NCBI GenBank assembly: GCA_964566925.1
Contig: CAZMIZ010000004.1
Span: 35,951-99,950, forward strand
Source of the DNA: an uncultured Gammaproteobacteria bacterium
Lineage (GTDB): Bacteria; Patescibacteriota; Microgenomatia; PFEM01; DATLAM01
Length of the DNA: 64,000 nucleotides
Direction of reading: 5' to 3'
Part shown: positions 1-64,000 of the stretch, one piece after another
How positions within the stretch are numbered: the stretch's first letter is position 1
How the letters are laid out: each line of letters begins with the position of its first letter
The notes under the pieces: generated by a model
Told to the model about the DNA's origin: nothing
What the model saw: only the letters and a program-made list of their open reading frames with translations
The model's database searches: none
Position numbers and translations under genes: made by a program

Positions 1-951
1 CAGGGTTATACCCGCTGAAATCATCCCAACCAGAAAAAAGGCTTGAAAAAAGATGTTTTTATATTTTCTGCCGTTCTCATGTCTTTCTGCTACCAATGGA
101 AACATCGCCATTGTAATGGCACCGGAGGCAAAGAAAATGATCTTCCCTAAAACACCAAGGGCAGAATAAAGACCTGCTTGATAAGGTTCCAAAAAATGCT
201 TTATCAAAATAATGTCACTCGTGTAGAGGCTGGTAAGACTAAGGACAACTATAAAGGCAGGGCCAGCATAATTAATTGTCTCCCGCCAGTTAACATTAAG
301 AGTCTTAGCTCTATGTTGAAAGAGAAACCTCAAAGGAAGAAATGAGACCAGGTAGGTTAAATAATCGGCAATGACAAAAGCCAAGACCGCCCCTAAAACA
401 GAAAAGCCAGCCTTGACCAAAAAAAGGGCGATTATCAATTTAGAAACAGCGGCCAACATGTTATTGGCTGAAAGAAATTTAAAGTTCAAAAAACCCTGTA
501 TCAACCCATTATTAATCGGCACCAAAAATCTGATTAAAAAGGTGCTGGCTACAAGGACAATCGCTTGATAGTTAGAAATATTTAAGAATTCAGCCACTGA
601 GCGATGGCCTAAAATAAAAAGAAGGAAAATACTCGCTCCTAAGAGTAAAGAATAGCGACTGAAACCTCGGAAAAGGGAATAGATGCGAGGATAATCTTTC
701 TTGGCCTTAAAAATCGAAGTAAACCGAACCACGACCGTATTAAGAGAAAGAGAAATAACCATACTGAAATAAGCCAAGGACATCAGAGAAACTAAAACAC
801 CATAATCAGCTGGACCCAACATCCGCCCCATGAAAAGGTGATATAAATAGTTGCTCAGGTTGACGGCAGTTGTCCCGACAAACAAGACTAGACTGCCGCT
901 AATAAGCTTGTTTTGAAGGAGTTTAAAAAAATGGTTTTTAATCAATTTCAT
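1..951 (-). CDS. Polysaccharide biosynthesis protein / Wzx-like MOP flippase. Partial: N-terminus in window, gene runs off the 5' edge.
   Basis: Minus-strand ATG at 951 (cat at 949-951). Translation MKLIKNHFFKLLQNKLISGSLVLFVGTTAVNLSNYLYHLFMGRMLGPADYGVLVSLMSLAYFS... is typical of PST/Wzx flippase N-termini. The ORF is open to the window edge. Confidence 0.6.
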   Translation of the reverse strand, partial: MKLIKNHFFKLLQNKLISGSLVLFVGTTAVNLSNYLYHLFMGRMLGPADYGVLVSLMSLAYFSMVISLSLNTVVVRFTSIFKAKKDYPRIYSLFRGFSRYSLLLGASIFLLFILGHRSVAEFLNISNYQAIVLVASTFLIRFLVPINNGLIQGFLNFKFLSANNMLAAVSKLIIALFLVKAGFSVLGAVLAFVIADYLTYLVSFLPLRFLFQHRAKTLNVNWRETINYAGPAFIVVLSLTSLYTSDIILIKHFLEPYQAGLYSALGVLGKIIFFASGAITMAMFPLVAERHENGRKYKNIFFQAFFLVGMISAGITL

Positions 952-969
952 TGGGTAAAATTTCGGCTA

Positions 970-2109
970 TTAAGCAATAAAGAAACCCCGAGTGAAAAGA
1001 GCGACCGAGATAATCAGCAGACCCCCGGCGATGAGCGGATAAACCGTCTTCAGCCAGCGGTATTTTTCTGACCAAAGACTAAGAAGAATGAAGCCAGGAA
1101 AGCAAACCAAGACATAACGAGGCAATGAAGAAAGTGTCCCGGTTAAAGTGGGCGTTAGATAGGCAAGAATCATAAAAGTGAAATAGGAGAGCCTTAAACG
1201 GAGATAAGCGAAAATTGAAAGAAATAAAAATAGGAGGCCAGTTAAAAATTCTAAAATAACGGTGAAATAAGTCGGAGTCATTTTCTCAACCGTCACCAAC
1301 ATCTTCAGATAGCGCCAAAAAACCTGATATAGAAGAATAATCTTGCCCCCAGTCCGCTGAGCTCCGAAAAACGGCTGAACATGAATGAAATAAAGAGGAT
1401 CACTCACCGTCTGTCTCAAGTACCCCATATAGATTAAAAGCCCCAAGCCAATCAAAAATAGAGGCAAAAGACTGGTTAATTTTTTCTTTTTCAATTTTTC
1501 GTTCTGCTGAAACCACTCGACCAGAAGAGCCGGAAATAAAAAAATGCCGATAAATCTGGTTGCGCTGGCCATCGCCCCTAAAACACCAGCCATACCCCAC
1601 TGACCTTTCCGAGCGGCATAAAAAGCGCCCAAAACCAGCAATAAAAATAGAGATTCCGTGTAAATACCGCCGAAGAAGAAGGAAGTAGGGAAAATAAGAA
1701 GGTAAAAAAGAACCCTCTTGGCTTGATTCTCCTTAAGATCTAATCTCGCTAGCTTATACAACAAAACCAGGGCAGCTAAAAAACAGAGGTGGGAAATCAA
1801 AAAACCTGAAAGGAGATAGTTTTTTACAAAAATCGCCAAAGAGCGCATCAGGTAGGGATAAAAAGGAAAAAAGGCCTGTTGAAACTGATAGTAGCCCCTC
1901 TCGGCGATGGTTAGATAATGAACGCCATCAAAATTTGCCCAAGACCAGAGGAAAGGATTTTTCAAATAGGCCCCCCTTCCTCCTCCTAGAAATCCCTCAC
2001 GCAAAGGGAAAAACTTGCTTCCCATCAAAGCAATCAAAATCAAAGCCACCCGCCAAATAATAAAGGCGGTTCCTATCCACTGGAGTAAAGCTTTAGTTTT
2101 CTTGGTCAT
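970..2109 (-). CDS. Polytopic membrane protein, possible GT-C mannosyltransferase (PIG-V/DUF2029-like)
   Basis: 379-aa ORF with multiple hydrophobic segments. Motif WANFDGVHYLTIAERGYYQFQQAFFPFYPYL resembles PIG-V/GT87-like mannosyltransferases. Confidence 0.45.
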   Translation of the reverse strand: MTKKTKALLQWIGTAFIIWRVALILIALMGSKFFPLREGFLGGGRGAYLKNPFLWSWANFDGVHYLTIAERGYYQFQQAFFPFYPYLMRSLAIFVKNYLLSGFLISHLCFLAALVLLYKLARLDLKENQAKRVLFYLLIFPTSFFFGGIYTESLFLLLVLGAFYAARKGQWGMAGVLGAMASATRFIGIFLFPALLVEWFQQNEKLKKKKLTSLLPLFLIGLGLLIYMGYLRQTVSDPLYFIHVQPFFGAQRTGGKIILLYQVFWRYLKMLVTVEKMTPTYFTVILEFLTGLLFLFLSIFAYLRLRLSYFTFMILAYLTPTLTGTLSSLPRYVLVCFPGFILLSLWSEKYRWLKTVYPLIAGGLLIISVALFTRGFFIA

Positions 2110-3151
2110 AAACTTTTTGGTAAACCTTAACTGTCTCTCGAGCGGTTTTCTCCCAACTAAACTTTTCTACTTGTTTTAACCCTTTCTTAACCAGTTTTTC
2201 TCTCAGTATTTTATCATTAAACACTTTTTTAATCCCCCGACCAATCTCTCTTCTCCGGTGGGGATTAACCATGACCGCGGCTCCCCCACAGATTTCTGGC
2301 AAGCTTGAAGTCTCGGCCGCAACTACCGGCGTTCCGCAAGCCATGGCCTCCAAAACTGGCAAACCAAAGCCTTCATAAAAAGAGGGTTGACAATAAACGG
2401 TGGCCAAATTATAGAGGGCCACTAAATCTTTTATTGGCACAAAGCCAATCCGGATAACATCAGGGTCCTTTCCATACAATTTAATTAATTGAACTAAAGG
2501 CTGATCTTCAATATGAGAAGAGTTAAAATTTTCCTGAGCGGCGGGTTTGCTAACAATGACAATTTTAATTTTCGCTTGTTTAGACGCCTCCACTAAACCT
2601 AAAACATTTTTATTATAATTAATATCGCCAACATAAAGAACAAACTTTTCTGGCAAGCTATATTTTTTCTTTAATCTTAATAATAACTTTCCCGACTTGA
2701 TTGGTTTAAACTCCTCTCCAGGCGCCAGATGAATAACCTTAATTCCTTTTTTAGGAAAACCGATAAATCGAACAATATCTTCTTTTGAATTTTGAGAATC
2801 AGTAATAATCGCCTTGGCTCCCTTTAAAGAATGCTTCTGGATCTGATATTTGGCGCTCCCCCGTAAGCCCTTAGGAAATTTATCAGGAAAAACCAGAGGA
2901 GTTAAATCATGAACGGTTACCACCGTCGGCCTAGACTTTTTTAAAGGTAAAGTCAACCAGAATAAGTCAAAGTAGGGATAGTGGATCAGATCAAATTGAT
3001 GATTGATGATTGATGATTGATGATTGATAAGAAAATACTCGTTTTTCTGATCATGTTTTTTTAATGATTCAACCAAGCACTTGGTATAAACTCCCACGCC
3101 CCGAAATTGATGGGAAGACTTTAGTGGAGAAATATCAATTGCCACTTTCAT
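2093..3151 (-). CDS. GT4 (group 1) glycosyltransferase
   Basis: Canonical GT4 C-terminal motif EGFGLPVLEAMACGTPVVAAETSSLPEICGGAAV. Contains an in-frame (ATTGATG)~5 repeat. Confidence 0.85.
   Translation of the reverse strand: MKVAIDISPLKSSHQFRGVGVYTKCLVESLKKHDQKNEYFLINHQSSIINHQFDLIHYPYFDLFWLTLPLKKSRPTVVTVHDLTPLVFPDKFPKGLRGSAKYQIQKHSLKGAKAIITDSQNSKEDIVRFIGFPKKGIKVIHLAPGEEFKPIKSGKLLLRLKKKYSLPEKFVLYVGDINYNKNVLGLVEASKQAKIKIVIVSKPAAQENFNSSHIEDQPLVQLIKLYGKDPDVIRIGFVPIKDLVALYNLATVYCQPSFYEGFGLPVLEAMACGTPVVAAETSSLPEICGGAAVMVNPHRRREIGRGIKKVFNDKILREKLVKKGLKQVEKFSWEKTARETVKVYQKVYDQEN
2995..3028. repeat. (ATTGATG)x~4.9 heptanucleotide tandem repeat inside the GT4 CDS (encodes INHQSSIINHQ)
   Basis: Read directly: attgatg attgatg attgatg attgatg attgat. 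Confidence 0.9.
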
Positions 3152-3165
3152 TTTTCTTACCTAGC

Positions 3166-4653
3166 TTAAGGCTTTTCCTCGTACCACCATTTAACATAAC
3201 GGTCAGAGACATTTCTGGGTGTTTCTTGTTTCCAGTCATTAGCTAAAATCCCTGACTCTGAAGCCCGGGAAAAATCCATTAAAGAGTCGATCAAATGAAG
3301 GTCTTTTTTCTCTTTATCAATAAAAGGTAACTGGCAATCACCATCATCCAGACCTATTTTAAACCCATCATCGCTGTGGGCCTTCTTCAGAGAAAGCATC
3401 AATAAATAAGAATTTCTATTAAAAGCAGTGCCGCTGATTTCATTGCAATAATAGAAACTAAACTTTTCTCTTCCGGTTATCTCTTTCATGGTTTCTACCT
3501 CCTCATCGATTCTCTTGGTTAAATCATCCTCTTTCCAGGCACCACTTCTTAAAGAATTATTTATCAAACCAAACCATAAAACAGCCATTAAGAGAAAAAC
3601 TAGATAGAAATGTTGTTTTTTAACTTTTCGAATTAAGAGATCATAAAAAAACAAACCGGTAAAAATAAAAATATAGGGAGAAAAAAATTGGAGCCAACCT
3701 AAATATCTTTCGCCTCGCCAATAACGGACAACAATCACCTGGATAAGAAAACTGATGATTAACAGAAAGAGGGGTAAAGAAAGTTTTTTTCTTATCAGTC
3801 GGAGTAATAAAACCGCTCCCCCGCCAAACATTAAAAATAATCCCAGCCATAATGGGCCACCGGTAAGCCCTACCCAAGTCTGGGGGAAAAATTCAAAAAC
3901 AAACTTCAGCCAGCGCATACTCGTCCAGAATTGATATTGACGATGGAGGATAAAATCAAAAATTCCCCTGGTGTTAAACCAGTGATTGTTTAATTCAAAA
4001 AAGAGCATGGGCAAAGCCGCCAGAAAAAGGCCTAAAAGAGAAGCTAAAAAGAGACGAAGTCTTTTCTTGCCCAGGAAAAGCAACAAAAAAATCAAAGTTA
4101 AAAGCCCCGCTCCTTGATAATGAGTCAAAAGAGTAAAGCCAACTAGCCAACCTAACAAAGTCCCCCAAGGCCAATTTCTTTTTGGGCTAGAAACTTCAAG
4201 AAAAACTAACAAACAGAGAGAGCTGAGAAAGGCAATTAGAGAAGGGTTCGTCAGTAAGGCGCTGGTGATTATTAAGTTTGGCGAGAAGGTAGCCAAAACA
4301 GCTAAAATTAAACCTAATCTTTGGTCTTCTAAAAGAACGCCGATTCGATACATAATCAAAATAAGACTCAGAGAGGCTAAACCTAAGGCTATCCAGGGCG
4401 CCAACAAGGAGGGAATCAAAAATTTTAAAAAAATCAGAAAATACCAATACCAAGGTCCGATCGTTAAAGGAGCAATCGAGGCCCAAGGGCCAACTAAGGG
4501 CAGTTGTTTCTCTCTCCAACCGACATCGCTAACAAAATAATCCCGAGCGCTCTCCCAGCCCAAACTAATCCGACTTTCATAATTATGGAACCTAAGAAAA
4601 GCGCCAATGATTAAAAGAAGGCCAAGAATAAGCCAGCTTTTTTTAATTTTCAT
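3166..4653 (-). CDS. Polytopic membrane glycosyltransferase, ArnT/PMT (GT39/GT83)-like
   Basis: 495 aa. N-terminal motif GAFLRFHNYESRISLGWESARDY, then many TM segments and a soluble C-terminal domain. Confidence 0.5.
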   Translation of the reverse strand: MKIKKSWLILGLLLIIGAFLRFHNYESRISLGWESARDYFVSDVGWREKQLPLVGPWASIAPLTIGPWYWYFLIFLKFLIPSLLAPWIALGLASLSLILIMYRIGVLLEDQRLGLILAVLATFSPNLIITSALLTNPSLIAFLSSLCLLVFLEVSSPKRNWPWGTLLGWLVGFTLLTHYQGAGLLTLIFLLLFLGKKRLRLFLASLLGLFLAALPMLFFELNNHWFNTRGIFDFILHRQYQFWTSMRWLKFVFEFFPQTWVGLTGGPLWLGLFLMFGGGAVLLLRLIRKKLSLPLFLLIISFLIQVIVVRYWRGERYLGWLQFFSPYIFIFTGLFFYDLLIRKVKKQHFYLVFLLMAVLWFGLINNSLRSGAWKEDDLTKRIDEEVETMKEITGREKFSFYYCNEISGTAFNRNSYLLMLSLKKAHSDDGFKIGLDDGDCQLPFIDKEKKDLHLIDSLMDFSRASESGILANDWKQETPRNVSDRYVKWWYEEKP

Positions 4654-5515
4654 TCTGTTTTCCCCAATATTTAATGTAAGCCACTGTAAATCTTAAACCT
4701 GAAAACAAAGAAAAAACAAATCCCGGGAAGCCATCCATAAAACCTTTGTGGCGAAAGTAAGTCAAAAAAAACCAATGAAGCGGCTTGGCCAATAGATAAT
4801 CAAAACCGTTGATCAGTCCGATGTCAACCTTTTTCTCTTCCATTTCATTGACCATAAGATCGGTGTAGCGGTTAAACCTCAGACGATAACGGCTAAAATT
4901 AGGGTCAGCTAAATGAAGAAGGGCGTTTTGCAACCAACCTACTCTGCCATTAATCTTAATTTGTTCATGAACACTCTGGCACGGGAAACGAGCCTTTGAA
5001 TTTTTGACCAAACGGATCACTCCATCAGGGTAAACGCCACCATGGCGAAGATACCTGCCAAGAAAATAATTTAAGCGGGGGAGAAAAAAACCAACATACT
5101 CCCCCCTTTCTTGCCCAATCTTACCATCTCTTTTCTCAACAATCTCTTGATGCTTTAGAAACAACCGTCTTTGGGGCAATGTTTTTTGATATTCTTCGAT
5201 TTTGTCATCGTTCATCGAAAAAATCTTGAGAATCTCTTCAGCCAGTTTCGAGGTAACTCTCTCATCGGCATCCAGTTGCAAAATCCACTCTCCTTTGCAA
5301 GCATCAACCGCCATCTGTTTGTTGATATGAAAAATAGGCTTATTAGTAGTTTTAATGACCCTGGCCCCGTGTTTTCTGGCTATCTCTCTAGTTTTGTCTT
5401 GCGAGCTCCCATCAACAACAATCATCTCATCCGCCAGCTGGTGAACTGACTCCAAGCAAGGACCAATGTTTTCTTCCTCATTAAAAGTAGCGATGGCCAC
5501 CGAAATTTTTTTCAT
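4643..5515 (-). CDS. GT2 glycosyltransferase (paralog group with 19198 and 23539)
   Basis: MKKISVAIATFNEEENI...VVDGSSQDKT...LDADE, and C-terminal motif HGGVYPDGVIRLVKNSKARFPCQSVHEQ. Start taken at MKKISV; the ORF extends to 5527. Confidence 0.8.
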   Translation of the reverse strand: MKKISVAIATFNEEENIGPCLESVHQLADEMIVVDGSSQDKTREIARKHGARVIKTTNKPIFHINKQMAVDACKGEWILQLDADERVTSKLAEEILKIFSMNDDKIEEYQKTLPQRRLFLKHQEIVEKRDGKIGQERGEYVGFFLPRLNYFLGRYLRHGGVYPDGVIRLVKNSKARFPCQSVHEQIKINGRVGWLQNALLHLADPNFSRYRLRFNRYTDLMVNEMEEKKVDIGLINGFDYLLAKPLHWFFLTYFRHKGFMDGFPGFVFSLFSGLRFTVAYIKYWGKQNEN

Positions 5516-5589
5516 TTTACCACCCAATTATAACACTCATCATCTTGGTAATGTTCTTATATTTGATAAATGAAGCGGTTGTAATAATT

Positions 5590-6849
5590 TCATTTCCTAG
5601 TATAGATATAGTAAAGATAAGATTGGGTCATTGATTCGCTGAATTTAACCTTTTCACCTCTATTAATTTTCTCTATCACTACTTGCCTATCCTTTATCAA
5701 GCCGCCTCTAGGGGAATCGGTCACCGATGTTAAAACGTTCCTGTAGGCCCAAAAAAGCCAAAATAGGATTATCAATATTGCAAGAGGCTTAACCCCTGAA
5801 CGCAAGATCCAAATTGCTAGCCAAGAAACTATATAAATTGCCAGAGGCATCGTAGGAAGGAAATAATAATCTGATAAGGGGCCGCTATAGAGGGTAAAAC
5901 CAACTAAAGTCACCCAAAACCAAAGAAAGAAAACTATCCCAACAAACCGACTGTTCTTGTTCTGAGGGAAGACGATAAATACAATCCCAAAAATTATTGG
6001 CAAAATATACTTTAAAAATTTTAAACTTTCGAAAAAAAGAGCAGAGTCAAACATTATTAAAGCGTCATTCAAACGATAGATCATAAACCGAAAATGAAAT
6101 CCATGATAATAGTATTTTAAGAATTCTTGAAACTTATAATAATCACTTAGCCCGTGTTGAAGCTCATGAATAATATTAGGGATAAAAAATAAACTAAAGG
6201 CCAATATCGATCCCGCCATCCAAGGAAATGCTTGCTTTTTATTCCTTATAAAAAACAAAGAGAGAACCACAATCGGAGGAATAAAAACGGCAGTAAAATG
6301 TAAATGAAAGAAAAATCCCGCCAATAAACCTAAGGGAATAAACCACCTATTATTGCCTTCGTATATTTTGAAAAGGCTGTAAAAAATCCAAACAGAGGCC
6401 ATCATCACTAAAGAAACATTCCAGGGAACCCGATCCATCGAGATAAGATATCGACAAAAAGCGTAAATAAAAGTTGAGAGATAGGCAACTTTTATTCCGA
6501 AGACTTCACGAGCCACCCAGAAAATTGAAATAATTGTTAATAAGCTGGCAAAAATTGAAAAATAACTTGAGGCAATGGGATCAAGGTTTGTCAAAAGATA
6601 AAAAGGGGCCAAAAGATAATAAAAGACAGGGCCGAGATGAAAATGACCAATTCCGGTTCTGGGCCCAATCAAAGGAAGTTTTTTATCAACAAGCATCTCC
6701 TTCATTGCCCAAGCATCCCTCGCTTGATCCCAGCCAAAGGGAGTTACCTTCTCGATGTTGTAAAATCTTAAAAAAAGACCTGCGGCAATCAAGAGGATAA
6801 TCGAAAAGGCTTTAAATTTTTCTAACAATTTTAATTGCTTCTTCGCCAT
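5590..6849 (-). CDS. Polytopic membrane glycosyltransferase, GT39/ArnT-like
   Basis: Internal start MAKKQLKLLEKFKAFSIILLIAAGLFLRFYNIEKVTPFGWDQARD is preferred. The 83-aa extension to 7098 would overlap the upstream gene by ~290 nt. Confidence 0.5.
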   Translation of the reverse strand: MAKKQLKLLEKFKAFSIILLIAAGLFLRFYNIEKVTPFGWDQARDAWAMKEMLVDKKLPLIGPRTGIGHFHLGPVFYYLLAPFYLLTNLDPIASSYFSIFASLLTIISIFWVAREVFGIKVAYLSTFIYAFCRYLISMDRVPWNVSLVMMASVWIFYSLFKIYEGNNRWFIPLGLLAGFFFHLHFTAVFIPPIVVLSLFFIRNKKQAFPWMAGSILAFSLFFIPNIIHELQHGLSDYYKFQEFLKYYYHGFHFRFMIYRLNDALIMFDSALFFESLKFLKYILPIIFGIVFIVFPQNKNSRFVGIVFFLWFWVTLVGFTLYSGPLSDYYFLPTMPLAIYIVSWLAIWILRSGVKPLAILIILFWLFWAYRNVLTSVTDSPRGGLIKDRQVVIEKINRGEKVKFSESMTQSYLYYIYTRK

Positions 6850-8434
6850 TGAGATAATAAATAGTTTTAATGGTCCTAATCCCTTTGGGAAATTCTTCAG
6901 GTAAACCAACAAAAAGAACATTCTCCTCTTCTCTATCCTTTTGCCAATCAATAGGCCGGAATTCGTAGCGGTCAAATTTGTTTCCTTCTTCGGCAAAGCC
7001 CCCGGAAGTCGTTCCTCCCTCAGCCAGATATAGGGCGGGATCATATTGTAAATAGTAAAGCCAAAACATGTGAGGTTGTTCCAGGCTAGTGGAAACAACC
7101 ACTTTTTTATAGCTATCTTTTAAATTTTCGGCTACTTCAACCGCCTTTTTACGCCCGTATTGCCAATCAAAAGACCAATCAAGAGGCATGTGAACATAAT
7201 ATTGATGGAGATAATAGAAAAAGTTGGCCGCCAATAAACAAGAAACAATTAATAGCAAGATTCTCTTGGTTAAAGTGGTCTTCTTTTTAACCAGTTGAAT
7301 AAATTGATAAAACCCATAAGCAGAAAGGAGGTGCATGGGAATCACCATATTTAACGTCCGAACCGCATGAGGCAACTCGGTGGTGGGCGCCGCGGGTACC
7401 GGGGCCAGGAGCAACCAGAGAAAAATTACCTGATAAAATTTCGGCTTCTTCTTGATCAAAAAATAGACGCCGGCCAAAACAAACGGCAATTCCCAAAGAT
7501 ATAAAAGGCCAACATTCGGGGCGTGATGACGATTAAGATCGCTCTTCAGGAATAACCAATTAAGATTGAAATGATAAGAATAACCCTGAAGAAGGATCTT
7601 AGTAAAAACTAGCCGGCGATTATGAAACAATCTTCCTAAAAGGTAGTCTCCCCTTTCTTGATCCTCCTGGATTTTTTCAATTGATCGGTAAAGAATGGCC
7701 GGATCGGAAATCGAACTGACTCCTTTTAGCCTCATTCTGCCTTCCACGGAAGTCATGATACTTATCAACGGAAGAATAATGATTGTTCCTAAGATGGCCG
7801 CCAGAAGACAGTGGCGCCAAAGTTTAATCAATTTCTTTCTAAAGACCACCACCAGGCTCAAGCCTAATAAGGGAACAAAAACCCGAGCGCTGTGATAAGA
7901 ATAAAGGGCGGTGCCAAAAAAGAACATCGCTAGAATTAAAAAATTGCCTTTTTTTAGGCCTTTTAAAAACGCCCAGGTACCAAAAACGGTAAAAGAAAGA
8001 GCAATATTGGTTTCAAAAGCCACCCGAGAAAATTGAAGATGCCAGGGTGAAATCGCTAAAAATAACATCGCCAAAAGAGCCAGCTTTAAATCGCCTAAAA
8101 GCTCTTTAACCAGGAGGAAGAAAACAATGACCGTTAAAGCTCCCAAAAAGGCGGAAGGAAAACGGACTGCCCAGTCGTTAAGGCCAAAAAGAGCCACACT
8201 AGGAATAGTCAGGTAAATATAAACCGGCGGTTTGTAATCATCAAACGAGCGAAAAGTTAAAGGAAAGCGGGTACCGTATTCATCTCGGCCGGTTTTTAGA
8301 AGCGAATAGGCATTATAGCCCAGAGCGGCCTCATCCCAATCTAAACTAGGCGGATTATTTCCTAGTTGATAGAAACGCAAACCAAAGGCTAAAATAATAA
8401 TCCCTACTAAGATCAACTTAAAACGTAAATTCAT
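6812..8434 (-). CDS. GT39 family (PMT/ArnT-type, lipid-carrier-dependent) glycosyltransferase
   Basis: LRFYQLGNNPPSLDWDEAALGYNAYSLLKTGRDEYGTRFPLTFRSFDDYKPPVYIYL... is a typical PMT_2 N-terminal region. 4-nt overlap with the upstream paralog. Confidence 0.8.
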   Translation of the reverse strand: MNLRFKLILVGIIILAFGLRFYQLGNNPPSLDWDEAALGYNAYSLLKTGRDEYGTRFPLTFRSFDDYKPPVYIYLTIPSVALFGLNDWAVRFPSAFLGALTVIVFFLLVKELLGDLKLALLAMLFLAISPWHLQFSRVAFETNIALSFTVFGTWAFLKGLKKGNFLILAMFFFGTALYSYHSARVFVPLLGLSLVVVFRKKLIKLWRHCLLAAILGTIIILPLISIMTSVEGRMRLKGVSSISDPAILYRSIEKIQEDQERGDYLLGRLFHNRRLVFTKILLQGYSYHFNLNWLFLKSDLNRHHAPNVGLLYLWELPFVLAGVYFLIKKKPKFYQVIFLWLLLAPVPAAPTTELPHAVRTLNMVIPMHLLSAYGFYQFIQLVKKKTTLTKRILLLIVSCLLAANFFYYLHQYYVHMPLDWSFDWQYGRKKAVEVAENLKDSYKKVVVSTSLEQPHMFWLYYLQYDPALYLAEGGTTSGGFAEEGNKFDRYEFRPIDWQKDREEENVLFVGLPEEFPKGIRTIKTIYYLNGEEAIKIVRKI

Positions 8435-10065
8435 ATCTCACCACTATCAAAAAGGGTAAACGCCGGTTCGTTATTTAAAAACCGGATGGCTCGCAAAACC
8501 CTGGCCTCTTGAGGCGCTCCCTCTTTGCCAGCCACAAATAAAACTCCTTCTTTTTTTTCTTCTTCCCAGTCAATCTGTCGAAACTCATAGCGATCAAAGC
8601 CAACTACATTGATAAAGCCTGCTGGTTCTTTAATCACCTGATCTTGATACTGCCAAAATTTTTCTGGTGAATATTGCTGATAAAAGAGAAAATAAATATA
8701 GGGCCGGCCCGCACTTTTACTGATTACCACCCGATCGTAGTCTGCTTCAATTTCACCCACCGCCTCAACCATTTCCCGATAACCATACTGCCATTCACTG
8801 GAAAACTCAGTTGGATAGTGGGCATAATAATTGTGAAGGTAATAGAAAAGATTGAGGAAAAGTAAGCCGAAGATAGAAAAGAGCAAACAATTTTTAATAA
8901 GCGACTCTTTTCCCCTCACTCGCTCTAAAAAAACATAAAACCCGTAGGCCGCAATGATCTGCCAGGTAGGCAAGGAGTCAAGAATCCGTAGGGCATGAGG
9001 GGTCTCTCGAGCCGTGGCCGCCGGCAAAGGGGCAACCAAAAACCACCAGAAAATCGGAAAAGCGGCTTTTTCTTTTTTCCGGATCAAGAAATAAATTCCG
9101 GCTAGCAAAAAGGGCAAATCAAACAAATAAAGCTGGCCTACTTCCTGAAGGGAAAATTTAGGATTAACATCACCTGAAAGAAATAAAAACTTCACTTCGA
9201 AATGATGGAAATAATGTTCTAAAAACAAAAGGGCGAAATGAATCCTCCGGTTGTGAATAATCCTTGCCCATAAAGAATTATTATCAGCCGCCAGCCAACG
9301 ATTAGTGGTTTTAATCACCCTCAGATCAGTAAAGATGTTCACTTCCTGAAAGCGCAATTTTCCTTCCGGAGAAACCAGGTGAGGCATTAAGGGTGCCAGT
9401 AAAAAAACGGTTATCAAGCCAGCGAAAACCACCCATCTCCTCATCTGCCACAATCTCTTCCGCTGCCAAAGAAAAAGACCCAAGACTAAAAGGGGCGAAA
9501 AAAGACGCGTACTATTAAAAGTATAGAAAGTAGCCACAAAAGCGATCGCCGCTAAAACTAAAAACCATTTTTGTTTTCTAAGGCTGAGTAAAAACAGCCA
9601 GACTCCCAAGACGACCAAGAAGCTGGCCAAATTTGCTTCCCAGGCAGCTCTGGATAATTGGGTATGCCAGGGGGAGATGGCCAAAAAAAGAGCCGCTATC
9701 TCCGCCAGCCAACTGTTTTTTAATTTAGGAAAAAGTTCTTTAACCAGAAAATAAGTAAGGAAAACGGTCAAAGTGCCAAAAAAAGCTGAGGGAAAGCGAA
9801 CGGCAAATTCATTTAAACCGAAGATTTTGATTGGCAAAACCGCGGCATAAACATAAAGCGGCGGCTTGTAATCACCAAAGGAAGTAAAATAGTCATCAGG
9901 CAAAAATCGGCCAAACTCATCTCTTAAGGTTTCACCAATTGAATAAGCATTATAACCTAAAGCGGTTTCATCCCAGGCTAAAGAAGGTGGATTAACGCCT
10001 AAATGATAAAATCGCAAAACCGTGGCGAGAATCAGGATGATTAGCAAAGGTAAAAACTTCTTCAT
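8431..10065 (-). CDS. GT39 family glycosyltransferase (tandem paralog of 6812..8434)
   Basis: LRFYHLGVNPPSLAWDETALGYNAYSIGETLRDEFGRFLPDDYFTSFGDYKPPLYVY, and the C-terminal halves are also similar. Confidence 0.8.
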   Translation of the reverse strand: MKKFLPLLIILILATVLRFYHLGVNPPSLAWDETALGYNAYSIGETLRDEFGRFLPDDYFTSFGDYKPPLYVYAAVLPIKIFGLNEFAVRFPSAFFGTLTVFLTYFLVKELFPKLKNSWLAEIAALFLAISPWHTQLSRAAWEANLASFLVVLGVWLFLLSLRKQKWFLVLAAIAFVATFYTFNSTRLFSPLLVLGLFLWQRKRLWQMRRWVVFAGLITVFLLAPLMPHLVSPEGKLRFQEVNIFTDLRVIKTTNRWLAADNNSLWARIIHNRRIHFALLFLEHYFHHFEVKFLFLSGDVNPKFSLQEVGQLYLFDLPFLLAGIYFLIRKKEKAAFPIFWWFLVAPLPAATARETPHALRILDSLPTWQIIAAYGFYVFLERVRGKESLIKNCLLFSIFGLLFLNLFYYLHNYYAHYPTEFSSEWQYGYREMVEAVGEIEADYDRVVISKSAGRPYIYFLFYQQYSPEKFWQYQDQVIKEPAGFINVVGFDRYEFRQIDWEEEKKEGVLFVAGKEGAPQEARVLRAIRFLNNEPAFTLFDSGEI

Positions 10066-12530
10066 TTTCTTAAAAAAGCGAAAATTAAGGCCATTGTTAA
10101 AAAAGCAACTAAAGAAACTAGAGAAATTACCTTGCCTATATTATAACCCATGGGGTGATAGACGAAACTAATGAGGTGCTCTCCCTCCGGGACGACCACT
10201 GATCTGAAGGCATAATTAGCCCGATAGACTTTAGTGGGAAAGCCATCAAGGAAGGCTTGCCAGCCAGGATAGTAATTGTCTGAAAAGAAAAGGAGTTGAG
10301 AATGGTCTGTCTCGGCGCTCATCACCACCTCTTGTGGCTCATAAGTTTTGATTTCTAAAAAGGATTCTCTTTGGCTATCCCCCTCCTTAAAATTGTTAGG
10401 CTTTTCTTCTAAAACAACCTTTTCTTTTAAATCAAAATCAGGATTAAAAAGAGAGTCTAGGATTTTTTGAGGGTCTTTTTCAACCACCACCTTGTCAACC
10501 AAAAACGCCCGAGGGAAAACATCCAGATATTCAAACACATACCAGTCTCCTTTATGCCAAACCTGTTTAAAAACTTCTTTAGGGAATCTCTTTTTCAGAG
10601 TCATCACCGACGTTCGGTCGTCATAATAAGCTAAATATTTCACCCCCAAAAGAGATAAAAGCCTCAATCTCCTCTGATTATCCAAAAGGCCCTCTTCGTT
10701 GCCTAAGTCAGAAAGCTTAGCTTCGATTCTGGGAATGTTATTGGTGATCAAACCGTCGTTCTCGGCGGCAAAGAGGAGCTGGCCATATTGATTAGAAAAG
10801 ATCGGATCTAAACCTTCCGGAGAATAAAGCTGTTCATAAGTGGCAATATTGCCCGGTATTGGCTCACCAAAAGCAATAAAGCGATAAGGCGGAAAAGAAT
10901 GTTGTTTTAAAAACGAAAAGACTGGGTGTCGGGGGTATAAAAATTGAGGGTAACCAAGCGAGAGATATTTATTCAAAAAATAAAATTGGCCTAATAAAGT
11001 AAGCAGAATCAGTCCGGCTAAAGCAGGGCGGCGCCATTTTTTCAATCTGATTAAAATAAGTCCTGAGCCGAGCAAGAAGAGAGATAAAAAAATGTTTTTG
11101 ATCATCACCAGGGCACTATTCTGGTCAACTTTTATGCCTGGCCTAATCATCAAATTATTAAGAGGCTGCAAAATTTGAGGATTAAATTTCCACAAAATAA
11201 ACCCGTAAGTCATGGCTAAAACAAGGGTTCCTAAGAGAATGAGAAAAATAATTTTGGTTGATTTTTTGATTTTTAGGGAGCGGTCTTCTAACCAGAAAGA
11301 AAGGCCAAAAGCGGAGAGCGCCGCCAAACAAAAGGTAGTAATAATGAGAATCCGGCTCGGTAAGAAGGTGGGAATCAGCGGCAAGGGCAAATGATAAAAC
11401 GCTTGAGTTAAAGGCGAGTCAATCATCAGAAAAAAGGAAATTAAGGCCCCTAGCCCAAAAAAACGAACTGAATGATTTAGCCTAAATCTTAAAAAGGCCA
11501 GCAAGGCAAAAAACAAAGGGATCACCCCAATAAAAAGCAAGGTTTCGTGATAGAATCCTCGGCCAAAAAAATTATAAACACCAGGATTGCCAAAAATGTC
11601 TGGAACCAGAACGTTTAGAAAGTGGCTGGCTGGCAAAAGATAGGTATCAAACAGATAAAGGGCCGATGAGGTTGGTCTCGGCGATTCAAAGAAAGCCTCT
11701 ATTGATGGCAAAAGCTGGATAGCCGAAAGAGAAAGGGTAAAAATAAACATTCCCACCAAAAGAAGGCTGCTTTTCAACCTCGTTTTCTTCTTTTCCTCTT
11801 TTATTTGGAATAAACCATAAAGAAAAGCAAAAACGAAAAGGTAGAAGCTAATCTGAAAAAAGCCAGCTAAAAAAGAACAAGTTAAAGCCAAAACGCTGAT
11901 TAAGAAAAACCAGCCTTTTTTGGTCCTGAAAAAACCTTCCAGGCCAAACAAAATTAAGGGCAGCCAAAGAGCGGCCTGGGCAACCACAGCATTCTCTTGT
12001 CCCCAAACAATCATAAAACCTGAAAAACCAAAGGCGAAGGCGCCAAAAAAAGCGGCAATTTTGGCAAGCGAAAGTTGTCTTAAAAAAAGATAGGTAAAAA
12101 CCATCGCCAATAAAGGCTGAATAAAAACTAAAATTGACCAGGCAGTAAGCTGGGGCAAAAAAAGATGGAAAACATTAAGCGGATAGAAAATCGCCGATTG
12201 GAAATTGGCTAAATGGGGATTGCCTGAAAAAATGTAAGGGTCCCAAAGGGGAATCTGGCCTTGGTGCAATAAGCGGTTAGTAAAGCTCCGCCAGGGATAA
12301 AAAAGACGGATTTGATCAATCCCGATCGGCTTATGAGGAATTCCCCTCTCCCAGCCTGCAAATTTCTCAGTCGACCAGGGAGAATAAAATTGAGCCAAAA
12401 AATTCGAAGGGAAAACAATCTTTTTTTGAAAAAGAGCTTCTCGATAGAAAAAAAGCTGGCCCAGAAGGACTAAAATAAATAAGAAAACAATTATTTTCCC
12501 TGGTTTGTTTTTCTTTTTTTTCATTCTCAA
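10062..12530 (-). CDS. YfhO-family polytopic membrane protein (glycosyl transfer to envelope polymers/proteins)
   Basis: 822 aa. QIRLFYPWRSFTNRLLHQGQIPLWDPYIFSGNPHLANFQSAIFYPLN is the YfhO signature. Confidence 0.8.
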   Translation of the reverse strand: MRMKKKKNKPGKIIVFLFILVLLGQLFFYREALFQKKIVFPSNFLAQFYSPWSTEKFAGWERGIPHKPIGIDQIRLFYPWRSFTNRLLHQGQIPLWDPYIFSGNPHLANFQSAIFYPLNVFHLFLPQLTAWSILVFIQPLLAMVFTYLFLRQLSLAKIAAFFGAFAFGFSGFMIVWGQENAVVAQAALWLPLILFGLEGFFRTKKGWFFLISVLALTCSFLAGFFQISFYLFVFAFLYGLFQIKEEKKKTRLKSSLLLVGMFIFTLSLSAIQLLPSIEAFFESPRPTSSALYLFDTYLLPASHFLNVLVPDIFGNPGVYNFFGRGFYHETLLFIGVIPLFFALLAFLRFRLNHSVRFFGLGALISFFLMIDSPLTQAFYHLPLPLIPTFLPSRILIITTFCLAALSAFGLSFWLEDRSLKIKKSTKIIFLILLGTLVLAMTYGFILWKFNPQILQPLNNLMIRPGIKVDQNSALVMIKNIFLSLFLLGSGLILIRLKKWRRPALAGLILLTLLGQFYFLNKYLSLGYPQFLYPRHPVFSFLKQHSFPPYRFIAFGEPIPGNIATYEQLYSPEGLDPIFSNQYGQLLFAAENDGLITNNIPRIEAKLSDLGNEEGLLDNQRRLRLLSLLGVKYLAYYDDRTSVMTLKKRFPKEVFKQVWHKGDWYVFEYLDVFPRAFLVDKVVVEKDPQKILDSLFNPDFDLKEKVVLEEKPNNFKEGDSQRESFLEIKTYEPQEVVMSAETDHSQLLFFSDNYYPGWQAFLDGFPTKVYRANYAFRSVVVPEGEHLISFVYHPMGYNIGKVISLVSLVAFLTMALIFAFLRK

Positions 12531-13255
12531 ATAAAAATCTTTGATTTCACTCCCAACGGCCGCAAAAGATATTTAAATAAAGTCAAAATTGTCATTAAGC
12601 CATAGCGAACTGACCGGACGAAGTTGATTGAAGAAGCTTCTGGAAAATAGCGCACCGGGACAGGGATCTCGCCAATGCTGAATCCGGCGGCCACCGCCGA
12701 AATTAAAATCTCCTGATCAAAAACAAAGTCATTAGAGAACTGCTGAAAAGGGAGGGTTCGTAAAACTTCACTCTTAAAGGCTCGAAAACCAGTATGGTAT
12801 TCAGAAAGGTTAAGACCTAAAACAATATTTTCCAAAATCGTTAAAAACCGATTAGAAAGATATTTATAAAATGGCATCCCCCCTTCAAGAGCTTCTTTTC
12901 GACTTCTAATCCGACTGCCTAGCATAATCTCAAACCGCCCATCAAGAAGAGGTTTAACCAAATCAGCCGTCAAGGTAGCGTCATATTGGTAATCTGGATG
13001 AATCATCACCACAATGTCCGGCTTTGTCTTTAACGCTTCCCAATAGCAAGTCTTTTGATTGCCACCATAACCCAAATTGGTTGGGTGAACAAAGACCTTC
13101 AGGCCCAGCTTTTTGGCGATCTTCACCGTCTTGTCCTGACTCTGGTCATCAACTAAGATTACCTCTTCTGCTAATCCTTGGGGAATATCGTGATAGGTCT
13201 TCTCCAGGGTTTTAGCCGCGTTATAGGCAGGCATGATAACCACTATTTTTTCCAT
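12527..13255 (-). CDS. GT2 polyprenol-phosphate sugar synthase-like (Dpm1/GtrB catalytic-domain type)
   Basis: IVVIMPAYNAAKTLEKTYHDIP...VILVDDQSQDKT...HPDYQYD. 242 aa, soluble. Confidence 0.7.
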   Translation of the reverse strand: MEKIVVIMPAYNAAKTLEKTYHDIPQGLAEEVILVDDQSQDKTVKIAKKLGLKVFVHPTNLGYGGNQKTCYWEALKTKPDIVVMIHPDYQYDATLTADLVKPLLDGRFEIMLGSRIRSRKEALEGGMPFYKYLSNRFLTILENIVLGLNLSEYHTGFRAFKSEVLRTLPFQQFSNDFVFDQEILISAVAAGFSIGEIPVPVRYFPEASSINFVRSVRYGLMTILTLFKYLLRPLGVKSKIFI

Positions 13256-14919
13256 AAGTTCCTTAACTGATAACCAATAAAAATTAAGGTCACTAAGGTC
13301 AGCGCTTCTCCTATTATTCTATCCCAGGTTTTTCCAAATTTAAAGAGAACTTCATGCTTCCCCGCCACCACAGGAATCCTCATTAGACCAGTCACTGTCG
13401 TGATTTCCATCTTTTCTTTTTGACCGTCAATGAATAACTCCCAGCCAGGATAATAGATGGTATTGAGAATCAATGAGCTTGCTTCTTTAACCCCGATCCG
13501 ATAAGCCTGAAGATTAGACCGCATCTCAACCACTTCAGTTTCCGCCTGACCGCCGGAACCGGTGACGGGCGTCTCCCTTCTAGGCAAATATTTAGGATTT
13601 ACCCAAAGAGGCCGATATTCATCAAAAGAACTGCTAGATGAGTAATGTTCTTGATAAAAACTGTCAGGCAGGTCAAGATATTGATTGACCCTCAAATGGT
13701 TTCGGTTGCCATAAAAAGTCAAAAACAAAAGTCCTAAAACCACCGGATAAAGAAAGCTCTTCAAGAGCCTTTCTTTTCTTAAAAGAGTCACCAGTCCCCC
13801 GGCAATTAAAGAAGAAAAGAGAGTCGTCAAAGCCAGGTAACGAAAGGGGAAATCAATTTTGAAAAACAAAGACATCATCTGCCAACAAGGCTTTGAAAGA
13901 GAAAGCATTAAAAAAATTGAGGTGGCGAAAAAGAAAACCAATAAACCGGCTAGTTTATGAAAAAATTCAAATTTTTCTTTTCTTATTCTTCGCCAAACTA
14001 AGAGAAAGAACATTAAGATAACAACTAGCCATTGAGCAATTCCGACTTGAAAGGACATCGCGTCTCTTTCAACCCCGGGATGAGAAAAGCCATAACCCCA
14101 AGGCGAGTAAAGGAGTTGCTTAAAATTAGGAAAATGTTGGGTGTAAAAATTGGTTAGCAACCGAGAAAACATCGCCCATCTTCTTTCTATCAATATCGGT
14201 AACCAGTAATAAGCCGATATTCCGGCGGCTAAAATGAAAAGCTTTAAATAGCGATAACCGACTTCCTTTTTCTTCCCGGTTTGCCAAAGGCAAAACCCTG
14301 CCAGAAAAACAAAAAAGGGCAAAAAAAGAAAGGTCAACATGGCATGAGAAAGCAAAAGTCCGGCTAAAGAGAAAGCGCCTATAAAAATAGCTTTTTGGTT
14401 TTCTTTTTCGCGAAGAGAAACGAGAGCCCAGATTGCCAAGGGAAAGAAAAAGAAGCAGACCGCCTCACCCAGACTGGCACGAACAAAAATAGTGGAAAAG
14501 CGCCAAGGGGCCCAAAGATAAAAAAGGGCTCCTATTAAAGCGGCCAAGCGATTACCCCAAATCTTTTTTTGGGCCCAATACATCACGATACCCGAAAAAA
14601 GATAGGCTAAGATGAAAACGGCTTTAATTGAATCACTCAAGGAAAGGCCCAGAAAACTGAAAAATGCTCCCAAGTAAAAGGGGAAACGATAGGTGAAAAC
14701 AAACAACGGATAACCGAAACCCCTAAAAGCGGGTGGGCCTGCCCAGCGAACCGGCCATTGGCCATCTTTTAGACCCACCAGAAAGTGATTAAGCCTAATC
14801 ATTTGGTGCTCGCCGTCGTGGCTGGTATAAAACCCGGGATGAAATAAAGCTTTGACGGCAAAAAGAGAAACCAAAAACAAAAAGAGGACAATCAACCAGT
14901 CAATTTTTTTGGATTTCAA
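13243..14919 (-). CDS. Large polytopic membrane protein, family 'A' (paralogs at 28647 and 31779); function unknown, possibly GT-C/PTPS-related-like
   Basis: N-terminal motif LFHPGFYTSHDGEHQMIRLNHFLVGLKDGQWPVRWAGPPAFRGFGYPLFVFTY is shared with two paralogs. Confidence 0.5.
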   Translation of the reverse strand: MKSKKIDWLIVLFLFLVSLFAVKALFHPGFYTSHDGEHQMIRLNHFLVGLKDGQWPVRWAGPPAFRGFGYPLFVFTYRFPFYLGAFFSFLGLSLSDSIKAVFILAYLFSGIVMYWAQKKIWGNRLAALIGALFYLWAPWRFSTIFVRASLGEAVCFFFFPLAIWALVSLREKENQKAIFIGAFSLAGLLLSHAMLTFLFLPFFVFLAGFCLWQTGKKKEVGYRYLKLFILAAGISAYYWLPILIERRWAMFSRLLTNFYTQHFPNFKQLLYSPWGYGFSHPGVERDAMSFQVGIAQWLVVILMFFLLVWRRIRKEKFEFFHKLAGLLVFFFATSIFLMLSLSKPCWQMMSLFFKIDFPFRYLALTTLFSSLIAGGLVTLLRKERLLKSFLYPVVLGLLFLTFYGNRNHLRVNQYLDLPDSFYQEHYSSSSSFDEYRPLWVNPKYLPRRETPVTGSGGQAETEVVEMRSNLQAYRIGVKEASSLILNTIYYPGWELFIDGQKEKMEITTVTGLMRIPVVAGKHEVLFKFGKTWDRIIGEALTLVTLIFIGYQLRNLWKK

Positions 14920-15839
14920 ACTTTCCCCCTGACCCTAGAATTGATTAGTTCTGGCAGTTGAGCCAGGGCCTTTCCCAGGCCTAACCAGAACAAGAAATCA
15001 GTAGAGAAGGTCGCTCTGATTAAGTGATACGGAAGCCAAAACAAATGGGGAATCAACATCTCTAAATTCGCGTTTTTCCAGACAAACAAAAATTGGTTCT
15101 TATAACCAAAAACTTTCATTTCTTTCTGACCAAATGTAGGGATATTGGTGGTTTCATGTCGGTGGTTAACCCTTGATCCTGGCTCAAAGACAACCCTCCA
15201 ACCTCTTTTTCTTGCCCGCCATGATAAATCAATGTCTTCCCAATAAGCGGGTCGGAAGAGAGGGTCCATTCCACCGAGTTTGAGCCATTTCTCTCGCTCA
15301 ACCGCCATACTGCCGGCAGTGGCCCAAAGAGTATCCCTTTTGTTTTGATCTTTAGCCCGCCAATGAACCAAAAACCCTCGTTTAAACTCTCCCAATCCCC
15401 GTCCACTATAAACCACTTTTCCATTTCTAATGTCTTTCTCTTTACAACCAACAGCAAAAACTAGAGAATCTTCAAAGTGTTTTAAAAGGGGTTCTAAAAA
15501 AGCTGGCTCCGGAGAGACGTCATTATTAAGAAGGACAACAATTTCTCCTTTGGCCGCTTTTACCCCAGTGTTACAAGCGGCCGCAAAGCGCTGGTTTTTT
15601 TGATGAACCATCACTCTAACTTGAGGATAATTCTTTTTTAAAAAGGTAACACTCCCGTCAGTGGAAGCATCATCAACCACAATAATTTCCCAACCTGCCT
15701 CGCCTGCCTTATCAACTGGCGGGTTGGATTTTGACCAGGTCTGACAGGCTTTGATCACCGCTGGCAAGTTTTTCTTCAAGAGTTCCTTGCCGTTGAAGTT
15801 GGGAATAACCAGACTGACTTTAATACCAGCCATATTCAA
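14916..15839 (-). CDS. GT2 glycosyltransferase (WbbL/rhamnosyltransferase-like)
   Basis: VSLVIPNFNGKELL...IIVVDDASTDGS...VLLNNDV. Alternative start at MAGIKV (15833). Confidence 0.75.
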   Translation of the reverse strand: MNMAGIKVSLVIPNFNGKELLKKNLPAVIKACQTWSKSNPPVDKAGEAGWEIIVVDDASTDGSVTFLKKNYPQVRVMVHQKNQRFAAACNTGVKAAKGEIVVLLNNDVSPEPAFLEPLLKHFEDSLVFAVGCKEKDIRNGKVVYSGRGLGEFKRGFLVHWRAKDQNKRDTLWATAGSMAVEREKWLKLGGMDPLFRPAYWEDIDLSWRARKRGWRVVFEPGSRVNHRHETTNIPTFGQKEMKVFGYKNQFLFVWKNANLEMLIPHLFWLPYHLIRATFSTDFLFWLGLGKALAQLPELINSRVRGKV

Positions 15840-18159
15840 AAGTTACTTGATGATTTCCTTCCGGGACAATCACTCCCCGGAAATTATAATCGGCCCGATA
15901 AATTTGAGTTCCTTGGCCGTCAATTTTTGCTTGCCAGCCGGGGTAAAAAGAATCAGTTAAAACCAAAATCCCTGACTGGCTGGTTTCCACCTCAATAAGA
16001 ACCTTGTTTTCTTCATAATCCAGAATGGCTACTTTATTTTCGCCTTTAACCAAACCCGTTTCAGGCTGATCGCTTTCCAAAATGACTGTCTCTCTTAAAT
16101 CAATCCCTTCATTCATTAATAAATCAATCGCTTCTTGCTTATCTTTAGCTAGTTGATATTGGTAAACTATAAAAGCCCGAGGAAAAACATTTTGGTTCTG
16201 ATAAACCTTAGTTTGGCCCTCTTCAAAAACCTTAACCCATTTAGGCGAATCTTCCTCATCTAGGCTTAAAAGATATTTAGTATTCAAAAGATCGATAATT
16301 CTTGATTCGTAATTATGAGGAGTAATAATTCGATTAAATCCAAATGGTGGTTCAATGTTGGCCTCTCCCCTTTCTGAGGCGGCGATGAGCTCAGCGTAGC
16401 GAGAAAGATACAAGGGATCATACCCTTCTATCGTTTGAAGCCTATAAGGAATTGAGAAATTGGGGGCCAAAAGACGGCGATCGGTGGTCATCAAGCGGAA
16501 AACGTCTTGATCTTTTTTCAAAAATTCAACCGTCTCGGTTGAAGGAAAAAGCCATTCTTCTTTAACAAAAGGAGTAAATTTCCAACCAAAACGGAGAAGG
16601 TCGAAGATGGTCAATAAGACAATTCCTATTAGAATTAAGAGTCGAGAATAACGAATTATGAATCTCTTTTTTTTGAATAGTTTCGGGGTTAACCAGCTGG
16701 CCACCATCAAACCAGCCAAGCCAGCAAAGATGGCCGTTGGCAAGATAAGGTTTCTTTGACTAACCGCCAAATTAACTACCCATGGAGCCTCTGGCCAAAT
16801 CTTTTTTGCTCCTAAAACAAAAAGCCATAAGAGACCATAAAAAATAGAAAATGGGATTAGGGTTAAGATTATTTTCCCCCAAGAGATTTTCTTTTTCAGA
16901 AAGGCATCGACGCCCAAGGCAGCCAAAACGGCGAGACAAAAATCAACGATAAAGAGCAGCCTAGTCGGTTGGCTAGTAGAAATCAACGGTAAGTTTAGCC
17001 AGTAGGGCAATTTTGCCCAGGGCGTGGGTAAAGCAAAACTTAAAAACAAAAAAACTAAGAAACTAAAGAATAAGGTTGTTTTATCGCGTCGCCAGATGAT
17101 AGCTAAAAAAGCAAAAATTAAAGGAATCACCCCCAGATATCCCAGGAACTCGGCGTAATTAAAAATCCCCCAATAATTCAAGGTGGTTGGGTTGCCAAAA
17201 AAATCAGGTGCTAAGAATTGAACTAGGTTTTGCCAAGGAATAAACCAGCCAGGTTGATTGAATTGAGACTGATCGATCTCTCTGGCGCTCAATTTAATAA
17301 ATTGAAGAGTGGGTAACCACTGGATTGAGGTAAGCAAAAGGAATAATGAATAAAGAAAACAGAACAGAAGAATTAGTTTGCGGCGATCTTTTTTAGTTTG
17401 GAGTAATCGCCAAACTAAATAGATAATCGAAAATAAAACTAAATAAAAAGAGGTCTGTAAATGGCCAGCCAAAAAAGAGACTGTAAGAGAAAAAACAAAG
17501 ACCAAACCCCAAAGTAGTAAATTTCCACTTTTACTTAATACTTGAGACTTAATACTTAAGACTATCTTGTCGATGGCCAGCAAAATTAAAGGCATCCATA
17601 AGGCCACCTGAAGAACCGTTCCCCATTCGAGCCAGGCAATAAAAAAGCCGGAAAGCGAAAAACTGATTGCCCCCAGAAAAGCGGCCAGCTTTTCTAGCTT
17701 TAGCTGGCGAAGATAAGCATAAAGGAAAAAGCCGGCCAAAAGCGGCTGAAGGAAAATTAGGCCACTCCAAGCCAAATTAAAAGGTAAAACAAAAAATAAA
17801 ATATTCAGAGGGTAAAAAACGGCCCCTTGAAGATTGGCTAAGAGTGGTCCCCCAGCTAAGGTATAAGGATTCCATAAAGGCAGTTGGCCCTGGGAAATTA
17901 AATCAATCCCTAACTCCCGCCAGGGATATTGTTGGCGCACCGGATCAGTGATTAGAAAATTTTTAAAAGGCACCCCGGCGGTGAAATTATCCCAGACAAC
18001 ATCTCTCCAGGGATGATACATGCCCACAATCGTGTCGGCTGGAAGAGGCAAGAGGCCACCAAGTAAAAATTGATGGAAAAAAATCGCCACTACTAGGCCG
18101 ATGAGGATTATCGACCAATGAGCAACGATCAAACTTTTAAGGCTTGATAATTTCATCAA
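15820..18159 (-). CDS. YfhO-family polytopic membrane protein (paralog 2)
   Basis: QYPWRELGIDLISQGQLPLWNPYTLAGGPLLANLQGAVFYPLN. Confidence 0.8.
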   Translation of the reverse strand: MMKLSSLKSLIVAHWSIILIGLVVAIFFHQFLLGGLLPLPADTIVGMYHPWRDVVWDNFTAGVPFKNFLITDPVRQQYPWRELGIDLISQGQLPLWNPYTLAGGPLLANLQGAVFYPLNILFFVLPFNLAWSGLIFLQPLLAGFFLYAYLRQLKLEKLAAFLGAISFSLSGFFIAWLEWGTVLQVALWMPLILLAIDKIVLSIKSQVLSKSGNLLLWGLVFVFSLTVSFLAGHLQTSFYLVLFSIIYLVWRLLQTKKDRRKLILLFCFLYSLFLLLTSIQWLPTLQFIKLSAREIDQSQFNQPGWFIPWQNLVQFLAPDFFGNPTTLNYWGIFNYAEFLGYLGVIPLIFAFLAIIWRRDKTTLFFSFLVFLFLSFALPTPWAKLPYWLNLPLISTSQPTRLLFIVDFCLAVLAALGVDAFLKKKISWGKIILTLIPFSIFYGLLWLFVLGAKKIWPEAPWVVNLAVSQRNLILPTAIFAGLAGLMVASWLTPKLFKKKRFIIRYSRLLILIGIVLLTIFDLLRFGWKFTPFVKEEWLFPSTETVEFLKKDQDVFRLMTTDRRLLAPNFSIPYRLQTIEGYDPLYLSRYAELIAASERGEANIEPPFGFNRIITPHNYESRIIDLLNTKYLLSLDEEDSPKWVKVFEEGQTKVYQNQNVFPRAFIVYQYQLAKDKQEAIDLLMNEGIDLRETVILESDQPETGLVKGENKVAILDYEENKVLIEVETSQSGILVLTDSFYPGWQAKIDGQGTQIYRADYNFRGVIVPEGNHQVTFEYGWY

Positions 18160-19201
18160 ACTTCTGGTAAAAAACTTCCTTTTTAAATCTTTGACTGTCT
18201 TTTATTGCTTGGCGAGAAAGGTTTTTCCATAAAGTCGGTGATTTTGATAGTCTGATGGTCAGCTTTTGAAGCTCTTTCTTTGTTTGCCAGAGGAAGCCAT
18301 TCCTGCCATCTTTGATGATTTCGGGAATGCCGCCTTTACCAATCACCACCGGCACATCACCAGCGGCCATCGCCTCGACCACTGAAATGCCGAAATGCTC
18401 CATTCGTTCAGGATATAAATTTTCGTCCTCGCCAAAACCAGCGGCGTGCCAATATATTTTAGCTCGATCATAATGTTTTTTTAATTCATCAAACTTAACG
18501 TTAGAGCGCACCTCAATCGGATATCCTTCGGCCGCTTTTTTAAGAGCCTTAAGATAGCCTTCATCCGCCTTTAACGCCCCTCCTAATAAGACTAAACGCC
18601 AACCTTTGAGGCCCTGATCATAAACTTTTCTAAAAACCTCAACTAAAATATGCTGCTTCTTAGCATGAAGTGCCTGGGTAAATCGGCCCACCGAAAGAAT
18701 CAGGTTTTCTTTTTTATCTGGTTTAAAATCTTCGACGGAAACCGGCGGATAAATGACTTGGCTTTGGACGCCATACTCCTGGTCAATATATTTTTTGGTG
18801 AATTTCGAGTTACAGACAATTTGGCTAAATTTGGCTAATTTTATTTTGTTTAAAAGGGATTTCCCGTTAACTCTAGTAAAAGGGACCTGAAAATGAAGGA
18901 TGTTTTTCTTGGCAAATAAAAAGGGCAGACTGCCGTCAGATAAATAAAAAACTAGATCGTAATTCCTGGTGATCTGCCATTTATGAACAACATTTCTATT
19001 CGAGGAAAAAATATTCTCAACAAAACTAATTTTGCCTAAATCAAGGTCAAATCTTTCCTTTAACTTTTTCTTTATCTGTTCATCATCCCAAAAAAGATCT
19101 ACTTGATGATCCTGATTGCTTAAATGTTCGGCAAGAGTAAGGACATATTTTTCTCCTCCTCCCAAACTGTTAAGATACGGGTTGAATAAACCAATTTTCA
19201 T
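18137..19201 (-). CDS. GT4 glycosyltransferase
   Basis: MKIGLFNPYLNSLGGGEKY...HFGISVVEAMAAGDVPVV. Start at 19201 gives an ATGA overlap with the upstream stop. The ORF extends to 19228. Confidence 0.8.
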   Translation of the reverse strand: MKIGLFNPYLNSLGGGEKYVLTLAEHLSNQDHQVDLFWDDEQIKKKLKERFDLDLGKISFVENIFSSNRNVVHKWQITRNYDLVFYLSDGSLPFLFAKKNILHFQVPFTRVNGKSLLNKIKLAKFSQIVCNSKFTKKYIDQEYGVQSQVIYPPVSVEDFKPDKKENLILSVGRFTQALHAKKQHILVEVFRKVYDQGLKGWRLVLLGGALKADEGYLKALKKAAEGYPIEVRSNVKFDELKKHYDRAKIYWHAAGFGEDENLYPERMEHFGISVVEAMAAGDVPVVIGKGGIPEIIKDGRNGFLWQTKKELQKLTIRLSKSPTLWKNLSRQAIKDSQRFKKEVFYQKFDEIIKP

Positions 19202-19956
19202 TTCTTGTCTCCCCGCTGCATTTCCCATAAACGAGCGTAAATGATAAAGGTATTAAAGGTTTCAAAAATGGCATTGATCCAACCCTCGGTGCCATCGCGC
19301 CAACCGCCTTGCTTGACGATTCTTTCAAAAAACTTAGTCGCCATCATTCGTAAAAACCGCCACCAAACTACCGGAGGATGCTTCGCCTGGTAAAGAAGCC
19401 TGGCTTCAATCTTGGTCCATTTAATGGTTTTATTCAACATCGAGGTTAAATCTCGATGAGTTAGGTGGATAATGGGATTCTCTAGCTTGCCCGCTTTTCC
19501 CTCAAAAATCGGCCATTCATGAAGTTGGTCCTGCCAACCTTTTAATTTACTTTTTCTAAAAAGTCTTTGAACATAATCTGGCCAAGCACCCCCATGTTTC
19601 ATTTCCCGACCCAGAAAAAAATTGCGCCTCGGGATTTTATAAGCCGCAAACTTATTCTTGGCGATCACCCGCTGAATTTCCTCTCTTAACTGAGGCGTCG
19701 CTCTCTCATCGGCATCCAGATATAAAATCCAGTCGCCTTTGGCTTTTTCTTTGCCTAAATTACGCCACCGAGCAAAGGCCAAACTTTTTGATTTAGCTTC
19801 AACGATCCTCGCCTGATACTTTTTGGCAATCTTCAGAATCTTATCAGTTATCCCGGTATCCACCAGAACAATCTCGTCAGCCCATTTAACTGATTCCAGG
19901 CAGTCACCGATAACTTTCTCTTCATCCTTGGCTAAGACAATCACACTCAATTTCAT
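19198..19956 (-). CDS. GT2 glycosyltransferase (paralog group)
   Basis: MKLSVIVLAKDEEKVIGDCLESVKWADEIVLVDTG...YLDADE...HGGAWPDYVQRLFRKSK. The ORF extends to 19983. Confidence 0.75.
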   Translation of the reverse strand: MKLSVIVLAKDEEKVIGDCLESVKWADEIVLVDTGITDKILKIAKKYQARIVEAKSKSLAFARWRNLGKEKAKGDWILYLDADERATPQLREEIQRVIAKNKFAAYKIPRRNFFLGREMKHGGAWPDYVQRLFRKSKLKGWQDQLHEWPIFEGKAGKLENPIIHLTHRDLTSMLNKTIKWTKIEARLLYQAKHPPVVWWRFLRMMATKFFERIVKQGGWRDGTEGWINAIFETFNTFIIYARLWEMQRGDKK

Positions 19957-20020
19957 CTTAATCCTAATTATACCTCGTTTCACTCAGGTAATCTCTTAGA
20001 TTATACCTTGCCTTACTGGT

Positions 20021-21967
20021 TTAATCTACTTTATAGACGGTCACTTTTTCATTAGTAAAAACGATTGAAAGGGGCAATTTGGTCGGCGAAAGATCCGTTT
20101 CGTCAGTAGTTAAAAGGTAGAGGTAGGCAATGTTATTCTGCTTTAAAAAAGCTCGCTGAAATTCTAAATCATCGGTAATAAAGAAATCTTTTGAAAGGTC
20201 AATCCGGTGTTGATAATCTTCACCGGTAATGGCCGCTGGGATAACATCCGAAAAATAACTTCTCTTCCCTGAAAGAGCGCTGACATACATCCAAGCCAAA
20301 TTGTTCTTATTAGGATAAAGAAGGACCACCGCTTCATCATCAGGTTCTTTTCCCAAAAGAGATAAAGCTTCTAACTCTTCATAAGGAATGGCGGTTGGCG
20401 CTACCGGCGAAGTAAAGAAACCAACCAACATTTTTAGACTCGAAGGGACAGCCAATAAAAAGATTAAAAGAAGAAGAGTTAATTTTTGCCAGCTAGTTCT
20501 CTTTTGGATAAGCTTCATTATCGCCATAGTCGTAAAGAAATTCATTATGATTAAGAAATAAAAAGCAAACTGGATGGTATTGGCCACACTGCCCTTTTGA
20601 ATAAAAAACAGAGGAAAAAGAAAAGAAATGAAAGCGGCCACCAGAAGAAACAATTGGCTCAAGCTAATTTTAAAACCCTTAGAAATCACCAAAAGAAGCC
20701 CACCAAACCCCAAGATTCTAACCCCTAAATTGCCGGTGAGGAAAATCAGGAATTCCATGACTCTCAACCTGAGCAGACCAAGCGAGTCGCCAAGCGTGAT
20801 GTAAGTATTCTCCCGTAAAACCCAGTCGGGCAGGTTAAGACGATCAGCGTTTTCCATCATCGCTCTTAAAAACCAGCCGGGAGCAAAAATAAAGAAATTT
20901 TCGGTGGGACGGTAGTTCGGCAGAAAAACAATCAGGGCAACTGCCAAGGAAGCAATAAATAGCCATAAAACCTTAATCCTTTTATAAAAGATTATCTCAA
21001 CCAAACTAACGGTCAAGAGGGTCCCTAAAGCGATTACTCCTCCATAAGATTTAAATCCAATCAGCATGCCGAGAGTTAAACTGGCTAGCACCAAAACAGA
21101 GAGACTTTTTTCTTTTAAGTATTTCAAAAAAAGAAAAAAGCCAACTAAAAAGATTGGGAGGGAAAGAGCAAATTGAGGATTATAAAGAGCGGCATGGGTT
21201 TGGTTGATCCAAAAAGAAAAATCGCTCCAGGGAGTTCCCGATCCCCTTAAAAGAGGCAAAAAATAACCAAAGTTGCCACAAAAATAAGTGAGGAAAACCA
21301 CCAGATTAGCGGCCACCTCACTTTTTAAGAAAGAACGGGCCGCGATAAAGGCAGCCAATCCCAGAAGCAAAGAGATTAAAATCGGGAAAAAGCGAAAGTA
21401 TAAATCTAATCCAGATAGTTTCGTTAAATTAGAAAAGCCGGCCACTAGCAAATCATAAAAAAAATGATAGTTAGTTAATCTCTCGCTAGCAAAGCCAGGG
21501 TGTTCAGGCGGAAAATGACTTTTTAGCTCATTAATCAAAGCCAAGTGCCAAAAAGCGTCGTGAATCTCCCCTTTAAAAGCAAGACCCTTATCGTTTTCTA
21601 AACCGCTAAAAAAAACGATTGATCCTTGAACAACGATCCCTAAAACCACCAGCAAAATCAGAAAACGATGAGGCGGTTTTAAGCTCATTTTAAAAGATGG
21701 AAAAACCTTTTTTCTCCTCTCCCAGAAGTTTAAAAGGGCAATCAAGCTTAAACCGGAAACCAGCCAGCCTGTCAGATAACGAAGATTTAAAAAACCTAAA
21801 AGATAATTCAGACTCGTAAATAAAAGCAAGCCGCTAATTAAGGAAATCGTTATTGCCTCTAGTCGAGAAAGTTTAAGACGGAGACAGTAAAGAACTAACC
21901 AACCAGGCAAATAAAAAAAGAAAACAACCCCGAGCCCAAAAATTAAAAGGTCAACAAGAAAGCTCAT
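20021..21967 (-). CDS. Large polytopic membrane protein, unknown (possibly GT-C-like)
   Basis: 648 aa, >12 hydrophobic segments, no motif recognised. Confidence 0.4.
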   Translation of the reverse strand: MSFLVDLLIFGLGVVFFFYLPGWLVLYCLRLKLSRLEAITISLISGLLLFTSLNYLLGFLNLRYLTGWLVSGLSLIALLNFWERRKKVFPSFKMSLKPPHRFLILLVVLGIVVQGSIVFFSGLENDKGLAFKGEIHDAFWHLALINELKSHFPPEHPGFASERLTNYHFFYDLLVAGFSNLTKLSGLDLYFRFFPILISLLLGLAAFIAARSFLKSEVAANLVVFLTYFCGNFGYFLPLLRGSGTPWSDFSFWINQTHAALYNPQFALSLPIFLVGFFLFLKYLKEKSLSVLVLASLTLGMLIGFKSYGGVIALGTLLTVSLVEIIFYKRIKVLWLFIASLAVALIVFLPNYRPTENFFIFAPGWFLRAMMENADRLNLPDWVLRENTYITLGDSLGLLRLRVMEFLIFLTGNLGVRILGFGGLLLVISKGFKISLSQLFLLVAAFISFLFPLFFIQKGSVANTIQFAFYFLIIMNFFTTMAIMKLIQKRTSWQKLTLLLLIFLLAVPSSLKMLVGFFTSPVAPTAIPYEELEALSLLGKEPDDEAVVLLYPNKNNLAWMYVSALSGKRSYFSDVIPAAITGEDYQHRIDLSKDFFITDDLEFQRAFLKQNNIAYLYLLTTDETDLSPTKLPLSIVFTNEKVTVYKVD

Positions 21968-22872
21968 AACCGGTAGCTGCCCTTACCCAATTTTCTTAGG
22001 TAGAAATCTTTGATGCCCACTTTTTGCCATTCTCGGCCAAACAAAAGCAACCTGAGACTCTCTCGAATCAAAGCCAGCTTAGCCCTGACTGGCGCGTAAC
22101 GCAAACCAAAAAGCATCCGGTTTCGAGCCAAATAATAATCATGAAGCGGGCTCCCGACCCGGCTGGAACCAGCATTGGCATGCCAAAGTTTTGCCTGGGG
22201 GACATAAACTAATTTAAAACCCGCCTTCTTAGCCCGTTGGCAAAAATCATTATCTTCAAGATAGAGGAAATATCTCTTATCCAGTAAACCAATCTTTTCT
22301 AAAACCTCTCGCTTGATCAACATGGCGCAACCAGAAATAAAGTCAGTCTCTTCCATTTCATCATATTGGCCACGATCGACTTCATCCACTCCCCGATGAG
22401 AAGCTAAAATGTTTGGCCAATCAATAATGCCTCCGGCGTACCAAATGACTTTTCCTTTTTCTTTTTTCTGATAACGGCCTGAATGATATTCACACCCAGG
22501 GGCAAAATAAATCTTTGGGCCTAAAATCCCAAAACTCTCATCTGATTCTCCCACTTTAACTAATTGAAGAAGCATTTGAGAATCAACAACAGTATCATTG
22601 TTTAAAAGAAGAAGATAATCGGCTCCTTGCTTAAGGGCATAGCGGATACCCACGTTATTACCTTCAGCATAACCCAGGTTTTCTTTCTTCTTGATAAAAA
22701 CTTCATTAAAAAACTCTTTCTTCAGCTCATCAATTGGTTCTAGAGACCCGCTTTCGACGACCACCGCCTTAACGGAAAAATTACTGGTTTTAATTTTATT
22801 CAAAGATAAAAGACACTGACGGGTAAATTTTTTACCTTTATAATGAAGAATAATCACAAAAACTTTCTTCAT
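21964..22872 (-). CDS. GT2 glycosyltransferase (rhamnosyltransferase-like)
   Basis: VFVIILHYKGKKFTRQCLLSL...YAEGNNVGIRYALKQGADYLLLLNNDTVV. Confidence 0.75.
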   Translation of the reverse strand: MKKVFVIILHYKGKKFTRQCLLSLNKIKTSNFSVKAVVVESGSLEPIDELKKEFFNEVFIKKKENLGYAEGNNVGIRYALKQGADYLLLLNNDTVVDSQMLLQLVKVGESDESFGILGPKIYFAPGCEYHSGRYQKKEKGKVIWYAGGIIDWPNILASHRGVDEVDRGQYDEMEETDFISGCAMLIKREVLEKIGLLDKRYFLYLEDNDFCQRAKKAGFKLVYVPQAKLWHANAGSSRVGSPLHDYYLARNRMLFGLRYAPVRAKLALIRESLRLLLFGREWQKVGIKDFYLRKLGKGSYRL

Positions 22873-22879
22873 AAGGAGT

Positions 22880-23554
22880 TTATTTAAGTAAGATTTTAAT
22901 TCGGGCCGAATCCAAAATTGCCTCGTAGCCCATGGTCGATTTCATCATCACCCGATAGAGCTTTCTCCCTGAGGCAAGGTTAATCTCGCCTGATTCGGCT
23001 CGGTAGCCATTCAGACTCTCGGCATAGACTTCACTATTCCAAACGTCATGTTTATCGGTAACATTGTAAAGTTTGGCGTAGACCAGACCATTGGCGGTGG
23101 GAATCCGCATTGAGGCTTCAAAAATAATCGATTTAACGTTAGGATAATTGGCCATGTCAATCACCCCTTCTACTCCAATCAATTCGGCGTAGTCTCGGCT
23201 GTTAGTTGAACCTGATCCTAAGGGAATGTAAAATTCTTTGACCGTTGGCTCGACCGGAGCAGGAAGAGAAATCGGGGTGGGCTGAGCCAATCCAGAAAGA
23301 GTTGCCCTGGCAATTTCTTCTAAACAAGCTGGCGGACATGTCCCGGTTTCATCAATGTCTTCAAAAGAAGGGATGGTCGTTGTTTGGCTTTTATCGGCAA
23401 CCGGAGTCGCCACCTCTTCTTCGTTGGTGAAAACTTTAAGATCTAAAATTAGGAGGTTAATCAAAAAAAAGGAAACAAAAATAAGAAGAGCCGCTTTTCC
23501 CCAAGCTAAACGAGTCCAGATGGGTTCATCATTCAAAGCTACCTCCCCAACCAA
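22880..23554 (-). CDS. Hypothetical membrane-anchored extracytoplasmic protein
   Basis: 224 aa. Single N-terminal TM (AALLIFVSFFLINLLIL), then a Thr/Pro-containing linker and a ~150-aa domain with no recognised motif. Confidence 0.35.
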   Translation of the reverse strand: MVGEVALNDEPIWTRLAWGKAALLIFVSFFLINLLILDLKVFTNEEEVATPVADKSQTTTIPSFEDIDETGTCPPACLEEIARATLSGLAQPTPISLPAPVEPTVKEFYIPLGSGSTNSRDYAELIGVEGVIDMANYPNVKSIIFEASMRIPTANGLVYAKLYNVTDKHDVWNSEVYAESLNGYRAESGEINLASGRKLYRVMMKSTMGYEAILDSARIKILLK

Positions 23555-24474
23555 CGCCTAAATTTTAAGAAAAACTTTTTGATAGGACTACCCTCTTTGT
23601 GGATTCGACTAGTCAAAAACCAATATTCCAAATCTTTTTTGGCTTTAACCATTTCTCTTTCTACTTTTTCTAAAAACCTTTCCTCCTTGACTTCTTTAAA
23701 TCCCTGGGCTTCCCAGATTTTGGCAAAGGTGACAAAAGAAGAAAAGGCCTGGAGAAGGCTTAAGACCAAGCCGTGAAGCCCATCTCGATAACCTTTTTCT
23801 TTAAAAAATCTTTTATAAAACTCCTCCAGTGGAAAGGAGATCGAATCTTGCCACTTAATTTTTTTATCTCCGCTCAAAAAAACGTTTTTGTCGTTCTCGG
23901 TATAAAGCCGATTCAATCTCTCAACGAATTGGGAAATTGTCTGGTAATTATAATGAATTAAAGGATTTTTTAAGCGTCCTGCTTTTCCAGAGAGCTTCGG
24001 TTGCTCATGGACGCTCTGGCAAGGAAGGTGGGCTTTATCTTTTTTGAAAAGACGGAGCTGATAGTCAGGATACCACCCCGTATGTTTAATCCACTTACCA
24101 AAAATAATGTTTTTCCTGGGAATCCAAAAACCATTAAATCCTCTCTTTTTTATGGCTGAAAGAATTTCCTTTTTCAACTTTCCGTCCACCCGCTCATCAG
24201 CATCGAGATATAAAATCCAATCACCGGTAGCCGCTTCAAAGGCTTTCTGTTTATTGATATGAAACATTAAAGGGTTTTCTCTGACAATGATTTTAGTCTT
24301 TAATCTTTTTCGGCCAGAGGCCGATCGTCCTATGGACGAAGCGATCTCAACCGTTTTATCAGTGCTCGTCCCGTCCACGATGACCATCTCATCCGCCCAT
24401 TTCACAGACTCAAGACAATCTTTAATGTTTTTTTCTTCATTAAAAGTGGCCAAACAAACTGAGATTTTTTTCAT
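23539..24474 (-). CDS. GT2 glycosyltransferase (paralog group)
   Basis: MKKISVCLATFNEEKNIKDCLESVKWADEMVIVDG...LYLDADE...HTGWYPDYQLRLFKKDKAHLPCQSVHEQ. Confidence 0.8.
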   Translation of the reverse strand: MKKISVCLATFNEEKNIKDCLESVKWADEMVIVDGTSTDKTVEIASSIGRSASGRKRLKTKIIVRENPLMFHINKQKAFEAATGDWILYLDADERVDGKLKKEILSAIKKRGFNGFWIPRKNIIFGKWIKHTGWYPDYQLRLFKKDKAHLPCQSVHEQPKLSGKAGRLKNPLIHYNYQTISQFVERLNRLYTENDKNVFLSGDKKIKWQDSISFPLEEFYKRFFKEKGYRDGLHGLVLSLLQAFSSFVTFAKIWEAQGFKEVKEERFLEKVEREMVKAKKDLEYWFLTSRIHKEGSPIKKFFLKFRRWLGR

Positions 24475-25922
24475 CTGGTTGTCCCTAAAACTAAATTAAC
24501 GGCTTCAAAAATTTTCTCCTTAGCCAGAAAAAGCATGATGCCTAAATAAATTATAACACCCAAGATAATCATTAAAGCGATTCCTATTAAATTTTTCACT
24601 ACTAAAGGAACCGCTAAATAAAGAACCAATCCCATTAACAAGGCTCCTAAAAAGGGTTTGCCTACGTTCTCCCAAAGATTGATATCAACAATCTTTTTCA
24701 CTAACCAGATCGGCAGAACCACGCTGGTGGCCACTAAGACCGCGGCCGGCGCCACTCCATTGTATCCCCAAAGATAAATAAAGACTGGGGTGAAAATCCA
24801 AGTGAGGGCCGTCCAGAAAATCATTAGCTTAAGAGTGGTCTTAATTCTCCCGGTGGCGTTAAGAGTATTAGTTAAAGTGGTGGAAACACAAGCAAAAGCA
24901 GCCTGAACACAGAAAAAGTAAAGGGCTAAAAGGGCTGGCTGCCACTTTAGATAGCGGGGCAAGAATTCAACTAAGGGTGAGGCTAAAAGAGCTAGGCCGA
25001 CCAGGGCCGGAAAAGTTAAAAAGCAAACGGCGAACAAAGCCTTTTCTATCCCAGCTCGTAAAGCCTGAAGATGGTCTTGTAAGCGAGAATAAGCCGGAAA
25101 GGTAACTTTAATAACGCTGTCCATAATAAAACGAAGGGGCGTGTTGGCCCATTTTTGAGCCCAACCAATGAAACCCACCTGGGCAAAAGGTAAAACTTTA
25201 CCTAAAAAAACAGTTAAAAGGTCGTCTTTTAATAAAGCCAAAAGACTATTGGCCTGAAAAGGCACCCCAAAAGAAAGTAACTTTTTAGCGCTGGCCTTAT
25301 TCAGAGCCAAGCCAGGGAGCCAAGGAGAAATCAAGTAAATAAGAATCAGACCGGAAATTCCTCGGACCAAAACCGCCCAAGTAAAGCTGGCCACTCCCGC
25401 CCCTTTCCAGGCAAGAAAAACGGCTACCAAGTTAAATAAAATCGTTTCCCCGATTTGAGGAATCACTAAACGATTAAAGTCAAGCTTCCTCTCTAAGAGG
25501 ACCGAGGGGATCGTTTTCAGAGAAGAAAGGAAAAAGGAGATCACTAAAGCCCGGAAAAGCCAGAGTCCAGCCGAGCTTAAATTATAAAATTTGGCAACCT
25601 GGGTGGAGCCTAAAAAGGCCAAGATTACCAAAAAAATCACTAAGGCTTGCTGGATCGTAAAAGTGGTCTTCAGATCGGCGTCGGTTAGTTTCTCTTTTTT
25701 CTGAATTAAAGCCGCCGCCAAACCGATATCCGAAAAATAGTTTAAGAAATTGACCACGGCCGTGACGACAAAAAAGATGCCAAATGCTTCTGGGGCTAAG
25801 AAGATAGTTAACAGAAACATGGCCACAAAGTTAACAATCTGGAGGAAAAAGGTTCGGGAAGTTAAGGCGACAACGCCGGTAATCGAGCGTTTTTTGATCG
25901 TTGCCAAGTCAAGCTCATCCAT
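24471..25922 (-). CDS. Wzx-type polysaccharide flippase (MOP superfamily)
   Basis: 483 aa. VALTSRTFFLQIVNFVAMFLLTIFLAPEAFGIFFVVTAVVNFLNYFSDIGLAAALIQKKE. Confidence 0.8.
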   Translation of the reverse strand: MDELDLATIKKRSITGVVALTSRTFFLQIVNFVAMFLLTIFLAPEAFGIFFVVTAVVNFLNYFSDIGLAAALIQKKEKLTDADLKTTFTIQQALVIFLVILAFLGSTQVAKFYNLSSAGLWLFRALVISFFLSSLKTIPSVLLERKLDFNRLVIPQIGETILFNLVAVFLAWKGAGVASFTWAVLVRGISGLILIYLISPWLPGLALNKASAKKLLSFGVPFQANSLLALLKDDLLTVFLGKVLPFAQVGFIGWAQKWANTPLRFIMDSVIKVTFPAYSRLQDHLQALRAGIEKALFAVCFLTFPALVGLALLASPLVEFLPRYLKWQPALLALYFFCVQAAFACVSTTLTNTLNATGRIKTTLKLMIFWTALTWIFTPVFIYLWGYNGVAPAAVLVATSVVLPIWLVKKIVDINLWENVGKPFLGALLMGLVLYLAVPLVVKNLIGIALMIILGVIIYLGIMLFLAKEKIFEAVNLVLGTTR

Positions 25923-26047
25923 ACAATCATTTTAACACAAAATCTCATTCTCATCCCGACGCAATAGGACAATTTTCGAACCGTGAAGTGGATATAAATT
26001 ATTGAATGAATATCCTGAAGCAATAATGGGGTCGTTTCAATAATTGT

Positions 26048-26548
26048 TTAATTTGTAACCCTTCTAAAATACTCACTATACAAGGGTTCCAAGCCGTGTT
26101 TCTCAAACAACCTCTGGGCAACTTTGTTAAAGGTGTAGATCCTTGTTTTTATGACTTCTATTCCGTTCTTTTTTGCAATATTGATAGCCTTTTCGATTAA
26201 CTGACTAGCTATTCCCTGCCTTTGATGTTCTTCTTTTACTGCCAAATCATCTAAATAATAAGCCTTTTTATTTTTGAAAAAATTTTCTAATTCAACTTCA
26301 TCTACTTTTAAAATTCCTACAATCTCTCCATCTTTTTCTGCTACTAATACAAATTCACCTTTTCTTTTTAGTGCCTTTTCAAAATATTTAGAAAGACTAA
26401 TATTTGCCAAAACATCTGCTTCTATAAACTCGTCTTCGTTCTTTGCATGACTTAACCACATTGGTCGAAGGAAAAATTCTAGAGCATTCAAGTCCCCTTT
26501 TTGGAGATACCTCACAGTAACTTTTTCATTAAACGCTTTTTTGACCAT
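26048..26548 (-). CDS. GNAT-family N-acetyltransferase
   Basis: QRQGIASQLIEKAINIAKKNGIEVIKTRIYTFNKVAQRLFEKHGLE is an acetyl-CoA binding motif A region. Confidence 0.8.
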   Translation of the reverse strand: MVKKAFNEKVTVRYLQKGDLNALEFFLRPMWLSHAKNEDEFIEADVLANISLSKYFEKALKRKGEFVLVAEKDGEIVGILKVDEVELENFFKNKKAYYLDDLAVKEEHQRQGIASQLIEKAINIAKKNGIEVIKTRIYTFNKVAQRLFEKHGLEPLYSEYFRRVTN

Positions 26549-26622
26549 CTTATAAAGTATACCAAAATTCGATTCCTAACTGAAACTTTTAATTTAACAG
26601 GGTTCTCACCCCTAGGGCCTTT

Positions 26623-27054
26623 TTGGTTTATGATAAAATCTTTTTAGAGAAAGAGGATCTAGTGGGAGAAAAAAACGAAAGACAGTTGACTAAACTCGGA
26701 CTTTTAATCAAAGGTATTTTAAACCTTCTTCTTTTCGGCTTATTCTTGCTTTTTATTCCTGTTAAATACTTTTCTTGGTTAGGCTTAACAGATTTCCCAC
26801 CTTTATTCCTAAAACTAGTTGGCATTTCCGCCTCTTTCTTGGGAACCATCTACATCAAAGCCGCTCTCCAGCCAAAAAGATTTAAAATTATTGCCAGAAT
26901 TACCTATCTTGATGCCTTAATTTACCCAATCGTGATTTTGCTTTTAGGCATTTTTCTAAAGCTTCCCTGGTCGATTTGGCTTAGCGCCTTATTGGTAGGA
27001 ATAGCCGCCATCCTCCTGATCATCGGCAAAGGACACAAACATCTTTTTAAATAA
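26623..27054 (+). CDS. Small hypothetical membrane protein (3-4 TM)
   Basis: It is the only plus-strand ORF in the first 45 kb. Hydrophobic segments only. Confidence 0.35.
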   Translation: MVYDKIFLEKEDLVGEKNERQLTKLGLLIKGILNLLLFGLFLLFIPVKYFSWLGLTDFPPLFLKLVGISASFLGTIYIKAALQPKRFKIIARITYLDALIYPIVILLLGIFLKLPWSIWLSALLVGIAAILLIIGKGHKHLFK

Positions 27055-27055
27055 G

Positions 27056-28684
27056 CTAGTTCAAGTCTTGTCCCGCAGATAAAGGAAGAAAAAAGCCGAA
27101 TTTTTGGATTTCTTCAATCTGTTCGGGTTGAAGGTTGTCTAGCTTGTCTCTTCTCATTAACAAAGGCGAGGGATCATTCCCCTGGCGTAACTGGATGTAA
27201 TCAGCCACCACCGGATCAAAAACGCTTTTGGCGGCCTCGCCAACACTAGAGTATTCATAATAAACAAAAACAGGAGGGTTTCCCTCTAGGTCGTTTTTAA
27301 TTTCGTTTTTTAATCCTTCATTCCAGAAAATCCATTCATAGTAATAAAGAAAGCGATTTTGAGGACTAAGACCGCTAACAAAATACAAAAGCTGTTCAAC
27401 GGGAATCACCATTAGCTTATCATTGCTAGAAGCAAGGTTTCTAATCGCCTGGCCGGTTCCCTCTAAATAAGAAAAGTTCACCCAAAAATCGCGATAATAA
27501 TCCGGTTGGCGAAAATATTCTCTAAAGAAAAACTGGCCGGTAAAGGCAAAAATTAAAATCATCAGAATTAAACCGGCGAAGGTTAGAGTTCTTTTTTTAA
27601 CCGACTGCCAATTCAGCAAGAAAACCCTTTTAATTTGAAGAATAGTCAGGATGATTATCGCGGCCCACCAGGGGAAGCCATGAAAGCCTTCATACAAAAC
27701 CGCTTGAGGATAGACCAAGCGCAAACTGGTGGTCCCGAGCAGAAAAAAACTAAAAACCAGGAATAATTTCTTTTTCTTTTCTTTAAAAAGTAAATACACA
27801 AAGCTGAGAAGGTAAAAACCACACCAGATTTTGGCAAAAAGGCCAAAATCTCCCTTGACAGGCTCAATCAGGGCGATAACCGGCTTTAAAAAAGAATAGG
27901 CCAAAAGACGAGATGCCCCTTGATTGGCGGTATCTTCAAGATAATGGCTGGTGAGTGCCGCCTTAGTATTAAGAAAATATTCTTGATAGCTAACAAGAGG
28001 AGAAAAGAGAAGGAAAAGGAAACCAAAAAAAAGAATTAGGGGGAGGACGATTTTCTTATGAAATTTCTCCCTGACAAGAAGATAGAAAATCAGGATCGCG
28101 GAAAAAGGGATCAGAATAATCAACTGGAAAGGAATTAAAACCAAACTAAAGAGAAAGAGGTATCGCCCCCAGCTATTAATCGGCCCCTTGGCTAACTCTT
28201 TTTTCCAAAGATAGGCAAGAACAAAGGCAAGAGGGTAAATTACCAGCGACTCGCCCAAAAAAAGATCGCCCAACAAAAGCCTTTTTATCAGCTCTATCAC
28301 CAGAGAAAAAGTGAGACCAGCGGCGCCGAAAAAATAAAGAAACCCCAGCCACCAGAGAACCGAATAAAAGAAAACCGCCTCCCGGTGTCTTTTAATAAGG
28401 AGAAACAAAGAATTAGGCTTTAAGGTCTTATTAATTAAGGCGCTGAAAGCCGCGGGCATCGGCTGTTTGTGGGAAAAAATATCAGCGTAAAGTTTCTGGC
28501 CTTGGGCCAGATAATGGCCAGCCATCAAATTTTCGTCTTCGTCAACAAAATGAGTGTTAAACATATGAGACTGAAGCGTCCGGAAAGCAAAAAAGACCAA
28601 ACCAAAAAAAATGATAACCAAGAATATTTTTTTTAATAAAGAAAGATCAGCTGAAGATTTTTTTAGCACCCAACCCCCCTCCAA
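27056..28684 (-). CDS. Large polytopic membrane protein, unknown
   Basis: 542 aa, many TM segments. N-terminal region HFVDEDENLMAGHYLAQGQKLYADIFSHKQPMP. Confidence 0.4.
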   Translation of the reverse strand: MEGGWVLKKSSADLSLLKKIFLVIIFFGLVFFAFRTLQSHMFNTHFVDEDENLMAGHYLAQGQKLYADIFSHKQPMPAAFSALINKTLKPNSLFLLIKRHREAVFFYSVLWWLGFLYFFGAAGLTFSLVIELIKRLLLGDLFLGESLVIYPLAFVLAYLWKKELAKGPINSWGRYLFLFSLVLIPFQLIILIPFSAILIFYLLVREKFHKKIVLPLILFFGFLFLLFSPLVSYQEYFLNTKAALTSHYLEDTANQGASRLLAYSFLKPVIALIEPVKGDFGLFAKIWCGFYLLSFVYLLFKEKKKKLFLVFSFFLLGTTSLRLVYPQAVLYEGFHGFPWWAAIIILTILQIKRVFLLNWQSVKKRTLTFAGLILMILIFAFTGQFFFREYFRQPDYYRDFWVNFSYLEGTGQAIRNLASSNDKLMVIPVEQLLYFVSGLSPQNRFLYYYEWIFWNEGLKNEIKNDLEGNPPVFVYYEYSSVGEAAKSVFDPVVADYIQLRQGNDPSPLLMRRDKLDNLQPEQIEEIQKFGFFLPLSAGQDLN

Positions 28685-30374
28685 CCAAAACGATCGCCGC
28701 TAATAAGGAAACCAAGTTGGCTAAACTGCGCACCGGCGTGTCGGTAAAGACGACCTCGACCTGATGTTCCCCTTCAGGAACATCCAAACTGATCAGTTTC
28801 AACTTACCTGATTCCTGAATCCCAATCTCTTCTTGATCAAGAAAAGCTTTCCAGCCGGGAAAATTATAAACATTAACTCTCAATTCTCCTTGACCTTTTG
28901 TGGTCAAGATTTTTTGATGAGGAAAGTCTTTAACTACTTCAACTTCTAAATCGCCGGTTAAGGCTTGATAGGCTGTCTTGCCAATTCCCTCCTCGGCGAT
29001 ATCCAGCTGGGTGGTACCAATATCAGATAATCTGGTGGCCACTCCTTTGGGAACAAATTCAAAAGAAAGCCCGCTCACTCGCCATTTCAAATCCTTTTCA
29101 GAAGTATAATCACGATCACCAACTTCAAGATAATCAGCAGGCTGAAAATAGGCCTGATTTGAAAAGATAACCAAAACTAAAGGAACTAAAACCGCTCCCC
29201 ACTGAAGAACTCTTTTCCCTTTAAGCTGCTTAAAAATGAAATTGACGCCTCCACCCACAAGCAGAGAAGAAAAAAAGGCGGCTAAGATCAGAAAACGCCA
29301 GGGAAACTGAAGATACCAAAGAGGCTGAATTCGATCCCAGATTAGCTGGGAACGAAAACTGGTCATGAAGAGGGAAAGAATAAAGAATAAAGAATAAAGA
29401 ATAAAGAATAAGCCAGTCTTTTTTCTTTTCAAAAGTAAATAAGGGCCCAAAATACTTGCTAAGAAGCTTAAAATTAGGTGGAGTTTGCCCACTTCGAAGG
29501 AAATCCCGTCCTCCAAGCCCATGATTGAACCACCATAACCCCAGGGGGAATCCCAAAGCTGGCGCAGGTAAACAAAATGAAGCTTATAGTTGGCCAGCTC
29601 ACCGGTCAAAATGGTATCCACTAAGGTTTCTTTCTTCTCCCAAAGGGCTGGCAACCAAAAATAACAGGTAAGGCCTAAAAACAAGATAAACGACACCGAG
29701 ACTAACCAAACTGCTCTTTTCTTTACTTTCTCAAAGAAAAGAAAGAAGAGAACGAAGGCAAAATAAAAGGGCATCAGGATCAGGGCAATGAAGTTATGGC
29801 TTAAAAGCAGAAGAGATAAAAAAAGACTATTGATTATCAACCATTTAATGTTTTTTCTTTTAATCAGCTTGAAGGTTGACCAAAAAACAGCCGGCAAAAA
29901 AACAAAAGTGTAGAATTCGGCAAAGGCACCCCGGACATAAAGATCTAGGGCGTGATACGGTGCATAAATGTAAAAAGCGGCCGCCCCTAAACCGCCAACT
30001 TTCCCAAAAAATTCTTTGGCCAAAAGATAAATAAAAATCCCGGAAAGGATAAACCCCAACCCCATAACGATTTTAGTCGAAACAATTAAGGAAAAACCAA
30101 GCCAATAAAAAATCTCGCCTAAATAATAAACTAAGGGAGGGTAAAAGTTAAAAAGAGGATAGCCATACCCAAAGCCTAAATTCCCTACCCAGCGAGGTGG
30201 AAACTGACCGCCAGTTAAAGCCTGATCAAGTTCGTAAAGTCGAGCAATCTGCTCATCATCATGCATCGGGAAAAAACCGGGAAGAAGGAGAGGTCTAATC
30301 GCCCAAAAAGATAAAAGGAGAATGGCTAACAGCCACCAATGGTTTTTAATTAGAGCGCTTAATCTATTCTTCAT
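28647..30374 (-). CDS. Large polytopic membrane protein, family 'A' paralog 2
   Basis: LLLPGFFPMHDDEQIARLYELDQALTGGQFPPRWVGNLGFGYGYPLFNFYPP. Contains an in-frame (AAAGAAT)5 repeat. Confidence 0.5.
   Translation of the reverse strand: MKNRLSALIKNHWWLLAILLLSFWAIRPLLLPGFFPMHDDEQIARLYELDQALTGGQFPPRWVGNLGFGYGYPLFNFYPPLVYYLGEIFYWLGFSLIVSTKIVMGLGFILSGIFIYLLAKEFFGKVGGLGAAAFYIYAPYHALDLYVRGAFAEFYTFVFLPAVFWSTFKLIKRKNIKWLIINSLFLSLLLLSHNFIALILMPFYFAFVLFFLFFEKVKKRAVWLVSVSFILFLGLTCYFWLPALWEKKETLVDTILTGELANYKLHFVYLRQLWDSPWGYGGSIMGLEDGISFEVGKLHLILSFLASILGPYLLLKRKKTGLFFILYSLFFILSLFMTSFRSQLIWDRIQPLWYLQFPWRFLILAAFFSSLLVGGGVNFIFKQLKGKRVLQWGAVLVPLVLVIFSNQAYFQPADYLEVGDRDYTSEKDLKWRVSGLSFEFVPKGVATRLSDIGTTQLDIAEEGIGKTAYQALTGDLEVEVVKDFPHQKILTTKGQGELRVNVYNFPGWKAFLDQEEIGIQESGKLKLISLDVPEGEHQVEVVFTDTPVRSLANLVSLLAAIVLVGGGLGAKKIFS
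29375..29412. repeat. (AAAGAAT)x5.4 heptanucleotide tandem repeat inside the family-A membrane protein CDS (encodes FFILYSLFFILSLF)
   Basis: Read directly: aaagaat x5 + aag. Confidence 0.9.
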
Positions 30375-31782
30375 TGTTTATCCAGTATAAGCGGCTTTCA
30401 CCTCTTGATTTTACCAGATTTATCCTGCCCTCGTTTTCCATATTTTCAACCGCCTCTCTTAGCTCAACTTCCGAATTAACCAAAAGATGGGTAATTGCCT
30501 GGCCTGGATGGAGATCAACAATCAAATATTCGGGGTTTCCTGACCAAAAAAGCCACCAGCGATCATTTTCCTTTCGCGGCCAAGCGAGGTAGATTTCGTC
30601 TCGGTGAGCCAGGTGAGGCACGAGGTTATTCTGAGCCACCACCGGAGCTTTCTCTTTAATCACCGAGAGAAGTGCTTGATTATTTTTCATCCACTCCTCT
30701 TCTTGCCAAAAATAGGACTTGCTCAATCGATTTAAGGGTAAATGGAGGTAATATTGGAAGAAGAGAGCCGGTAAAATAATCAAGAAAGTCAGATAAAAGA
30801 GTTTTAGTTTACTTTTCAGAAAAACAAGGCCTTCAATTGTTCCCCAAACCAAAAAAGGACCCAAAGAAGCCCGATAGTGCATGAAAAGCCCCCAGGTGCC
30901 CGCGTACTTCTCTCCGGCCAGAAAATGTTGAGCTAAGTCAATCAAGACCGGAATTAAAGTCTGGGGCGCTAAAAGCGGTAAAAAAGAAAACCAGGCTAAA
31001 GAATAAAACCAGGTTTCTAGCTTAACTCTTGGCCAAAACATTCCCTGAAAAAAACCTAATAAGTTTTGAGGCAAGCTGGGTTGATACTCATAGCCAATCG
31101 GTGAAAATAAAGGAATAATGCTTTTTGTCACGAGCAGAAAATAGGTAAAAGAGGCAATAATCATTAATAGCCCCTTCTTCTGTTGCCTTAAAAGCGAGAC
31201 TAAACCCAGGGCCAAGATCATCAATGCCAAGTTCTCTTTCAACCCCACAAATAAAACCGCCGAAAGACTAAATTTCAGCCAATCTTGCTTGTCCCAAAAA
31301 TAAATCAGCCAAGGGGCTAATCCGGCCGCAACCACGCTAGCATGGAAATCAAAATTAAGCGCGTGTTGAAAGCCGAAAAAAGCTAAATAAAGCCCAGTCA
31401 CGAAGAAGCTAGTAAGAACAGGCAGTTTTTTTCTCTTGGCTAAAAGGAAAACCGGATAAGCCGAAAAGGCCAGCCAAAAAGCCTGAAAAAGTAAAAGGGC
31501 GTGGACATCGTTCCAAAGCCAGTAAAGAGGGGCTAATAAAACCAAGGTGGGGGCAAAGTGATCGCCAAAAATATGTTTTCCTTTAAGGGTATTCCAGGGA
31601 ATTTTCAGCTGACTATATTGCCAGATCGTTTGATCAAAGATGCCTAGATCATAAGCAAATGAGTCAAAGCGTTGATGTCGCCTGATAGAAAGCAAACTAT
31701 AAAGAAGGCCAAAAACAACGATTAAAAAAATCAGGAAAACGACCTGCTTGTTCTTGACCAACCTAAAGATTTTCTTTTTCAT
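30364..31782 (-). CDS. DUF2079-like polytopic membrane protein
   Basis: N-terminus IRRHQRFDSFAYDLGIFDQTIWQYSQ resembles the DUF2079 signature. Confidence 0.5.
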   Translation of the reverse strand: MKKKIFRLVKNKQVVFLIFLIVVFGLLYSLLSIRRHQRFDSFAYDLGIFDQTIWQYSQLKIPWNTLKGKHIFGDHFAPTLVLLAPLYWLWNDVHALLLFQAFWLAFSAYPVFLLAKRKKLPVLTSFFVTGLYLAFFGFQHALNFDFHASVVAAGLAPWLIYFWDKQDWLKFSLSAVLFVGLKENLALMILALGLVSLLRQQKKGLLMIIASFTYFLLVTKSIIPLFSPIGYEYQPSLPQNLLGFFQGMFWPRVKLETWFYSLAWFSFLPLLAPQTLIPVLIDLAQHFLAGEKYAGTWGLFMHYRASLGPFLVWGTIEGLVFLKSKLKLFYLTFLIILPALFFQYYLHLPLNRLSKSYFWQEEEWMKNNQALLSVIKEKAPVVAQNNLVPHLAHRDEIYLAWPRKENDRWWLFWSGNPEYLIVDLHPGQAITHLLVNSEVELREAVENMENEGRINLVKSRGESRLYWINNEE

Positions 31783-33425
31783 CTCCTTTTGATCATTAGA
31801 CCGAGGATGGCTGTCAAACCAAGAAGAGAAACAAGGTCAGCTAAAAGCCTGATTGGTGTCTCCTTAAAAACCATCACTGCCTGATGAGCCCCGGGTTCAG
31901 CTTTTATTCTCATTACTCCTTTTTGATTCTGATAGTCTAAAGAGGTTTGGACACCATCAATCGTTGCTTTCCAGCCAGGGAAATAATGACTATTGATCTG
32001 GATTTCGGCTTCGGTTTCCGTCTCGAGATCAAAGTTAATCTTCTTAGAATCAAAAACTAGATTTTCAATCGTTCCTCTGCCGGAAACAATTTCCACCTTT
32101 TCTTCGGCCCGAACCAGAGGCGGCTCCTCAACCCAAATTGGCAAATATTCATTGGCAACCGTGGTTGTGCCTTCGTTAGTCACATAATAATCTTCTCCTC
32201 GGTCAACAAAGTATTCCGGGTGAGTGTAACCATAATTTAGGAAAATCAAAAAGATCACACCTATGATCACCACCCAGGCCCTCAAACGAGGTCTAATTAA
32301 GTGGACCAAGGCCCCTATTAAAACTGCCGAAGCAAAGGTGGTTAAACCCAGAAGTCGCCAAGGAAATTGAATTAAATTATAAATTGGCAGAAGACGCCAA
32401 ACCCAAGAAGAAGCCCCTAACATTAAAAAGAAAGAAACAAGAGCAACCAAGAGAAAGCAAAAGGTTTGAAAATTTTTCTTTAAATGTTCTTTTCTTTTAG
32501 CCGCCTTAATTAAACTTAAGCCGAAGATCAGAGCACCGACGAAAAAGACAATTAAATTGATTACCCCCAACTGGAAGGAAAGCGTGTCTTGATCGGAAAG
32601 CGGCAGAGAAGGACCGTATCCCCAGCCAGGAACAATCAGTTGGCGAAGGGTAGGAAAGTGGAGAAAGAAATTGCTGACCGTCGCTTGATCAAAAAAAACA
32701 AATTGTTTGTCATATAAGGCTGGCAGCCAGAAAAAGCAAGAGAGCATCAAACCAAGAAAGAAAATAACCAGTTGCCGCCCAAAAACCTTGGTCTGACGGA
32801 AAAGCAACCAGCGAAAAACAACCCAACCGCCAAAAACTAAACTGAAAAGCATCGCCATCGTATTATGCGAACTAATCAGGCCAGCAAAAGCTATCGCCCC
32901 CAGGGCCAGATAATACTTATTCCATTTTTTAACCAACTTCGTGGCCGACCAGAAAATCAAGGGCGGGAAAATAAAGGCCACCGCTTCTCCTAGCGAACCC
33001 CGAACATAAACATCTAAAAAACGATAAGGAGTGTAAATATAAAGAAGGGCACTCGCCATTCCGGCCCATTCTCCCCAATCCTCCCGAAGCCAAAGATAAA
33101 TAAAGACTCCGGAAAGCACAAAGCTAAGGATAAAAACCAGCTTGATCGCGTTAACAAAGCTGCCCAAAAAAAGATAAAAAAATTCACCGAGATAAAGAGA
33201 AAAGGGATAAAGAAAGTTAAAAACCGGATAGCCATAACCATGATTAAGTCGAGCGGCCCAGCGCACGGGAATTTGCCCAGAAACCAGACTGCGATGAAAA
33301 TCAGAAAGCCGAATGACCATCCATTCCCCATCATGAGAAGGGAAAAAGCCGGGATGAAAAAGACTCCAAACTGCTGGCAGGGAAAGAATAAAGACCGCTA
33401 ACAGGAAAAGTATTTTCTTTTTCAT
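31779..33425 (-). CDS. Large polytopic membrane protein, family 'A' paralog 3
   Basis: Start MKKKILFLLAVF at 33425 makes an ATGA overlap with the upstream stop. Motif LFHPGFFPSHDGEWMVIRLSDFHRSLVSGQIPVRWAARLNHGYGYPVFNFLYP. Confidence 0.5.
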   Translation of the reverse strand: MKKKILFLLAVFILSLPAVWSLFHPGFFPSHDGEWMVIRLSDFHRSLVSGQIPVRWAARLNHGYGYPVFNFLYPFSLYLGEFFYLFLGSFVNAIKLVFILSFVLSGVFIYLWLREDWGEWAGMASALLYIYTPYRFLDVYVRGSLGEAVAFIFPPLIFWSATKLVKKWNKYYLALGAIAFAGLISSHNTMAMLFSLVFGGWVVFRWLLFRQTKVFGRQLVIFFLGLMLSCFFWLPALYDKQFVFFDQATVSNFFLHFPTLRQLIVPGWGYGPSLPLSDQDTLSFQLGVINLIVFFVGALIFGLSLIKAAKRKEHLKKNFQTFCFLLVALVSFFLMLGASSWVWRLLPIYNLIQFPWRLLGLTTFASAVLIGALVHLIRPRLRAWVVIIGVIFLIFLNYGYTHPEYFVDRGEDYYVTNEGTTTVANEYLPIWVEEPPLVRAEEKVEIVSGRGTIENLVFDSKKINFDLETETEAEIQINSHYFPGWKATIDGVQTSLDYQNQKGVMRIKAEPGAHQAVMVFKETPIRLLADLVSLLGLTAILGLMIKRR

Positions 33426-35833
33426 CTTCTCAACCTCCAGAAACTCAATAAACCTAAACCTAGAAGAGTGGCTGAAGTTATTCCAGAGACAATCGTTCCC
33501 CATTTAAATGAGTCTGGTTCATAGCTAAAAATTATTTGATGTTCTCCGGCGGGAACCAAAACCGCCCGAAAAGCATAATTAGCCCGATAAATTTTCTCCT
33601 GCCTGCCGTCCAAATAAGCCTGCCAACCCGGATAAAAGGCGTCAGAAAGAAAAAGCAGGGCATCACCATTATTTTCGGTTTTTATTTCCACTTGGTTCGG
33701 CGTATAAGCAACCATCTCTACTTTGCCCGGATTGCCTTTGACCAATTCTCTACCCGGAATCTCTTCTTCAAGAATAACCATGGCCGCCATATCGAAATCA
33801 GCGGCAAAGATCTTTTCAATTATCTCCTCGTCATCCTTAATCACCAAATAATCATCAACCAGAAAAGCTCGAGGAAGAGTTTCTAGGTTTTCATAAACCT
33901 TCCACTTCTCTTTCTGCCAAATAAGCTGATATCGGTCTTCAGGATATTTCCAGGGCTGAGGATCCCAGGATCCTTTGGCGGCATCATCTTTGTCTAAAAG
34001 ATACTTTATTCCCAAAAGATTAAAAATCTTTCTTCGATTCTCGCTGTCGTCTTTAGGGAAAACCGCATCCGAGCGCAAATATTCGTCAGGAATTTTTCCA
34101 GATTCAATAGCCGCCACCAGCTCAGCGTATCTGCCAATCCGCAGAGTATCATAACCCTCGGCCGCATAAATCTGATAAAAGGTGGCAAAGTTGTTATCGA
34201 AATGGGCTGTTTCCCACCCATAAAACCGATCAGTAACCAAAGATTTGTCTTTTAAGAATTCGATTATCGGATGATTAGGGAAAAAGAATTTTTCAGGCGA
34301 AAAAGGATTATATTTATGAACTCGATAAAAGAGGCTCAAAAAAAGAAAGCCAATGATTAATCCCCCGGCTAAATGGCGAAAATATTTAAATTTTTTAAGA
34401 TAATTCTGACTAAGAAAAAGGCCGCTAATGATCAGGAGTCCGAAAGTGGGGATAACCAAATTCCGTCGGGTAACAGCTAAATTACCAACCATTGAGGAAT
34501 TAGCCGTCAATATTTTAGGAGTCAGGAAGGCAAAACCCCAAAGAGAAAGAAAAATCAAAACGAAAGCAAAGCCTAAAATGCGGATCCTTTGATCTTTCGT
34601 CGCTTTTGTCACTTTTGGCAAAAAATGGTCGAAACCAAAAGCAGAGAGAAAAGAGAGGTTAAAAAATAGGAGGCATAAAATTCTAGCCGGATTGCCAGAC
34701 GAAAGAATCGGCAAATGGGCCACTTTCACTAAAAAGGAAACTGGACTCCTCACCGCTAAAAGAAGGAAAAAGAGGCTTGTCAAATAAAGAAACTTGAAAA
34801 GTTTATCCTTCCTCTTGAAAAAGAGGGGAATCAAGGCAAAAAACAAAGGGATGATTCCCAGAGAAGGAGTGAGATCGCCATAATCCTTTCCCCAGAAATT
34901 ATTGGCGGCCGGATTGCCAAAAAAATCAGGCGCAAAAAAGCTTAACAACTGACGATAAGGAATCAAAAAATAATCAAAGGTCCAGTGGGCAAAGCTTTGA
35001 GACAATGGAGCCTGTTGATAAAGCTCAATCGTGGGCAGAAGCTGAGCCGCCGCCAAAGCAAAACCCAAGCCTAAAAATAAAAGGAAAGAGGCTATCTGCC
35101 GGCCCTTTTTAGCTAAATGCCAAACCCGGAAAAGAAAATAAAGAAGGGCATAGAGGGCCACTAAAACAGCCGTTTGGGGGTAGCCGGCGAAAATGCTTAG
35201 GGCAATCGCTAAAGAAAGGGCCGGGTAAAAATATCTCTTTTTCTCAGCCAAAATTGATTCGATGAAATAAATGATCAAAGGCAGCCAAAGATAAGCATGA
35301 CCGATGATATCAATTTCAATCCACATAATGAAAAAACTTGAAGAGACAAAGGCGAGACTACCGAAAAGGCTGGCTGGTAGAGAAACTTTAAATTTTCGCA
35401 AAAGCAGAAACATAAAGACCATCGCCAGAAAAACTTGGAGAATGGTCAAGGCGGACCAGGCCATTAAAGGGGTTAAAATTAAGTAAAGAAGATTAAAGGG
35501 ATAAAGAATTCCTGACTGGTAGTTGGCTAAAAGCGGGCTGCCGGTAAAATTATAAGGATTCCATAGCGGTGGCTGGCCTCTTTTTATTTGCTCAAAAGCG
35601 AGGCCTTTCCAAGGCAATTGCATTCTGATGGAGTCAGAACCGATAAATTCTTTGTGGGTCGTCCAGGAATCATAACCGGTAAACCCTCCCCCGCTCCAAG
35701 GAAAGAAAAAAGAAACCAAAAGATTGCCTGCGTAGGGATAGAGCCCAAGAAAAACCTTATAAAAAAGGATCAGGGTTATTAAAAAAAGAAGAATGATCGG
35801 AAAAGCTTTCTTGAAGATAGCCAACCACTTCAT
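33422..35833 (-). CDS. YfhO-family polytopic membrane protein (paralog 3)
   Basis: IRMQLPWKGLAFEQIKRGQPPLWNPYNFTGSPLLANYQSGILYPFN. Confidence 0.8.
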   Translation of the reverse strand: MKWLAIFKKAFPIILLFLITLILFYKVFLGLYPYAGNLLVSFFFPWSGGGFTGYDSWTTHKEFIGSDSIRMQLPWKGLAFEQIKRGQPPLWNPYNFTGSPLLANYQSGILYPFNLLYLILTPLMAWSALTILQVFLAMVFMFLLLRKFKVSLPASLFGSLAFVSSSFFIMWIEIDIIGHAYLWLPLIIYFIESILAEKKRYFYPALSLAIALSIFAGYPQTAVLVALYALLYFLFRVWHLAKKGRQIASFLLFLGLGFALAAAQLLPTIELYQQAPLSQSFAHWTFDYFLIPYRQLLSFFAPDFFGNPAANNFWGKDYGDLTPSLGIIPLFFALIPLFFKRKDKLFKFLYLTSLFFLLLAVRSPVSFLVKVAHLPILSSGNPARILCLLFFNLSFLSAFGFDHFLPKVTKATKDQRIRILGFAFVLIFLSLWGFAFLTPKILTANSSMVGNLAVTRRNLVIPTFGLLIISGLFLSQNYLKKFKYFRHLAGGLIIGFLFLSLFYRVHKYNPFSPEKFFFPNHPIIEFLKDKSLVTDRFYGWETAHFDNNFATFYQIYAAEGYDTLRIGRYAELVAAIESGKIPDEYLRSDAVFPKDDSENRRKIFNLLGIKYLLDKDDAAKGSWDPQPWKYPEDRYQLIWQKEKWKVYENLETLPRAFLVDDYLVIKDDEEIIEKIFAADFDMAAMVILEEEIPGRELVKGNPGKVEMVAYTPNQVEIKTENNGDALLFLSDAFYPGWQAYLDGRQEKIYRANYAFRAVLVPAGEHQIIFSYEPDSFKWGTIVSGITSATLLGLGLLSFWRLRR

Positions 35834-35838
35834 GGGAT

Positions 35839-37335
35839 CTAAAGGACGACTTTATAAAAATAAAGAAAAGTCTTTTCGTTTCCCTTGCTGACCCTAAAAA
35901 CCAACTCTAAAGGCCAGTCGGTCGGTATTTCTTGAGTTTCGTTGAAGAGAAAATAGGCCGGCTTTTCTTTCGCTTTTTCTAAAACTTCCTCAGGAAATTT
36001 GTTTACCGGCCAATAACCTTTAATTTCCACATTTGGGTGATCCCAAAGATAAAGCTCTAATGAAGCCGGCATCAATCCAAAAGTGCCCTCGGTGGCAATA
36101 AAAATTGGTTTATCTTCTGCCTCTTCTCTGGCAAAAGTAACCACCTCATTAACTCCAAAGCCGGCCGGCCAGTTATCAATATACTGCCCTTTGTCAGCTT
36201 CAGGAATAGGAGCCGCTGTTGGTTCAAAAAGAAGCTTGAGGTCAGTGTATAGCGGCAGAACAAAAAACAAACTGCAAACAATCAAAAAAGTCTTTCGGTT
36301 TTTAACCTTGATGGCTAATTGTTCCAAAGAAGCCGCTGCCAAAATCAACAGAGGTAGGCTCATAAAAAGAATAAACCGGGGGTAGATGACTTTGCCAAAA
36401 AAGGCTAAACCGACAATGGGAATTAAAAACCAAGAGACTAAAAGAAGCTTTTCCTTTGGTCTCTCTCTAATCAACAGTAATGAGCCAGCGGCCAAAAGAA
36501 CAATCGGCCAGGTCAAATAAGTGGTCAGCCAATCAAATAATCCCTTGAGATTACCCCAGAAAAAAAGTAAAGGGTGATCCAGCCATTCCTTGATCGGAAA
36601 AACGAAAGTGGTGTCTTTCTGGGCAATCATGTGGAACCAGGGGGAAAGTCGGAGGATTGAATAGAAAATTTGAGAAATCACTACGGCCAAAACAGCTAAG
36701 CCTGCCCATCTTAATAACCTGGGCCATCTTTTTTTATTCTGCCAATCAAAAAGGATTAAGGTCAATGGAAAAAGATAGAGATTGAAAAAACCGGAAGTTT
36801 TGGTCAAAACCGCGCCACCTAAAACCCAGCCCAGAATTAAGGCCACATCTAACCGAAGGGTTTTAACCAGTAAAATCTCAAAGAGAAGGGAGAGGATGAA
36901 AAAGGTTCCCACCATCGCATCCATCAAGGCCATCCGATCGTAGAGCAAGTAAAAAGGAATGAACAAATAAAGAAGCAGGGCGAAAAGAGCCAGCCGTCTT
37001 TTTTTGAAGAGATTAAGGCTTAAAAACCAAAGGCCAACCAAGGAAACTAAACCTGTTCCCACCGAAACCAGGCGGCCAGCGATCAGGGGATCTTTAATCA
37101 CTTTCATAAAAATCATGGTCAGCCAAACGAAAAGAGGCTGTTTGCCGTCGGTTAAAGAAATAAAACGCCAAGAAGCGTCATTCTTGGCAATTTGAGCCCA
37201 GCGAAGATAAATCGCCTCATCAACAAAAATGGGAATAAGACTTAAGTTGATCAATCGAAAGAGGAAGAAAATTGCCAAAAGCAACAAACCGACAGCCAGT
37301 TCAACTCTAAATTTCTTAATTAACTTAACGATCAT
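35839..37335 (-). CDS. GT39/ArnT-like polytopic glycosyltransferase
   Basis: LFRLINLSLIPIFVDEAIYLRWAQ (the DEx motif of ArnT/PMT), then ~12 TM segments. Confidence 0.65.
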   Translation of the reverse strand: MIVKLIKKFRVELAVGLLLLAIFFLFRLINLSLIPIFVDEAIYLRWAQIAKNDASWRFISLTDGKQPLFVWLTMIFMKVIKDPLIAGRLVSVGTGLVSLVGLWFLSLNLFKKRRLALFALLLYLFIPFYLLYDRMALMDAMVGTFFILSLLFEILLVKTLRLDVALILGWVLGGAVLTKTSGFFNLYLFPLTLILFDWQNKKRWPRLLRWAGLAVLAVVISQIFYSILRLSPWFHMIAQKDTTFVFPIKEWLDHPLLFFWGNLKGLFDWLTTYLTWPIVLLAAGSLLLIRERPKEKLLLVSWFLIPIVGLAFFGKVIYPRFILFMSLPLLILAAASLEQLAIKVKNRKTFLIVCSLFFVLPLYTDLKLLFEPTAAPIPEADKGQYIDNWPAGFGVNEVVTFAREEAEDKPIFIATEGTFGLMPASLELYLWDHPNVEIKGYWPVNKFPEEVLEKAKEKPAYFLFNETQEIPTDWPLELVFRVSKGNEKTFLYFYKVVL

Positions 37336-37344
37336 CTAAAGAAA

Positions 37345-38529
37345 TTATACCTCATTTAACTTTTTCTTCCCAATCAGATAGCTGATTAGCCCTAGCCCAA
37401 TCGGAAAAACAGTTAGCCAAAGTTTAATCGTCGGGACCGGCGGATCCCAATTCCCTAAATAAAGGAAAGGTGAATAGCGCAAAAGACTTCCTAGTGAAAA
37501 TCCAATTGTTAACCAAAAAATAAATCTTTCTTTTGCCATCAGAGCTAGAAAGGGCAGAACCCAAAGAAGATACCATGGCTGGAAGCCAATTTGATAAGTG
37601 GTCGCCAAAACCCCTAAAAATAGAAATAAAATACTAAGAGTGATTAATTTTTGGCAGTCAACTTTTTTTACTCTTAACTCTTGCCAGGCTACCAAGCCAA
37701 AAACTGGCAGGAGAACCACGGTGATATATTTAATCCCAGCCGAAAAAAGCCAAGCCAAAAAAGAAAAGAAAGCTTTTCTCTTTAACCACAAATAAAAAGC
37801 CAGTAAAGCAAAAAAGATCATCACCCCATCGTTATGGGCGCTGACTAAACTTTCTATTAACACCAGTGGGCTAAAAGCATAAAAGGCAAGGTTAAACATT
37901 TTTTGTTTAGGCGCAATAACCGCTGAAATTTCCCAAATTAACCAGAGTGTCCCTAAATAAAAACCAGCCATTAAAGTCTTAAAGGCAAGAAGCTGAAGCA
38001 GAAATTTCCCAAAGCCGGCCAGGAAAGGGATGATCGACAGGCCAATCCAGAGCGGAGGATAAATGCTAGGCCGATGCGTCCAATGCATAAAGCGAACCAT
38101 CGGGTCTTCCGGAAAATCAAGGGGTTTCACCTGATATGGGTTCTGCTGATAAAAAGCAACAATTTTAGCATCAAAGATATAATTGAAAACGTCGTGGGAA
38201 AAAGCTGGATAAGCAAAAAAGAGGATGACCATCGTCAAGATAATTAGGGGCCGCAGTTTTCGAGTTGGGAATTTATTTTTCTTAACCAGCCGTAAAATTA
38301 AAAGATAAAAAGAGAAAAGTAAGCCGAGAATCAGCAAATAAATCAAGGTTGAAAGAGGCCGCTGGAAATAACCAAGATACATAAAGGCCTTTTCTAATCT
38401 CTGCCAGACCGAAACTTGAGAAAGGGTAAGATTTAAATCTATTTGGGTAAATGAATAAAGAAAAAGAGAGAAAACAGTTGCCAGCCAGCCGAAAATGATC
38501 AACTTAATTCTCGTGGGCGTTTTGGTCAT
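37345..38529 (-). CDS. Polytopic membrane protein, unknown (DUF2029/GT-C-like?)
   Basis: 394 aa, all hydrophobic segments. Confidence 0.4.
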   Translation of the reverse strand: MTKTPTRIKLIIFGWLATVFSLFLYSFTQIDLNLTLSQVSVWQRLEKAFMYLGYFQRPLSTLIYLLILGLLFSFYLLILRLVKKNKFPTRKLRPLIILTMVILFFAYPAFSHDVFNYIFDAKIVAFYQQNPYQVKPLDFPEDPMVRFMHWTHRPSIYPPLWIGLSIIPFLAGFGKFLLQLLAFKTLMAGFYLGTLWLIWEISAVIAPKQKMFNLAFYAFSPLVLIESLVSAHNDGVMIFFALLAFYLWLKRKAFFSFLAWLFSAGIKYITVVLLPVFGLVAWQELRVKKVDCQKLITLSILFLFLGVLATTYQIGFQPWYLLWVLPFLALMAKERFIFWLTIGFSLGSLLRYSPFLYLGNWDPPVPTIKLWLTVFPIGLGLISYLIGKKKLNEV

Positions 38530-38531
38530 GG

Positions 38532-39290
38532 CTAATCGTAGAGACCCCTTAAATCATTTATTTTAACCCGTAAAATTTCTTTAAACATTTCTTGAGATTC
38601 CCGGAAAAATTTCCTCTCTTTTCCCTCGGCAATATCTTGATCCTGCCACTGAATCGGCACCTCGGCAATTTTATAGCCTTTTTTCTGAGCAATAAACAGG
38701 AGTTCAACATCCCAAGCCCCTACTCGCCAACCCTTGACTTTTTTGCCTTCTTTAAAAATCAACAACTGCTTAAAAAGATCTTTGCCGACCTGGTTGCTGA
38801 AGGCTTTAAAGCCACACTGGGTGTCAGCGATTTCCCGAAGAAGCAAGGTTTGTCTGACCAGACGGAAAGCATTGGAAGCCACTTGCCGAAACAAGGAGTA
38901 GCCGGTTCGCCTCTGCCCTCTAGAGCCAATAACAACCGGAAAGCCTTTTTTGAAGAAGGGTAAAAGTTTTTCGATTTGGTTAATAGGCGTTGATTGATCC
39001 ATATCACTAAATAGAATAATCTTCCCTTTAGCCTCGATCACTCCGGCTTTAACAGCATAAGGTTTACCAGAGTGAGGATTTTTAAAAAGCTTAAATCGCG
39101 GATGATCTTTAATAAAACTCTCAATTATCTTTCGGCTTTTATCAGTCGAGCCGTCATCAGAAATAATTACTTCACTGGAATAACTTTGTTTTTCGAGATA
39201 ACCATCGATGCCTTCAAGAACGCCTCTTTTAAGGTTTTTCTCTTCGTTATAGCAAGGAATAACCACTGATAAAAATATATTTTTTTTCAT
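38532..39290 (-). CDS. GT2 Dpm1-like polyprenol-phosphate glycosyltransferase
   Basis: MKKNIFLSVVIPCYNEEKNL...VIISDDGSTDKS...FSDMDQSTP...IADTQCGFKAF. The internal start gives an ATGA overlap; the ORF extends to 39410. Confidence 0.75.
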   Translation of the reverse strand: MKKNIFLSVVIPCYNEEKNLKRGVLEGIDGYLEKQSYSSEVIISDDGSTDKSRKIIESFIKDHPRFKLFKNPHSGKPYAVKAGVIEAKGKIILFSDMDQSTPINQIEKLLPFFKKGFPVVIGSRGQRRTGYSLFRQVASNAFRLVRQTLLLREIADTQCGFKAFSNQVGKDLFKQLLIFKEGKKVKGWRVGAWDVELLFIAQKKGYKIAEVPIQWQDQDIAEGKERKFFRESQEMFKEILRVKINDLRGLYD

Positions 39291-40792
39291 TCTTCGGTAT
39301 AATGACTCAATTTCATCACCGTAATCCCTCCGGGAGCAGGCCAACTGCCAACAATCTCGGCTCGGCCAAACCCGGCAATTTCCCAAAGGGAATGACCAAG
39401 AGGCTGGCAATCAGAAACCTCGCAGACTATCAAAAGCTGATCGGTAACCGTTTTTCTTTCAGGATCATTCTGGGGGTTTTCAATCACCACCGGCCGATTT
39501 CCCCAAATTTCTAAAAAATAGCGATAGGCATGATCAGAATTCTGCCTGGTTATAAGGGCAAAGTTAAAAGGCTCCCCATTAGCCTCCCTCAGAATGATGG
39601 CGGCAATCTTTTTTGTCTGATCAAGCTGGCGATTGGGAGTATAACGGAAAGGAACTCCCTTGAGATTGACGGCCACCAGAACAACTAAGAAAAGACTGGC
39701 CGCCATTCGACCTATTGATGATTTCGAAGAAGAAGAAAAGGTAAGACCGGCGAGTAGAAACGGCAGAGGAAACATAAACCCCAAATAGTAATCATAAATT
39801 CCTCTTTGATAAAAACCAAAAAGGCCAACGCCAAAAATTAACCACAAACCAAAAAGAGAAAGGGCTAGAAACCTCTTCTTTTTCCTTGAGGTTATCCAAA
39901 AAAAGATAAAAGTAGCGAGGGTAACCACCAAGGTTATTTGGGCAATGAAAACATAATTGTTGGTCATCAGGCGATTAAAAAGGCGAAAAAGAACATCGCT
40001 AATGGTTGGCCAAAACTGATCCGCCAAAAAACCTGTTTCTTCGCCGTAAAGAAAAAACTGGAAAAAGGTTTTAAAGTTGGGAAATTGATGGCGAAATTCA
40101 AATAAAAGAAAAGGAGACCAGCCGACCAAGAATCCTAGAATGCCTAGAAAATAATATTTTAGATTCTCAATCTTTCGGGTAAAAATCAGGAGATAAAGAA
40201 CAATTACCGGCACCAAAAAGGTGGCCAGATAGTGAAGCTGAAAGGCAATTCCCATTAAGAGACCCACCCCTCCCAGAAGTTTTAATTTTTTCCGAGCAAC
40301 CACCAGCCAAAGAAGATAAAGAGTTAAGAGACAGAAGAAAGGCATCAGGTTAGGATTCCACGAAGAACGGGAATAAGCAAGAATCACCGGCGGCAGAGCA
40401 TAAAGGCCAGCTGCCACTAAGCCTGTCAAGGGATTGAAAAAATCACGACCCACTTTCCAAACTAGGAAAACAGTCGCCACCCCAAAAAGAGCGACCATCA
40501 CCGCCGGCCCTACCGGATCAAGACGGAAAAGCCATAGAAAAGGAAGCATAAAATAGTAATAAATCGGTCCCAAGAAAAAACCGCCCACGCTGGCTGTCGG
40601 ACCAAGAAGAGTCAATTTATGGTCAACCAGAATTCTTTTAACCACTAAAACGTCCCGGCCCTCATCACCCAAAAAAGTCATGTAATCGGCAATCCGATAA
40701 AGGCGCAAAAAGGCAGCCACTCCCAAAATAGCTAACAAAATTGTTGCTTCAAGCTTGTTCTTTTTAAGCCAGCTAATTAATTTTTCCCTCAT
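39287..40792 (-). CDS. GT39/GT83 ArnT-like polytopic glycosyltransferase
   Basis: LRLYRIADYMTFLGDEGRDVLVVKRILVDHKLTLLGPTASVGGFFLGPIYYY. Confidence 0.6.
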   Translation of the reverse strand: MREKLISWLKKNKLEATILLAILGVAAFLRLYRIADYMTFLGDEGRDVLVVKRILVDHKLTLLGPTASVGGFFLGPIYYYFMLPFLWLFRLDPVGPAVMVALFGVATVFLVWKVGRDFFNPLTGLVAAGLYALPPVILAYSRSSWNPNLMPFFCLLTLYLLWLVVARKKLKLLGGVGLLMGIAFQLHYLATFLVPVIVLYLLIFTRKIENLKYYFLGILGFLVGWSPFLLFEFRHQFPNFKTFFQFFLYGEETGFLADQFWPTISDVLFRLFNRLMTNNYVFIAQITLVVTLATFIFFWITSRKKKRFLALSLFGLWLIFGVGLFGFYQRGIYDYYLGFMFPLPFLLAGLTFSSSSKSSIGRMAASLFLVVLVAVNLKGVPFRYTPNRQLDQTKKIAAIILREANGEPFNFALITRQNSDHAYRYFLEIWGNRPVVIENPQNDPERKTVTDQLLIVCEVSDCQPLGHSLWEIAGFGRAEIVGSWPAPGGITVMKLSHYTEE

Positions 40793-41490
40793 AACTTTCT
40801 TCTTAGCTTCATCAATTCAATCAGGCCGCTCAAGCCTACTTTCAAACTGGCTCCAGTTGCCCTGCCTGATTCCCGAGGATAATGATGAACTCCAATCTCT
40901 ACTATTTTAAAACCGGCTTTCTTAGCTTTAATTAAAAGCTCGCTAGAAATAAAAGGGCCCCTCTCTGATTCCAATCGGGGAATTCGATTAATCACCTCTC
41001 TGCTGATCAATTTAAAACCACAATCAATATCTCTTACTTTTAAACCAAATATCAAAGAAACAATCAACTCCCAAACTTTTGATGCCCAAATCCGATATTG
41101 AGGCACTGCTCTTTTTAAATAGTAACCAATTACTAAGTCGGCCTTTGTTTTCTTTTTGGTTTCCAGAAAGTTAGTAATTTCAGAAAAATCAAACTGGCCA
41201 TCAGCATCAATAAGAACAGTTAGGTCGTAAGAAGAATGATAAAGGCCGGATTTAACCGCCGCTCCATAACCCCGATTGGGAGTATGGGCAATCATTCGAA
41301 TCCGCTTCTCTTCGGCGATGAGTCTTTCCACTATCTCGCCAGTTTTGTCGGTTGAGCCATCATTAACCACAATAATCTCCCATTTCTGGGCCACATCAGG
41401 AAGGATTCTGGTTGCCCGGGTGACGGTTTTCTTAATATTGGCTTCTTCATTGTAGGCAGGAAAGAAAACCGAAAGTTCAGCAACCTTCAT
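40789..41490 (-). CDS. GT2 dolichyl/polyprenyl-phosphate mannose (or hexose) synthase, Dpm1-like
   Basis: LSVFFPAYNEEANI...IIVVNDGSTDKT...VLIDADGQFD. Confidence 0.8.
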   Translation of the reverse strand: MKVAELSVFFPAYNEEANIKKTVTRATRILPDVAQKWEIIVVNDGSTDKTGEIVERLIAEEKRIRMIAHTPNRGYGAAVKSGLYHSSYDLTVLIDADGQFDFSEITNFLETKKKTKADLVIGYYLKRAVPQYRIWASKVWELIVSLIFGLKVRDIDCGFKLISREVINRIPRLESERGPFISSELLIKAKKAGFKIVEIGVHHYPRESGRATGASLKVGLSGLIELMKLRRKL

Positions 41491-41529
41491 GGCAGTTAAA
41501 GTATAACATACAGATAAGAATGAGCGGGA

Positions 41530-42735
41530 TTAGCTGATCTTTTTCTGGAGCCAACCGAAGAGTTTGGATTTTCTGGTTTTCCAAATAAAGGTGGTATAAG
41601 CAAAATAGTTCCAAATCAGGCCAAAACCAATTCCCATAATAAAGAAGAAGCGATAACCTTCATCTCCCCAGTATGGTTTTAAAACACCCGAAAAAAGACC
41701 ATCCATTAAGCCACCGAAAAACAAAGTACCTAATTCAATCGTTACTCCCTGAATAATAATCGCCCCGACCGAAGTTAAATTAAATTGGAAAAATTTAACT
41801 GGAACCTTTCTTAATGAGGTAATCCTTTTGGCCGCAAAAGTCCAGAAATTATTAAGAGTAAAGTTCGAGATAATCGCCATTTCCGCTCCCAACATCCCGG
41901 AAACCGAAGGCCGGAATCCTAAACGAACAAAAAGCTCCAGACCAATCGTGTTAACAATAAAACCAATAAAACCCACAATCGCGAATTTGATAAACTGAGC
42001 CGAGCGCTCAATTCTAATCTTGGTAGCATTAATCACCGTTTCAATAACGTCTTTGATAAACTGAAGATTAAAGCCAACTTTGGTTTCGCCTGCCCGACGC
42101 TCGCCATAGATAGCCGGAATCTCACAAAATTTGGCTCCGGTTTTAGACAGCTCATAAATCATTGTCGGCTGGATAACAAAACCTTTAACATTTAGCCGGC
42201 TAAAATTGACTTTTTCTAAAACCCCTTTAACCCGAATGGCTTTAAAGTTGCCGGCTAAATCTTTAACCTCTCTAATGCCGGCCCAATAGTGGTTAATCAA
42301 AGTGTTGGAAACAAAGTGAGTTAATTTTCGAAACCAGTCAAAATTATCCTCGCCGCCAGGAACATGGCGTGAAGGCACGACCACATCATAACCTTCTTCA
42401 ATTTTTTTGAGCATCTGGGGAATATATTTGGGGTGCCATTGAAAATCAGCATCATTAGGAATTACTACCTCGGCTTTTAATTTCTTGACTGCATATTGAT
42501 AGCCCTTAATCAAAGAGATGCCCAACCCCCGAGGGGTGAGAAGAAGAAAAAGGTTCTTTCTGGTTTTGGCCATCTTTTTAACCAAATCACCTGTCCCGTC
42601 AGGCGAATGACTATCCACCACTAAATTGATAAATTCATGCTGGGGTAATTTCTTGGCCAACTTCTCTAGATATACAACCATTGGCCTAATGTTTTCTTTC
42701 TCGTTGTAGGTAGAAAGAAGATGGACGATCCGCAT
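41530..42735 (-). CDS. GT2 (Dpm1/Ppm1-like) fused to a C-terminal GtrA-like 4-TM domain
   Basis: N-terminus HLLSTYNEKENI...VVDSHSPDGT...IPNDADFQ. C-terminus FIKFAIVGFIGFIVNTIGLELF...AIISNFTLNNFWTFA is the GtrA signature. Confidence 0.75.
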   Translation of the reverse strand: MRIVHLLSTYNEKENIRPMVVYLEKLAKKLPQHEFINLVVDSHSPDGTGDLVKKMAKTRKNLFLLLTPRGLGISLIKGYQYAVKKLKAEVVIPNDADFQWHPKYIPQMLKKIEEGYDVVVPSRHVPGGEDNFDWFRKLTHFVSNTLINHYWAGIREVKDLAGNFKAIRVKGVLEKVNFSRLNVKGFVIQPTMIYELSKTGAKFCEIPAIYGERRAGETKVGFNLQFIKDVIETVINATKIRIERSAQFIKFAIVGFIGFIVNTIGLELFVRLGFRPSVSGMLGAEMAIISNFTLNNFWTFAAKRITSLRKVPVKFFQFNLTSVGAIIIQGVTIELGTLFFGGLMDGLFSGVLKPYWGDEGYRFFFIMGIGFGLIWNYFAYTTFIWKTRKSKLFGWLQKKIS

Positions 42736-42737
42736 TT

Positions 42738-43691
42738 TTAGACCCTTTCTCGCCAGTAGTCCAGCAAGTCTCTTAAGGTTTTTTCAAAAGGAATTCTTGG
42801 TTGCCAACCTGTCCTTTTTCTAAATTGAGAGTAGTTGCCCTCTAAAATAGGAACATCCGAAGGCCTCATCCGGGCCGGATCCTTTTTTACCTCAATTCTG
42901 GTTTTAGCCATACCGAGGAGCAAATTTAAAACTTCTTTAATGGTAATCGCTTTCCCGGAACAAAGATTGTAAACCTCACCCGGCTCCCCTTTCTGAACTG
43001 CCAATAAGTAGCCCCGGACAATGTCGCGAACGTCAGTAAAATCCCGCTTAGCCTCAAGGTTGCCGACCATCAGCACCGGCTTTTTCTTGCCTTTTTCGAT
43101 CTGGGCAATCTGCTTAGCAAAATTGGAACAGACAAAGGATTCTCCTCTTCTTGGCCCGGTGTGATTAAAAGCCCGGGTACGAATAATTTTCATTTGGTAG
43201 CTTTGAAAATATTGGTAGCCCAACATGTCCATCGCCACTTTGGAAACCGCGTAAGGCGAAAGTGGCCGAAGAGGGTTGGCTTCTTTAACCGGGATTTCAC
43301 TGGGTTTAATTAAGCCATACTCTTCCGAAGAACAGGCAATTTGAATTCTTGGTTTAATCTCTAGTTTTCTGACGGCTTCAAAAAGATGGACCGAACCGAT
43401 GAGGTTAATCTCCAAAGTATTGGCGGGGCTCGCCCAAGAAGTGGGGACAAAAGATTGGGCAGCCAGATGGAAAATAAAATCAGGCTTAACGGTGTGAATC
43501 ACCTCATAAACACTATGGGAATCTAAGATATCAGCGTCGAAAAGTTTTATTTTCTGGCTTAGATGGTCAATGTTTTCGGTTTTACTCCGAGGCCGGGCAG
43601 TACCGAAAACCTGATAACCATTCTTGAGCAGAAGTTCGCTTAGGTGGCTACCGGCAAAACCGGTGATGCCCGTAATTAAAACTTTTTTCAT
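42738..43691 (-). CDS. NAD(P)-dependent sugar epimerase/dehydratase (SDR; GDP-/UDP-sugar 4-reductase/epimerase-like)
   Basis: MKKVLITGITGFAGSHLSELLL is a Rossmann GxxGxxG motif. It also has the YAVSK catalytic motif. Confidence 0.7.
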   Translation of the reverse strand: MKKVLITGITGFAGSHLSELLLKNGYQVFGTARPRSKTENIDHLSQKIKLFDADILDSHSVYEVIHTVKPDFIFHLAAQSFVPTSWASPANTLEINLIGSVHLFEAVRKLEIKPRIQIACSSEEYGLIKPSEIPVKEANPLRPLSPYAVSKVAMDMLGYQYFQSYQMKIIRTRAFNHTGPRRGESFVCSNFAKQIAQIEKGKKKPVLMVGNLEAKRDFTDVRDIVRGYLLAVQKGEPGEVYNLCSGKAITIKEVLNLLLGMAKTRIEVKKDPARMRPSDVPILEGNYSQFRKRTGWQPRIPFEKTLRDLLDYWRERV

Positions 43692-44971
43692 CGACCAACT
43701 CCTTCGTAGATAAAGCCAAGTTTTTCTAACTTTTTTCGATTATAAACGTTTCTGCCATCAACTACAAGTGAAGTTTTCATTAATTTCTTGACTTTTTGGA
43801 AATCCAGTTCCTGATACTCCTTCCACTCTGTTACTAAAAGGAGTGCATTTGCTCCTTTCAGCGCTTGATAAGGGTCAGAAAAAAATCTCACCCCTTTTAA
43901 AATCTTTTTCGCTTCCGGAATGGCCGCCGGATCACAAGCCCGAACCTGAGCTCCTCTTTTCTTTAAGCCTTTAACTACGTAAATTGAGCGGGCGGCGCGC
44001 ATATCCGAAGTCTCCGGCTTAAAAGCAAGGCCTAAGACAGCCACTTTTTTACCTTTAATGGTTCCGCCACAAAGTCGAACGGCTTTTCCAAGAAAATAAT
44101 CAATTTGGGCCTGATTAGCTGCCTGAACCGCTTTTAAAATTTGAAAATCATATTTTTCTCTAGCGGCCAACCTAATCAGGGCTTCAACGTCTTTAGGGAA
44201 ACAAGCCCCACCATAACCAAGTCCGGCTCTAAGAAAATCAGGACCCACTCTTTTATCCATTCCTAAACCTGCCATCACCTTATTAACATCCGCCCCAAAA
44301 CGATCGCAAAGAACTGCAATGGCGTTAGCAAATGAGATCTTAGTAGGCAAAAAGGCATTGGCCGCATATTTAATCATTTGGGCGCTGGCCGGATCGCAAA
44401 TCAATCTTTTTCCTGGAAGCTTCTGGTGTAACTTGAGCAATTCCTTGGCCACCGAATTCTTGTTAGTACCAATAATCACCCGATAAGGATTTAAGGTGTC
44501 TTCGATTGCCCTACCTTCAGCCAAAAATTCTGGCACTGAAGCAAGCTCAAAATTCGATCGCGTATGTTTTTTTATCCATTTTTCAAGCTCTTGGTTAATA
44601 CCTGGAGGAACGGTACTTTTAAGAACAATAATCGCTGGCTTCTTAAGGTTCTCGGCAATCGATTTCGTTGCCGAATAAACAAAATTTAAATCGATTTCGC
44701 CGTTTTTATTAGGAGTGCCCACACAAACAAAAATTACCTCCGCTCCAGGGATAGCTTCTCGATAATGACTGGTAAATTTAAGCCGGTTCGCTTTAAGATT
44801 CTTGGTAATTAACTTTTCCAACCCAGGCTCGTAAAAAGGGACTTTTCCTTGAGAAAGTTTTTTTATCTTTTGACGATCAATCTCCACTACCCAAACTTGA
44901 TGGCCAAGATCAGCAAAAACCCCAGCGGTGACTAAACCAACAAAACCAGCGCCAATGACCGCTAAATTCAT
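43688..44971 (-). CDS. ugd: UDP-glucose/GDP-mannose dehydrogenase family (UDP-glucose 6-dehydrogenase-like)
   Basis: MNLAVIGAGFVGLVTAGVFADLGHQV and GGACFPKDVEAL are the catalytic Cys motif. Confidence 0.85.
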   Translation of the reverse strand: MNLAVIGAGFVGLVTAGVFADLGHQVWVVEIDRQKIKKLSQGKVPFYEPGLEKLITKNLKANRLKFTSHYREAIPGAEVIFVCVGTPNKNGEIDLNFVYSATKSIAENLKKPAIIVLKSTVPPGINQELEKWIKKHTRSNFELASVPEFLAEGRAIEDTLNPYRVIIGTNKNSVAKELLKLHQKLPGKRLICDPASAQMIKYAANAFLPTKISFANAIAVLCDRFGADVNKVMAGLGMDKRVGPDFLRAGLGYGGACFPKDVEALIRLAAREKYDFQILKAVQAANQAQIDYFLGKAVRLCGGTIKGKKVAVLGLAFKPETSDMRAARSIYVVKGLKKRGAQVRACDPAAIPEAKKILKGVRFFSDPYQALKGANALLLVTEWKEYQELDFQKVKKLMKTSLVVDGRNVYNRKKLEKLGFIYEGVGR

Positions 44972-45378
44972 TCAGCTTTTTTTAAATATTCTATTAACTC
45001 TTTAATATCATAAGCGATGTAATCAAAAAAACCAGCTAGCCATTCCGAAACCTTTCCTTCCTCTCCAACCCTAGTTTCTTCAACCTTTAACCCGTAAATC
45101 TTTTTACCTAATCCTTTAGCGTAACCTGCTTCTAAATACGCGCCCCGGGTGTCAGACAAAATAGCAATTAAAAATTCGCAGTCCCTAATCATTCTCAACT
45201 CTTTCTCCAATGTCAGTTTTTCTGATTTTTTTTGGTTTTCTTGGGGCAAGAAAACATCGAGGCCATTTTCGATTAATTTTTGAGCAATCTTCTTATTCCT
45301 TAATAATTTTTTTCGGGAAAAGGAGTATCCGTCTAGTCTTTTGGTAGAGGCCATCGGGCTTGCTAGGTAAATAGCCAT
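44968..45378 (-). CDS. Nucleoside 2-deoxyribosyltransferase-like (PF05014-like) small protein
   Basis: 136 aa. VFLPQENQ and GAYLEAGYAKGLGKKIYGL resemble the NDT catalytic-Glu region. ATGA overlap with ugd. Confidence 0.4.
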   Translation of the reverse strand: MAIYLASPMASTKRLDGYSFSRKKLLRNKKIAQKLIENGLDVFLPQENQKKSEKLTLEKELRMIRDCEFLIAILSDTRGAYLEAGYAKGLGKKIYGLKVEETRVGEEGKVSEWLAGFFDYIAYDIKELIEYLKKAE

Positions 45379-45485
45379 AGTTTATTTTTTAAGTCTCTAT
45401 AGAGATCCTTCTCTTATACTATATTAATGAAAAAATCACAAAAAAGCCAATAGATTAATGATCGTAAAAATGATAAACTAGGCTC

Positions 45486-46160
45486 ATGAGAATTGATATT
45501 CTAACTCTTTTCCCAAAAATGTTCAACGGCCCGTTTGCGGAGTCCATTATTAAAATAGCCCAAGAAAAAGGCCTGGTCGCCATCAGAATCCATAACTTAC
45601 GGAAATGGGCTAAAGATAAACGCCGAACCATTGACGAGCGGCCTTTTGGTGGGGGGATAGGCATGGTTTTAATGATTGAACCCATTGATCAAGCCTTAAA
45701 GGAACTTCGCCGAAAAAATTCAAAGGTAATCTTGCTCACTCCCCAAGGTAAACCCTTCAATCAAAAAACAGCCCAGAAATTAGCTAAATTAAAACATCTG
45801 ATTTTGATCTGCGGCCATTATGAGGGTGTTGATGAGCGGGTTCGCGAACACCTAGTTGACGAAGAAATCTCAATTGGCGATTACGTTTTAACCGGCGGTG
45901 AGCTGCCGGCAATGGTGGTGGCCGATACAATTAGTCGTCTTATCCCTGGAGTCCTAGAAAAACCCGAAGCAACCAAGAACGAAAGCTTTCAAACCCCAAC
46001 CCTTGAATACCCCCAATACACCCGGCCCGCGAACTTTAAAGGCTGGCAAGTGCCGAAGATTTTGCTTTCTGGCGATCATCAAAAAATTAAAGAATGGCGA
46101 AAAGAGAAGGCGCTAAAACGAACCAAGCAACGCCGTCCCGACCTCCTTAAAAACTTTTAG
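45486..46160 (+). CDS. trmD: tRNA (guanine37-N1)-methyltransferase
   Basis: [17 protein letters not shown]...[16 protein letters not shown]...[12 protein letters not shown]...[14 protein letters not shown]. Confidence 0.95.
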
Positions 46161-47038
46161 CCGCTTGGTTGTTCTTTGATTAATTGAAGTGCTTCCTTAA
46201 CGGTTTTCATCTTAATCCCCAGCTCTTTTTGAACCTTTTGATTAGAAAGACCCATATTAAATCCCCGCGGACGGGAGGTGGTTTTTAGAAACTCTACCAG
46301 GCTCCCCTTCTCTATCTTTTTTTTATCAAAACCAAAAACTTCCGCTATTTCACCAGCTAATTCATAAGGGCTAAGGACGGTAGAACCCACCAGATGGTAA
46401 ATCCCCGTTGGCCTTTTCTGGAGAAAAACATCTAAAGCATCCACTAGATCATCAATAAAAGTCGGGGTAATTTTCTGATCAGCAAACATCGGAGGCAAAG
46501 AATCTTCTTCGAATCTTTCAATAATCTTCCTGACCAGATCTTTTTTAGATTTAAATTCGGCTCGAAACGGGAAAGCGATCCTGGTAATAGCAAACTTCGC
46601 TCCAGAATCCCCGACCGCTTTTTCAGCCCATAATTTTGTCTGGCCATACCACTCAATTGGTTTAGGCTTATCCTCTTCGGTATAAGGTGATTCTTTCTTA
46701 CCATCGAAAACGTAATCAGTGGAAATATGGATTAAATACTTTCCGGATTGAGCACAGAGCTGAGCCATATTCTTGGTGCCGATAACGTTAACTTGATAAC
46801 AAGGCCCCTTCTTATCGCCCTGCTGCTCCCAGGCCCGATCAACGTCGGTAAAAGCCGCCAAATGAATAACTGCTTCGGCTTCACTTTCTTTAATCTTTTT
46901 TTCAATTTGATCAACTTGGGTGAGATCAACACCTGTTTCTAGGCTTAAATCCAAAAAGTCATATTTATCGGCCAGAAGCTCAACGATCCGGGAGCCCACT
47001 AAGCCAGAAAGGCCGGTGCCAATGATTTTCAACTTCAT
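46157..47038 (-). CDS. rfbD: dTDP-4-dehydrorhamnose reductase
   Basis: [38 protein letters not shown], 293 aa. Confidence 0.85.
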
Positions 47039-47589
47039 GAAGCTTTTTTTACTTTATCCCAACTGAAAGTTTTTCCGTTAAGAGAAGAGACGGGAATTTT
47101 ATCAAAGGCAATTCTTCCTTCCTCTTTGGGATTATATTCTAGACTAGGGTGATTGACTAACTCGGCGTCACCTGGGCCGGGCGCCATGATCCCATGATAA
47201 ACCCCCGGGGGGATAATAATAGTAAAAACTTTTTGTTCCTTTTTTTCTCTTACACCCTGATCCGCTCCTTTAACCTCAACCACTTCTAATCTCCCCTCAG
47301 TTGGAGAATCCTTCCTCGTGTCCAAAAGGAGAATCCACATCACTCCCCGAACGACTGTCATTCGGTCAAATTGTTCCTGATGAAAGTGATATTGATCCGA
47401 ATCCTTAGCTTGACCTTCTCGGACAAGAGAGGTATAAGCATAGGCACCTTTGGCCCCTTCTTTAGACTGAGCAAAAGTCTCCACTAGATAGCCACGCTCG
47501 TCATAAAAAATTGTTCGTTCGATCGCCCTCACCTCTTTAATTTTTATTTCGGTTGGCGAACTTAACTGGATAAATTTATTTTCTTCCAT
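47035..47589 (-). CDS. rfbC: dTDP-4-dehydrorhamnose 3,5-epimerase-like cupin
   Basis: FYDERGYLVETF, 184 aa. Sits between rfbB and rfbD with overlaps. Confidence 0.7.
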   Translation of the reverse strand: MEENKFIQLSSPTEIKIKEVRAIERTIFYDERGYLVETFAQSKEGAKGAYAYTSLVREGQAKDSDQYHFHQEQFDRMTVVRGVMWILLLDTRKDSPTEGRLEVVEVKGADQGVREKKEQKVFTIIIPPGVYHGIMAPGPGDAELVNHPSLEYNPKEEGRIAFDKIPVSSLNGKTFSWDKVKKAS

Positions 47590-48589
47590 ACTGCCTCTGA
47601 TAATACTGCTGATATTCTCCGCTTTTAATTTTTTTCCACCAAGCTTTATTCTCCTGGTACCACTTAATTGTCCTCACCAGATAATCATTAAAATGACGTT
47701 GGGGTTGATAGCCTAATTCTTTTTGGGCTTTAGACCAATCAATGGCGTAACGACGATCGTGACCGGGCCGGTCTTTAACGAATTTTATCATTGTTTCCTT
47801 TTTCCCTAAAATCTTAATAATTTTTTTAATCACCGCCAGATTGGTGATGTCTTTAGTCAACCCACCAAGACAATAGGTTTCCCCAGGCTTGCCTTTTGCT
47901 AAAACCAGATCTATTCCCCGACAGTGATCTTTAACATAGAGCCAATCCCGAACATAAAGACCGTCACCGTAAATTGGCACCTTTTTCCCTTCTAAAAGAT
48001 TGGTCACCGCCAAAGGAATTAATTTTTCCGGAAATTGATAGGGACCATAGTTATTAGCCGTGTTGGTAATCGTAATCGGTAAACCATAGGTGGTGAAATA
48101 GGCCCTGACCAAATGATCGGAGGCGGCTTTACTAGCCGAATAGGGGTTCCGGGGATTGTAGGAAGTCGTTTCTGAAAATTTTTCTTTTGAGTTAAGTTGC
48201 AAGCTACCAAAAACCTCATCGGTGGAAACGTGGTGAAACCTTTTAACCTTTCTTTTAAGGGCTTTATCTAAAAGGACTTGAGTCCCAACGACATTGGTCA
48301 TAATAAAATCGGCCGGATTGAGAATCGACCGATCAACATGGGTTTCGGCAGCGAAATGAACAATCACCTCAACTCCTGCCAGCGCCTGATCAACAGCTTT
48401 AGGATGACAAATATCGCCCTTGATAAAAGAATAATTAGGCTTACTCTCAACCTCTTTGAGACTGGCGAGATTGCCCGCGTAGGTCAGTTTGTCAAAATTA
48501 ACCAATTGGTCTTTAGGGTGATGTTTCAACCAATAATGAATGAAATTTGAGCCAATAAAACCAGCCCCGCCAGTGACTAATAGTTTCAT
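47576..48589 (-). CDS. rfbB: dTDP-glucose 4,6-dehydratase
   Basis: MKLLVTGGAGFIGSNFIHYWL...HVSTDEVFGSL...YSASKAASDHLVRAY. Confidence 0.9.
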   Translation of the reverse strand: MKLLVTGGAGFIGSNFIHYWLKHHPKDQLVNFDKLTYAGNLASLKEVESKPNYSFIKGDICHPKAVDQALAGVEVIVHFAAETHVDRSILNPADFIMTNVVGTQVLLDKALKRKVKRFHHVSTDEVFGSLQLNSKEKFSETTSYNPRNPYSASKAASDHLVRAYFTTYGLPITITNTANNYGPYQFPEKLIPLAVTNLLEGKKVPIYGDGLYVRDWLYVKDHCRGIDLVLAKGKPGETYCLGGLTKDITNLAVIKKIIKILGKKETMIKFVKDRPGHDRRYAIDWSKAQKELGYQPQRHFNDYLVRTIKWYQENKAWWKKIKSGEYQQYYQRQYGRK

Positions 48590-48591
48590 TT

Positions 48592-49905
48592 TTAAAAGAC
48601 TCCTAACAGGGTCACTACCTTGCGACCCTGGCGACCATTGGGAGCGAATTTTAAACTCCCATTTTTTAAGTATCTATATTTTAAGTAAAAGAGGTTACCA
48701 AAAACAACTATTTTCTTATTATCACGATAAACCATCTTCGCTGAGCCACCGGGATCAGTGGCCACCACTTTAATTGCCTGAGGATACATTTCAAAAGCAA
48801 AGTCAGCCAATTCTTGAGGGGTCACCCCAGGATAAATATTACCCGCTTGAGGGATGCCATCCACGGTGATGGCCACCAGTCGGCCATCTTTTAGGAGCGC
48901 CAAAGCGGCTCGGGCCAATTTGATTCCTTCTCGATGAGGCCGGTTACAAAGAGACGCGTCGTTTTCGTGGCCCTCAACGATGGACTGTTGAATCCGTTTT
49001 TTCTTATTTCGGAAAAGTTGAGGTCCAATACTGACGGCATCTAAAATTCCCTCTTGATCCAACCAGCGGATGTCAATCGCTGACAAAAGATCGCCTTTTT
49101 TGACTCCTTCTAAAAGCTTTTCTTTGCCGGAGAGAACCATCAACCCTTGGGTCACCGCTGTCCCTCCGCCTTTCCTAATTTCGACTACTCTCAATTTGCC
49201 TCTCCGGTGGTCAATGATCAGATCAGTCACCCCCTGCTTCGGGGTTAAAACTTTTTTGGCCAATCTTCCTGCTCCCATGATTCTATCCATATAAGGAATA
49301 ATCCGGCTCGCTGAGGCAGTGTAAACAATTATCTCGTCTGGCGCCAAGCAAGATCTGGCTAGCATTTTCGCCCCTCGCCACTTAAATTTTTGGTTGCCAA
49401 TTTTCAAAGTTCCCTTGGCTTCCACAAAAGGCAGTTTAATTCGGCCGTCTTGGTAAATCGCCGCCGCTGTCCGATTAACCACTGGCAGCTGATAAAGTTT
49501 TTTCTGATGAATAAAAAGATTGTTAACTTTAATCTTGGGGGCCGGGATTTCGTCTTCTTTAGAGTTGGTGGTGAAATAAAAATAGCCCAGGGTGGCTAAA
49601 CCTAAGATTTTAGGGGTCTTTTCAAAAACCTTAACCGGAAACTCTCCTTTATTTTTAAAAATAATCCTCAATTTTCTTTTTTGAGGATCTATTTCCAAAC
49701 AACGATAATTAGTAAAACCTTGCTTAAAGTCGAGGTGGCCCTTTTTTAGGATTAGGCCGGGGGCTAACGCTTGCTGGCTTTTTTTATCCCTTACCTGATT
49801 GAGGGCAAAGAGCCGATGTGATTGCTCCCAAGAAGTAATCCTTTTAGGGGCGTCAAAAGTGCCTAGAGGAAAAAGATGTTTATATTTTGAAACCAAATAA
49901 GTCAT
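48592..49905 (-). CDS. Phosphodiester glycosidase-family (DUF2233/NAGPA-like) protein
   Basis: C-terminus DGRLVAITVDGIPQAGNIYPGVTPQELADFAFEMYPQAIKVVATDPGGSAKMV matches the DGR...G.T..ELA.....A.NLDGGGS..M pattern. Confidence 0.5.
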   Translation of the reverse strand: MTYLVSKYKHLFPLGTFDAPKRITSWEQSHRLFALNQVRDKKSQQALAPGLILKKGHLDFKQGFTNYRCLEIDPQKRKLRIIFKNKGEFPVKVFEKTPKILGLATLGYFYFTTNSKEDEIPAPKIKVNNLFIHQKKLYQLPVVNRTAAAIYQDGRIKLPFVEAKGTLKIGNQKFKWRGAKMLARSCLAPDEIIVYTASASRIIPYMDRIMGAGRLAKKVLTPKQGVTDLIIDHRRGKLRVVEIRKGGGTAVTQGLMVLSGKEKLLEGVKKGDLLSAIDIRWLDQEGILDAVSIGPQLFRNKKKRIQQSIVEGHENDASLCNRPHREGIKLARAALALLKDGRLVAITVDGIPQAGNIYPGVTPQELADFAFEMYPQAIKVVATDPGGSAKMVYRDNKKIVVFGNLFYLKYRYLKNGSLKFAPNGRQGRKVVTLLGVF

Positions 49906-49909
49906 TTAT

Positions 49910-50791
49910 TTACCAACTCCCGCTGGCACCGCCACCTCCAGAAGAACCGCCACCAAAACCACCAAAACCACCGCCACCACCACCGCCTGAGGAGAAACCG
50001 CCCCAGCTGGAGAAAAATCCGGTTGATTTACCTTTCTTTTTAAGCTTTTTGTAATTCTTAGAAAGGATGTAGTCTAAGATTAGACCCAGTAAGACCAAAC
50101 CCAGCGCTGAAAAAACAATCGCCAGGAGACTACCGATAATCAGTCCGATTATTGTCCCTAGAATTCCCCCAATTACCCCGCCAGCCCAATAACTTTTGCT
50201 TCTCGCTAAAAAGGCTGAAGAATAAATAAAAACCAAAAAGGTGATAATTAAAAAGAAGACCAATGGCGGTAAGTTCTCGGCTGCCTCATCGGTTTCAGGT
50301 GCTGGTTCACCAGAACGAATGTATCCTTGGATTTTTTCAATGGCTGATCTAACTCCCTGATCATAATCTTCCTCGCGGAAGGCATCCCTCATCTGTTCAC
50401 GAATAATCCTTCCCGCCCGGCCGTCAGTAATAATTGGCTCCAAACCATAGCCCACTTCAATTCGAATTTGACGCTCTTCTTTGGCGATTAAAAGCAAAAG
50501 GCCGTTATCTTTTTCCTTCTTGCCGATTTTCCAATCCTCAAAAAGCCGGACTGCATAATCTTCAAGTGAATTGCCCTCTAAAGAGTTAATCGTCACCACC
50601 GCAATTTCGACCGTGGTTTCTTTCTCAAACTCAGCTAAATCCGTCTCCAGAGACTGGCGAAAGGTCGGCGAAAGGATTTCTGCAAAATCATTAACATAAC
50701 CAACTGGCTGAGGAAAATCAATCGCCAAAACAGAAGAAACAATTAGGAAAAATCCTAAGATAAATAAAGCTAAACCTTTCAAAATTTTCAT
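49910..50791 (-). CDS. TPM-domain (YgcG-like) membrane protein with Gly-rich C-terminal tail
   Basis: VNDFAEILSPTFRQSLETDLAEFEKETTVEIAVVTINSL...NGLLLLIAKEERQIRIEVGYGLE. The tail is GGFSSGGGGGGGFGGFGGGSSGGGGASGSW. Confidence 0.85.
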   Translation of the reverse strand: MKILKGLALFILGFFLIVSSVLAIDFPQPVGYVNDFAEILSPTFRQSLETDLAEFEKETTVEIAVVTINSLEGNSLEDYAVRLFEDWKIGKKEKDNGLLLLIAKEERQIRIEVGYGLEPIITDGRAGRIIREQMRDAFREEDYDQGVRSAIEKIQGYIRSGEPAPETDEAAENLPPLVFFLIITFLVFIYSSAFLARSKSYWAGGVIGGILGTIIGLIIGSLLAIVFSALGLVLLGLILDYILSKNYKKLKKKGKSTGFFSSWGGFSSGGGGGGGFGGFGGGSSGGGGASGSW

Positions 50792-51360
50792 TCAGGTTTT
50801 TCCGGACTAATTTCCACTTCTGGGGCTTGTTCGGCACCTTCAGCTGCCTCAAAATAAGAGCGCTCGCTAAAACCTAAAGCACCAGCAATTAAATTAGCGG
50901 GAAACTGCTTGATGGCCGTATTATAATCCCGAACCAAGTCATTAAACCGCCGCCGCTCAACGGCAATTCGATTCTCGGTCCCGGCTAATTCGTCCATTAA
51001 TTGAGACACGTTTTGGGAAGAACGAAGCTCCGGGTAATTCTCGACGATCACCAAGAGTCGCCCTAAGGCGGATTCGACTTCGGAAGCCGCCTTCACTTTC
51101 TCTTCGGTGGAGGTGGCTCCGGAATATTTGGTTCTGGCTTCAGCGATTTGGCCAAAAACAGCTTGCTCCTGAGTCATGATCCCTTCAACTGATTTCACTA
51201 AATTGGGGATTAAATCAAAACGTCTTTGATACTGAGTTTCAACTTGGGCCCACTGATTTTCAATTGCCTGACTTTGGGTAATCAAACTATTATAGAAGTT
51301 AACCAAACCAACGCCTAAAATTAAAACAATGGCAGCGATAACAATCCAAGATCTTTTCAA
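50788..51360 (-). CDS. lemA: LemA family protein
   Basis: NFYNSLITQSQAIENQWAQVETQYQRRFDLIPNLV. Adjacent to the TPM protein, which is the usual LemA-TPM pairing. Confidence 0.9.
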   Translation of the reverse strand: MKRSWIVIAAIVLILGVGLVNFYNSLITQSQAIENQWAQVETQYQRRFDLIPNLVKSVEGIMTQEQAVFGQIAEARTKYSGATSTEEKVKAASEVESALGRLLVIVENYPELRSSQNVSQLMDELAGTENRIAVERRRFNDLVRDYNTAIKQFPANLIAGALGFSERSYFEAAEGAEQAPEVEISPEKPE

Positions 51361-51440
51361 TTTATCTCACCTCCTTCCCAATTAGGTACTAGGCACTAGT
51401 AAAAATAAAACCAAACCTCATTTCTGTCCTAAACCCTATC

Positions 51441-51938
51441 TTAGGTATGCTTATCAGCCACGACAAAAGCGCCATAAGATTCCGGTTTAGTTTTAGCAGT
51501 AAAACCATTGCCGTTAACCATCCCGACCACTTCTTTAATCATCTCTCTGGTAGAACCATTCTGGCCGACATCAATGTGGATTTCAAGTTCATAGGGTTCA
51601 CCGTTAAGGCGCTTCTGTAACTGAGGCAATAAAATCTCCGCTAAATCAAGTGAATATAGGGTTTCGGTATAAATTTTATCCCGGAGGGAGTTAACTTTAT
51701 TCTTTTTATTGCGTTGCCAGAAATAGCGACCACCTTTGCCCTTACGATGAATAACCACCGCGGTAATAATGTCCAACCTCTTTCCTTTTTTGTCCCGGTG
51801 GGATTTAGAATCAGTGCCAATGACGAGACGATAGAAATTGCCTGGCTCTTCATCAATAAAACCAGCCAATTCACTCACCATTCTTTTAATGGTCAACTTC
51901 CCGGCACTAGGGCTAATAAAAAAACCATTCTTTTTCAT
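51441..51938 (-). CDS. DUF458/YkuK-like RNase H-fold protein
   Basis: FFISPSAG...YRLVIGTDSK...IITAVVIHRKGKGGRYFW...LEIHIDVGQNGSTREMI. Confidence 0.5.
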   Translation of the reverse strand: MKKNGFFISPSAGKLTIKRMVSELAGFIDEEPGNFYRLVIGTDSKSHRDKKGKRLDIITAVVIHRKGKGGRYFWQRNKKNKVNSLRDKIYTETLYSLDLAEILLPQLQKRLNGEPYELEIHIDVGQNGSTREMIKEVVGMVNGNGFTAKTKPESYGAFVVADKHT

Positions 51939-52026
51939 AGGTTTGAGCTTAGTATATCACAAATTCTGACCTTTTTAAATATCCCTACCAGGCCGTTTTG
52001 GCAGGCCATCCTGTATAATAATAGCT

Positions 52027-53445
52027 ATGGCCGTTAAGCTCAAAAAAGTCGGTCTTAACAAGTGGCAAATCGAGCGGTTGCCGCAGATGAAAGCCGAGGC
52101 AATCATCTTTGCCAAAGAAGAAATGCTTCCTCAAATCCAGGGCGATCTCTCTTTAACTCAGCTTCAAGAAGCAGCCATGCTCCCTCAAGTCGTTTCCCCG
52201 GTAGTGGGGATGCCGGATATCCACGAAGGTTTTGGTTTGCCAATTGGCGGAGTGATGGCCACCGAAGGTCTCATTTCTGTTGGGGCAGTCGGGATGGATA
52301 TTAATTGCGGCGTCAGGCTTTTGGCAAGCAATCTTAGCTATGATTCTAAGCTTTTTAATCGGGTAGCCCTCCAGACTATCATCCGGAAAATCGAGCAAGA
52401 AATTCCGGTTGGCTTAGGTGGTAGACGTAAAGGAAAAATTCCCGGATTAACCTTATCCGAGATTGTTACTCGCGGAGCCGAAGTTTTGGTGAAAAAAGGC
52501 TTTGGAACTAAAGAAGATCTTGAAGGTACCGAAGAAGGAGGCAAATTAGAAGGCGCCTCTTTAGAAGCCCTCACTGACCGTGCTCAGAAAAGAGGTAAAA
52601 AACAACTAGGGACCTTAGGTTCAGGCAATCATTTCATTGAAATTCAAAAAGTGGCAGGAATTTTTGATAAAACTTTAGCTAAAACCTGGGGGCTTTCTCT
52701 AAATCAAATCTGTATCATGGTCCACTGCGGTTCCCGGGGCTTAGGCCATCAAACTTGTCTTGACTACACCAATCGATTCTGGGGCTTAAAAGATAAATAT
52801 CAGATTGATGTGCCCAGAAAAGGTTTGGCAGCTCTTCCGCTTGACACTCCTGAGGGCACTGCCTATTTCGGGGCCATGGCGGCGGCCGTTAATTTTGCTT
52901 TTGCCAACCGCCAATATATCGAATACCAATTGCAAAGTGTTTTCCATCGCTTTTTCAAAGGCAAAGCTAAGCTCAAAATTATTTATGATGTCGCCCATAA
53001 CATTGCCAAATGGGAACCCTTCGACTCCACTCAGGGTAAACAGCTTTTAGTTCATCGGAAGGGCGCCACCAGAGCTTTGCCTGCCGATCATCCCAAAAAT
53101 CCCCAGCGATATAAAAAAACCGGCCATCCGGCCATTATTCCTGGCACAATGGGAACCCCTTCCTTTATTCTCGTTGGTCTGCCTGGCGCCCAGGAGACCT
53201 ATTTTTCGGTTAATCATGGCGCTGGTCGGGCGATGAGCCGGAAAGAAGCCAAAAGAAAAATCAGCCAAGAGGAATTTGAAAAGCAAATGGGGGAAATTGT
53301 CTATAACAAACCCTTCTGGGTAATCGCTGATGAAGCCCCAGGTGCTTATAAAGATATTAATCAGGTAATTGAAACGCTTGAAGAGGCGGGCATTGCTAAA
53401 AAAGTGGTCCAAATGATTCCTTTGGCGGTAATTAAAGGAGATTGA
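52027..53445 (+). CDS. rtcB: RNA-splicing ligase RtcB (3'-phosphate/5'-OH RNA ligase)
   Basis: VVGMPDIHEGFGLPIGGVMAT...GMDINCGVRLL...GTLGSGNHFIEIQ...NHGAGR. Confidence 0.95.
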   Translation: MAVKLKKVGLNKWQIERLPQMKAEAIIFAKEEMLPQIQGDLSLTQLQEAAMLPQVVSPVVGMPDIHEGFGLPIGGVMATEGLISVGAVGMDINCGVRLLASNLSYDSKLFNRVALQTIIRKIEQEIPVGLGGRRKGKIPGLTLSEIVTRGAEVLVKKGFGTKEDLEGTEEGGKLEGASLEALTDRAQKRGKKQLGTLGSGNHFIEIQKVAGIFDKTLAKTWGLSLNQICIMVHCGSRGLGHQTCLDYTNRFWGLKDKYQIDVPRKGLAALPLDTPEGTAYFGAMAAAVNFAFANRQYIEYQLQSVFHRFFKGKAKLKIIYDVAHNIAKWEPFDSTQGKQLLVHRKGATRALPADHPKNPQRYKKTGHPAIIPGTMGTPSFILVGLPGAQETYFSVNHGAGRAMSRKEAKRKISQEEFEKQMGEIVYNKPFWVIADEAPGAYKDINQVIETLEEAGIAKKVVQMIPLAVIKGD

Positions 53446-53477
53446 GTTTGCCTTTTTTCTTTTCTGCCTTACCTCGC

Positions 53478-53505
53478 TATAATAAACTCCACTATTATAC
53501 TAAGT
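53478..53505. repeat. Copy 1 of a ~28-bp element TATAATAAACTCCACTATTATACTAAGT (internal 7-8-7 inverted repeat plus a TATACTAAG box)
   Basis: Near-identical copy at 53974-53999 on the other side of the TrpR-like gene. The TATACTAAG box also occurs at 51946-51954. Confidence 0.7.
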
Positions 53506-53970
53506 GCGAACTCTTACTGATCGGCGCTTTTTGACTCTTTTAATTTTTTTAAGGGCAGCGTCGGTGCCAAGCTTTACTGCCGCTTCAACAAGAGTTGAAC
53601 CAGCTGTCTTGGGAGCGCGGATTATTGTCCTTGGTTTGGGCCTTTTTTGCTCCTCCAGCTTAATAATCCGACCAATGGTTTTCTTTAAACCGAAACCATT
53701 GGTGTTTAGTTGATTATTAATCTTGGCAATAGTATTGCTAGTCACCCTGACCTTGCTTTTGATTGTCTGATAGTCAGCCCTATTTATAAGCATTTTGGCA
53801 ATCTGAATCCGCTTAGCCAACATTTTCACTTCTGTATGGCTTAAGAGATCTTTTAAGAATTCTCTCGTTTCTGCCTTTGACTCAAGCAAAGTAATGGCAT
53901 TCCAGAAGTTATCAATATAAACGCCCATCAATTCCGGAGGCTCAACTGGGATTCGGGAAACTTTGGTCAT
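53500..53970 (-). CDS. TrpR/YerC-YecD-like small DNA-binding protein with basic C-terminal extension
   Basis: TREFLKDLLSHTEVKMLAKRIQIAKMLINRADYQTIKSKVRVTSNTIAKINNQL, then a Lys/Arg-rich tail. Confidence 0.5.
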   Translation of the reverse strand: MTKVSRIPVEPPELMGVYIDNFWNAITLLESKAETREFLKDLLSHTEVKMLAKRIQIAKMLINRADYQTIKSKVRVTSNTIAKINNQLNTNGFGLKKTIGRIIKLEEQKRPKPRTIIRAPKTAGSTLVEAAVKLGTDAALKKIKRVKKRRSVRVRT

Positions 53971-53973
53971 GGG

Positions 53974-53999
53974 CTTAGTATAATAAACTCCATTATTAG
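53974..53999. promoter_or_regulatory. Copy 2 of the element; the TATACTAAGC box lies 2-11 nt upstream of the minus-strand ATG of the TrpR-like gene (-10-like TATACT)
   Basis: cttagtataataaactccattattag. The same box sits 8-17 nt upstream of the DUF458 ATG. Confidence 0.5.
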
Positions 54000-54006
54000 A
54001 GTAAAG

Positions 54007-54276
54007 TTAGGTTCGAGAAAGCAAAAAGAGGGTCGTCATGCTGGCTAAAAGAGCGACCAGACAATATTCGAGAACCACCCTAAAGTGTAGATCTCGATGA
54101 AGGGCATGATGAATCATCCCCCAAATAACATAAGCGACCGCTGTACCGACAACCACCAGCTGCTGAGCAGCCCGGTAATAATCAAAGAGCAAAAATAGAC
54201 TGAACCCCACCGCCAAAATGGAAAAAAGGGCCAGATAGTCTTTTACTTTATATTCTTTAACTAGTTCTTCAAACAT
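54007..54276 (-). CDS. Small 2-TM membrane protein, hypothetical
   Basis: 89 aa, hydrophobic. Confidence 0.35.
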   Translation of the reverse strand: MFEELVKEYKVKDYLALFSILAVGFSLFLLFDYYRAAQQLVVVGTAVAYVIWGMIHHALHRDLHFRVVLEYCLVALLASMTTLFLLSRT

Positions 54277-54285
54277 AAACTCTCT

Positions 54286-55209
54286 TTATAAAATGGCTCC
54301 TTGCTGGGTTAAAAGAGCGGCTAAAAGCAAAGTGCCAATTAAGGCGAGATGAGCTAAATTCCGCCCTGCTAGCCGGACGACCTTCTTACGGTGGACTAAA
54401 ACCAGATCAAAAATAAGCGCCCCAAAAAGGACCCCCATAACCAAAATTGCCAAAGTCTTAGTTAGGAAAAAAGGGCTGAAAAGGGGTGGAGTCGATCTTT
54501 CCTCACCGGTAGATTGATTGAGAGCGGCTACCAATTCTTCTTCAACCGCCGAAGCTTCTCCAAGCCTGCTAACCGGCGATTCAACCGTTTCTGGAGGAGA
54601 GGTTTGAGAATAGTTCTGGACGACGGGAGCCGGAGCGGGAGTCGGTGTTCCAAAAAGCTGAACGACTAAAGTCGTCTCTATTCCTTGTAAGGTTCCGTCC
54701 ACCACCGCCAAGCCAATCTCTTCATAATGACCATTCAAGAGATTGTCTTTATGAGACGGGGAAGCCATCCAGGCCTGAACTACCTCTTCAGGGGTATAAA
54801 AATCTCGGGCCAAGTTTTCACCGGCATAAAGGTAACTATAGCCGGCTTGCTGGAAAAAGAACCAAGGATTCCGTCCCGAAGGAGAATTATGCGCCCAGTA
54901 ATCCAAGGCAAACATATCCCCGGCCTTGGCTAAGGCGGCTTGGTTTAAAGTTTGATTAATCTCTAAGGGTGCCAAACCATTTTCTAATCGTTTTTGATTG
55001 GTTAACTCAATCACCCGCTCAGGCGTAATTGCTGAAGCAAAACCAAGAACATGAGGTGAAACAAGAATAAAAAAGTTTAATCCAAATTGGCCAACCAAGA
55101 ACAAAGCCACTAAAACCGATAAAGAAGCAGGGTGAAGAATCTTAGCTTTGTAGTTATTACCCTGATGGGGAATGAAAAAATGGTGGCACCATTTGAGCAG
55201 GTTTTCCAT
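54286..55209 (-). CDS. CAP/SCP (PR-1-like, YkwD-type) domain membrane protein
   Basis: ELTNQKRLENGLAPLEINQTLNQAALAKAGDMFALDYWAHNSPSGRNPW...GENLARDF...SPSHKDNLLNGHYEEIGLAV, with N- and C-terminal TM segments. Confidence 0.8.
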   Translation of the reverse strand: MENLLKWCHHFFIPHQGNNYKAKILHPASLSVLVALFLVGQFGLNFFILVSPHVLGFASAITPERVIELTNQKRLENGLAPLEINQTLNQAALAKAGDMFALDYWAHNSPSGRNPWFFFQQAGYSYLYAGENLARDFYTPEEVVQAWMASPSHKDNLLNGHYEEIGLAVVDGTLQGIETTLVVQLFGTPTPAPAPVVQNYSQTSPPETVESPVSRLGEASAVEEELVAALNQSTGEERSTPPLFSPFFLTKTLAILVMGVLFGALIFDLVLVHRKKVVRLAGRNLAHLALIGTLLLAALLTQQGAIL

Positions 55210-55280
55210 TTTGAGTGTTAACGAAAAACAAGGTTCTTGCCAAAGGCAAGGTTCTTATCAGTTTTCATGATAGCACTACT

Positions 55281-55850
55281 TCATTCTGGTTGCAATCTAG
55301 CTCTCACCACATAGCGTTGGGAATCCCAAAAACCAGTGCAAGTATAGAGAGTTAAGATGGCTTCTTTGGTGGGAGACAAGATCTCGACGAAATCAGGGGA
55401 AACTGTTTTAGTTTCCGTTAGTTGGTAAACAAATTCCTCTCCTTTTTTATTAAAAATTTTAATCTCAACTCCCTTTTCCAGCCACCTGATTGGCCCAAAA
55501 AGATTATTTTTATTGTGGCCGTAAATAACCGTATTTCCTTCTCTCCCAGGAATACCGGAGCCAAGAAGATAAGAAACGCCTTCGTCGGCAACTTGCCACT
55601 GATCATTGGTTACTTCGGCCAAAAAAACAGGCAAATCAATCCCTACCTGGGGAATTACAACTCTTTCCGGTAAATCCTCTTCTTTAACCTCGGTTTGGGT
55701 TTCAGGAAAACTGGCAAAGGAAAGGCTGTTCTCCTGGAATTGAGAGGCTTTTTGCCAAAGAAAAGCTAAAATTAAAAAAGAAAAACCAAGAAAAAAGAGG
55801 ATTAAGCCGATCTTTTGACGGGAAGAAGCCTTAAGCCAACACCGGTGCAT
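55281..55850 (-). CDS. Sortase (class E-like transpeptidase)
   Basis: N-terminal TM, His in NTVIYGHN, and the TLxTC motif LTLYTCTG with a downstream Arg. 49-nt overlap with the upstream substrate gene. Confidence 0.8.
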   Translation of the reverse strand: MHRCWLKASSRQKIGLILFFLGFSFLILAFLWQKASQFQENSLSFASFPETQTEVKEEDLPERVVIPQVGIDLPVFLAEVTNDQWQVADEGVSYLLGSGIPGREGNTVIYGHNKNNLFGPIRWLEKGVEIKIFNKKGEEFVYQLTETKTVSPDFVEILSPTKEAILTLYTCTGFWDSQRYVVRARLQPE

Positions 55851-56674
55851 ACACTACCCATTATAAACAAAAGGTAAAAAAGATTCTCGGCTAAACTGCC
55901 TGTGTCTGCTAAAGTGGTCGCTCCTAAGACCTGACCTCTTCCTAAAACTTGACCAGTACAAATTTCATTGGAAGGATCACTCGGAGCACAATCATTAACC
56001 GCCCGAACAATAAAGCAATAATCAGATCCCAAATCTAAACCGCCTACAGAATAAGCGGTAACCTTGCCAGTATTATCAACCCCATAAAGATAACTACCTG
56101 AAGAAAAACCATAGGAAATCTGGTAGTGGGTGGCTGGTTCAACGGCCGTCCAACTTAAATCAGCACTGCTCCCACTTTTAATGGCACTCAAAAGAGTTGG
56201 CGCTGACGGAATGGTGGCCCCACAAACAAAAGGTTCACCTGGTCCGCCGGTACCCCCATTATCACCGCCATCGCCACCGTCCCCGCCGTTACTGGGGGGA
56301 GTGGTGGGAGTCGGAGTTGGAGTCAAGGTTGAGGTTGGGGTGGGGGTTTCTCCTGAACAGTCGCAGTCTGTTTCTTCCCAACAAGCCGGATTCCGACAAA
56401 CCAGCCTACCATCTATCTCATATTCGTTTAAATCTCCTAAGCAGAATGATGGACAACCACCACACTCACAAGGAGTCTGATCACATCCACCACAATCTTG
56501 ACAATCTGGACAATCTGGACAAGAGCATTCTCCACAATCCTCACAAATTGAACCACAACCACTAGGACAAACCCCGTCTTGAATGGCTAAGGCTGCAGCG
56601 CTTGTCAAGAATAAAAGCGCCAGGAAAATGAAACCGATTTTAATTAGTCGCGGAGAAATTTTTTGTTTAAACAT
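55802..56674 (-). CDS. Secreted Cys-rich surface protein with Thr/Pro linker, Fn3-like domain and C-terminal LAxTG-type sorting signal
   Basis: Signal peptide; CPDCPDCQDCGGC-type Cys cluster; TPTPTSTLTPTPTPTT linker. C-terminus LADTGS + hydrophobic LFYLLFIMGSVCTGVGL + RLLPVKRSA. Confidence 0.6.
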   Translation of the reverse strand: MFKQKISPRLIKIGFIFLALLFLTSAAALAIQDGVCPSGCGSICEDCGECSCPDCPDCQDCGGCDQTPCECGGCPSFCLGDLNEYEIDGRLVCRNPACWEETDCDCSGETPTPTSTLTPTPTPTTPPSNGGDGGDGGDNGGTGGPGEPFVCGATIPSAPTLLSAIKSGSSADLSWTAVEPATHYQISYGFSSGSYLYGVDNTGKVTAYSVGGLDLGSDYCFIVRAVNDCAPSDPSNEICTGQVLGRGQVLGATTLADTGSLAENLFYLLFIMGSVCTGVGLRLLPVKRSA

Positions 56675-56731
56675 TCTATCGAGGCAGTTGGCCTATATTA
56701 TACACACCGAAACAAACTTGTCAAGTGAAAA

Positions 56732-58846
56732 CTAACTAAAGAAAGAAGCCAAACTCATTAAGAAGGAGCGAAAAGCCGCTGATCTGGCGCTAAGAAAGCC
56801 TCGGCTGGTTGCTAAAGCCCCTATTAGTTCTCTTCTTCTTCGGTATCCCTTAGTTGATAGGTAGGTGGCCAAGGAACCGAAAAGAATCACCCATAGTTTT
56901 TGTTCTTGGGTCATTCCCGCCGGGGCCGTTGTCACTCCTAAAGTACCGCCACCCCCAGCCGCTTCCACCTCTTGACTGGCTCCAGGAATCAAAGGTAAAG
57001 AACCACCGATCAGAAAAGGACTCTCTGATGAAGCCGAAATCAACTGATCATCTGGGCCAACGTAACCTGAAGCCACGGCTCGAGCTAGATATTCACCCGG
57101 GGGAGCATCTTGGGAAAGAACCAAGCCGGTAGTCACCTTAACGCCTTTACCGGCATCAAGATCACCTAAATCAAAAATCCCGCCACCCATATCAATTCCG
57201 TCCTTAATCAAATTAATCGCCAGCTTAGTATCATAAACTCGACCGGTTCCCGGATTTTTAACGACAACAAAGAAAGTAACGGTGTCGCCCGGAAGAACAT
57301 GAGTGCCCACATTATGACTCAAATTAACTTCCAGAAGTCCCCCTTCTTGGTGAAGCTCTAAACCTGAATCTTCATGAGCCGAAGTTGTCTCAATTGGGGA
57401 GTCAGGGTTATTTTCCGGATCAGTGGCAAAAAGACTGGCGCCACCAATATCCCCATCAAGAGAACCAAAGATATTAATAAAACCTAAAAAGCCAAACGAA
57501 CGAATAATTGAGGAATTAACAAAATTAATAATCGAAATCGCACTGTAGGCATCCCCAGTTTCAATCTCTGCTTCCCCACCTTCAATTGAATTCCCGCCGG
57601 TATTGGCAGTTGAGGAAACATTGTTGACCACACAGGCTTGATTATCAACCAAAACCACATCGCCACAGGTGGAACAACTACTATCACTATCAGTACTTGA
57701 ACTAGTGGAACTCAATAACAAATTGCCGCCTCCAGCTAAACCTTCCAGCTCATTCCAACCCAAAAAGTCTCCTAGCCATTGGCCAAAAGTATTAACCACC
57801 AAATGATAGAAAGTAACGTCAACCAAACTGGTATTAACTAAATTAACCAAATTAACCACGCTTTGGGCATTACCGGTAGTGATACTGGCGCTCTCGGTGC
57901 TCGTAATTGAGTTCTGGCCACTGATGGCTGAGGAATCAACCTGATTTTCAACCGTCGCCTCGTTTTCTATTTTTACGACCTCACCGCAGCAGTTATCTTC
58001 AGTCGAGAACTCAGGTAAAAGAATGTTTCCTTCAACCCCGCCAAAAATGTTAATCGTCACGATATGAACGGTGGAATCAATAAAGGTCGTATTCACCTTA
58101 TTAAGTAAGGAAACAATTGAAACGGCATCGCCGGTATTGATCACCGCTTCTTCAGCCCCTTCAATTGAGTTATCCCCGGTATTGGCTGAAGAAACAATCT
58201 CGTTAGAGAGATAGGCGAAATTCTGATTATTAATGACGGAAACATTAACCACCGGTTCTTGATTGTCATTTTGAATAAAAACGTTATTGGCAATTGCCAG
58301 GGGTGTCGTGGTTAAATCGATATCCCCACCCTGGGGAACAAAAATATTTAAAGTTTGGTACAAAACCTGGGAATTGACTTCCGTCGAATTGACTTCATTT
58401 TCCACTTCCACCACGGAAACGGCATCACCGGTTTCAATTACCGCCGGTGAAGGCGTGGGCGTCGGCGTCTCTTCAGGAAGGGTTTCGGTTTCTCCCGTCG
58501 TTTCTTCGGTGGCACTGGGAGTGGCTTCTTCAGTGGTTAAGGGATCAATCGTTGGAGTGGGCGTCGGTTCCTCAATTGAATTTTCACCACTGATCGCCGT
58601 TGAGTCAACTTCGTTGGTCACTTCGGCTTCGTTTTCAATTTCGGCGGTCGTCGCCTCTTCTTCAGTTTCCTCAGGTGGGTCGCAAGGCGGCAAAGAATCA
58701 CCAGATTCATCCGTGGTTTCCGTTGTCTGCACCTCTGGATCGTCTCCTGAACCAGCTTCTTCAGCTAAAACGGCTCTAAAGCCCAGCTGACCCACGGCCA
58801 GTAAGAAAATGATCCAGATTGCTAAACCTTTTTTAATTTTTTTCAT
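56732..58846 (-). CDS. Secreted 704-aa acidic repeat protein ('TGDNSI' repeat family), Thr/Pro-rich N-terminal region
   Basis: Signal peptide MKKIKKGLAIWIIFLLAVG. Four ~90-aa repeats with core N.V.S.A.TG.NSI.G....I.TGDA.S...L.N.VN(T/S). Confidence 0.6.
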   Translation of the reverse strand: MKKIKKGLAIWIIFLLAVGQLGFRAVLAEEAGSGDDPEVQTTETTDESGDSLPPCDPPEETEEEATTAEIENEAEVTNEVDSTAISGENSIEEPTPTPTIDPLTTEEATPSATEETTGETETLPEETPTPTPSPAVIETGDAVSVVEVENEVNSTEVNSQVLYQTLNIFVPQGGDIDLTTTPLAIANNVFIQNDNQEPVVNVSVINNQNFAYLSNEIVSSANTGDNSIEGAEEAVINTGDAVSIVSLLNKVNTTFIDSTVHIVTINIFGGVEGNILLPEFSTEDNCCGEVVKIENEATVENQVDSSAISGQNSITSTESASITTGNAQSVVNLVNLVNTSLVDVTFYHLVVNTFGQWLGDFLGWNELEGLAGGGNLLLSSTSSSTDSDSSCSTCGDVVLVDNQACVVNNVSSTANTGGNSIEGGEAEIETGDAYSAISIINFVNSSIIRSFGFLGFINIFGSLDGDIGGASLFATDPENNPDSPIETTSAHEDSGLELHQEGGLLEVNLSHNVGTHVLPGDTVTFFVVVKNPGTGRVYDTKLAINLIKDGIDMGGGIFDLGDLDAGKGVKVTTGLVLSQDAPPGEYLARAVASGYVGPDDQLISASSESPFLIGGSLPLIPGASQEVEAAGGGGTLGVTTAPAGMTQEQKLWVILFGSLATYLSTKGYRRRRELIGALATSRGFLSARSAAFRSFLMSLASFFS

Positions 58847-58877
58847 TAATCTTTCTTCTTAAACTTACTTAACTCGT

Positions 58878-58911
58878 CCCTGGGAAGGGGGCCAAAACCC
58901 CCTTCCCTAGG
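58878..58911. other. GC-rich perfect 10-bp stem hairpin (GGGAAGGGGG-ccaaaa-CCCCCTTCCC) between the 143-aa and 704-aa repeat-protein genes
   Basis: Read directly. No flanking U/A tract on either strand. Confidence 0.7.
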
Positions 58912-58941
58912 ACAAAAACAAGCGCTCCTTTTGCGGAGTGA

Positions 58942-59373
58942 TTACATGCCAATCAAACTATAATTGACAAAGCTAGTCACAACCGAGGTTGCGCTTGCAG
59001 CACCGGTGTTAATTGATCCGCTTCCGACCATTCCCCCGCTAATCATGTTGTCTCCACTGTCGGCTTTGGTCTTAACCCAGTTAGAAACCACCCCACCATT
59101 GTAGATATTCCCTCCGAAACAACCAACACATCCTCCGATCCCAGTGCTATTAACATCATTGCCCACATTGGCGTAGGCGCTAGCGGCACCAGTGCGAATT
59201 GAGCCGCCACAGACCCACATCCCGCCAATCATGTTGTCTCCACTGTCGGCTTTGGTCCGAACACTATTGGAAACAAGACCATAATTGTGAATGTTCCACA
59301 TACCCATGGCTGGGCCAGCAACGGAAAGAAGCATTAAGCCTGCGGCACCGAACGCAATTGCTTTTTTAACCAT
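58942..59373 (-). CDS. Small secreted protein with 2 copies of the same TGDN repeat
   Basis: Signal peptide. VSNSVRTKADSGDNMIGG...IRTGAASAYANVGNDVNST is duplicated. Confidence 0.55.
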   Translation of the reverse strand: MVKKAIAFGAAGLMLLSVAGPAMGMWNIHNYGLVSNSVRTKADSGDNMIGGMWVCGGSIRTGAASAYANVGNDVNSTGIGGCVGCFGGNIYNGGVVSNWVKTKADSGDNMISGGMVGSGSINTGAASATSVVTSFVNYSLIGM

Positions 59374-59432
59374 TTAATTTTCACCCCCTTTCCCTGCCTC
59401 GCCATCACCTAGAAGGCAAAGACGGGCTTAAG

Positions 59433-59452
59433 AATTTTCTTCGAAGAAAATT
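59433..59452. promoter_or_regulatory. Perfect 20-bp palindrome AATTTTCTTCGAAGAAAATT, ~60-80 bp upstream of the 143-aa secreted-protein gene; candidate operator
   Basis: Read directly; it sits in a 230-bp intergenic region. Confidence 0.5.
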
Positions 59453-59603
59453 TTTAGAATAGTAAAAGAATTCCAGCAAGAAATATTTACCTCTCTTGGT
59501 ATCTAGCAAAACCAAATCTGACTTCTTATAGGGCAGAAAGTTAAGAAGTTAACTAGCAATATAGAGCAGAAAAAGAGATTTTGTCAAGAGCCAACTTTCT
59601 CTC

Positions 59604-59990
59604 TTAAGGCGAAAACCAGAAAAATCCTATAATTTCTGAAAAAAGACGGCTGACAAAATCCAATAGTTTTTTTCTAAAAACCTCTATTGATTGGGAAGCC
59701 TTTTCCTGAGATTCTTCATTTGGCTGATCAGGAGAAACCGAGGTAACCACCAATGAACCTTCTGGGCTGGATTCAACTTTAACCTCCCCATCCTCCACTT
59801 CCACTTTAATCGTGCCTGGACTGGTGCTTTCCACGTGAGTCGTTTCTCCATTGACAACATTGGTGATTTCCGTTTGGGCAGAAGCATTATCGCCAGAAAC
59901 TTCGTTAATCACCTCTGTTTCTACTTTAGCTGAGGCCAGATTGGAAATAATCAGGGGAAAGAAAACAAAACTTAGAAAAACCCTTCTCAT
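59604..59990 (-). CDS. Small secreted protein, one degenerate copy of the repeat
   Basis: Signal peptide. INEVSGDNASAQTEITNVVNGETTHV. Confidence 0.45.
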   Translation of the reverse strand: MRRVFLSFVFFPLIISNLASAKVETEVINEVSGDNASAQTEITNVVNGETTHVESTSPGTIKVEVEDGEVKVESSPEGSLVVTSVSPDQPNEESQEKASQSIEVFRKKLLDFVSRLFSEIIGFFWFSP

Positions 59991-60024
59991 TAAGCCTTTC
60001 TGTCTTTTATATAATCCAAATCAG

Positions 60025-60041
60025 TTAAGTTGTCAACTTAA
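60025..60041. promoter_or_regulatory. Perfect 8-1-8 palindrome TTAAGTTGTCAACTTAA in the divergent promoter region; contains TTGACA (minus strand) spaced ~17 bp from TATATAAT at 60008-60015
   Basis: Read directly; lies between the 128-aa gene (minus) and the Clp-like gene (plus). Confidence 0.5.
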
Positions 60042-60088
60042 ATAGTTAGGTTTACTAACCCCTCTTTTTATGCTAAATTAGAATTGTC

Positions 60089-62548
60089 ATGGAAACCTTT
60101 TCTGCCTATCTTTTTTGGCATTATGTCTTTGCGCCAAAGAAGCTTTTAAGGATCACAACCAATTTTTTCCTTTTCTTTTATTATTACTTCTCAGTCAGAA
60201 TTTTGGTCCGAACCTTCTTCTCTCCCTGGAAAAGGCAAACGATTAAAAGAGAAAGGAGGCTTAGTCTTTCTAACCTCCTCCAGGTTCTTTCTTTTAACCT
60301 TATCTCCCGAACGATTGGGGCCATTGTTCGAGGAATCGTTTTATTGGGCTGGTTCTGGAGTGAAGTCGTCGTCTTTTTCTTTTTTCTTTTCCTTTTCCCC
60401 GCCTGGATAATCATTCCGGGGTTCACCTCCCCTCTTTTCCTTTACTTGAGGAAGCCACCTGATCCTGCCTTAAAGTTAATTAAAAAGAGGGTTAGCGATC
60501 CAGAAAAAATCTTTCGGTTTCTGCTTAAAACCGAGATGGGCAAATTTCTTTTCTCTCGACTAGGCATTTTACCAGGGAAGTTCACCGACTCATTAACCAA
60601 AACCCCTCCCAAAGACCAACCCTTCCCCTTACCCAAAACCCCTTCCTCAACCCGCCTCTTCTATCTTTTGGCTAAAAACTGGTCACCTTTTAAAAAATTT
60701 CTTTTTGAAAAAGAATTGGACGAAAAAGACATCCTCACTGTTTGCCGTTGGTTTGAAAGGATTAAGAAAGAGGAACGACACCAGATTCGCTTCTGGGAGT
60801 CCGAAAATCTTTTAAGCATGAGGGGGATTGGCAAAGATTGGGCCTATGGTTACACCCTTGATTTGGATAAATACTCGGATGATTTAACCCAACCTTTGCC
60901 TTTTTCTCACCATCTGGTCGGCCGCGAAAAAGAAGTCGAACTGATCCAACAGGTTCTCTCCCGAGCCGAAGAAAACAACGTTTTGCTGGTTGGCCAACCG
61001 GGCATTGGCCGTCACACAATTATTTTAGAGTTGGCCAAAAAAGTGAAAGAAGGAAGAGTCCATCCTTCTTTAGCTCATAAACGAGTTCTCTCTTTAAATC
61101 TTAATCTCCTCTTGGGTTCTTCGGAATCACTGGTAAAGGCAAAAGGTCTTATTGAGACCGTTCTTCAAGAAGCCACCAAGGCCGGCAATGTCATCCTGGT
61201 CATTGACAGTTTTGACAAATTTGTTTCCAGTGGTTCTGGCCGAATCGACTTAACTGACCTTTTTAAAGAAAGTTCAACTGGAGCCAGGCTTCAAGTCATT
61301 GGCATTACCACCCCCGCTGCTTTCCAGAAATATATCTTCCCTAACCAGGAAATTATGAAAGCTTTTGAAAAGGTCGAGGCTGAACCACCCAGTCTCAAAG
61401 AGGCCCTGGTGATTCTCCAAGACACGACTCCTTTTTATGAGAAACGAAATAATGTTTTTGTTCTTCATCAAACCTTAACCGAGATCGTTACCAAGTCTGA
61501 CCAGTATGTGACCGAAATTCCCTTTCCGGAGAAAGCAATTGACCTTCTTGATGAGAGCTGCGTCTTTACCTCAACAAAAGCCAAAAAGCCTCTCGTCACC
61601 CCTAAGGAAGTTAATCAAGTTTTGGCGGAAAAAATCAAAATTCCTTTAGGCGATATTAAAAAAGAGGAGCAAGAAAAACTGAAACAGCTAGAAAGTCTCT
61701 TGCATAAAAGAATCGTTAACCAAGAAATAGCTGTCAGTCAAATTGCCAAAGCGATGCGTCGAGCTAGGCTAGGAATTGCCCAAAAAGACAAGCCAATTGG
61801 TACTTTCCTCTTTTTGGGCCCCACCGGGGTGGGTAAAACCGAAACCGCTAAAGCCTTAGCCGAAGCCTATTTTGGCCACGAAAAACGAATGATTCGTTTC
61901 GATATGAGCGAATATCAAGGCCAAGACGCGATCAAAAGAGTTCTTGGCAATCAAACGACTGAAGAACCAGGTTTAATCGCCTCGGCCATCCGGAAAAATC
62001 CTTTCTCTTTGCTTCTTTTGGATGAAATTGAAAAAGCCCACCCTGATATTCTTAATCTTTTTCTGGTTCTCCTTGATGAAGGTTTTTTCACTGACGCCTT
62101 TGGTAAAAAAATCGATTGTCGTAACCTGATTGTCATTGGCACTTCCAACGCTGGCAGTGAATTTATTCGGGAAGAACTTAACCGAGGGACTGATAAAAAC
62201 CAATTGCCAGCCAAAGTTTTAGACTTCGTTCAGAAAAAGGAAATCTTTTCTCCGGAATTTCTTAATCGTTTTGATGCGGTCGTTGTTTATGGGCCATTAA
62301 ATAAAGACCAATTAAAAAAGGTTGCCCAACTCCTTCTCCAAAGACTAAACCAGAGACTGGCCGAAAAAGATCTGAAGCTAAAAATTGATGATCAACTAAT
62401 TGAAAAAGTGGCTGAGTTAGGCTATAGTCCCACCCTTGGCGCCCGACCAATGAAACGAGTTATCCAAGACAAAATCGAGGATCAAATTGCCCAGCGAATC
62501 CTTAAAGGAGAATTAAAAAGAGGCCAAAAAGTCGAAATCAACCTTTAA
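60089..62548 (+). CDS. ClpA/ClpB-like double-AAA+ ATPase with N-terminal transmembrane region; degenerate first nucleotide-binding module
   Basis: D1: LVGREKEVELIQQVLSRAEENNVLLVGQPGIGRHTI (Walker A K->R) and VILVIDSFD (Walker B DE->DS). D2 intact: FLGPTGVGKTE and LLLLDEIEKAH. TM segments at ~aa 70-115. Confidence 0.75.
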   Translation: METFSAYLFWHYVFAPKKLLRITTNFFLFFYYYFSVRILVRTFFSPWKRQTIKRERRLSLSNLLQVLSFNLISRTIGAIVRGIVLLGWFWSEVVVFFFFLFLFPAWIIIPGFTSPLFLYLRKPPDPALKLIKKRVSDPEKIFRFLLKTEMGKFLFSRLGILPGKFTDSLTKTPPKDQPFPLPKTPSSTRLFYLLAKNWSPFKKFLFEKELDEKDILTVCRWFERIKKEERHQIRFWESENLLSMRGIGKDWAYGYTLDLDKYSDDLTQPLPFSHHLVGREKEVELIQQVLSRAEENNVLLVGQPGIGRHTIILELAKKVKEGRVHPSLAHKRVLSLNLNLLLGSSESLVKAKGLIETVLQEATKAGNVILVIDSFDKFVSSGSGRIDLTDLFKESSTGARLQVIGITTPAAFQKYIFPNQEIMKAFEKVEAEPPSLKEALVILQDTTPFYEKRNNVFVLHQTLTEIVTKSDQYVTEIPFPEKAIDLLDESCVFTSTKAKKPLVTPKEVNQVLAEKIKIPLGDIKKEEQEKLKQLESLLHKRIVNQEIAVSQIAKAMRRARLGIAQKDKPIGTFLFLGPTGVGKTETAKALAEAYFGHEKRMIRFDMSEYQGQDAIKRVLGNQTTEEPGLIASAIRKNPFSLLLLDEIEKAHPDILNLFLVLLDEGFFTDAFGKKIDCRNLIVIGTSNAGSEFIREELNRGTDKNQLPAKVLDFVQKKEIFSPEFLNRFDAVVVYGPLNKDQLKKVAQLLLQRLNQRLAEKDLKLKIDDQLIEKVAELGYSPTLGARPMKRVIQDKIEDQIAQRILKGELKRGQKVEINL

Positions 62549-63540
62549 CCCTGATAACCTTGAGGATGGCTTTGGTGCCACTGCCAAGCGCTCTTCACAA
62601 TTGATTCCAAATCAGAATATTTTGGTTGCCAGGAAAATTCCTTTTTAATTTTGCGATTATCGGCATAAAGTCGGGCAGGATCACCTGGTCTTCGGGGACC
62701 AATTTCGGTTTTAAAATCAAGGCCGGAGACTTTCTTTACCTTGGCCACCACCTCTTTAACCGAATAGCCTTGGCCAGTGCCCACATTAAAAAACTCCGTT
62801 TTTTTTCTCTTTTCTAATCTTTCTAAAGCCAAAAGATGAACTTTAGCCAAATCAAGAACATGGATATAATCCCGAATACAGGTTCCATCAGGGGTTGGGT
62901 AGTCGTCCCCATAAATAACTAGCTTTTTCCTCTTCCCTAAAGCGGTTTGGCAAGCCAGGGGAATCAAGTGGGTTTCCGGATCATGATCCTCGCCTATTGA
63001 GCCATCAGGAGCCGCCCCCGCGGCATTAAAATAGCGAAGAGAAATTGAATGAAGACCAAAAATATTTTCATACCAACTCAAGATCTTTTCGACCATCAAT
63101 TTTGATTCGCCATAAGGACTTTCTGGTTTTTTCTTCTCCCCTTCAACAATCGGCAGTTTCTCGGGCTGACCATAAACAGCACAGGTTGAGGAAAAAACGA
63201 TTTTCTTAACCTGATTTTTTCTCATTGCTTCCAGTAAATTCAGGGTCCCACCCACATTATTGAGAAAATACTTGGCTGGTTTTTCCATTGACTCCCCCGT
63301 CAGGGCATAGGCGGCAAAATGAACCACCCCAGCAAATTTTTCTTTTTTGAAGGTTCCTTCCAGGAGATCCTTATCGGTTGTCAAATCACCCTTGATTAGA
63401 TTGAAGCCAGTCACCGCCTCTTGATGGCCATATCGAAGATTATCAAAAATAACGACCTCGTAACCCTTTTTTTTAAGAGCTTGAGCCGTAAAACTACCAA
63501 TGTAACCAGCTCCGCCAGTGACTAAAATCTTTTTATTCAT
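62545..63540 (-). CDS. galE: UDP-glucose 4-epimerase
   Basis: MNKKILVTGGAGYIGSFTAQALKKKGYEVVIFDNL...YGESKLMVEKIL. Confidence 0.9.
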   Translation of the reverse strand: MNKKILVTGGAGYIGSFTAQALKKKGYEVVIFDNLRYGHQEAVTGFNLIKGDLTTDKDLLEGTFKKEKFAGVVHFAAYALTGESMEKPAKYFLNNVGGTLNLLEAMRKNQVKKIVFSSTCAVYGQPEKLPIVEGEKKKPESPYGESKLMVEKILSWYENIFGLHSISLRYFNAAGAAPDGSIGEDHDPETHLIPLACQTALGKRKKLVIYGDDYPTPDGTCIRDYIHVLDLAKVHLLALERLEKRKKTEFFNVGTGQGYSVKEVVAKVKKVSGLDFKTEIGPRRPGDPARLYADNRKIKKEFSWQPKYSDLESIVKSAWQWHQSHPQGYQG

Positions 63541-63832
63541 ACTTTGGTTCTGCTAGCTTCCCGACTTTTTGGTTGTTAATGGGAATCTTTAAAGCCCAGC
63601 CTAAAGCATTGGCCACCGAAATCCCCACTCTTAAACCAGTAAATGATCCCGGCCCCAGATTAACCTTAATCTCCTTAATCTGTTTAAGCGAAACCCGGCT
63701 CTTTTTCAAAACTTGATCAATTTCGGCCAACAACTGTTGGCTTCGATGTTCTTTGGCCGTAAAGGTCCAGGTCTTTTTATCCAACCCTATTATAGTTTTT
63801 TTATTATCGGATGTGTCAAGAAAGAGAATCAT
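63533..63832 (-). CDS. tsaB: TsaB/YeaZ-like protein, N-terminal half only (99 aa)
   Basis: MILFLDTSDNKKTIIGL...NLGPGSFTGLRVGISVANALGWALKIP. It ends where full-length TsaB would continue, and overlaps galE by 8 nt. Confidence 0.55.
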   Translation of the reverse strand: MILFLDTSDNKKTIIGLDKKTWTFTAKEHRSQQLLAEIDQVLKKSRVSLKQIKEIKVNLGPGSFTGLRVGISVANALGWALKIPINNQKVGKLAEPKYE

Positions 63833-63920
63833 AATTAATGACTAATGATTAATGACTGATGACTGATGATTGATGAATTCGACCATTAATCATTGATCAT
63901 CGATCATTAATCATTAATTT
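63833..63920. repeat. Imperfect palindromic array of YTRATGA heptamers (6 direct + ~4.5 inverted) around an EcoRI-like centre GAATTC
   Basis: ttaatga ctaatga ttaatga ctgatga ctgatga ttgatga attcgacc attaatc attgatc atcgatc attaatc attaat. Confidence 0.8.
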
Positions 63921-64000
63921 CAATTTTCCTCTGCTTTTCGCCTGCATACTCAAAATAAACCTCAATTCTTTTCTTAGGCAGAATGGTTTTAATCTTTTCG
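63908..64000 (-). CDS. 3' end of an unknown minus-strand CDS running off the window (...EYAGEKQRKIEIND*)
   Basis: Open minus-strand frame from the window edge to a stop inside the palindromic element. Confidence 0.25.

Follow-up and report, generated by a model that had tools for sequence, protein, structure and literature searches.

An overlapping sortase-substrate gene pair

The minus strand of the window, by which we mean the whole 64-kb stretch of DNA analyzed, carries a two-gene unit encoding a 290-residue secreted protein (55802-56674) and a 189-residue sortase (55281-55850). Re-reading the sequence placed every feature named in an earlier note on this DNA at its coordinates on that strand, including the overlap of the sortase gene with the 3′ end of the substrate gene. 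The unit and its immediate surroundings comprise the following features:

56697-56724, minus strand: promoter, a perfect match (12/12) to the sigma-70 consensus with TTGACA, a 16-nt spacer, and TATAAT
55802-56674, minus strand: substrate gene, encoding a 290-residue secreted Fn3 surface protein that ends in a sorting signal
55802-55850, minus strand: gene overlap of 49 nt
55281-55850, minus strand: sortase gene, 189 residues, with an N-terminal membrane anchor, a conserved ILSF-like motif (residues 43-45), and the catalytic triad
55236-55250, minus strand: small GC hairpin in the gap separating the sortase stop codon from the gene that follows, a terminator-like but weak element by consensus match only
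54286-55209, minus strand: gene for a CAP/YkwD-domain membrane protein (Pfam CAP, 2.7e-17), downstream of the sortase

The -10 hexamer of the promoter ends 22 nt upstream of the substrate ATG. Within the overlap, the same bases encode the basic tail of the substrate (..LLPVKRSA) and the basic N-terminus of the sortase (MHRCWLKASSRQK). The ATG at 55850 is the sole in-frame start ahead of the sortase membrane helix, and the homologues of the enzyme align from residue 1; an overlap of 52-70 nt is kept in the closest relatives. A CAP-domain gene lies downstream of the sortase at 9 of 14 distinct sortase loci, and the CAP/YkwD protein is a possible third component that may be functionally linked to the pair.

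The substrate joins a variable head to a conserved Fn3 domain

The substrate protein is built from the following modules:

56585-56674, minus strand: Sec signal peptide, residues 1-30, with AALA followed by IQ (helix 8-32 in the model)
56354-56578, minus strand: variable Cys-rich head, residues 33-107, with 18 Cys in 75 residues
56492-56522, minus strand: 9-nt tandem repeat in 3.4 copies, encoding (Pro-Asp-Cys)n inside the head
56225-56353, minus strand: linker, residues 108-150, Thr/Pro-rich and then Gly/Asp-rich, a candidate O-glycosylation stalk
55952-56224, minus strand: conserved Fn3 domain, residues 151-241, identified by Pfam, AlphaFold, and Foldseek
55898-55936, minus strand: extended recognition motif GQVLGATT-LADTG, residues 247-259, defined from the sequence and from family statistics
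55805-55882, minus strand: hydrophobic stop-transfer segment (residues 265-281) and basic tail RLLPVKRSA (residues 282-290), with a predicted helix at 261-283

The AxA rule predicts that the signal peptide is cleaved after AALA. The Cx2C/CPDC-rich string reported in the earlier note, CPSGCGSICEDCGECSCPDCPDCQDCGGCDQTPCECGGCPSFC, is present exactly as given within the 18-Cys head. The head matches nothing in Pfam or NCBIfam even at E ≤ 10, and its AlphaFold model is of low confidence (pLDDT 41-54) except for a hairpin at residues 83-94. At this confidence the head may be either a disulfide knot or a metal site, the two possibilities raised in the earlier note. A sub-module, CRNPACxEExxCxC (about residues 80-106), is common to a few close homologues; the head as a whole is not conserved. 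Because close homologues bear unrelated heads, we rejected the idea that it forms a conserved functional core. Its architecture and variability invite the guess of an adhesin or host-contact role.

A Thr/Pro linker and an Fn3-like domain had also been proposed from the sequence, and both are present. PF00041 matches residues 157-236 (E = 2.3e-7, 31.4 bits against a cut-off of 25), the domain is modeled with high confidence (pLDDT 96-98), and its best Foldseek matches are all Fn3 domains, with target-normalized TM-scores of about 0.7-0.8. Two of its cysteines, C151 and C229, are invariant in homologues. C220 and C239 covary: 54 sequences have Cys at both positions, 14 at neither, and none at only one (p = 8e-15). 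From these patterns, C151-C229 and C220-C239 are probable disulfides, and the covariation is in keeping with the oxidative folding by MdbA/VKOR that has been reported for CPR (PMC6744442). A glycosyltransferase cluster of roughly 50 kb, many of its members PMT-like, adjoins the gene pair and lends circumstantial support to the earlier suggestion that the stalk may be glycosylated.

The C-terminus carries an extended, non-proline sorting signal

The substrate ends in LADTG (residues 255-259, nt 55898-55912), a hydrophobic stretch, and RLLPVKRSA. This arrangement had been noticed before and is a real tripartite sorting signal, with the hydrophobic stretch lying in the predicted helix. The predicted recognition-signal peptide is GQVLGATTLADTGSLAE; by analogy with canonical sortase chemistry, the scissile bond would be Thr258-Gly259. 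Across the family the motif is longer than a pentapeptide and spans 13 residues, GQVLGAST-[M/L]-[A/G]-x-T-G, of which LADTG is one variant. The GQVLGAST octapeptide is more conserved than the pentapeptide that follows it, the downstream flank S-F-E-E-N-L is also conserved, and a VLGxxT element is often duplicated (38/136). At P3, 104 of 134 signals have Ala, 29 have Gly, and 1 has Pro. The TG is followed by 27-36 residues that include a hydrophobic core, and Lys or Arg accounts for about four of the last ten.

PF00746 and TIGR01167 miss this signal even at E ≤ 10. A profile search with the tail, blind to gene context, retrieved at least 405 protein clusters, which carry many different passenger domains. 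A scan for further LAxTG proteins, which the earlier note had envisaged for the whole genome, covered the 64-kb window and returned a single substrate, with one sorting-signal-like C-terminus, and a single sortase. The 704-aa protein encoded upstream was considered as a second substrate and rejected: it has a TLGVTT-like sequence before its membrane helix, but lacks an xTG pentapeptide and has a long cytoplasmic tail.

The sortase falls outside the characterized classes

The smaller protein matches PF04203 (Sortase; E = 4.7e-24, 84.9 bits against a cut-off of 26.6) and TIGR01076 (49.0 bits, above the cut-off of 39.35). The TLxTC, His, and Arg signature recognized at the outset resolves to Cys171 in TLYTC (nt 55338-55340), His112 in IYGHNK (nt 55515-55517), and Arg179 (nt 55314-55316), all three invariant in 31 homologues. 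Its AlphaFold model (pLDDT 83.7) consists of a helix at residues 10-41 followed by a β-barrel, and the top 50 PDB matches found by Foldseek are all sortases (E about 1e-10, probability 1.0), although this comparison cannot tell classes A, C, and D apart. By profile, catalytic residues, and modeled fold, the protein is a member of the sortase superfamily (peptidase C60), with predicted sortase activity.

Every NCBIfam class model scored far below its cut-off. Class C (NF033745) is nominally the best-scoring model at 49.1 bits against 160, followed by class E (NF033747; 46.1 against 160), SrtD (NF058671; 44.5 against 140), class D (NF033746; 43.6 against 165), and class GN (32 bits, far below its cut-off). 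No class A model was reported among the NCBIfam class models at E ≤ 0.01. The nearest PDB sequences to the family profile are 2kw8 (class A; E = 1e-17) and 4d70 (class D), at 67 bits each, and in this profile search class E structures rank under those of classes A, C, and D (5utt, 42 bits; 5go5 and 5go6, about 28 bits).

The earlier note had taken the LAxTG motif as a sign of a class E enzyme. Class E enzymes are distinguished by a specificity tyrosine, Tyr229 in SrtE1, which is equivalent to Ala104 of SaSrtA and Phe92 of CpSrtD (PMC5148588). HMMER alignment to CpSrtD (4d70) pairs GHF with SYL and therefore places Leu95 at the class E Tyr position, as far as a loop alignment that is not exact allows. 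Position 95 is Leu or Trp in the family, next to a conserved Tyr or His at position 94. A second hallmark of class E is an insertion of about 21 residues in the β6/β7 loop relative to class A; in the model, β6 (139-150) and β7 (164-172) are joined by a short loop of about 13 residues. Among the class E hallmarks, only the LAXTG substrate, here LADTG, is present. The class E assignment thus fails on its score, on Leu95 in place of Tyr, and on the short β6/β7 loop. Judged by class-model scores and alignments, the enzyme belongs to an unclassified Patescibacteria clade, and because it fits no characterized class, its specificity is not readable from precedent.

Signal and sortase occur together across genomes

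The linkage sample comprised 38 Fn3 homologues from other genomes, 13 with an L[A/G]xTG tail and 25 without. Twelve of the 13 distinct tail-bearing genes lie directly upstream of a sortase, the one exception being the first gene of a tandem pair, while no sortase lies within 4 kb of any of the 25 tail-less homologues (Fisher p about 1e-7 for co-occurrence of tail and adjacent sortase). The tail-less homologues instead carry an integral-membrane C-terminal anchor in the place of the signal, which fits an anchoring role for the signal itself. We also looked up five non-Fn3 tail proteins chosen blind to context. All five are encoded directly upstream of a sortase of the same family (E = 1e-61 to 1e-92), with overlaps of 23-52 nt or a 6-nt gap. 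Counting Fn3 and non-Fn3 genes together, a sortase gene comes immediately after 17 of the 18 distinct tail-bearing genes examined. At one locus (L011), the signal is likewise present upstream of a sortase and is followed by a longer C-terminal extension.

Natural Fn3-sortase fusions form three clusters, one of them found on five contigs; in these proteins, the stretch between motif and enzyme contains no separate membrane anchor for the sortase domain. Taken together, the linkage, the conserved overlap, the fusions, and the promoter support the reading of the two genes as a dedicated, co-transcribed sortase-substrate pair.

A proposed surface-display cassette and its alternatives

We consider it likely that the two genes form a bicistronic cassette with coupled translation, through which a Microgenomates-type Patescibacterium (CPR) displays the Sec-exported Fn3 protein on its surface. 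The mechanism is expected to be ordinary sortase chemistry. The protein would be exported by Sec with its variable head, its Thr/Pro stalk, a conserved disulfide-bonded Fn3 base, and the C-terminal sorting signal, whose hydrophobic segment and basic tail would keep it in the membrane. The sortase, translated from the overlapping start, would be held in the membrane by its N-terminal helix with the catalytic domain outside the cell. There it would recognize GQVLGATT-LADTG, cut between Thr258 and Gly259 by means of Cys171, His112, and Arg179, and pass the thioacyl-linked protein to an amine acceptor. The acceptor is most likely a peptidoglycan precursor, so that the Fn3 base would sit covalently on the wall with the variable head facing outward. 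A surface-display role, already suspected for the substrate, is supported, and the enzyme that anchors it is most likely the overlapping one.

The Fn3 protein could instead sit next to the wall or membrane, as the base or terminator of a larger filament or S-layer composed of repeat proteins whose genes lie just upstream (56732-58846, 58942-59373, and 59604-59990), with the sortase fixing this base to the wall. Synteny of such repeat proteins with the Fn3-sortase pair recurs at one other locus (L001), and large CLIPPER/DUF11-type surface proteins precede the pair at two more (L002 and L004). CPR pili supply a precedent for an FnIII protein with a transmembrane anchor in PamR, which is proposed to tether the Pam pilus (preprint 10.64898/2026.03.03.709456); the likeness is drawn from the preprint's description. 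However, the Pam operon is without a sortase, and Pam uses two FnIII domains and a donor strand. Non-Fn3 cassettes, moreover, occur in unrelated neighborhoods, for example among ribosomal protein genes, and the cassette is therefore independent of the upstream repeat genes. We regard a role at the base of a larger structure as unlikely.

The acceptor, rather than the architecture, might differ: the acyl intermediate could be resolved on water, releasing the protein, or on a glycopolymer, a lipid, another surface protein, or even a host wall. The anchor-less sortase domain of the fusions could act away from the producer's membrane, and the adjacent glycan-synthesis cluster is large and offers possible alternative acceptors. 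Yet enzyme and substrate in the window are both membrane-tethered, as in canonical wall sorting, and the integral membrane anchor of sortase-less relatives argues for retention, not release, which leaves these outcomes quite improbable in our estimate. That the sortase is a pilus-type, class C-like polymerase joining Fn3 subunits head to tail is suggested by the adjacency of sortase and substrate genes, typical of pilus loci, by a locus with two tandem tail-bearing Fn3 genes ahead of one sortase (L009), and by class C being nominally the top class model. That score is, however, far from the class C cut-off of 160 bits; the enzyme has neither the DP[FWY] lid motif nor a C-terminal membrane helix (it ends ...RARLQPE), and Foldseek assigns the substrate an Fn3 fold, not that of a CnaA/CnaB pilin. 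Nor does any alignment column between residues 140 and 259 reach 50% Lys: the window protein has two extracellular lysines, neither of them conserved, with K166 being Lys in 16/68 homologues and K204 in 28/68. We therefore judge polymerization very improbable. Hardly any weight falls on a general housekeeping enzyme with many dispersed substrates, for which adjacency would have no special meaning. The same tail does occur on at least 405 clusters with many passenger domains, the closest solved sequence is a class A housekeeping enzyme, and the substrate count covers the 64-kb window of the genome; but 17 of 18 tail-bearing genes, including all five context-blind picks, sit immediately upstream of a sortase, and the gene overlap and the fusions speak against meaningless adjacency.

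Beyond the proposed cassette, a broader reading is less likely than not: that these enzymes form a Patescibacteria sortase class of their own, with a 13-residue signal, a single "slot" gene immediately upstream whose heads are swapped, often a CAP protein, and, in some lineages, fusion of substrate and enzyme into one self-processing secreted polypeptide. Such a system would work as a modular cassette that displays proteins toward a host or partner. Attachment to other cells is the presumed way of life of CPR/Patescibacteria, and little is known of how they build and decorate their surface. If the proposed cassette is real, the signal GQVLGAST-[M/L]-[A/G]-x-T-G and its enzyme family would allow surface proteins to be predicted where LPXTG models find nothing and would yield a candidate set of variable-headed surface proteins for host contact. 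The pair might also serve as an orthogonal sortase-tag system for protein ligation, with a non-proline, extended recognition sequence.

Comparison with known sortase systems

In the literature searched, CPR sortases are noted only for being near-ubiquitous in Microgenomates (PMC6744442), and the sortase-signal variant considered here is not described. Its signal shares with the canonical LPXTG signal (PF00746, TIGR01167) a TG-ending pentapeptide, a hydrophobic core, and a basic end, but differs in having no Pro, in being flanked by conserved residues on both sides, and in the frequent duplication of VLGxxT. The LAXTG signal of the class E enzymes SrtE1 and SrtE2, which act on chaplins in Streptomyces coelicolor (PMC5148588), resembles it in the non-proline P3 (Ala), the tripartite layout, and the expected His/Cys/Arg transpeptidase chemistry, whereas in the present family Ala or Gly occupies P3, Leu or Met occupies P4, and the pentapeptide follows eight conserved residues (GQVLGAST). 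Among solved sequences, the nearest is that of Bacillus anthracis SrtA (2kw8), which offers a precedent for Gly at P3, since it anchors the LGATG protein BasJ in vivo (PMC3208642). SrtA, however, is a housekeeping sortase whose many substrates are dispersed and mostly of LPXTG type; in the present system the genes overlap and Pro is found at P3 in 1 of 134 signals.

Parallels in gene organization are the private sortase-substrate pair SrtB-IsdC (NPQTN) and B. anthracis SrtC with its neighboring cognate genes for BasH/BasI (LPNTA), both with non-canonical signals. The class GN/marine sortases (TIGR03784) are likewise single-target enzymes with one dedicated substrate. Unlike in these dedicated operons, the pair described here belongs to another sortase clade, motif, and phylum, and the passenger domain encoded ahead of the sortase changes freely from one lineage to another.

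A sortase gene overlaps the gene of its candidate substrate

The pair consists of two ORFs, as called:
55802-56674 (-), substrate ORF, 290 aa
55281-55850 (-), sortase ORF, 189 aa

The ORFs have 49 nt in common (55802-55850). The ATG at 55850 is the sole start codon ahead of the membrane helix in the sortase frame, and sortase homologs of 186-193 aa align full-length with the 189-aa enzyme; the overlap is therefore real. Among the closest relatives it measures 52-70 nt, and in distant ones it is shorter or absent. Its A-rich bases encode both the basic tail of the substrate (LLPVKRSA) and the basic N-terminus of the sortase (ASSRQK), which must both remain cytoplasmic. This dual coding may explain the strong conservation of the substrate tail (LPxKKxx) in this clade. 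All strings quoted in the earlier note are present in the translated sequence, and the 64-kb window contains one sortase gene and one ORF with a sorting-signal-like C-terminus, that of the substrate. A perfect TTGACA-16-TATAAT consensus promoter lies at 56724-56697, its -10 hexamer ending 22 nt before the ATG of the substrate gene. We infer that substrate and sortase are translationally coupled.

The enzyme is a sortase outside the defined classes

The 189-aa enzyme is identified as a sortase by scores of 84.9 bits with Pfam Sortase and 49 bits with TIGR01076, the general model (cut-off 39.35), and His112 (IYGHNK), Cys171 (TLYTC), and Arg179 are invariant across an alignment of 31 homologs. 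Its AlphaFold model (pLDDT 83.7) displays an N-terminal helix (residues 10-41) followed by a β-barrel, and the best 50 Foldseek matches in the PDB are all sortases. It belongs to none of the characterized classes, with class models scoring 49 (C), 46 (E), 44 (D), 37 (F), and 32 (GN) bits against cut-offs of 140-166. In a family-profile search of PDB sequences, the top scores, 67 bits each, go to the class A enzyme SrtA of B. anthracis (2kw8) and the class D enzyme SrtD of C. perfringens (4d70); the class E structures score 42 (5utt) and 28 bits (5go5/5go6). Class E enzymes are distinguished by a specificity tyrosine in the β3/β4 loop and a long β6/β7 insertion (Kattke et al., PMC5148588). The residue aligned to this tyrosine via CpSrtD is Leu95, and the modeled β6/β7 loop spans only ~13 residues. 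Together with the low class E scores, these features show that class E cannot be deduced for the enzyme from the LAxTG motif, which the earlier note had called the class E motif.

A nearly invariant (I)LSF motif sits just past the membrane helix (residues 43-45, window 55716-55724, in family alignment A2). Its Phe45 is shared by all 31 aligned sequences and by loci L041-L045 of other genomes. The motif occupies the place of the class C lid, where the AlphaFold model is of low confidence (pLDDT ~57-62).

The substrate joins a variable head to a conserved Fn3 domain

The substrate begins with a signal peptide, followed by a 75-residue head that contains 18 cysteines and a linker made up first of Thr/Pro and then of Gly/Asp; an Fn3 domain (supported by Pfam, Foldseek, and pLDDT 96-98) comes next, and the sorting signal ends the protein. 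Among 68 homologs, C151 and C229 are invariant, while C220 and C239 covary (both Cys in 54, both non-Cys in 14, mixed in 0; p 8e-15). This pattern indicates two putative disulfides in the Fn3 domain, which would hence fold oxidatively outside the cell, and fits the MdbA/VKOR machinery reported for the candidate phyla radiation (CPR) (PMC6744442).

The head is predicted at pLDDT 41-54 except for one hairpin and has no family match in Pfam or NCBIfam; a 9-nt tandem repeat encodes its CPDCPDCQDC stretch. Close homologs (60-78% identical in Fn3 and tail) have unrelated heads, some of only a few Cys-Pro residues and others made of entire β-rich domains, with the sub-module CRNPACxEExxCxC, in about six relatives, as the only recurrent part. 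Stalk, Fn3 domain, and signal thus form the conserved unit, with the head a swappable module.

An extended sorting signal lies next to its probable partner sortase

An [LMIV]-[A/G]-x-T-[G/D] tail is found in 73 of 107 homologs, most commonly as LGATG (28) or LADTG (14) and never as LPxTG, with GQVLG[A/V][S/T]T standing ahead of it. Searching 1.84 billion representative proteins with a profile built on the 45 C-terminal residues yielded 405 clusters at E<=1e-3, and the match is always C-terminal among the best 150 of these. Only 25 of the 136 new tail-bearing clusters contain an Fn3-family domain. The consensus of 134 clusters reads G-Q-V-L-G-A-S-T-[M 91 / L 43]-[A 104 / G 29 / P 1]-x-T-G-(S/A/T)-F-E-E-N-L; in tail-bearing clusters 27-36 more residues follow the TG, with about four Lys/Arg among the final ten. 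The pentapeptide is less conserved than the upstream octapeptide, and the VLGxxT element is duplicated in 38/136 clusters. Neither PF00746, TIGR01167, nor any other Pfam/NCBIfam model detects the tail.

Scanning species-representative genomes with the Fn3-plus-tail alignment identified 34 loci, most labeled as Microgenomates (Amesbacteria, Woesebacteria, Shapirobacteria, Levybacteria, Roizmanbacteria, Gottesmanbacteria). After removal of duplicates and correction of one locus (L011), a same-family sortase lies immediately 3' of 12 of 13 tail-bearing Fn3 genes, the 13th being the first gene of a tandem pair, whereas none of 25 tail-less homologs has a sortase within 4 kb. Five non-Fn3 proteins picked from the context-blind tail search are all encoded directly upstream of a same-family sortase (E 1e-61 to 1e-92), with 23-52 nt overlaps or a 6-nt gap and in quite different genomic neighborhoods. 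In three clusters, one of them on five contigs, natural fusions join Fn3 and GGxVLGAxTxLAxTA to a sortase domain whose His/Cys/Arg triad is intact, all in a single chain that lacks a membrane segment between motif and sortase domain:
P0091, P0096, P0099, and L039:5001-6506, fusion proteins: signal peptide, Cys/His head, Thr/Pro linker, Fn3, ..GGxVLGAxTxLA(S/N)TAEV.., sortase domain

These fusions may be self-processing secreted sortase-substrate proteins. Taken together, the adjacency counts, non-Fn3 pairs, and fusions argue strongly for a private enzyme-substrate pair.

Many tail-less homologs have an integral-membrane anchor at their end instead, marked by a WWxPxxxC motif; covalent anchoring by a sortase and integral-membrane anchoring thus look to have been exchanged in the evolution of the Fn3 family. 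At the end of signal-less Fn3 homologs, the multi-helix anchor motif (D/H)xxxHxWWxP(S/T)xxCxW is conserved (L015, L017, L018, L023, L024, L035, L037, L004:2753-5959).

Neighboring genes and glycosylation

The following genes flank the pair:
54286-55209 (-), CAP/YkwD-domain protein, membrane helices: one N-terminal, two C-terminal
56732-58846 (-), secreted protein, 704 aa
58942-59373 (-), secreted protein, 143 aa
59604-59990 (-), secreted protein, 128 aa
60089-62548 (+), ClpB-like gene

The CAP/YkwD gene lies 3' of the sortase in 9/14 distinct loci (noted in the window, L002, L004, L005, L007, L008, L012, L014, L041, and L042), adjoins sortase-less Fn3 homologs too (L015, L017, L018, L023, L024), and may supply the surface island with a third component. 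The three upstream secreted proteins have no Pfam match and are syntenic as a trio in L001, the closest syntenic relative. The 704- and 143-aa proteins share the repeat (S/T)xAxxG(D/G)NxIxG ... TG(D/A)AxS ... N(x)VN(S/T), and in the former a TLGVTT stretch precedes the membrane helix but a TG cleavage motif is absent. L001 encodes a second, distant sortase (1311-1901), which matches the family profile at E 1e-12 and lies at the distal end of its surface island, where the window has the ClpB-like gene. Several cassette contigs (L005, L007, L010, L016, L023, L026, L027, L032, L034) have database names that include 'Candidatus Bathyarchaeia archaeon' and 'uncultured Gammaproteobacteria bacterium' and are probably mislabeled or mis-binned genomes.

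Upstream of the surface island runs a glycosylation super-cluster with at least nine GT-C membrane enzymes (PMT, YfhO, or related), about ten GT2 and two GT4 enzymes, a Wzx-like flippase, and nucleotide-sugar enzymes (UDP-glucose dehydrogenase, RmlB/C/D):
970-51000 (-), ~50-kb glycosyltransferase run
5590-7098, 6812-8434, 8431-10065, 35839-37335, 39287-40792 (-), PMT/PMT_2
13243-14919, 28647-30374, 31779-33503 (-), PTPS_related
10062-12530, 15820-18159, 33422-35833 (-), YfhO
30364-31782 (-), DUF2079

Because of this run, there is a circumstantial case for O-glycosylation of the Thr/Pro stalk. For a small genome, the fraction taken up by the super-cluster is unusually large.

Proposed mechanism and comparison with known systems

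The genes, residues, fold, signal, and signal-sortase linkage constitute the demonstrated part of the mechanism. By established sortase chemistry, the enzyme would cleave the substrate at Thr258|Gly259, form a thioacyl intermediate on Cys171, and transfer the substrate to a wall precursor. A housekeeping sortase that only happens to lie beside the substrate gene is contradicted by the 17 of 18 tail-bearing genes that adjoin a sortase. The enzyme is also unlikely to be a pilus polymerase, as it lacks the lid motif and C-terminal helix, and its substrate has neither a conserved lysine nor a pilin fold. Two other readings keep a low probability: that the acceptor is something other than peptidoglycan, and that the Fn3 protein is the base of a structure built by the upstream repeat proteins.

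In the literature searched, CPR sortases appear only in passing and we did not find the GQVLGAST-[M/L]-[A/G]-x-T-G motif. The window pair has the same mode of working as known dedicated sortase-substrate operons. It resembles class E in avoiding proline at P3; the enzyme is a member of none of the defined classes. B. anthracis SrtA, its nearest solved relative, anchors the LGATG protein BasJ in vivo (PMC3208642), a signal that also lacks proline. The window signal carries an extended conserved flank.

Follow-up and report, generated by a model that had tools for sequence, protein, structure and literature searches.

What is the repeat carried by adjacent secreted proteins at this locus, and do the proteins that carry it act together? 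The window, by which we mean the whole 64,000-nucleotide stretch of DNA that was analysed, comes from an ultra-small bacterium that has not been cultivated and contains three neighbouring genes that had been proposed in the initial annotation to encode secreted proteins of 704, 143 and 128 aa with a common, unnamed repeat. The three open reading frames were recovered at the positions listed in Table 1, all on the minus strand, and they lie between a sortase gene and a ClpB-like ATPase gene as had been described, except that a gene for a 290-aa protein intervenes on the sortase side. We suggest here, with moderate confidence, that the 704-aa protein (BIG) and the 143-aa protein (the small protein) are the products of a conserved Patescibacteria surface gene pair, centred on the Microgenomates, and that an anchored base and a secreted partner with a shared module form a surface structure together.

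Table 1. Features of the locus, in window coordinates
Feature	Residues	Position	Strand	Remarks
Sortase gene		55281-55850		Downstream of the 704-aa gene, ~0.9 kb away
290-aa protein gene		55802-56674		Between the sortase and 704-aa genes; overlaps the sortase gene
704-aa (BIG) protein gene		56732..58846	-	ORF
BIG, C-terminal TM helix	647-669	56840..56908	-	AF2 model and family alignment
BIG, Ig-like beta-sandwich, CARDB/DUF11-like	506-613	57008..57331	-
BIG module 4	394-462	57461..57667	-	i-E 1e-28
BIG module 3	287-356	57779..57988	-	i-E 1e-29
BIG module 2	203-269	58040..58240	-	i-E 2e-28; block-mean pLDDT 89-95
BIG module 1, second half	135-169	58340..58444	-	Profile positions 34-68, i-E 9e-11
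BIG module 1, first half	67-93	58568..58648	-	Profile positions 4-30, i-E 3e-10
Very stable, G+C-rich RNA hairpin		58867..58923	-	Spacer between the small and BIG genes
143-aa small secreted protein gene		58942..59373	-	ORF
Sigma-70-like promoter TTGACA-18-TATATT		59558..59587	-	11/12, consensus match only; upstream of the small gene
128-aa signal-peptide protein gene		59604..59990	-	ORF; separate conserved family, without the repeat
ClpB-like ATPase gene		60089-62548	+	Opposite side of the locus from the sortase

The repeat was assessed with a profile (A3) of 70 positions, built without the window's own copies, and proteins were assigned to the family if they matched this profile and retained the invariant Gly and Asn of 'TG.N', the Gly of 'TG.A' and the Asn of 'VN(T/S)'. 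By this definition the 704-aa protein, with four copies, and the 143-aa protein, with two copies (residues 26-81, 5e-20, and residues 89-143, 4e-17), are members, and both copy numbers agree with those first proposed. In pairwise Smith-Waterman comparisons against shuffles, the copies of the large protein gave z = 17-21 among themselves, while the two copies of the small protein gave z = 17 mutually and 4-11 against the large-protein copies. BIG module 1 is one copy split at profile positions 30/34, and between its halves, precisely where the hairpin tip is predicted, lie 41 inserted residues rich in Thr, Pro and Glu. A conserved Cys-Cys comes before module 3 and a conserved G.W.G.FLGW motif after it, and a conserved C-x-x-C (C391, C394) precedes module 4. 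The single copy attributed to the 128-aa protein was not recovered, as this protein reaches only 4.5 bits against the profile with z values no higher than 2.5, and its 'SGDNAS', when the protein is aligned with the rest of its family, falls in a different loop, '(Q/S)G.G.V.THIE'. The proposal of a repeat common to three secreted proteins thus holds for the 704-aa and 143-aa proteins and fails for the 128-aa protein of the window, which we rejected as a repeat carrier.

Neither Pfam nor NCBIfam, against which the three proteins and their neighbours were scanned, contains a match for the repeat, which can therefore still be regarded as an unnamed domain. No family of either database matched the 704-aa protein even at E<=1; the 143-aa protein had no match in NCBIfam and in Pfam only a 9.7-bit chance match to DUF5987 (cut-off 27), and a Pfam search with 46 members of the small family returned scattered sub-threshold matches only. 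Searches of the PDB by sequence and by profile, for which the protein, the repeat profile and the small-family profile served as queries, yielded no more than chance or signal-peptide matches, the PDB constructs that aligned to the small-family N terminus doing so solely through PelB-type leader sequences, and fold searches with the module found no counterpart among solved structures; a very distant relationship to some known superfamily may nevertheless exist. We found no description of this repeat family in the literature on CPR surface proteins, sortases and S-layers. One candidate relationship, to C-terminal domain III of the T4 baseplate protein gp6 (T4 gp6 C-III, PF21871), was considered and rejected as a chance motif match. 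Five of the 46 small-family members have short matches below threshold to this domain over ~28-30 residues ('N.A.V..V.T.ADSGDN'; best E 5.7e-5), but two of them, for which scores were read, reach 13.9 and 15.4 bits where the gathering cut-off is 27, the small protein of the window does not match at all, and no match was returned when 50,697 phage genomes were searched by tblastn with the repeat region.

The AF2 model of BIG (mean pLDDT 76.6) is repetitive and confident over the modules, which are all-beta and have, like the Ig domain, block-mean pLDDT values mostly of 88-96. A repetitive beta structure had been anticipated, in the form of a beta-solenoid or a fibre-forming unit; however, mean-field couplings calculated from 949 repeat copies (Meff 832) describe an antiparallel hairpin and not a parallel beta-solenoid. 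The coupled pairs 19-43, 11-51, 15-49, 28-34, 24-38 and 26-38 place strand 1 against strand 3 in an extended antiparallel hairpin with a kink, capped by a short hairpin at its tip. At the kink the 'TG.N' motif lies opposite the 'TG.A' motif, and N52, the Asn of 'VN(T/S)', couples to positions 24, 26, 38 and 39 and touches both, so that the three motifs from which the repeat had been recognised meet at one point. The full-length module closes with a hydrophobic strand ('..INIFG') that lies against strand 3, with positions 48-50 coupling to 62-63. The conserved Asn, Gly, Ala, Ser and Val residues occupy one sheet face and the kink. With Asn, Gly, Thr and Ser as its invariant residues, the module is best regarded as structural rather than catalytic.

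In BIG the modules are part of a longer arrangement, in which a signal peptide and an acidic Thr/Pro-rich region are followed by the four ~70-aa beta modules, an Ig-like domain, a C-terminal TM helix and a basic/amphipathic tail. The acidic region had been noted before and is pronounced, residues 29-134 consisting of 31% Asp+Glu, 36% Thr+Pro and 0% Lys+Arg. The claim that all three proteins carry signal peptides is supported by modelled N-terminal helices for the large (residues 2-22) and small (residues 3-19) proteins, by the alignment of the small-family N terminus to PelB-type leaders, and by eye only for the 128-aa protein. No Pfam match to CARDB or DUF11 was found in the window's 704-aa protein at E<=1, and distant relatives of the repeat family have DUF11 and CARDB Pfam matches of up to 5.5e-18; the likeness to surface proteins with these domains concerns the membrane-proximal domain of BIG and not the repeat. 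The C terminus comprises a conserved E(V/I)LG...G(L/M)T, the TM helix, and then a ~35-residue tail, made up of an Arg/Lys cluster and an amphipathic stretch; helix and basic cluster are kept across the family, and BIG is predicted to be membrane-anchored through this helix. BIG has at least 235 homologues, and among the matches listed most are full-length and none bears a functional name. In the small protein a signal peptide is followed by two modules of reduced length, with a conserved C-x-x-C as the link between them. Its modules end at profile position ~58, those of small proteins in general at ~56-59, and lack the 'INIFG' strand, whereas BIG modules extend to profile positions 68-70 (955 of 1,187 full-start domains), and the protein stops at the end of its second module with neither an anchor nor a sorting signal.

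The family is large. The repeat profile retrieved 3,067 cluster representatives at E<=1e-3, and 1,786 at E<=1e-10, from 1.84 billion (1.84e9) proteins, and many of these representatives hold 5-9 copies. The 58 GTDB loci whose taxon label is meaningful all belong to the Patescibacteria (CPR), mostly to the Microgenomates. According to the HMM, 36 of 43 related loci have the small gene directly upstream of the BIG gene in the same orientation, and in the remaining 7 a divergent two-copy signal-peptide ORF was recognised by eye at the same spot, which brings the pairing to 43/43. This strict pairing, the C-terminal membrane anchor and the CARDB-like Ig domain of BIG had all escaped the initial annotation. 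The other neighbours are less constant: among 30 well-flanked loci a sortase gene is present within 6.5 kb at 13, a ClpB-like ATPase gene at 4, a CAP-domain protein gene at 7 and galE at 4. As their co-occurrence is partial, none of the four is an obligatory partner, and the sortase and the ATPase, which had been singled out as flanks of the locus, are not core parts of it.

The 95-nt spacer between the two genes folds into the hairpin of Table 1, with a folding energy of -43 kcal/mol (z = -6.9). Equivalent spacer hairpins, with z of -4 or lower, are found in 29 of 30 relatives, and a pattern scan showed the hairpin to be position-specific; no T-run follows it and an Rfam scan of the spacer gave no match. 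RNAalifold called only three pairs from a MAFFT alignment of 21 intergenic hairpins in which the stems were out of register, and we base the hairpin on the stability of the individual sequences. The small gene is also preceded by a ribosome-binding site, AAGGGGGTGA.

These findings can be combined into a model for the pair. The signal peptide of BIG would direct its export and the C-terminal helix would keep it in the membrane, with the CARDB-like Ig domain, the four modules and the acidic Thr/Pro-rich region, including the loop from the tip of module 1, extending outward from the membrane. The small protein, with its two modules that lack the last strand and without an anchor, would be exported and released, and might then bind or extend anchored BIG through the shared module to give a surface layer or fibre. 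The two would thus divide their roles as long and short chaplins do, or CsgB and CsgA in curli. The hairpin, the ribosome-binding site of the small gene and a putative strong promoter of its own would together tilt production towards the small protein over the large one. Because the pair recurs throughout the lineage, it probably builds part of the cell surface. From the shared modules and the adjacency of the genes we infer that the small protein and BIG co-assemble; paralogous neighbours need not interact. Likewise, we infer the surface location, the stoichiometry and a role in envelope structure or host attachment, and it is possible that the repeat proteins form fibres. A more far-reaching version, which we regard as unlikely, holds that the module is a new fold, that the anchored and secreted pair builds a Patescibacteria-specific surface layer or attachment fibre, and that the strand-deficient modules of the small protein are completed in trans by a route not described before. 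Pilins lack a strand that is supplied by another subunit, and the small modules without their last hydrophobic strand resemble the donor-strand-complemented pilins (chaperone-usher, type V pili, TasA) in logic only, as the module is neither Ig-like nor jelly-roll, the cassette contains no chaperone, usher or processing protease, and we identified no donor strand here.

Three other explanations have to be weighed against co-assembly of the pair. In one, the module is lectin-like or adhesin-like and binds a ligand of the host or the envelope, for example glycan or peptidoglycan, BIG being an anchored adhesin and the small protein an independent, soluble paralogue. The layout of BIG, with signal peptide, repeats, a CARDB/DUF11-like domain and an anchor, is typical of adhesins and some distant relatives have an additional PG_binding_1 domain, which would be consistent with this view, as would the assumption that CPR bacteria are host-attached and the link of CPR-enriched families to cell-cell interaction (PMC6744442). 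The conserved face and kink of the module, however, resemble a packing surface rather than a pocket, and the systematic loss of one strand in the small modules would be odd for an autonomous binding domain. Moreover, the strict 43/43 pairing and the conserved intergenic hairpin argue for a joint function of the two proteins, and we consider independent binding a doubtful, if serious, alternative. It has also to be considered that the adjacent sortase might polymerise or anchor the repeat proteins in the manner of Gram-positive pilins. Its gene lies close to that of BIG, as it does at the 13 loci mentioned above, and sortases are near-ubiquitous in the Microgenomates (PMC6744442). Yet more than half of the loci have no sortase nearby, neither LPXTG nor LAXTG was found at the BIG C terminus, whose tail differs from the short, basic one that ends a sorting signal, and the small protein offers no such signal either. 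In addition, the 290-aa neighbour, in which LADTG is followed by a TM helix and the short basic tail 'PVKRSA', and whose gene overlaps that of the sortase, is on these grounds the obvious candidate for its substrate. A sortase-dependent pilus or wall-anchored system thus seems very improbable to us.

The remaining explanation is a functional amyloid of the curli or chaplin type, with the small protein polymerising into cross-beta fibres that are nucleated by anchored BIG. Curli are built from CsgA and CsgB, whose repeat S-x5-Q-x-G-x-G-N-x-A-x3-Q forms ~20-residue beta-arches stacked in parallel, and Streptomyces produces long chaplins (ChpA-C) with a sortase anchor and short secreted ones (ChpD-H). 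The genetic logic is the same here as in csgBA and in the long and short chaplins, an anchored and a free protein sharing one repeat. With CsgB/CsgA the likeness extends to adjacent genes for a surface-bound and a secreted protein and to a Gly/Asn/Ser-rich beta repeat, and with the chaplins to an anchored multi-domain and a small secreted protein with a common domain, a location at the surface, predicted for the pair here, and a lineage that has sortase. The abundance of Asn, Ser, Thr, Gly, Ala and Val, the small residues of the conserved sheet face and the missing strand of the small modules also fit an amyloid. On the other hand, the antiparallel hairpin lies in a discrete, confidently modelled ~70-residue domain and not in in-register parallel ~20-residue beta-arches, hhalign of the repeat profile (A3) with E. 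coli CsgA gave a probability of 0.1%, and Pfam contains no Curlin_rpt or chaplin (DUF320) match, on which grounds identity with the Curlin repeat was rejected. The motif set also differs from that of the chaplins, which are anchored by LAXTG and not by a transmembrane helix, and CsgG/E/F-type secretion genes are not present here. An amyloid appears quite unlikely on this evidence, and co-assembly of BIG and the small protein through the shared module remains our preferred explanation.

The Patescibacteria account for a large part of bacterial diversity, and a life attached to other cells is assumed for the majority of them. What their envelope consists of has been described as unclear (PMC5220378), and the families enriched in the lineage are mostly poorly annotated, many being predicted membrane or extracellular proteins (PMC6744442). 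One such family is now precisely defined by this locus, with a profile of thousands of members, a confident all-beta model supported by couplings, and a fixed two-gene arrangement with an RNA hairpin. The module could be entered into domain databases, the family can be searched for in metaproteomes and tomograms, and the 143-aa protein could be expressed alone. If the two proteins do co-assemble, they would represent a new example of a surface polymer made of an anchored nucleator and a secreted subunit, outside the cultured phyla, and if the new-fold and strand-completion reading is true, they would provide a molecular handle on the cell envelope of the Microgenomates.

Lastly, some members of the 128-aa family have, just after the signal peptide, a short 'I.TGDA.S.V' stretch that is absent from the window's protein. 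It aligns to the repeat with an hhalign probability of 21% only, and it is possible that these relatives contain a half-copy of the repeat. Of 36 loci, 14 have a gene of this family ahead of the pair on its upstream side.

We show here that the repeat first noticed in this region is carried by two neighbouring proteins, a 704-aa protein (BIG or p704, a name also used for its homologue family) and a secreted 143-aa protein (the small protein), encoded among the five genes on the minus strand at 55.2-60.0 kb of the window. The initial annotation had counted 4, 2 and 1 copies in the 704-, 143- and 128-aa proteins, respectively. Using A3, a 70-position profile of the module built from 75 repeat units of homologues and rebuilt for this test without the window's own copies, the four copies in BIG and the two in the small protein were recovered, and pairwise local alignments against shuffles gave z-scores of 17-21 between copies inside BIG, 17 inside the small protein and 4-11 between the two proteins. 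The 128-aa protein has no significant copy (4.5 bits against the profile, z ≤2.5), and its 'SGDNAS' aligns with a different loop in the alignment of its own family, a separate conserved one found at 17 loci; it was therefore rejected as a repeat carrier. Some members of this family have 'I.TGDA.S.V' directly after the signal peptide, which the window's protein lacks, and the hhalign probability for this stretch against the repeat is only 21%. The acidic Thr/Pro-rich N-terminal region previously described in BIG was confirmed, with 31% D+E, 36% T+P and no K/R in residues 29-134.

Genes, module copies, predicted protein regions and expression signals at the locus
Feature	Position	Strand	Remark
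128-aa ORF	59604-59990	minus	first of five in transcription order
143-aa ORF (small gene)	58942-59373	minus	second
704-aa ORF (BIG)	56732-58846	minus	third
290-aa ORF (p290)	55802-56674	minus	fourth
Sortase gene	55281-55850	minus	fifth; Pfam Sortase 4.7e-24
ClpB-like AAA+ gene	60089-62548	plus	Pfam AAA_2, ClpB_D2-small
CAP-domain gene	54286-55209	minus	cysteine-rich secretory protein family; C-terminal membrane segment
89-aa membrane protein gene	54007-54276	minus	paired with CAP-domain gene
BIG copy 1, split	residues 67-93 and 135-169		i-E 3e-10 and 9e-11, rebuilt profile
BIG copy 2	residues 203-269		i-E 2e-28, rebuilt profile
BIG copy 3	residues 287-356		i-E 1e-29, rebuilt profile
BIG copy 4	residues 394-462		i-E 1e-28, rebuilt profile
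Small protein copy 1	residues 26-81		i-E 5e-20, rebuilt profile
Small protein copy 2	residues 89-143		i-E 4e-17, rebuilt profile
BIG signal helix	residues 2-22		AlphaFold2 layout
BIG disordered acidic region			AlphaFold2 layout; after signal helix
BIG four all-beta modules			AlphaFold2 layout; after acidic region
BIG Ig-like sandwich	residues 506-613		AlphaFold2 layout
BIG disordered linker			AlphaFold2 layout; between sandwich and transmembrane helix
BIG transmembrane helix	residues 647-669		AlphaFold2 layout
BIG helical tail segments			AlphaFold2 layout; after transmembrane helix
RNA hairpin, long, G+C-rich	58867-58923	minus	small-BIG spacer; predicted folding
Sigma-70-like promoter match, 11/12	59587-59558	minus	upstream of small gene; consensus match
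Sigma-70 consensus, 12/12 (TTGACA-16-TATAAT)	56724-56697	minus	just upstream of p290 gene

The AlphaFold model proposed in the initial annotation, computed from a 74-sequence alignment, has a mean pLDDT of 76.6, with block means mostly of 88-96 over the four all-beta modules and the C-terminal domain; the small-protein model reached moderate confidence only. As a check independent of AlphaFold2, mean-field direct-coupling analysis was applied to 949 aligned repeat units (Meff 832). The strongest couplings line up as an antiparallel ladder (i+j~63), in which strand 1 pairs with strand 3 (19-43, 11-51, 15-49, 13-51, 21-43), 28-34 and 28-36 mark the hairpin tip, 'TG.N' lies opposite 'TG.A' (24-38, 26-38, 23-41), N52, the Asn of 'VN(T/S)', is coupled to positions 24, 26, 38 and 39, and strand 3 pairs with the last strand (48-50 to 62-63). 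From these couplings it follows that the three motifs meet in space at the kink of one long hairpin, and that the module is not the parallel beta-solenoid suggested earlier. BIG module 1 is split by a 41-residue Thr/Pro/Glu insertion between profile positions 30 and 34, that is, at the hairpin tip, a place expected to accept an insertion. Conserved residues occupy alternate positions of strand 1 (N, A, V, N, V, S, A) and of strand 3 (A, S, V, L, N, V), so that small residues build up a single, tightly packing face of the sheet. The linkers hold conserved cysteines: C-x-x-C ahead of BIG module 4 and in the stretch joining the small protein's two modules, and CC ahead of BIG module 3. What stands of the first reading is an unnamed, all-beta repeat in two proteins; the copy in the 128-aa protein and the solenoid do not.

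That the repeat is no recognised named domain was borne out, as BIG has no Pfam or NCBIfam match at E≤1, the sole Pfam match of the small protein (9.7 bits) is by chance, and PDB sequence and profile searches gave chance or signal-peptide matches only. A short sub-threshold match to T4 gp6 C-terminal domain III recurs in 5 of 46 small-family members in a Pfam scan (13.9 and 15.4 bits in the two members read, cut-off 27); no match turned up when the repeat region was compared by tblastn with 50,697 phage genomes. BIG has at least 235 homologues, among the matches listed mostly full-length, with source labels including Daviesbacteria, Beckwithbacteria and Levybacteria, and none of those listed is named for a function or has its repeat covered by a Pfam domain. 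The profile search of protein collections that had been called for returned, from 1.84 billion proteins, 3,067 cluster representatives at E≤1e-3 (1,786 at E≤1e-10), many of them 900-1,180-aa proteins with 5-9 copies that often also carry DUF11, CARDB or PG_binding_1 domains, one labelled Parcubacteria. When GTDB was scanned with one genome for each species, 58 loci were found; all meaningfully labelled ones are Patescibacteria (Davies-, Beckwith-, Woese-, Levy-, Gottesman-, Curtiss- and Amesbacteria, plus Paceibacterota). Some are MAG contigs labelled 'uncultured Gammaproteobacteria', Bathyarchaeia or Bacteroidetes, which we read as generic or mis-binned because the genes on them belong to the same family. 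The module is unnamed, widespread, all-beta and, by the labelled loci, Patescibacteria-associated; the domain family and the gene pair are genuinely unannotated and well conserved.

Directly upstream of the BIG homologue and on the same strand, an HMM found the small two-module gene at 36 of the 43 loci with at least 800 bp of upstream flank; at the remaining 7 a divergent two-copy signal-peptide ORF was recognised by eye at the same spot. The 128-aa family lies upstream in 14/36. Near BIG homologues were also found a sortase (13/30, within 6.5 kb), a 290-aa-like protein (11/30), a CAP-domain protein (7/30), a ClpB-like ATPase (4/30) and GalE (4/30). On these counts the core unit is the small-BIG pair, and the sortase is a frequent but not obligatory neighbour, which fits its near-ubiquity in Microgenomates (PMC6744442). 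The sortase and ClpB-like ATPase context noted initially holds for the window's pair, but co-occurrence elsewhere is partial. Two separate cassettes occur in each of two genomes (L026 and L031 in MAG DATKGO01; L010 and L027 in MAG JAJYEF01), so the pair can duplicate as a unit.

The two partners differ in build. BIG is an anchored four-module protein with a conserved C-terminus (E(V/I)LG ... G(L/M)T.E(Q/E)K, a helix, a K/R cluster and an amphipathic tail of ~30 residues) that has no LPXTG-type motif, and BIG modules extend to profile position 68-70 in 955 of 1,187 full-start domains. The secreted two-module protein, strictly co-located with BIG, has no anchor and shortened modules, which systematically end at profile position ~56-59 and therefore lack '..INIFG', a hydrophobic strand packing against strand 3.

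Between the two genes lies a 95-nt spacer with a very stable predicted fold (-43 kcal/mol, z = -6.9), and equivalent spacers have z ≤-4 in 29 of 30 relatives (L004, L007-L059) with differing stem sequences. The purine-arm/pyrimidine-arm pattern occurs once in the 64-kb window and, in the fetched loci, only at the spacer position; the hairpin has no Rfam match and no T-run after it. A strong AAGGGGGTGA ribosome-binding site precedes the small gene, that of BIG being weaker. Together these signals would fit a higher output of small protein than of BIG, and the hairpin may act in RNA processing or stability and so set the small:large ratio.

We regard the two as a variant of a kind already known, in which surface proteins are made of repeats and an anchored protein has a free partner. 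We suggest that they form one extracellular structure, with anchored BIG presumably serving as the base to which the small protein would attach, or which it would lengthen, via the common module. Long and short chaplins, and curli CsgB and CsgA, may be compared for a similar logic of anchored and free partners, although neither system is related to BIG and the small protein in sequence or fold. A true amyloid would be a rival reading; the module is a discrete antiparallel domain, which argues against a curli-type architecture, and the repeat profile showed no similarity in hhalign to E. coli CsgA.

Alternatively, BIG and the small protein might be independent adhesin or binding proteins that share a module and a locus. 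A sortase-dependent pilus is disfavoured because neither of them has a sorting signal. The likely sortase substrate is instead p290, the 290-aa neighbour, since its C-terminus combines 'QVLGATTLADTG' (LADTG), a TM helix and a short basic tail ('PVKRSA') and its gene overlaps the sortase gene by 49 nt; the rest of p290 comprises a Cys-rich N-terminal domain, a Thr/Pro linker, a Gly/Asp-rich stretch and fn3 (Pfam 2.3e-7). The domain family and gene pair yield a testable structural hypothesis.

An '(E/Q)(V/I)LG' motif is shared by the BIG family, by the LADTG/MADTG proteins encoded next to a sortase and by a further fn3 surface protein, in each case lying a few residues ahead of the C-terminal membrane helix (p704 residues ~632-640, window ~56927-56953; p290 residues 242-252; locus L002 10127-11654; locus L003 5764-7014); it may represent a processing or sorting signal of these bacteria that has gone unrecognised. 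At 23 loci (L003 7197-7361, L005 6976-7203, L026 5988-6200, plus 20 more) a 54-89-aa ORF without signal peptide, absent from window 59374-59603, separates the small gene from that of the 128-aa family; its motif is '...GWGSVEI.VQ...VTQITE(K/R).I(K/R)K', and it resembles YezD/DUF2292, the sole Pfam record being a faint precomputed match. The pair of CAP-domain and 89-aa membrane proteins is again near the cassette in ~16 fetched loci. In the ClpB-like protein, an unusual, hydrophobic, membrane-segment-like N-terminal stretch of ~120 residues takes the place of the Clp N-domain.

No tRNA genes were found in the entire 64 kb window. Over its whole length GC skew is slightly negative. AT skew is strongly positive across most of 1-42000 (+0.13 to +0.29), falling close to zero at about 2-4, 18-20, 22-24 and 26-28 kb, and is mostly near zero in 42000-64000, except +0.14 at 54-58 kb. 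Strand composition disparity has been noted for one published Microgenomates genome (PMC7143001).

Follow-up and report, generated by a model that had tools for sequence, protein, structure and literature searches.

Proteins of the family PF05635 (S23p) are four-helix bundles encoded in intervening sequences (IVSs) of 23S rRNA. In enterobacteria such as Salmonella, the IVSs of 23S rRNA are about 100 nt long and carry no ORF; these short hairpins are excised by RNase III and are positionally related to the IVSs that bear an ORF. We know of no report on the composition of the enterobacterial short IVSs in terms of heptamer arrays. The PF05635/S23p IVSs of Coxiella burnetii and Leptospira have complementary termini that pair into a stem, and their sporadic presence and absence suggests that they arrive by insertion (PMC4990558). 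In Coxiella, the IVS consists of a PF05635/S23p ORF enclosed by a 28-bp terminal stem that is cut by RNase III in vitro. The cut site lies in two to three tandem GACAGAT heptamers, whose number depends on the strain (PMC4990558). The rRNA insertions of CPR bacteria also contain PF05635 ORFs (PMC11270868). In the literature we searched, the two to three heptamers of the Coxiella IVS stem were the sole stated link between PF05635 and heptamers, and no publication generalising this link was found.

Heptamer arrays have been described independently in several groups of bacteria. Xanthomonas genomes hold 70-75 convergent pairs of intergenic GGGAATC arrays each, capable of forming stem-loops and varying in length between related strains. 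The study, in which the G-rich unit was examined as a G-quadruplex former, did not connect the arrays with PF05635 or with stop/start junctions (Rehm et al. 2015, PMC4692102). There is an S23p/PF05635 protein in Xanthomonas as well, with a crystal structure that is cited in PMC4990558. In Geobacter metallireducens, inverted pairs of about five tandem heptamers with the consensus MTYCTGA occur at many intergenic sites and were interpreted as putative DNA binding sites, the "class 3 global regulator binding sites" (Aklujkar et al. 2009, PMC2700814). The TAACTGA repeats of Beggiatoaceae, cyanobacteria and Bacteroidetes contain two stop codons per heptamer and stops in all frames, precede, at a distance of a few nt, start codons without a Shine-Dalgarno sequence, and differ between strains by indels in 7-nt steps. 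Inverted arrays are rare among them (one case in 170), the rule being direct arrays whose stop-containing orientation adjoins the start codon (MacGregor 2015, PMC4679880).

Here we analyse a palindromic element of heptamer arrays located between tsaE and a tsaB-like gene in a 64-kb stretch of bacterial DNA (hereafter the window; all positions refer to it). We consider it rather likely that this element is the ORF-less form of an IVS-type insertion, with a stem made of tandem 7-nt units.

Results

A palindrome of heptamer arrays fills the tsaE-tsaB spacer

The gene entering from the window edge encodes the C-terminus of TsaE, as indicated by 62% identity over 26 amino acids to the Pfam-confirmed TsaE of a relative (L076). 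Downstream of tsaE are a short tsaB-like gene and galE, all on the - strand, forming an operon-like co-directional run (Table 1). The entire 74-nt spacer between tsaE and tsaB is occupied by the element. On the + strand its left arm reads TAATGAC TAATGAT TAATGAC TGATGAC TGATGAT TGATGAA and its right arm, 3' of GAATTCGACC, reads ATTAATC ATTGATC ATCGATC ATTAATC ATTAAT(T). The first three bases of the centre are at the same time the final three of the left arm; the centre provides a loop of 10 nt, in which there is no ORF or ORF remnant. The unit can be described as the palindromic hexamer ATTAAT followed by G in the left arm and by C in the right arm, and the two arms are therefore also 74% identical when compared as direct repeats.

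Tandem Repeats Finder delimited two period-7 arrays, at 63836-63869 (4.9 copies) and 63884-63918 (5.0 copies), and a repeat search of the window detected inverted arms of 33 nt at 82% and of 50 nt at 72% complementarity. The three-unit pattern TRATGAYTRATGAYTRATGA, with up to 2 mismatches, matched the 64-kb window 10 times compared with 0.00 matches expected from 100 shuffles, and a two-unit pattern matched 13 times compared with 0.54. Tandem 7-nt units beyond chance, as found here, are the hallmark of a heptanucleotide simple-sequence repeat. The initial annotation had described a palindromic heptamer element with direct repeats on the left and inverted repeats on the right of GAATTC, and the six units facing five bear this out. 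All three-unit matches fall in the tsaE-tsaB element or in a second site within a GT4 glycosyltransferase gene, as do the two-unit matches except for two one-mismatch singletons; the window contains one palindromic copy and one direct array of the heptamer. The GT4 array, which had also been noticed before, is perfect and in frame, and its sense strand, (CATCAAT)n, encodes LINHQSSIINHQ.

The two arms differ in coding properties on the sense (-) strand. The tsaE-proximal arm reads AATGATT AATGATC GATGATC AATGATT AATGG, i.e. (AAUGAYY)n in the transcript; as each of its units contains ATG and TGA or TAA, the arm presents stops in all three frames. The last tsaE codons and the TAA stop lie within this arm, in accordance with the overlap originally proposed for the stop codon of the window-edge gene. 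Hence, the element supplies the tsaE stop codon. The tsaB-proximal arm reads (TCATYAR)n, contains no stop codon, and the tsaB ATG follows 2 nt beyond it.

Table 1. Features of the tsaE-tsaB region and of the second heptamer site in the 64-kb window
Feature	Position	Strand	Remarks
galE, downstream of tsaB-like gene	62545-63540	-	gene order as in relative L114
Short TsaB-like gene, 99 aa	63533-63832	-	PF00814; ATG at 63832-63830, in register with the heptamer array
tsaB-proximal arm	63836-63877	-	six heptamers, TRATGAY on + strand
Core hairpin, predicted in tsaE-tsaB transcript	63843-63916	-	centroid structure
Palindrome centre GAATTCGACC	63875-63884		GAATTC at 63875-63880; hairpin loop
tsaE-proximal arm	63885-63919	-	five inverted heptamers
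tsaE 3' end (cut by window edge)	63907-64000	-	ends ...EKQRKIEIND, TAA at 63909-63907, then TGA
Second heptamer site, perfect (ATTGATG)x4.9 in GT4 glycosyltransferase gene	2995-3028	-	Tandem Repeats Finder

The arms are predicted to form a long stable stem

Folding of the hairpin gave energies of -34.9 kcal/mol (z -6.2) for the sense RNA and -34.4 kcal/mol (z -5.9) for the antisense RNA, and -18.2 (z -4.2) for the DNA. None of the shuffles matched the native fold energy, whether for sense RNA, antisense RNA or DNA. A large hairpin had been one of the readings originally offered, with folding at RNA and DNA level as its check, and the stem is predicted to be stable as RNA on both strands as well as DNA. 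The core hairpin predicted in the tsaE-tsaB transcript has an AU-rich stem of about 33-36 bp with a few mismatches. As in IVSs, the complementary termini of the element are thus predicted to join into a long stable stem, here of about 35 bp. The tsaE stop lies in one foot of this hairpin and the tsaB ATG at the other.

The equal folds of sense and antisense RNA provide no strand-specific signal in the window element. The same comparison was made for 45 similar-shaped elements between co-directional genes, which were taken from the GTDB pattern scan described below and for which gene orientation was inferred heuristically. The antisense fold was the stabler one in 32 of them and the sense fold in 11 (p = 0.007), an excess that is not expected from selection on a sense-RNA hairpin. 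Strand-specific RNA selection was rejected on these grounds, the comparison being null in the window and of opposite sign in the GTDB set.

No Rfam family reached its gathering score in the whole 64-kb window. A permissive scan of 63000-64000 returned generic hairpin noise, including sub-threshold matches to miRNA precursors at 63842-63917 that scored 15-28 bits against thresholds of 53-135. Neither tRNA nor rRNA was found in the 64-kb window. The CTGATGA sequence resembles C/D boxes and gave weak matches to Rfam snoRNA families; a box C/D or kink-turn identity was rejected, as the scores are far below threshold and the units of the wider family lack these motifs.

The tsaE-tsaB junction of relatives forms a series

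About 45 orthologous junction loci were collected by a metagenome scan with the TsaB-like protein and by a protein search followed by contig look-ups. In seven close relatives (L076, L114, L115, L116, L117, L118 and L119) there is no spacer: tsaB overlaps the preceding gene by the 4 nt of an ATGA stop/start. The overlapping gene encodes TsaE or TsaC where identifiable, and TsaB is 67-73% identical to that of the window where measured. One of the seven, L114, has the synteny of the window, namely tsaE, tsaB and galE, then a ClpB-like gene on the opposite strand. Most other relatives have a junction spacer of about 0-20 nt. The bare ATGA overlap in seven close relatives indicates that the window element is derived, either an insertion or an in-place expansion.

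Further states were seen at this junction. The relative L083 has only three heptamer units there. In L113, with a TsaB 75% identical to that of the window, tsaE (ending ...ND, TAA) is followed by ten AATGRTY units, which a loop separates from a (TCAxxxx)n arm; next come a PF05635 gene of 122 aa, TTATCAGTCATCAGTCATTAATCATTAGTC and the tsaB ATG. Its 5' arm likewise begins at the tsaE codons AAT GAT TAA, and in the predicted MFE fold this arm pairs with the distal array, producing a long-range stem around the PF05635 ORF. The same architecture, i.e. arms, PF05635 and a second tsaB-proximal array, is present in L077 and L120-L122. The junctions can thus be arranged from the bare ATGA through a three-unit array and the ORF-less hairpin of the window to the hairpin with PF05635 and a second array, the latter with an 11-unit polymorphism. 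A second, unrelated PF05635 lineage (23% identity), accompanied by AAATTGA-type units, precedes tsaB in L082, L086 and L096.

The arms of the window element were compared with those of L113. The tsaE-proximal arm matches the L113 5' arm at 27/31 nt and the tsaB-proximal arm matches the array before the L113 PF05635 gene at 28/30 nt; the flanking coding DNA is 69% (tsaB) and 67% (tsaE) identical. The tsaB-proximal arm also matches the array before the L113 tsaB at 28/28 nt. The identity figures, this one included, overstate the evidence for homology, since the arms are drawn from a small (four-letter) unit alphabet and an 18-mer common to the window and L113 also occurs in one Chloroflexota and one Bacteroidota locus. 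A small-ORF scan and an iterative PF05635 search of all window ORFs revealed no PF05635 gene in the 64 kb. As the window element lacks any PF05635 sequence, its link to the PF05635 elements rests on position and arm similarity.

The 11-unit polymorphism was detected between L120 and L121, which come from two different metagenomes and match at 1779/1781 aligned bases apart from a single 77-nt gap. This gap corresponds to exactly 11 heptamer units of the array between PF05635 and tsaB, with 5 units in L120 and 16 in L121. Whole-unit copy-number change was found between L141 and L142 as well. The difference of 11 whole units between otherwise identical sequences indicates that the arrays change by slippage. 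The initial annotation had asked for a copy-number polymorphism, and one is thus seen in a sister of the window element.

PF05635 genes are generally bracketed by inverted heptamer arrays

A profile built from 18 CPR PF05635 proteins retrieved 18 loci in viral contigs, 12 of them full-length. In all 12 full-length cases, inverted arrays bracket the PF05635 gene: the heptamer array upstream is opposed, downstream, by one whose unit is complementary. These units are lineage-specific (e.g. AGGGAGT/ACTCCCT, GGGCTTT/AAGCCCA, GAGACTT/CCTCAAG and GGCTNTC/GCCGANN). Within 160 nt of the PF05635 ORFs the density of period-7 arrays is 5.7 per kb, compared with 0.54 per kb elsewhere in the same viral-contig loci. 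For three loci (L137, L138 and L144) the energy of the duplex between the arrays was computed, with predicted values of -58 to -75 kcal/mol. PF05635 genes bracketed by arrays were also found in CPR loci in a context other than tsaB (L123-L132). Enclosure of PF05635 genes by inverted heptamer arrays is a regular finding across unrelated organisms.

ORF-less palindromic arrays are present in many phyla

We searched 185,579 species-representative genomes of GTDB with a strict pattern, consisting of three ATGAYYR units, a gap of 3-33 nt and three inverted units. The pattern was found at 74 loci, in phyla that include Planctomycetota, Chloroflexota, Bacteroidota, Acidobacteriota, Gemmatimonadota, Verrucomicrobiota and Pseudomonadota. 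The initial annotation had regarded a single interstitial copy of this shape as unusual, a view that is contradicted by these 74 loci, by the relatives of the source organism and by the published cases of Xanthomonas and Geobacter. Some genomes have multiple copies, e.g. about 13 loci in one Isosphaeraceae MAG, where conserved outer arms around the heptamers are shared, and about 9 in Roseilinea, where one such element is located between rplU and rpmA. Only one of the 74 ORF-less loci has a PF05635 gene within 4 kb, which counts against a tie of such arrays to PF05635. Neither the palindromic pattern nor the 18-mer of the window had any match in viral contigs, and a search for the repeat strings in literature text returned nothing relevant.

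Heuristic ORF analysis classified the gene orientation around 68 of the GTDB elements, of which 45 lie between co-directional, 17 between convergent and 6 between divergent genes. By the same heuristic approach, the upstream stop codon is at the element edge (median -0.5 nt, interquartile range -11 to +11) and the downstream start has a median distance of 17 nt past the element, indicating that the GTDB elements, too, fill gene junctions. The flanks of the 74 loci contain many further inverted heptamer pairs of unrelated units. Many inverted heptamer pairs use stop-free units, and an all-frame stop cassette was rejected as the defining property of these elements.

Discussion

The window element shares with the IVSs of the Coxiella type its complementary ends and a stem length in the range of about 28-35 bp. 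Tandem heptamers in the stem, variable in number between Coxiella strains and in the sister array of L120/L121, and a sporadic presence suggesting insertion are further common traits, and the relatives L113, L120-L122 and L077 share in addition the PF05635 ORF enclosed by the stem. In contrast to these IVSs, the window element is located between protein-coding genes and hence in mRNA, not in a 23S or 16S rRNA helix such as helix 25 or 45 of 23S rRNA. It also differs by having no PF05635 ORF and by arms of 5-6 units instead of 2-3 repeats. Cleavage by RNase III was demonstrated for Coxiella, whereas for the window element it is suggested by analogy. The absence of an ORF and the size are reminiscent of the enterobacterial short IVSs cited in PMC4990558 and PMC11270868, which, unlike the window element, sit in rRNA and which are excised by RNase III; here, too, the parallel in processing is drawn by analogy. 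The relatives hold PF05635 and similar arms at the very same junction, which leads us to regard the window as holding the ORF-less form.

The arrays of Xanthomonas and Geobacter resemble the element in being convergent or inverted pairs of heptamer arrays in intergenic sites, and that of Geobacter also in having about five units per array; both differ from it in unit sequence and in the interpretation given to them. Similarly to the TAACTGA repeats, the element has units with two stop codons per heptamer, giving stops in all frames, it approaches a start codon within a few nt, and its sisters change in 7-nt steps. However, the arm next to the start codon in the window is the stop-free one, (UCAUYAR)n, and has an inverted partner, while the stop-containing arm is distal; it is not a start-proximal repeat of the TAACTGA type.

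An explanation that dispenses with PF05635 is a plain microsatellite, in which the heptamer repeat grew in situ from the TAATGA/ATGA junction by slippage, obtained its symmetry by quasi-palindrome template switching and, being functionless, is tolerated as intergenic sequence. We give this a minor but appreciable chance. Both canonical junction motifs, TAATG and ATGA, are part of the unit, the ancestral junction was ATGA, and L083 has three units at the same place; whole-unit slippage was seen between L141 and L142 and in the sister array of L120/L121. The GT4 gene, 61 kb away, contains the unit in a perfect array, the same unit order recurs convergently in other phyla, and heptanucleotides are the commonest long simple-sequence repeat in many bacteria, according to the mention of Mrazek 2007 in PMC4679880. 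Yet random slippage would hardly yield six G-type followed by five C-type units, the arms and their positions match the PF05635 element of L113 far better than the flanking genes do, and the regular pairing of inverted arrays around PF05635 ORFs marks the arrays as part of a structured element. We think it improbable that the palindrome acts instead as DNA, as an iteron- or operator-like array of sites for a regulator or for a PF05635 pentamer, e.g. as the operator of tsaB. In the window as in relatives, start codons directly adjoin arrays, the median distance to the downstream start in the GTDB set being 17 nt, and the annotation of Geobacter metallireducens treats its paired heptanucleotide repeats as putative sites for binding of a global regulator (PMC2700814). 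On the other hand, a scan of 63400-64000 gave no promoter-like signal above chance, the element is inside an operon-like co-directional gene run, the scanned small ORFs of the window include neither a regulator nor a PF05635 gene, the iterative search of all its ORFs gave no PF05635 either, and the free variation of units between lineages argues against a conserved DNA-binding specificity. PF05635 proteins are bAvd-like and bAvd binds nucleic acids, which would be in line with a bound array. The iteron-like array of the initial annotation finds no support in its surroundings: the element is located between two cistrons, there is no nearby replication gene, and GC skew is uniformly negative across the window with no switch. 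A replication origin was rejected on the basis of this uniform skew and of the co-directional neighbours tsaE, tsaB and galE.

Two explanations invoke better known kinds of intercistronic hairpin. The REP/BIME, ERIC and Correia families are intercistronic hairpins that are transcribed, may extend as far as a stop codon and can affect mRNA decay, and Correia elements are targets of RNase III. These families have a conserved consensus and spread by transposition, whereas the arms of the window type are simple-sequence arrays with a lineage-dependent unit. That the element belongs to a REP/MITE-type family spread through the genome by a transposase appears very improbable to us, despite the ~13 copies in the Isosphaeraceae MAG with their conserved outer arms, the ~9 in Roseilinea, and the presence and absence at one junction among relatives, which resembles insertion. 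The initial annotation had named a common genome-wide REP as its refutation; in the 64 kb the palindrome occurs once, together with a single direct array. Neither loops nor flanks show any relation when the window, L077, L113 and the 74 GTDB loci are compared, so that a consensus including loop and termini is not apparent; there are no terminal inverted repeats independent of the arrays and no transposase was seen nearby; the only candidate target duplication is ATGA, which is trivially repeated in every unit; and the palindromic pattern is unmatched in viral contigs. An intrinsic, possibly bidirectional, terminator or an attenuator between tsaE and tsaB would account for a long hairpin that is stable on both strands, for the T-rich sequence following it on the + strand and for the 17/68 classified GTDB elements between convergent genes. 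Its chance seems to us very slight, as no terminator was detected in 63400-64000, the stem is AU-rich without a U-tract on the sense strand, tsaB and galE follow directly downstream without a promoter-like site, and Roseilinea has an element of this kind between rplU and rpmA, a place at which strong termination would do harm.

For the ORF-less form of an IVS-type insertion, we envisage an L113-like ancestor from which recombination between two direct array copies would have removed the PF05635 gene. The window junction resembles that of L113 minus PF05635 and one array copy, which is the product expected of recombination between direct arrays. The initial annotation had listed a recombination site among its readings, and this idea survives in the limited sense that relatives carry PF05635 between direct copies of the tsaB-proximal array and that the window has the appearance of a junction from which the gene and one copy were looped out. 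Alternatively, the window version may be a non-autonomous or precursor form, in which case L113 would be the product of insertion.

In the tsaE-tsaB transcript, the arms would pair into a duplex of ~35 bp, which, by analogy with the Coxiella IVS, RNase III would cut, thereby separating or destabilising the tsaE and tsaB cistrons. Judged by this analogy, a long transcript hairpin that is cut by RNase III is the most likely mechanism, and the element probably modulates tsaB expression. As long as the stem is folded, the insert would be looped out and the tsaE stop and the tsaB start would stay spatially adjacent, which may explain why the element is tolerated at a junction that was formerly overlapping and translationally coupled. 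The element may be of benefit to the host or may be a selfish remnant that is tolerated. IVS-type elements can, on this reading, sit in mRNAs of essential operons (tsaE-tsaB, and rplU-rpmA in Roseilinea), and RNase III processing in such mRNAs would uncouple neighbouring cistrons.

The data may join two loose ends, namely the commonness of heptanucleotide repeats, which often form inverted pairs near genes, and the role of the abundant PF05635 genes. Tentatively, and with more doubt than confidence, we propose that PF05635 genes and heptanucleotide arrays are two halves of one widespread selfish module of the IVS type, in which the ORF lies inside the stem of inverted arrays and which inserts at rRNA helices and at ATGA-type junctions. 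The ORF-less palindromes, i.e. the window element, the 74 loci and possibly the arrays of Xanthomonas, Geobacter and cyanobacteria, would then be non-autonomous derivatives or footprints of the module. If true, this would explain some of the surplus of 7-nt repeats seen in bacteria and would give PF05635 a testable role, e.g. in binding or propagating the heptamer stem. The series of states at a single locus, the tsaE-tsaB junction, makes the relation between PF05635 and heptamers directly testable. As for the cyanobacterial arrays, ATGACCA arrays resemble the STRR2 repeats of cyanobacteria (TTGGTCA).

Heptamer arrays flank PF05635 genes

In several Patescibacteria lineages, tsaB is directly preceded by a gene of PF05635, the four-helix-bundle 23S rRNA intervening-sequence protein (L077, L082, L086, L096, L113 and L120-L122, all related to the tsaB locus of the window). 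The PF05635 genes at this position belong to two unrelated lineages sharing 23% identity, each with its own, unrelated heptamer unit. In the 223 kb of CPR flanks that we examined, all PF05635 genes found stood directly upstream of tsaB. Among IMG/VR viral contigs (L133-L144), inverted heptamer arrays bracket all 12 of 12 full-length PF05635 genes; their units are lineage-specific and mostly G+C-rich, and the array downstream of the gene differs by one unit between L141 and L142.

Heptamer palindromes in other genomes

Four loci of the Isosphaeraceae MAG CBDIDH01 (L014, L021, L025 and L061) carry heptamer palindromes that have similar loops and are enclosed by conserved outer inverted arms, GGAGAATTGCAAAGTCC ... 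GGACTTTGCAATCCTCC. These palindromes are a true dispersed composite repeat family within that genome. In the Candidatus Roseilinea MAG, the spacer that separates rplU (L21) from rpmA (L27) is taken up by a palindromic heptamer element, which therefore lies inside an essential ribosomal-protein operon. Another dispersed heptamer palindrome is the inverted pair on L111, a distant metagenomic contig, where two nearly identical copies are separated by ~1 kb.

To compare the two strands, we folded the palindromes as sense and antisense RNA at GTDB loci with co-directional flanking genes, gene orientation being assigned heuristically; at the 45 such loci (L003 ... L075), the antisense RNA was the more stable in 32 and the sense RNA in 11 (Wilcoxon p = 0.007).

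Gene content and start signals of the window

Positions 1-60000 of the window form a large cell-envelope glycosylation locus with GT4, PMT_2-like, rmlB/rmlD-like and galE genes, together with genes for sortase, fn3, CAP, RtcB and LemA/TPM. Nearly all genes in these ~60 kb are on the - strand. No tRNA or Rfam family was found across the 64-kb window. Inspection of gene upstream regions revealed TATAAT-like boxes 6-15 nt 5' of the start codon at many genes, and most genes of the window have no Shine-Dalgarno sequence, a combination suggesting widespread leaderless or very-short-leader mRNAs in this organism.

Coordinates of heptamer elements and of example starts
Feature	Location	Context
Palindromic ATGATTR element	L003 331-417	Candidatus Roseilinea MAG, rplU-rpmA spacer
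Inverted pair (AAATTGA)x4.3 and (TTTTCAA)x4.3	L111 5125-5266 and 6194-6305	Distant metagenomic contig
Perfect (ATTGATG)x4.9 array	Window 2995-3028	In frame in family-4 glycosyltransferase (GT4) gene 2093..3151, - strand
Perfect (AAAGAAT)x5.3 array	Window 29375-29411	Within PMT_2/PTPS_related membrane glycosyltransferase gene 28647..30374, - strand
Starts with TATAAT-like box	Window 19983, 26548, 37335, 41490, 51938, 52027, 53970, 56674	

Heptamer arrays inside glycosyltransferase genes

The array within the GT4 gene has a unit identical to that of the tsaE-tsaB palindrome, and its product, LINHQSSIINHQ, sits in an N-terminal loop of the protein. Adding or dropping a single unit would put the gene out of frame, which makes it a candidate phase-variable surface-glycosylation gene. 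The array in the PMT_2/PTPS_related gene is a second slippage-prone tract of the glycosylation locus.
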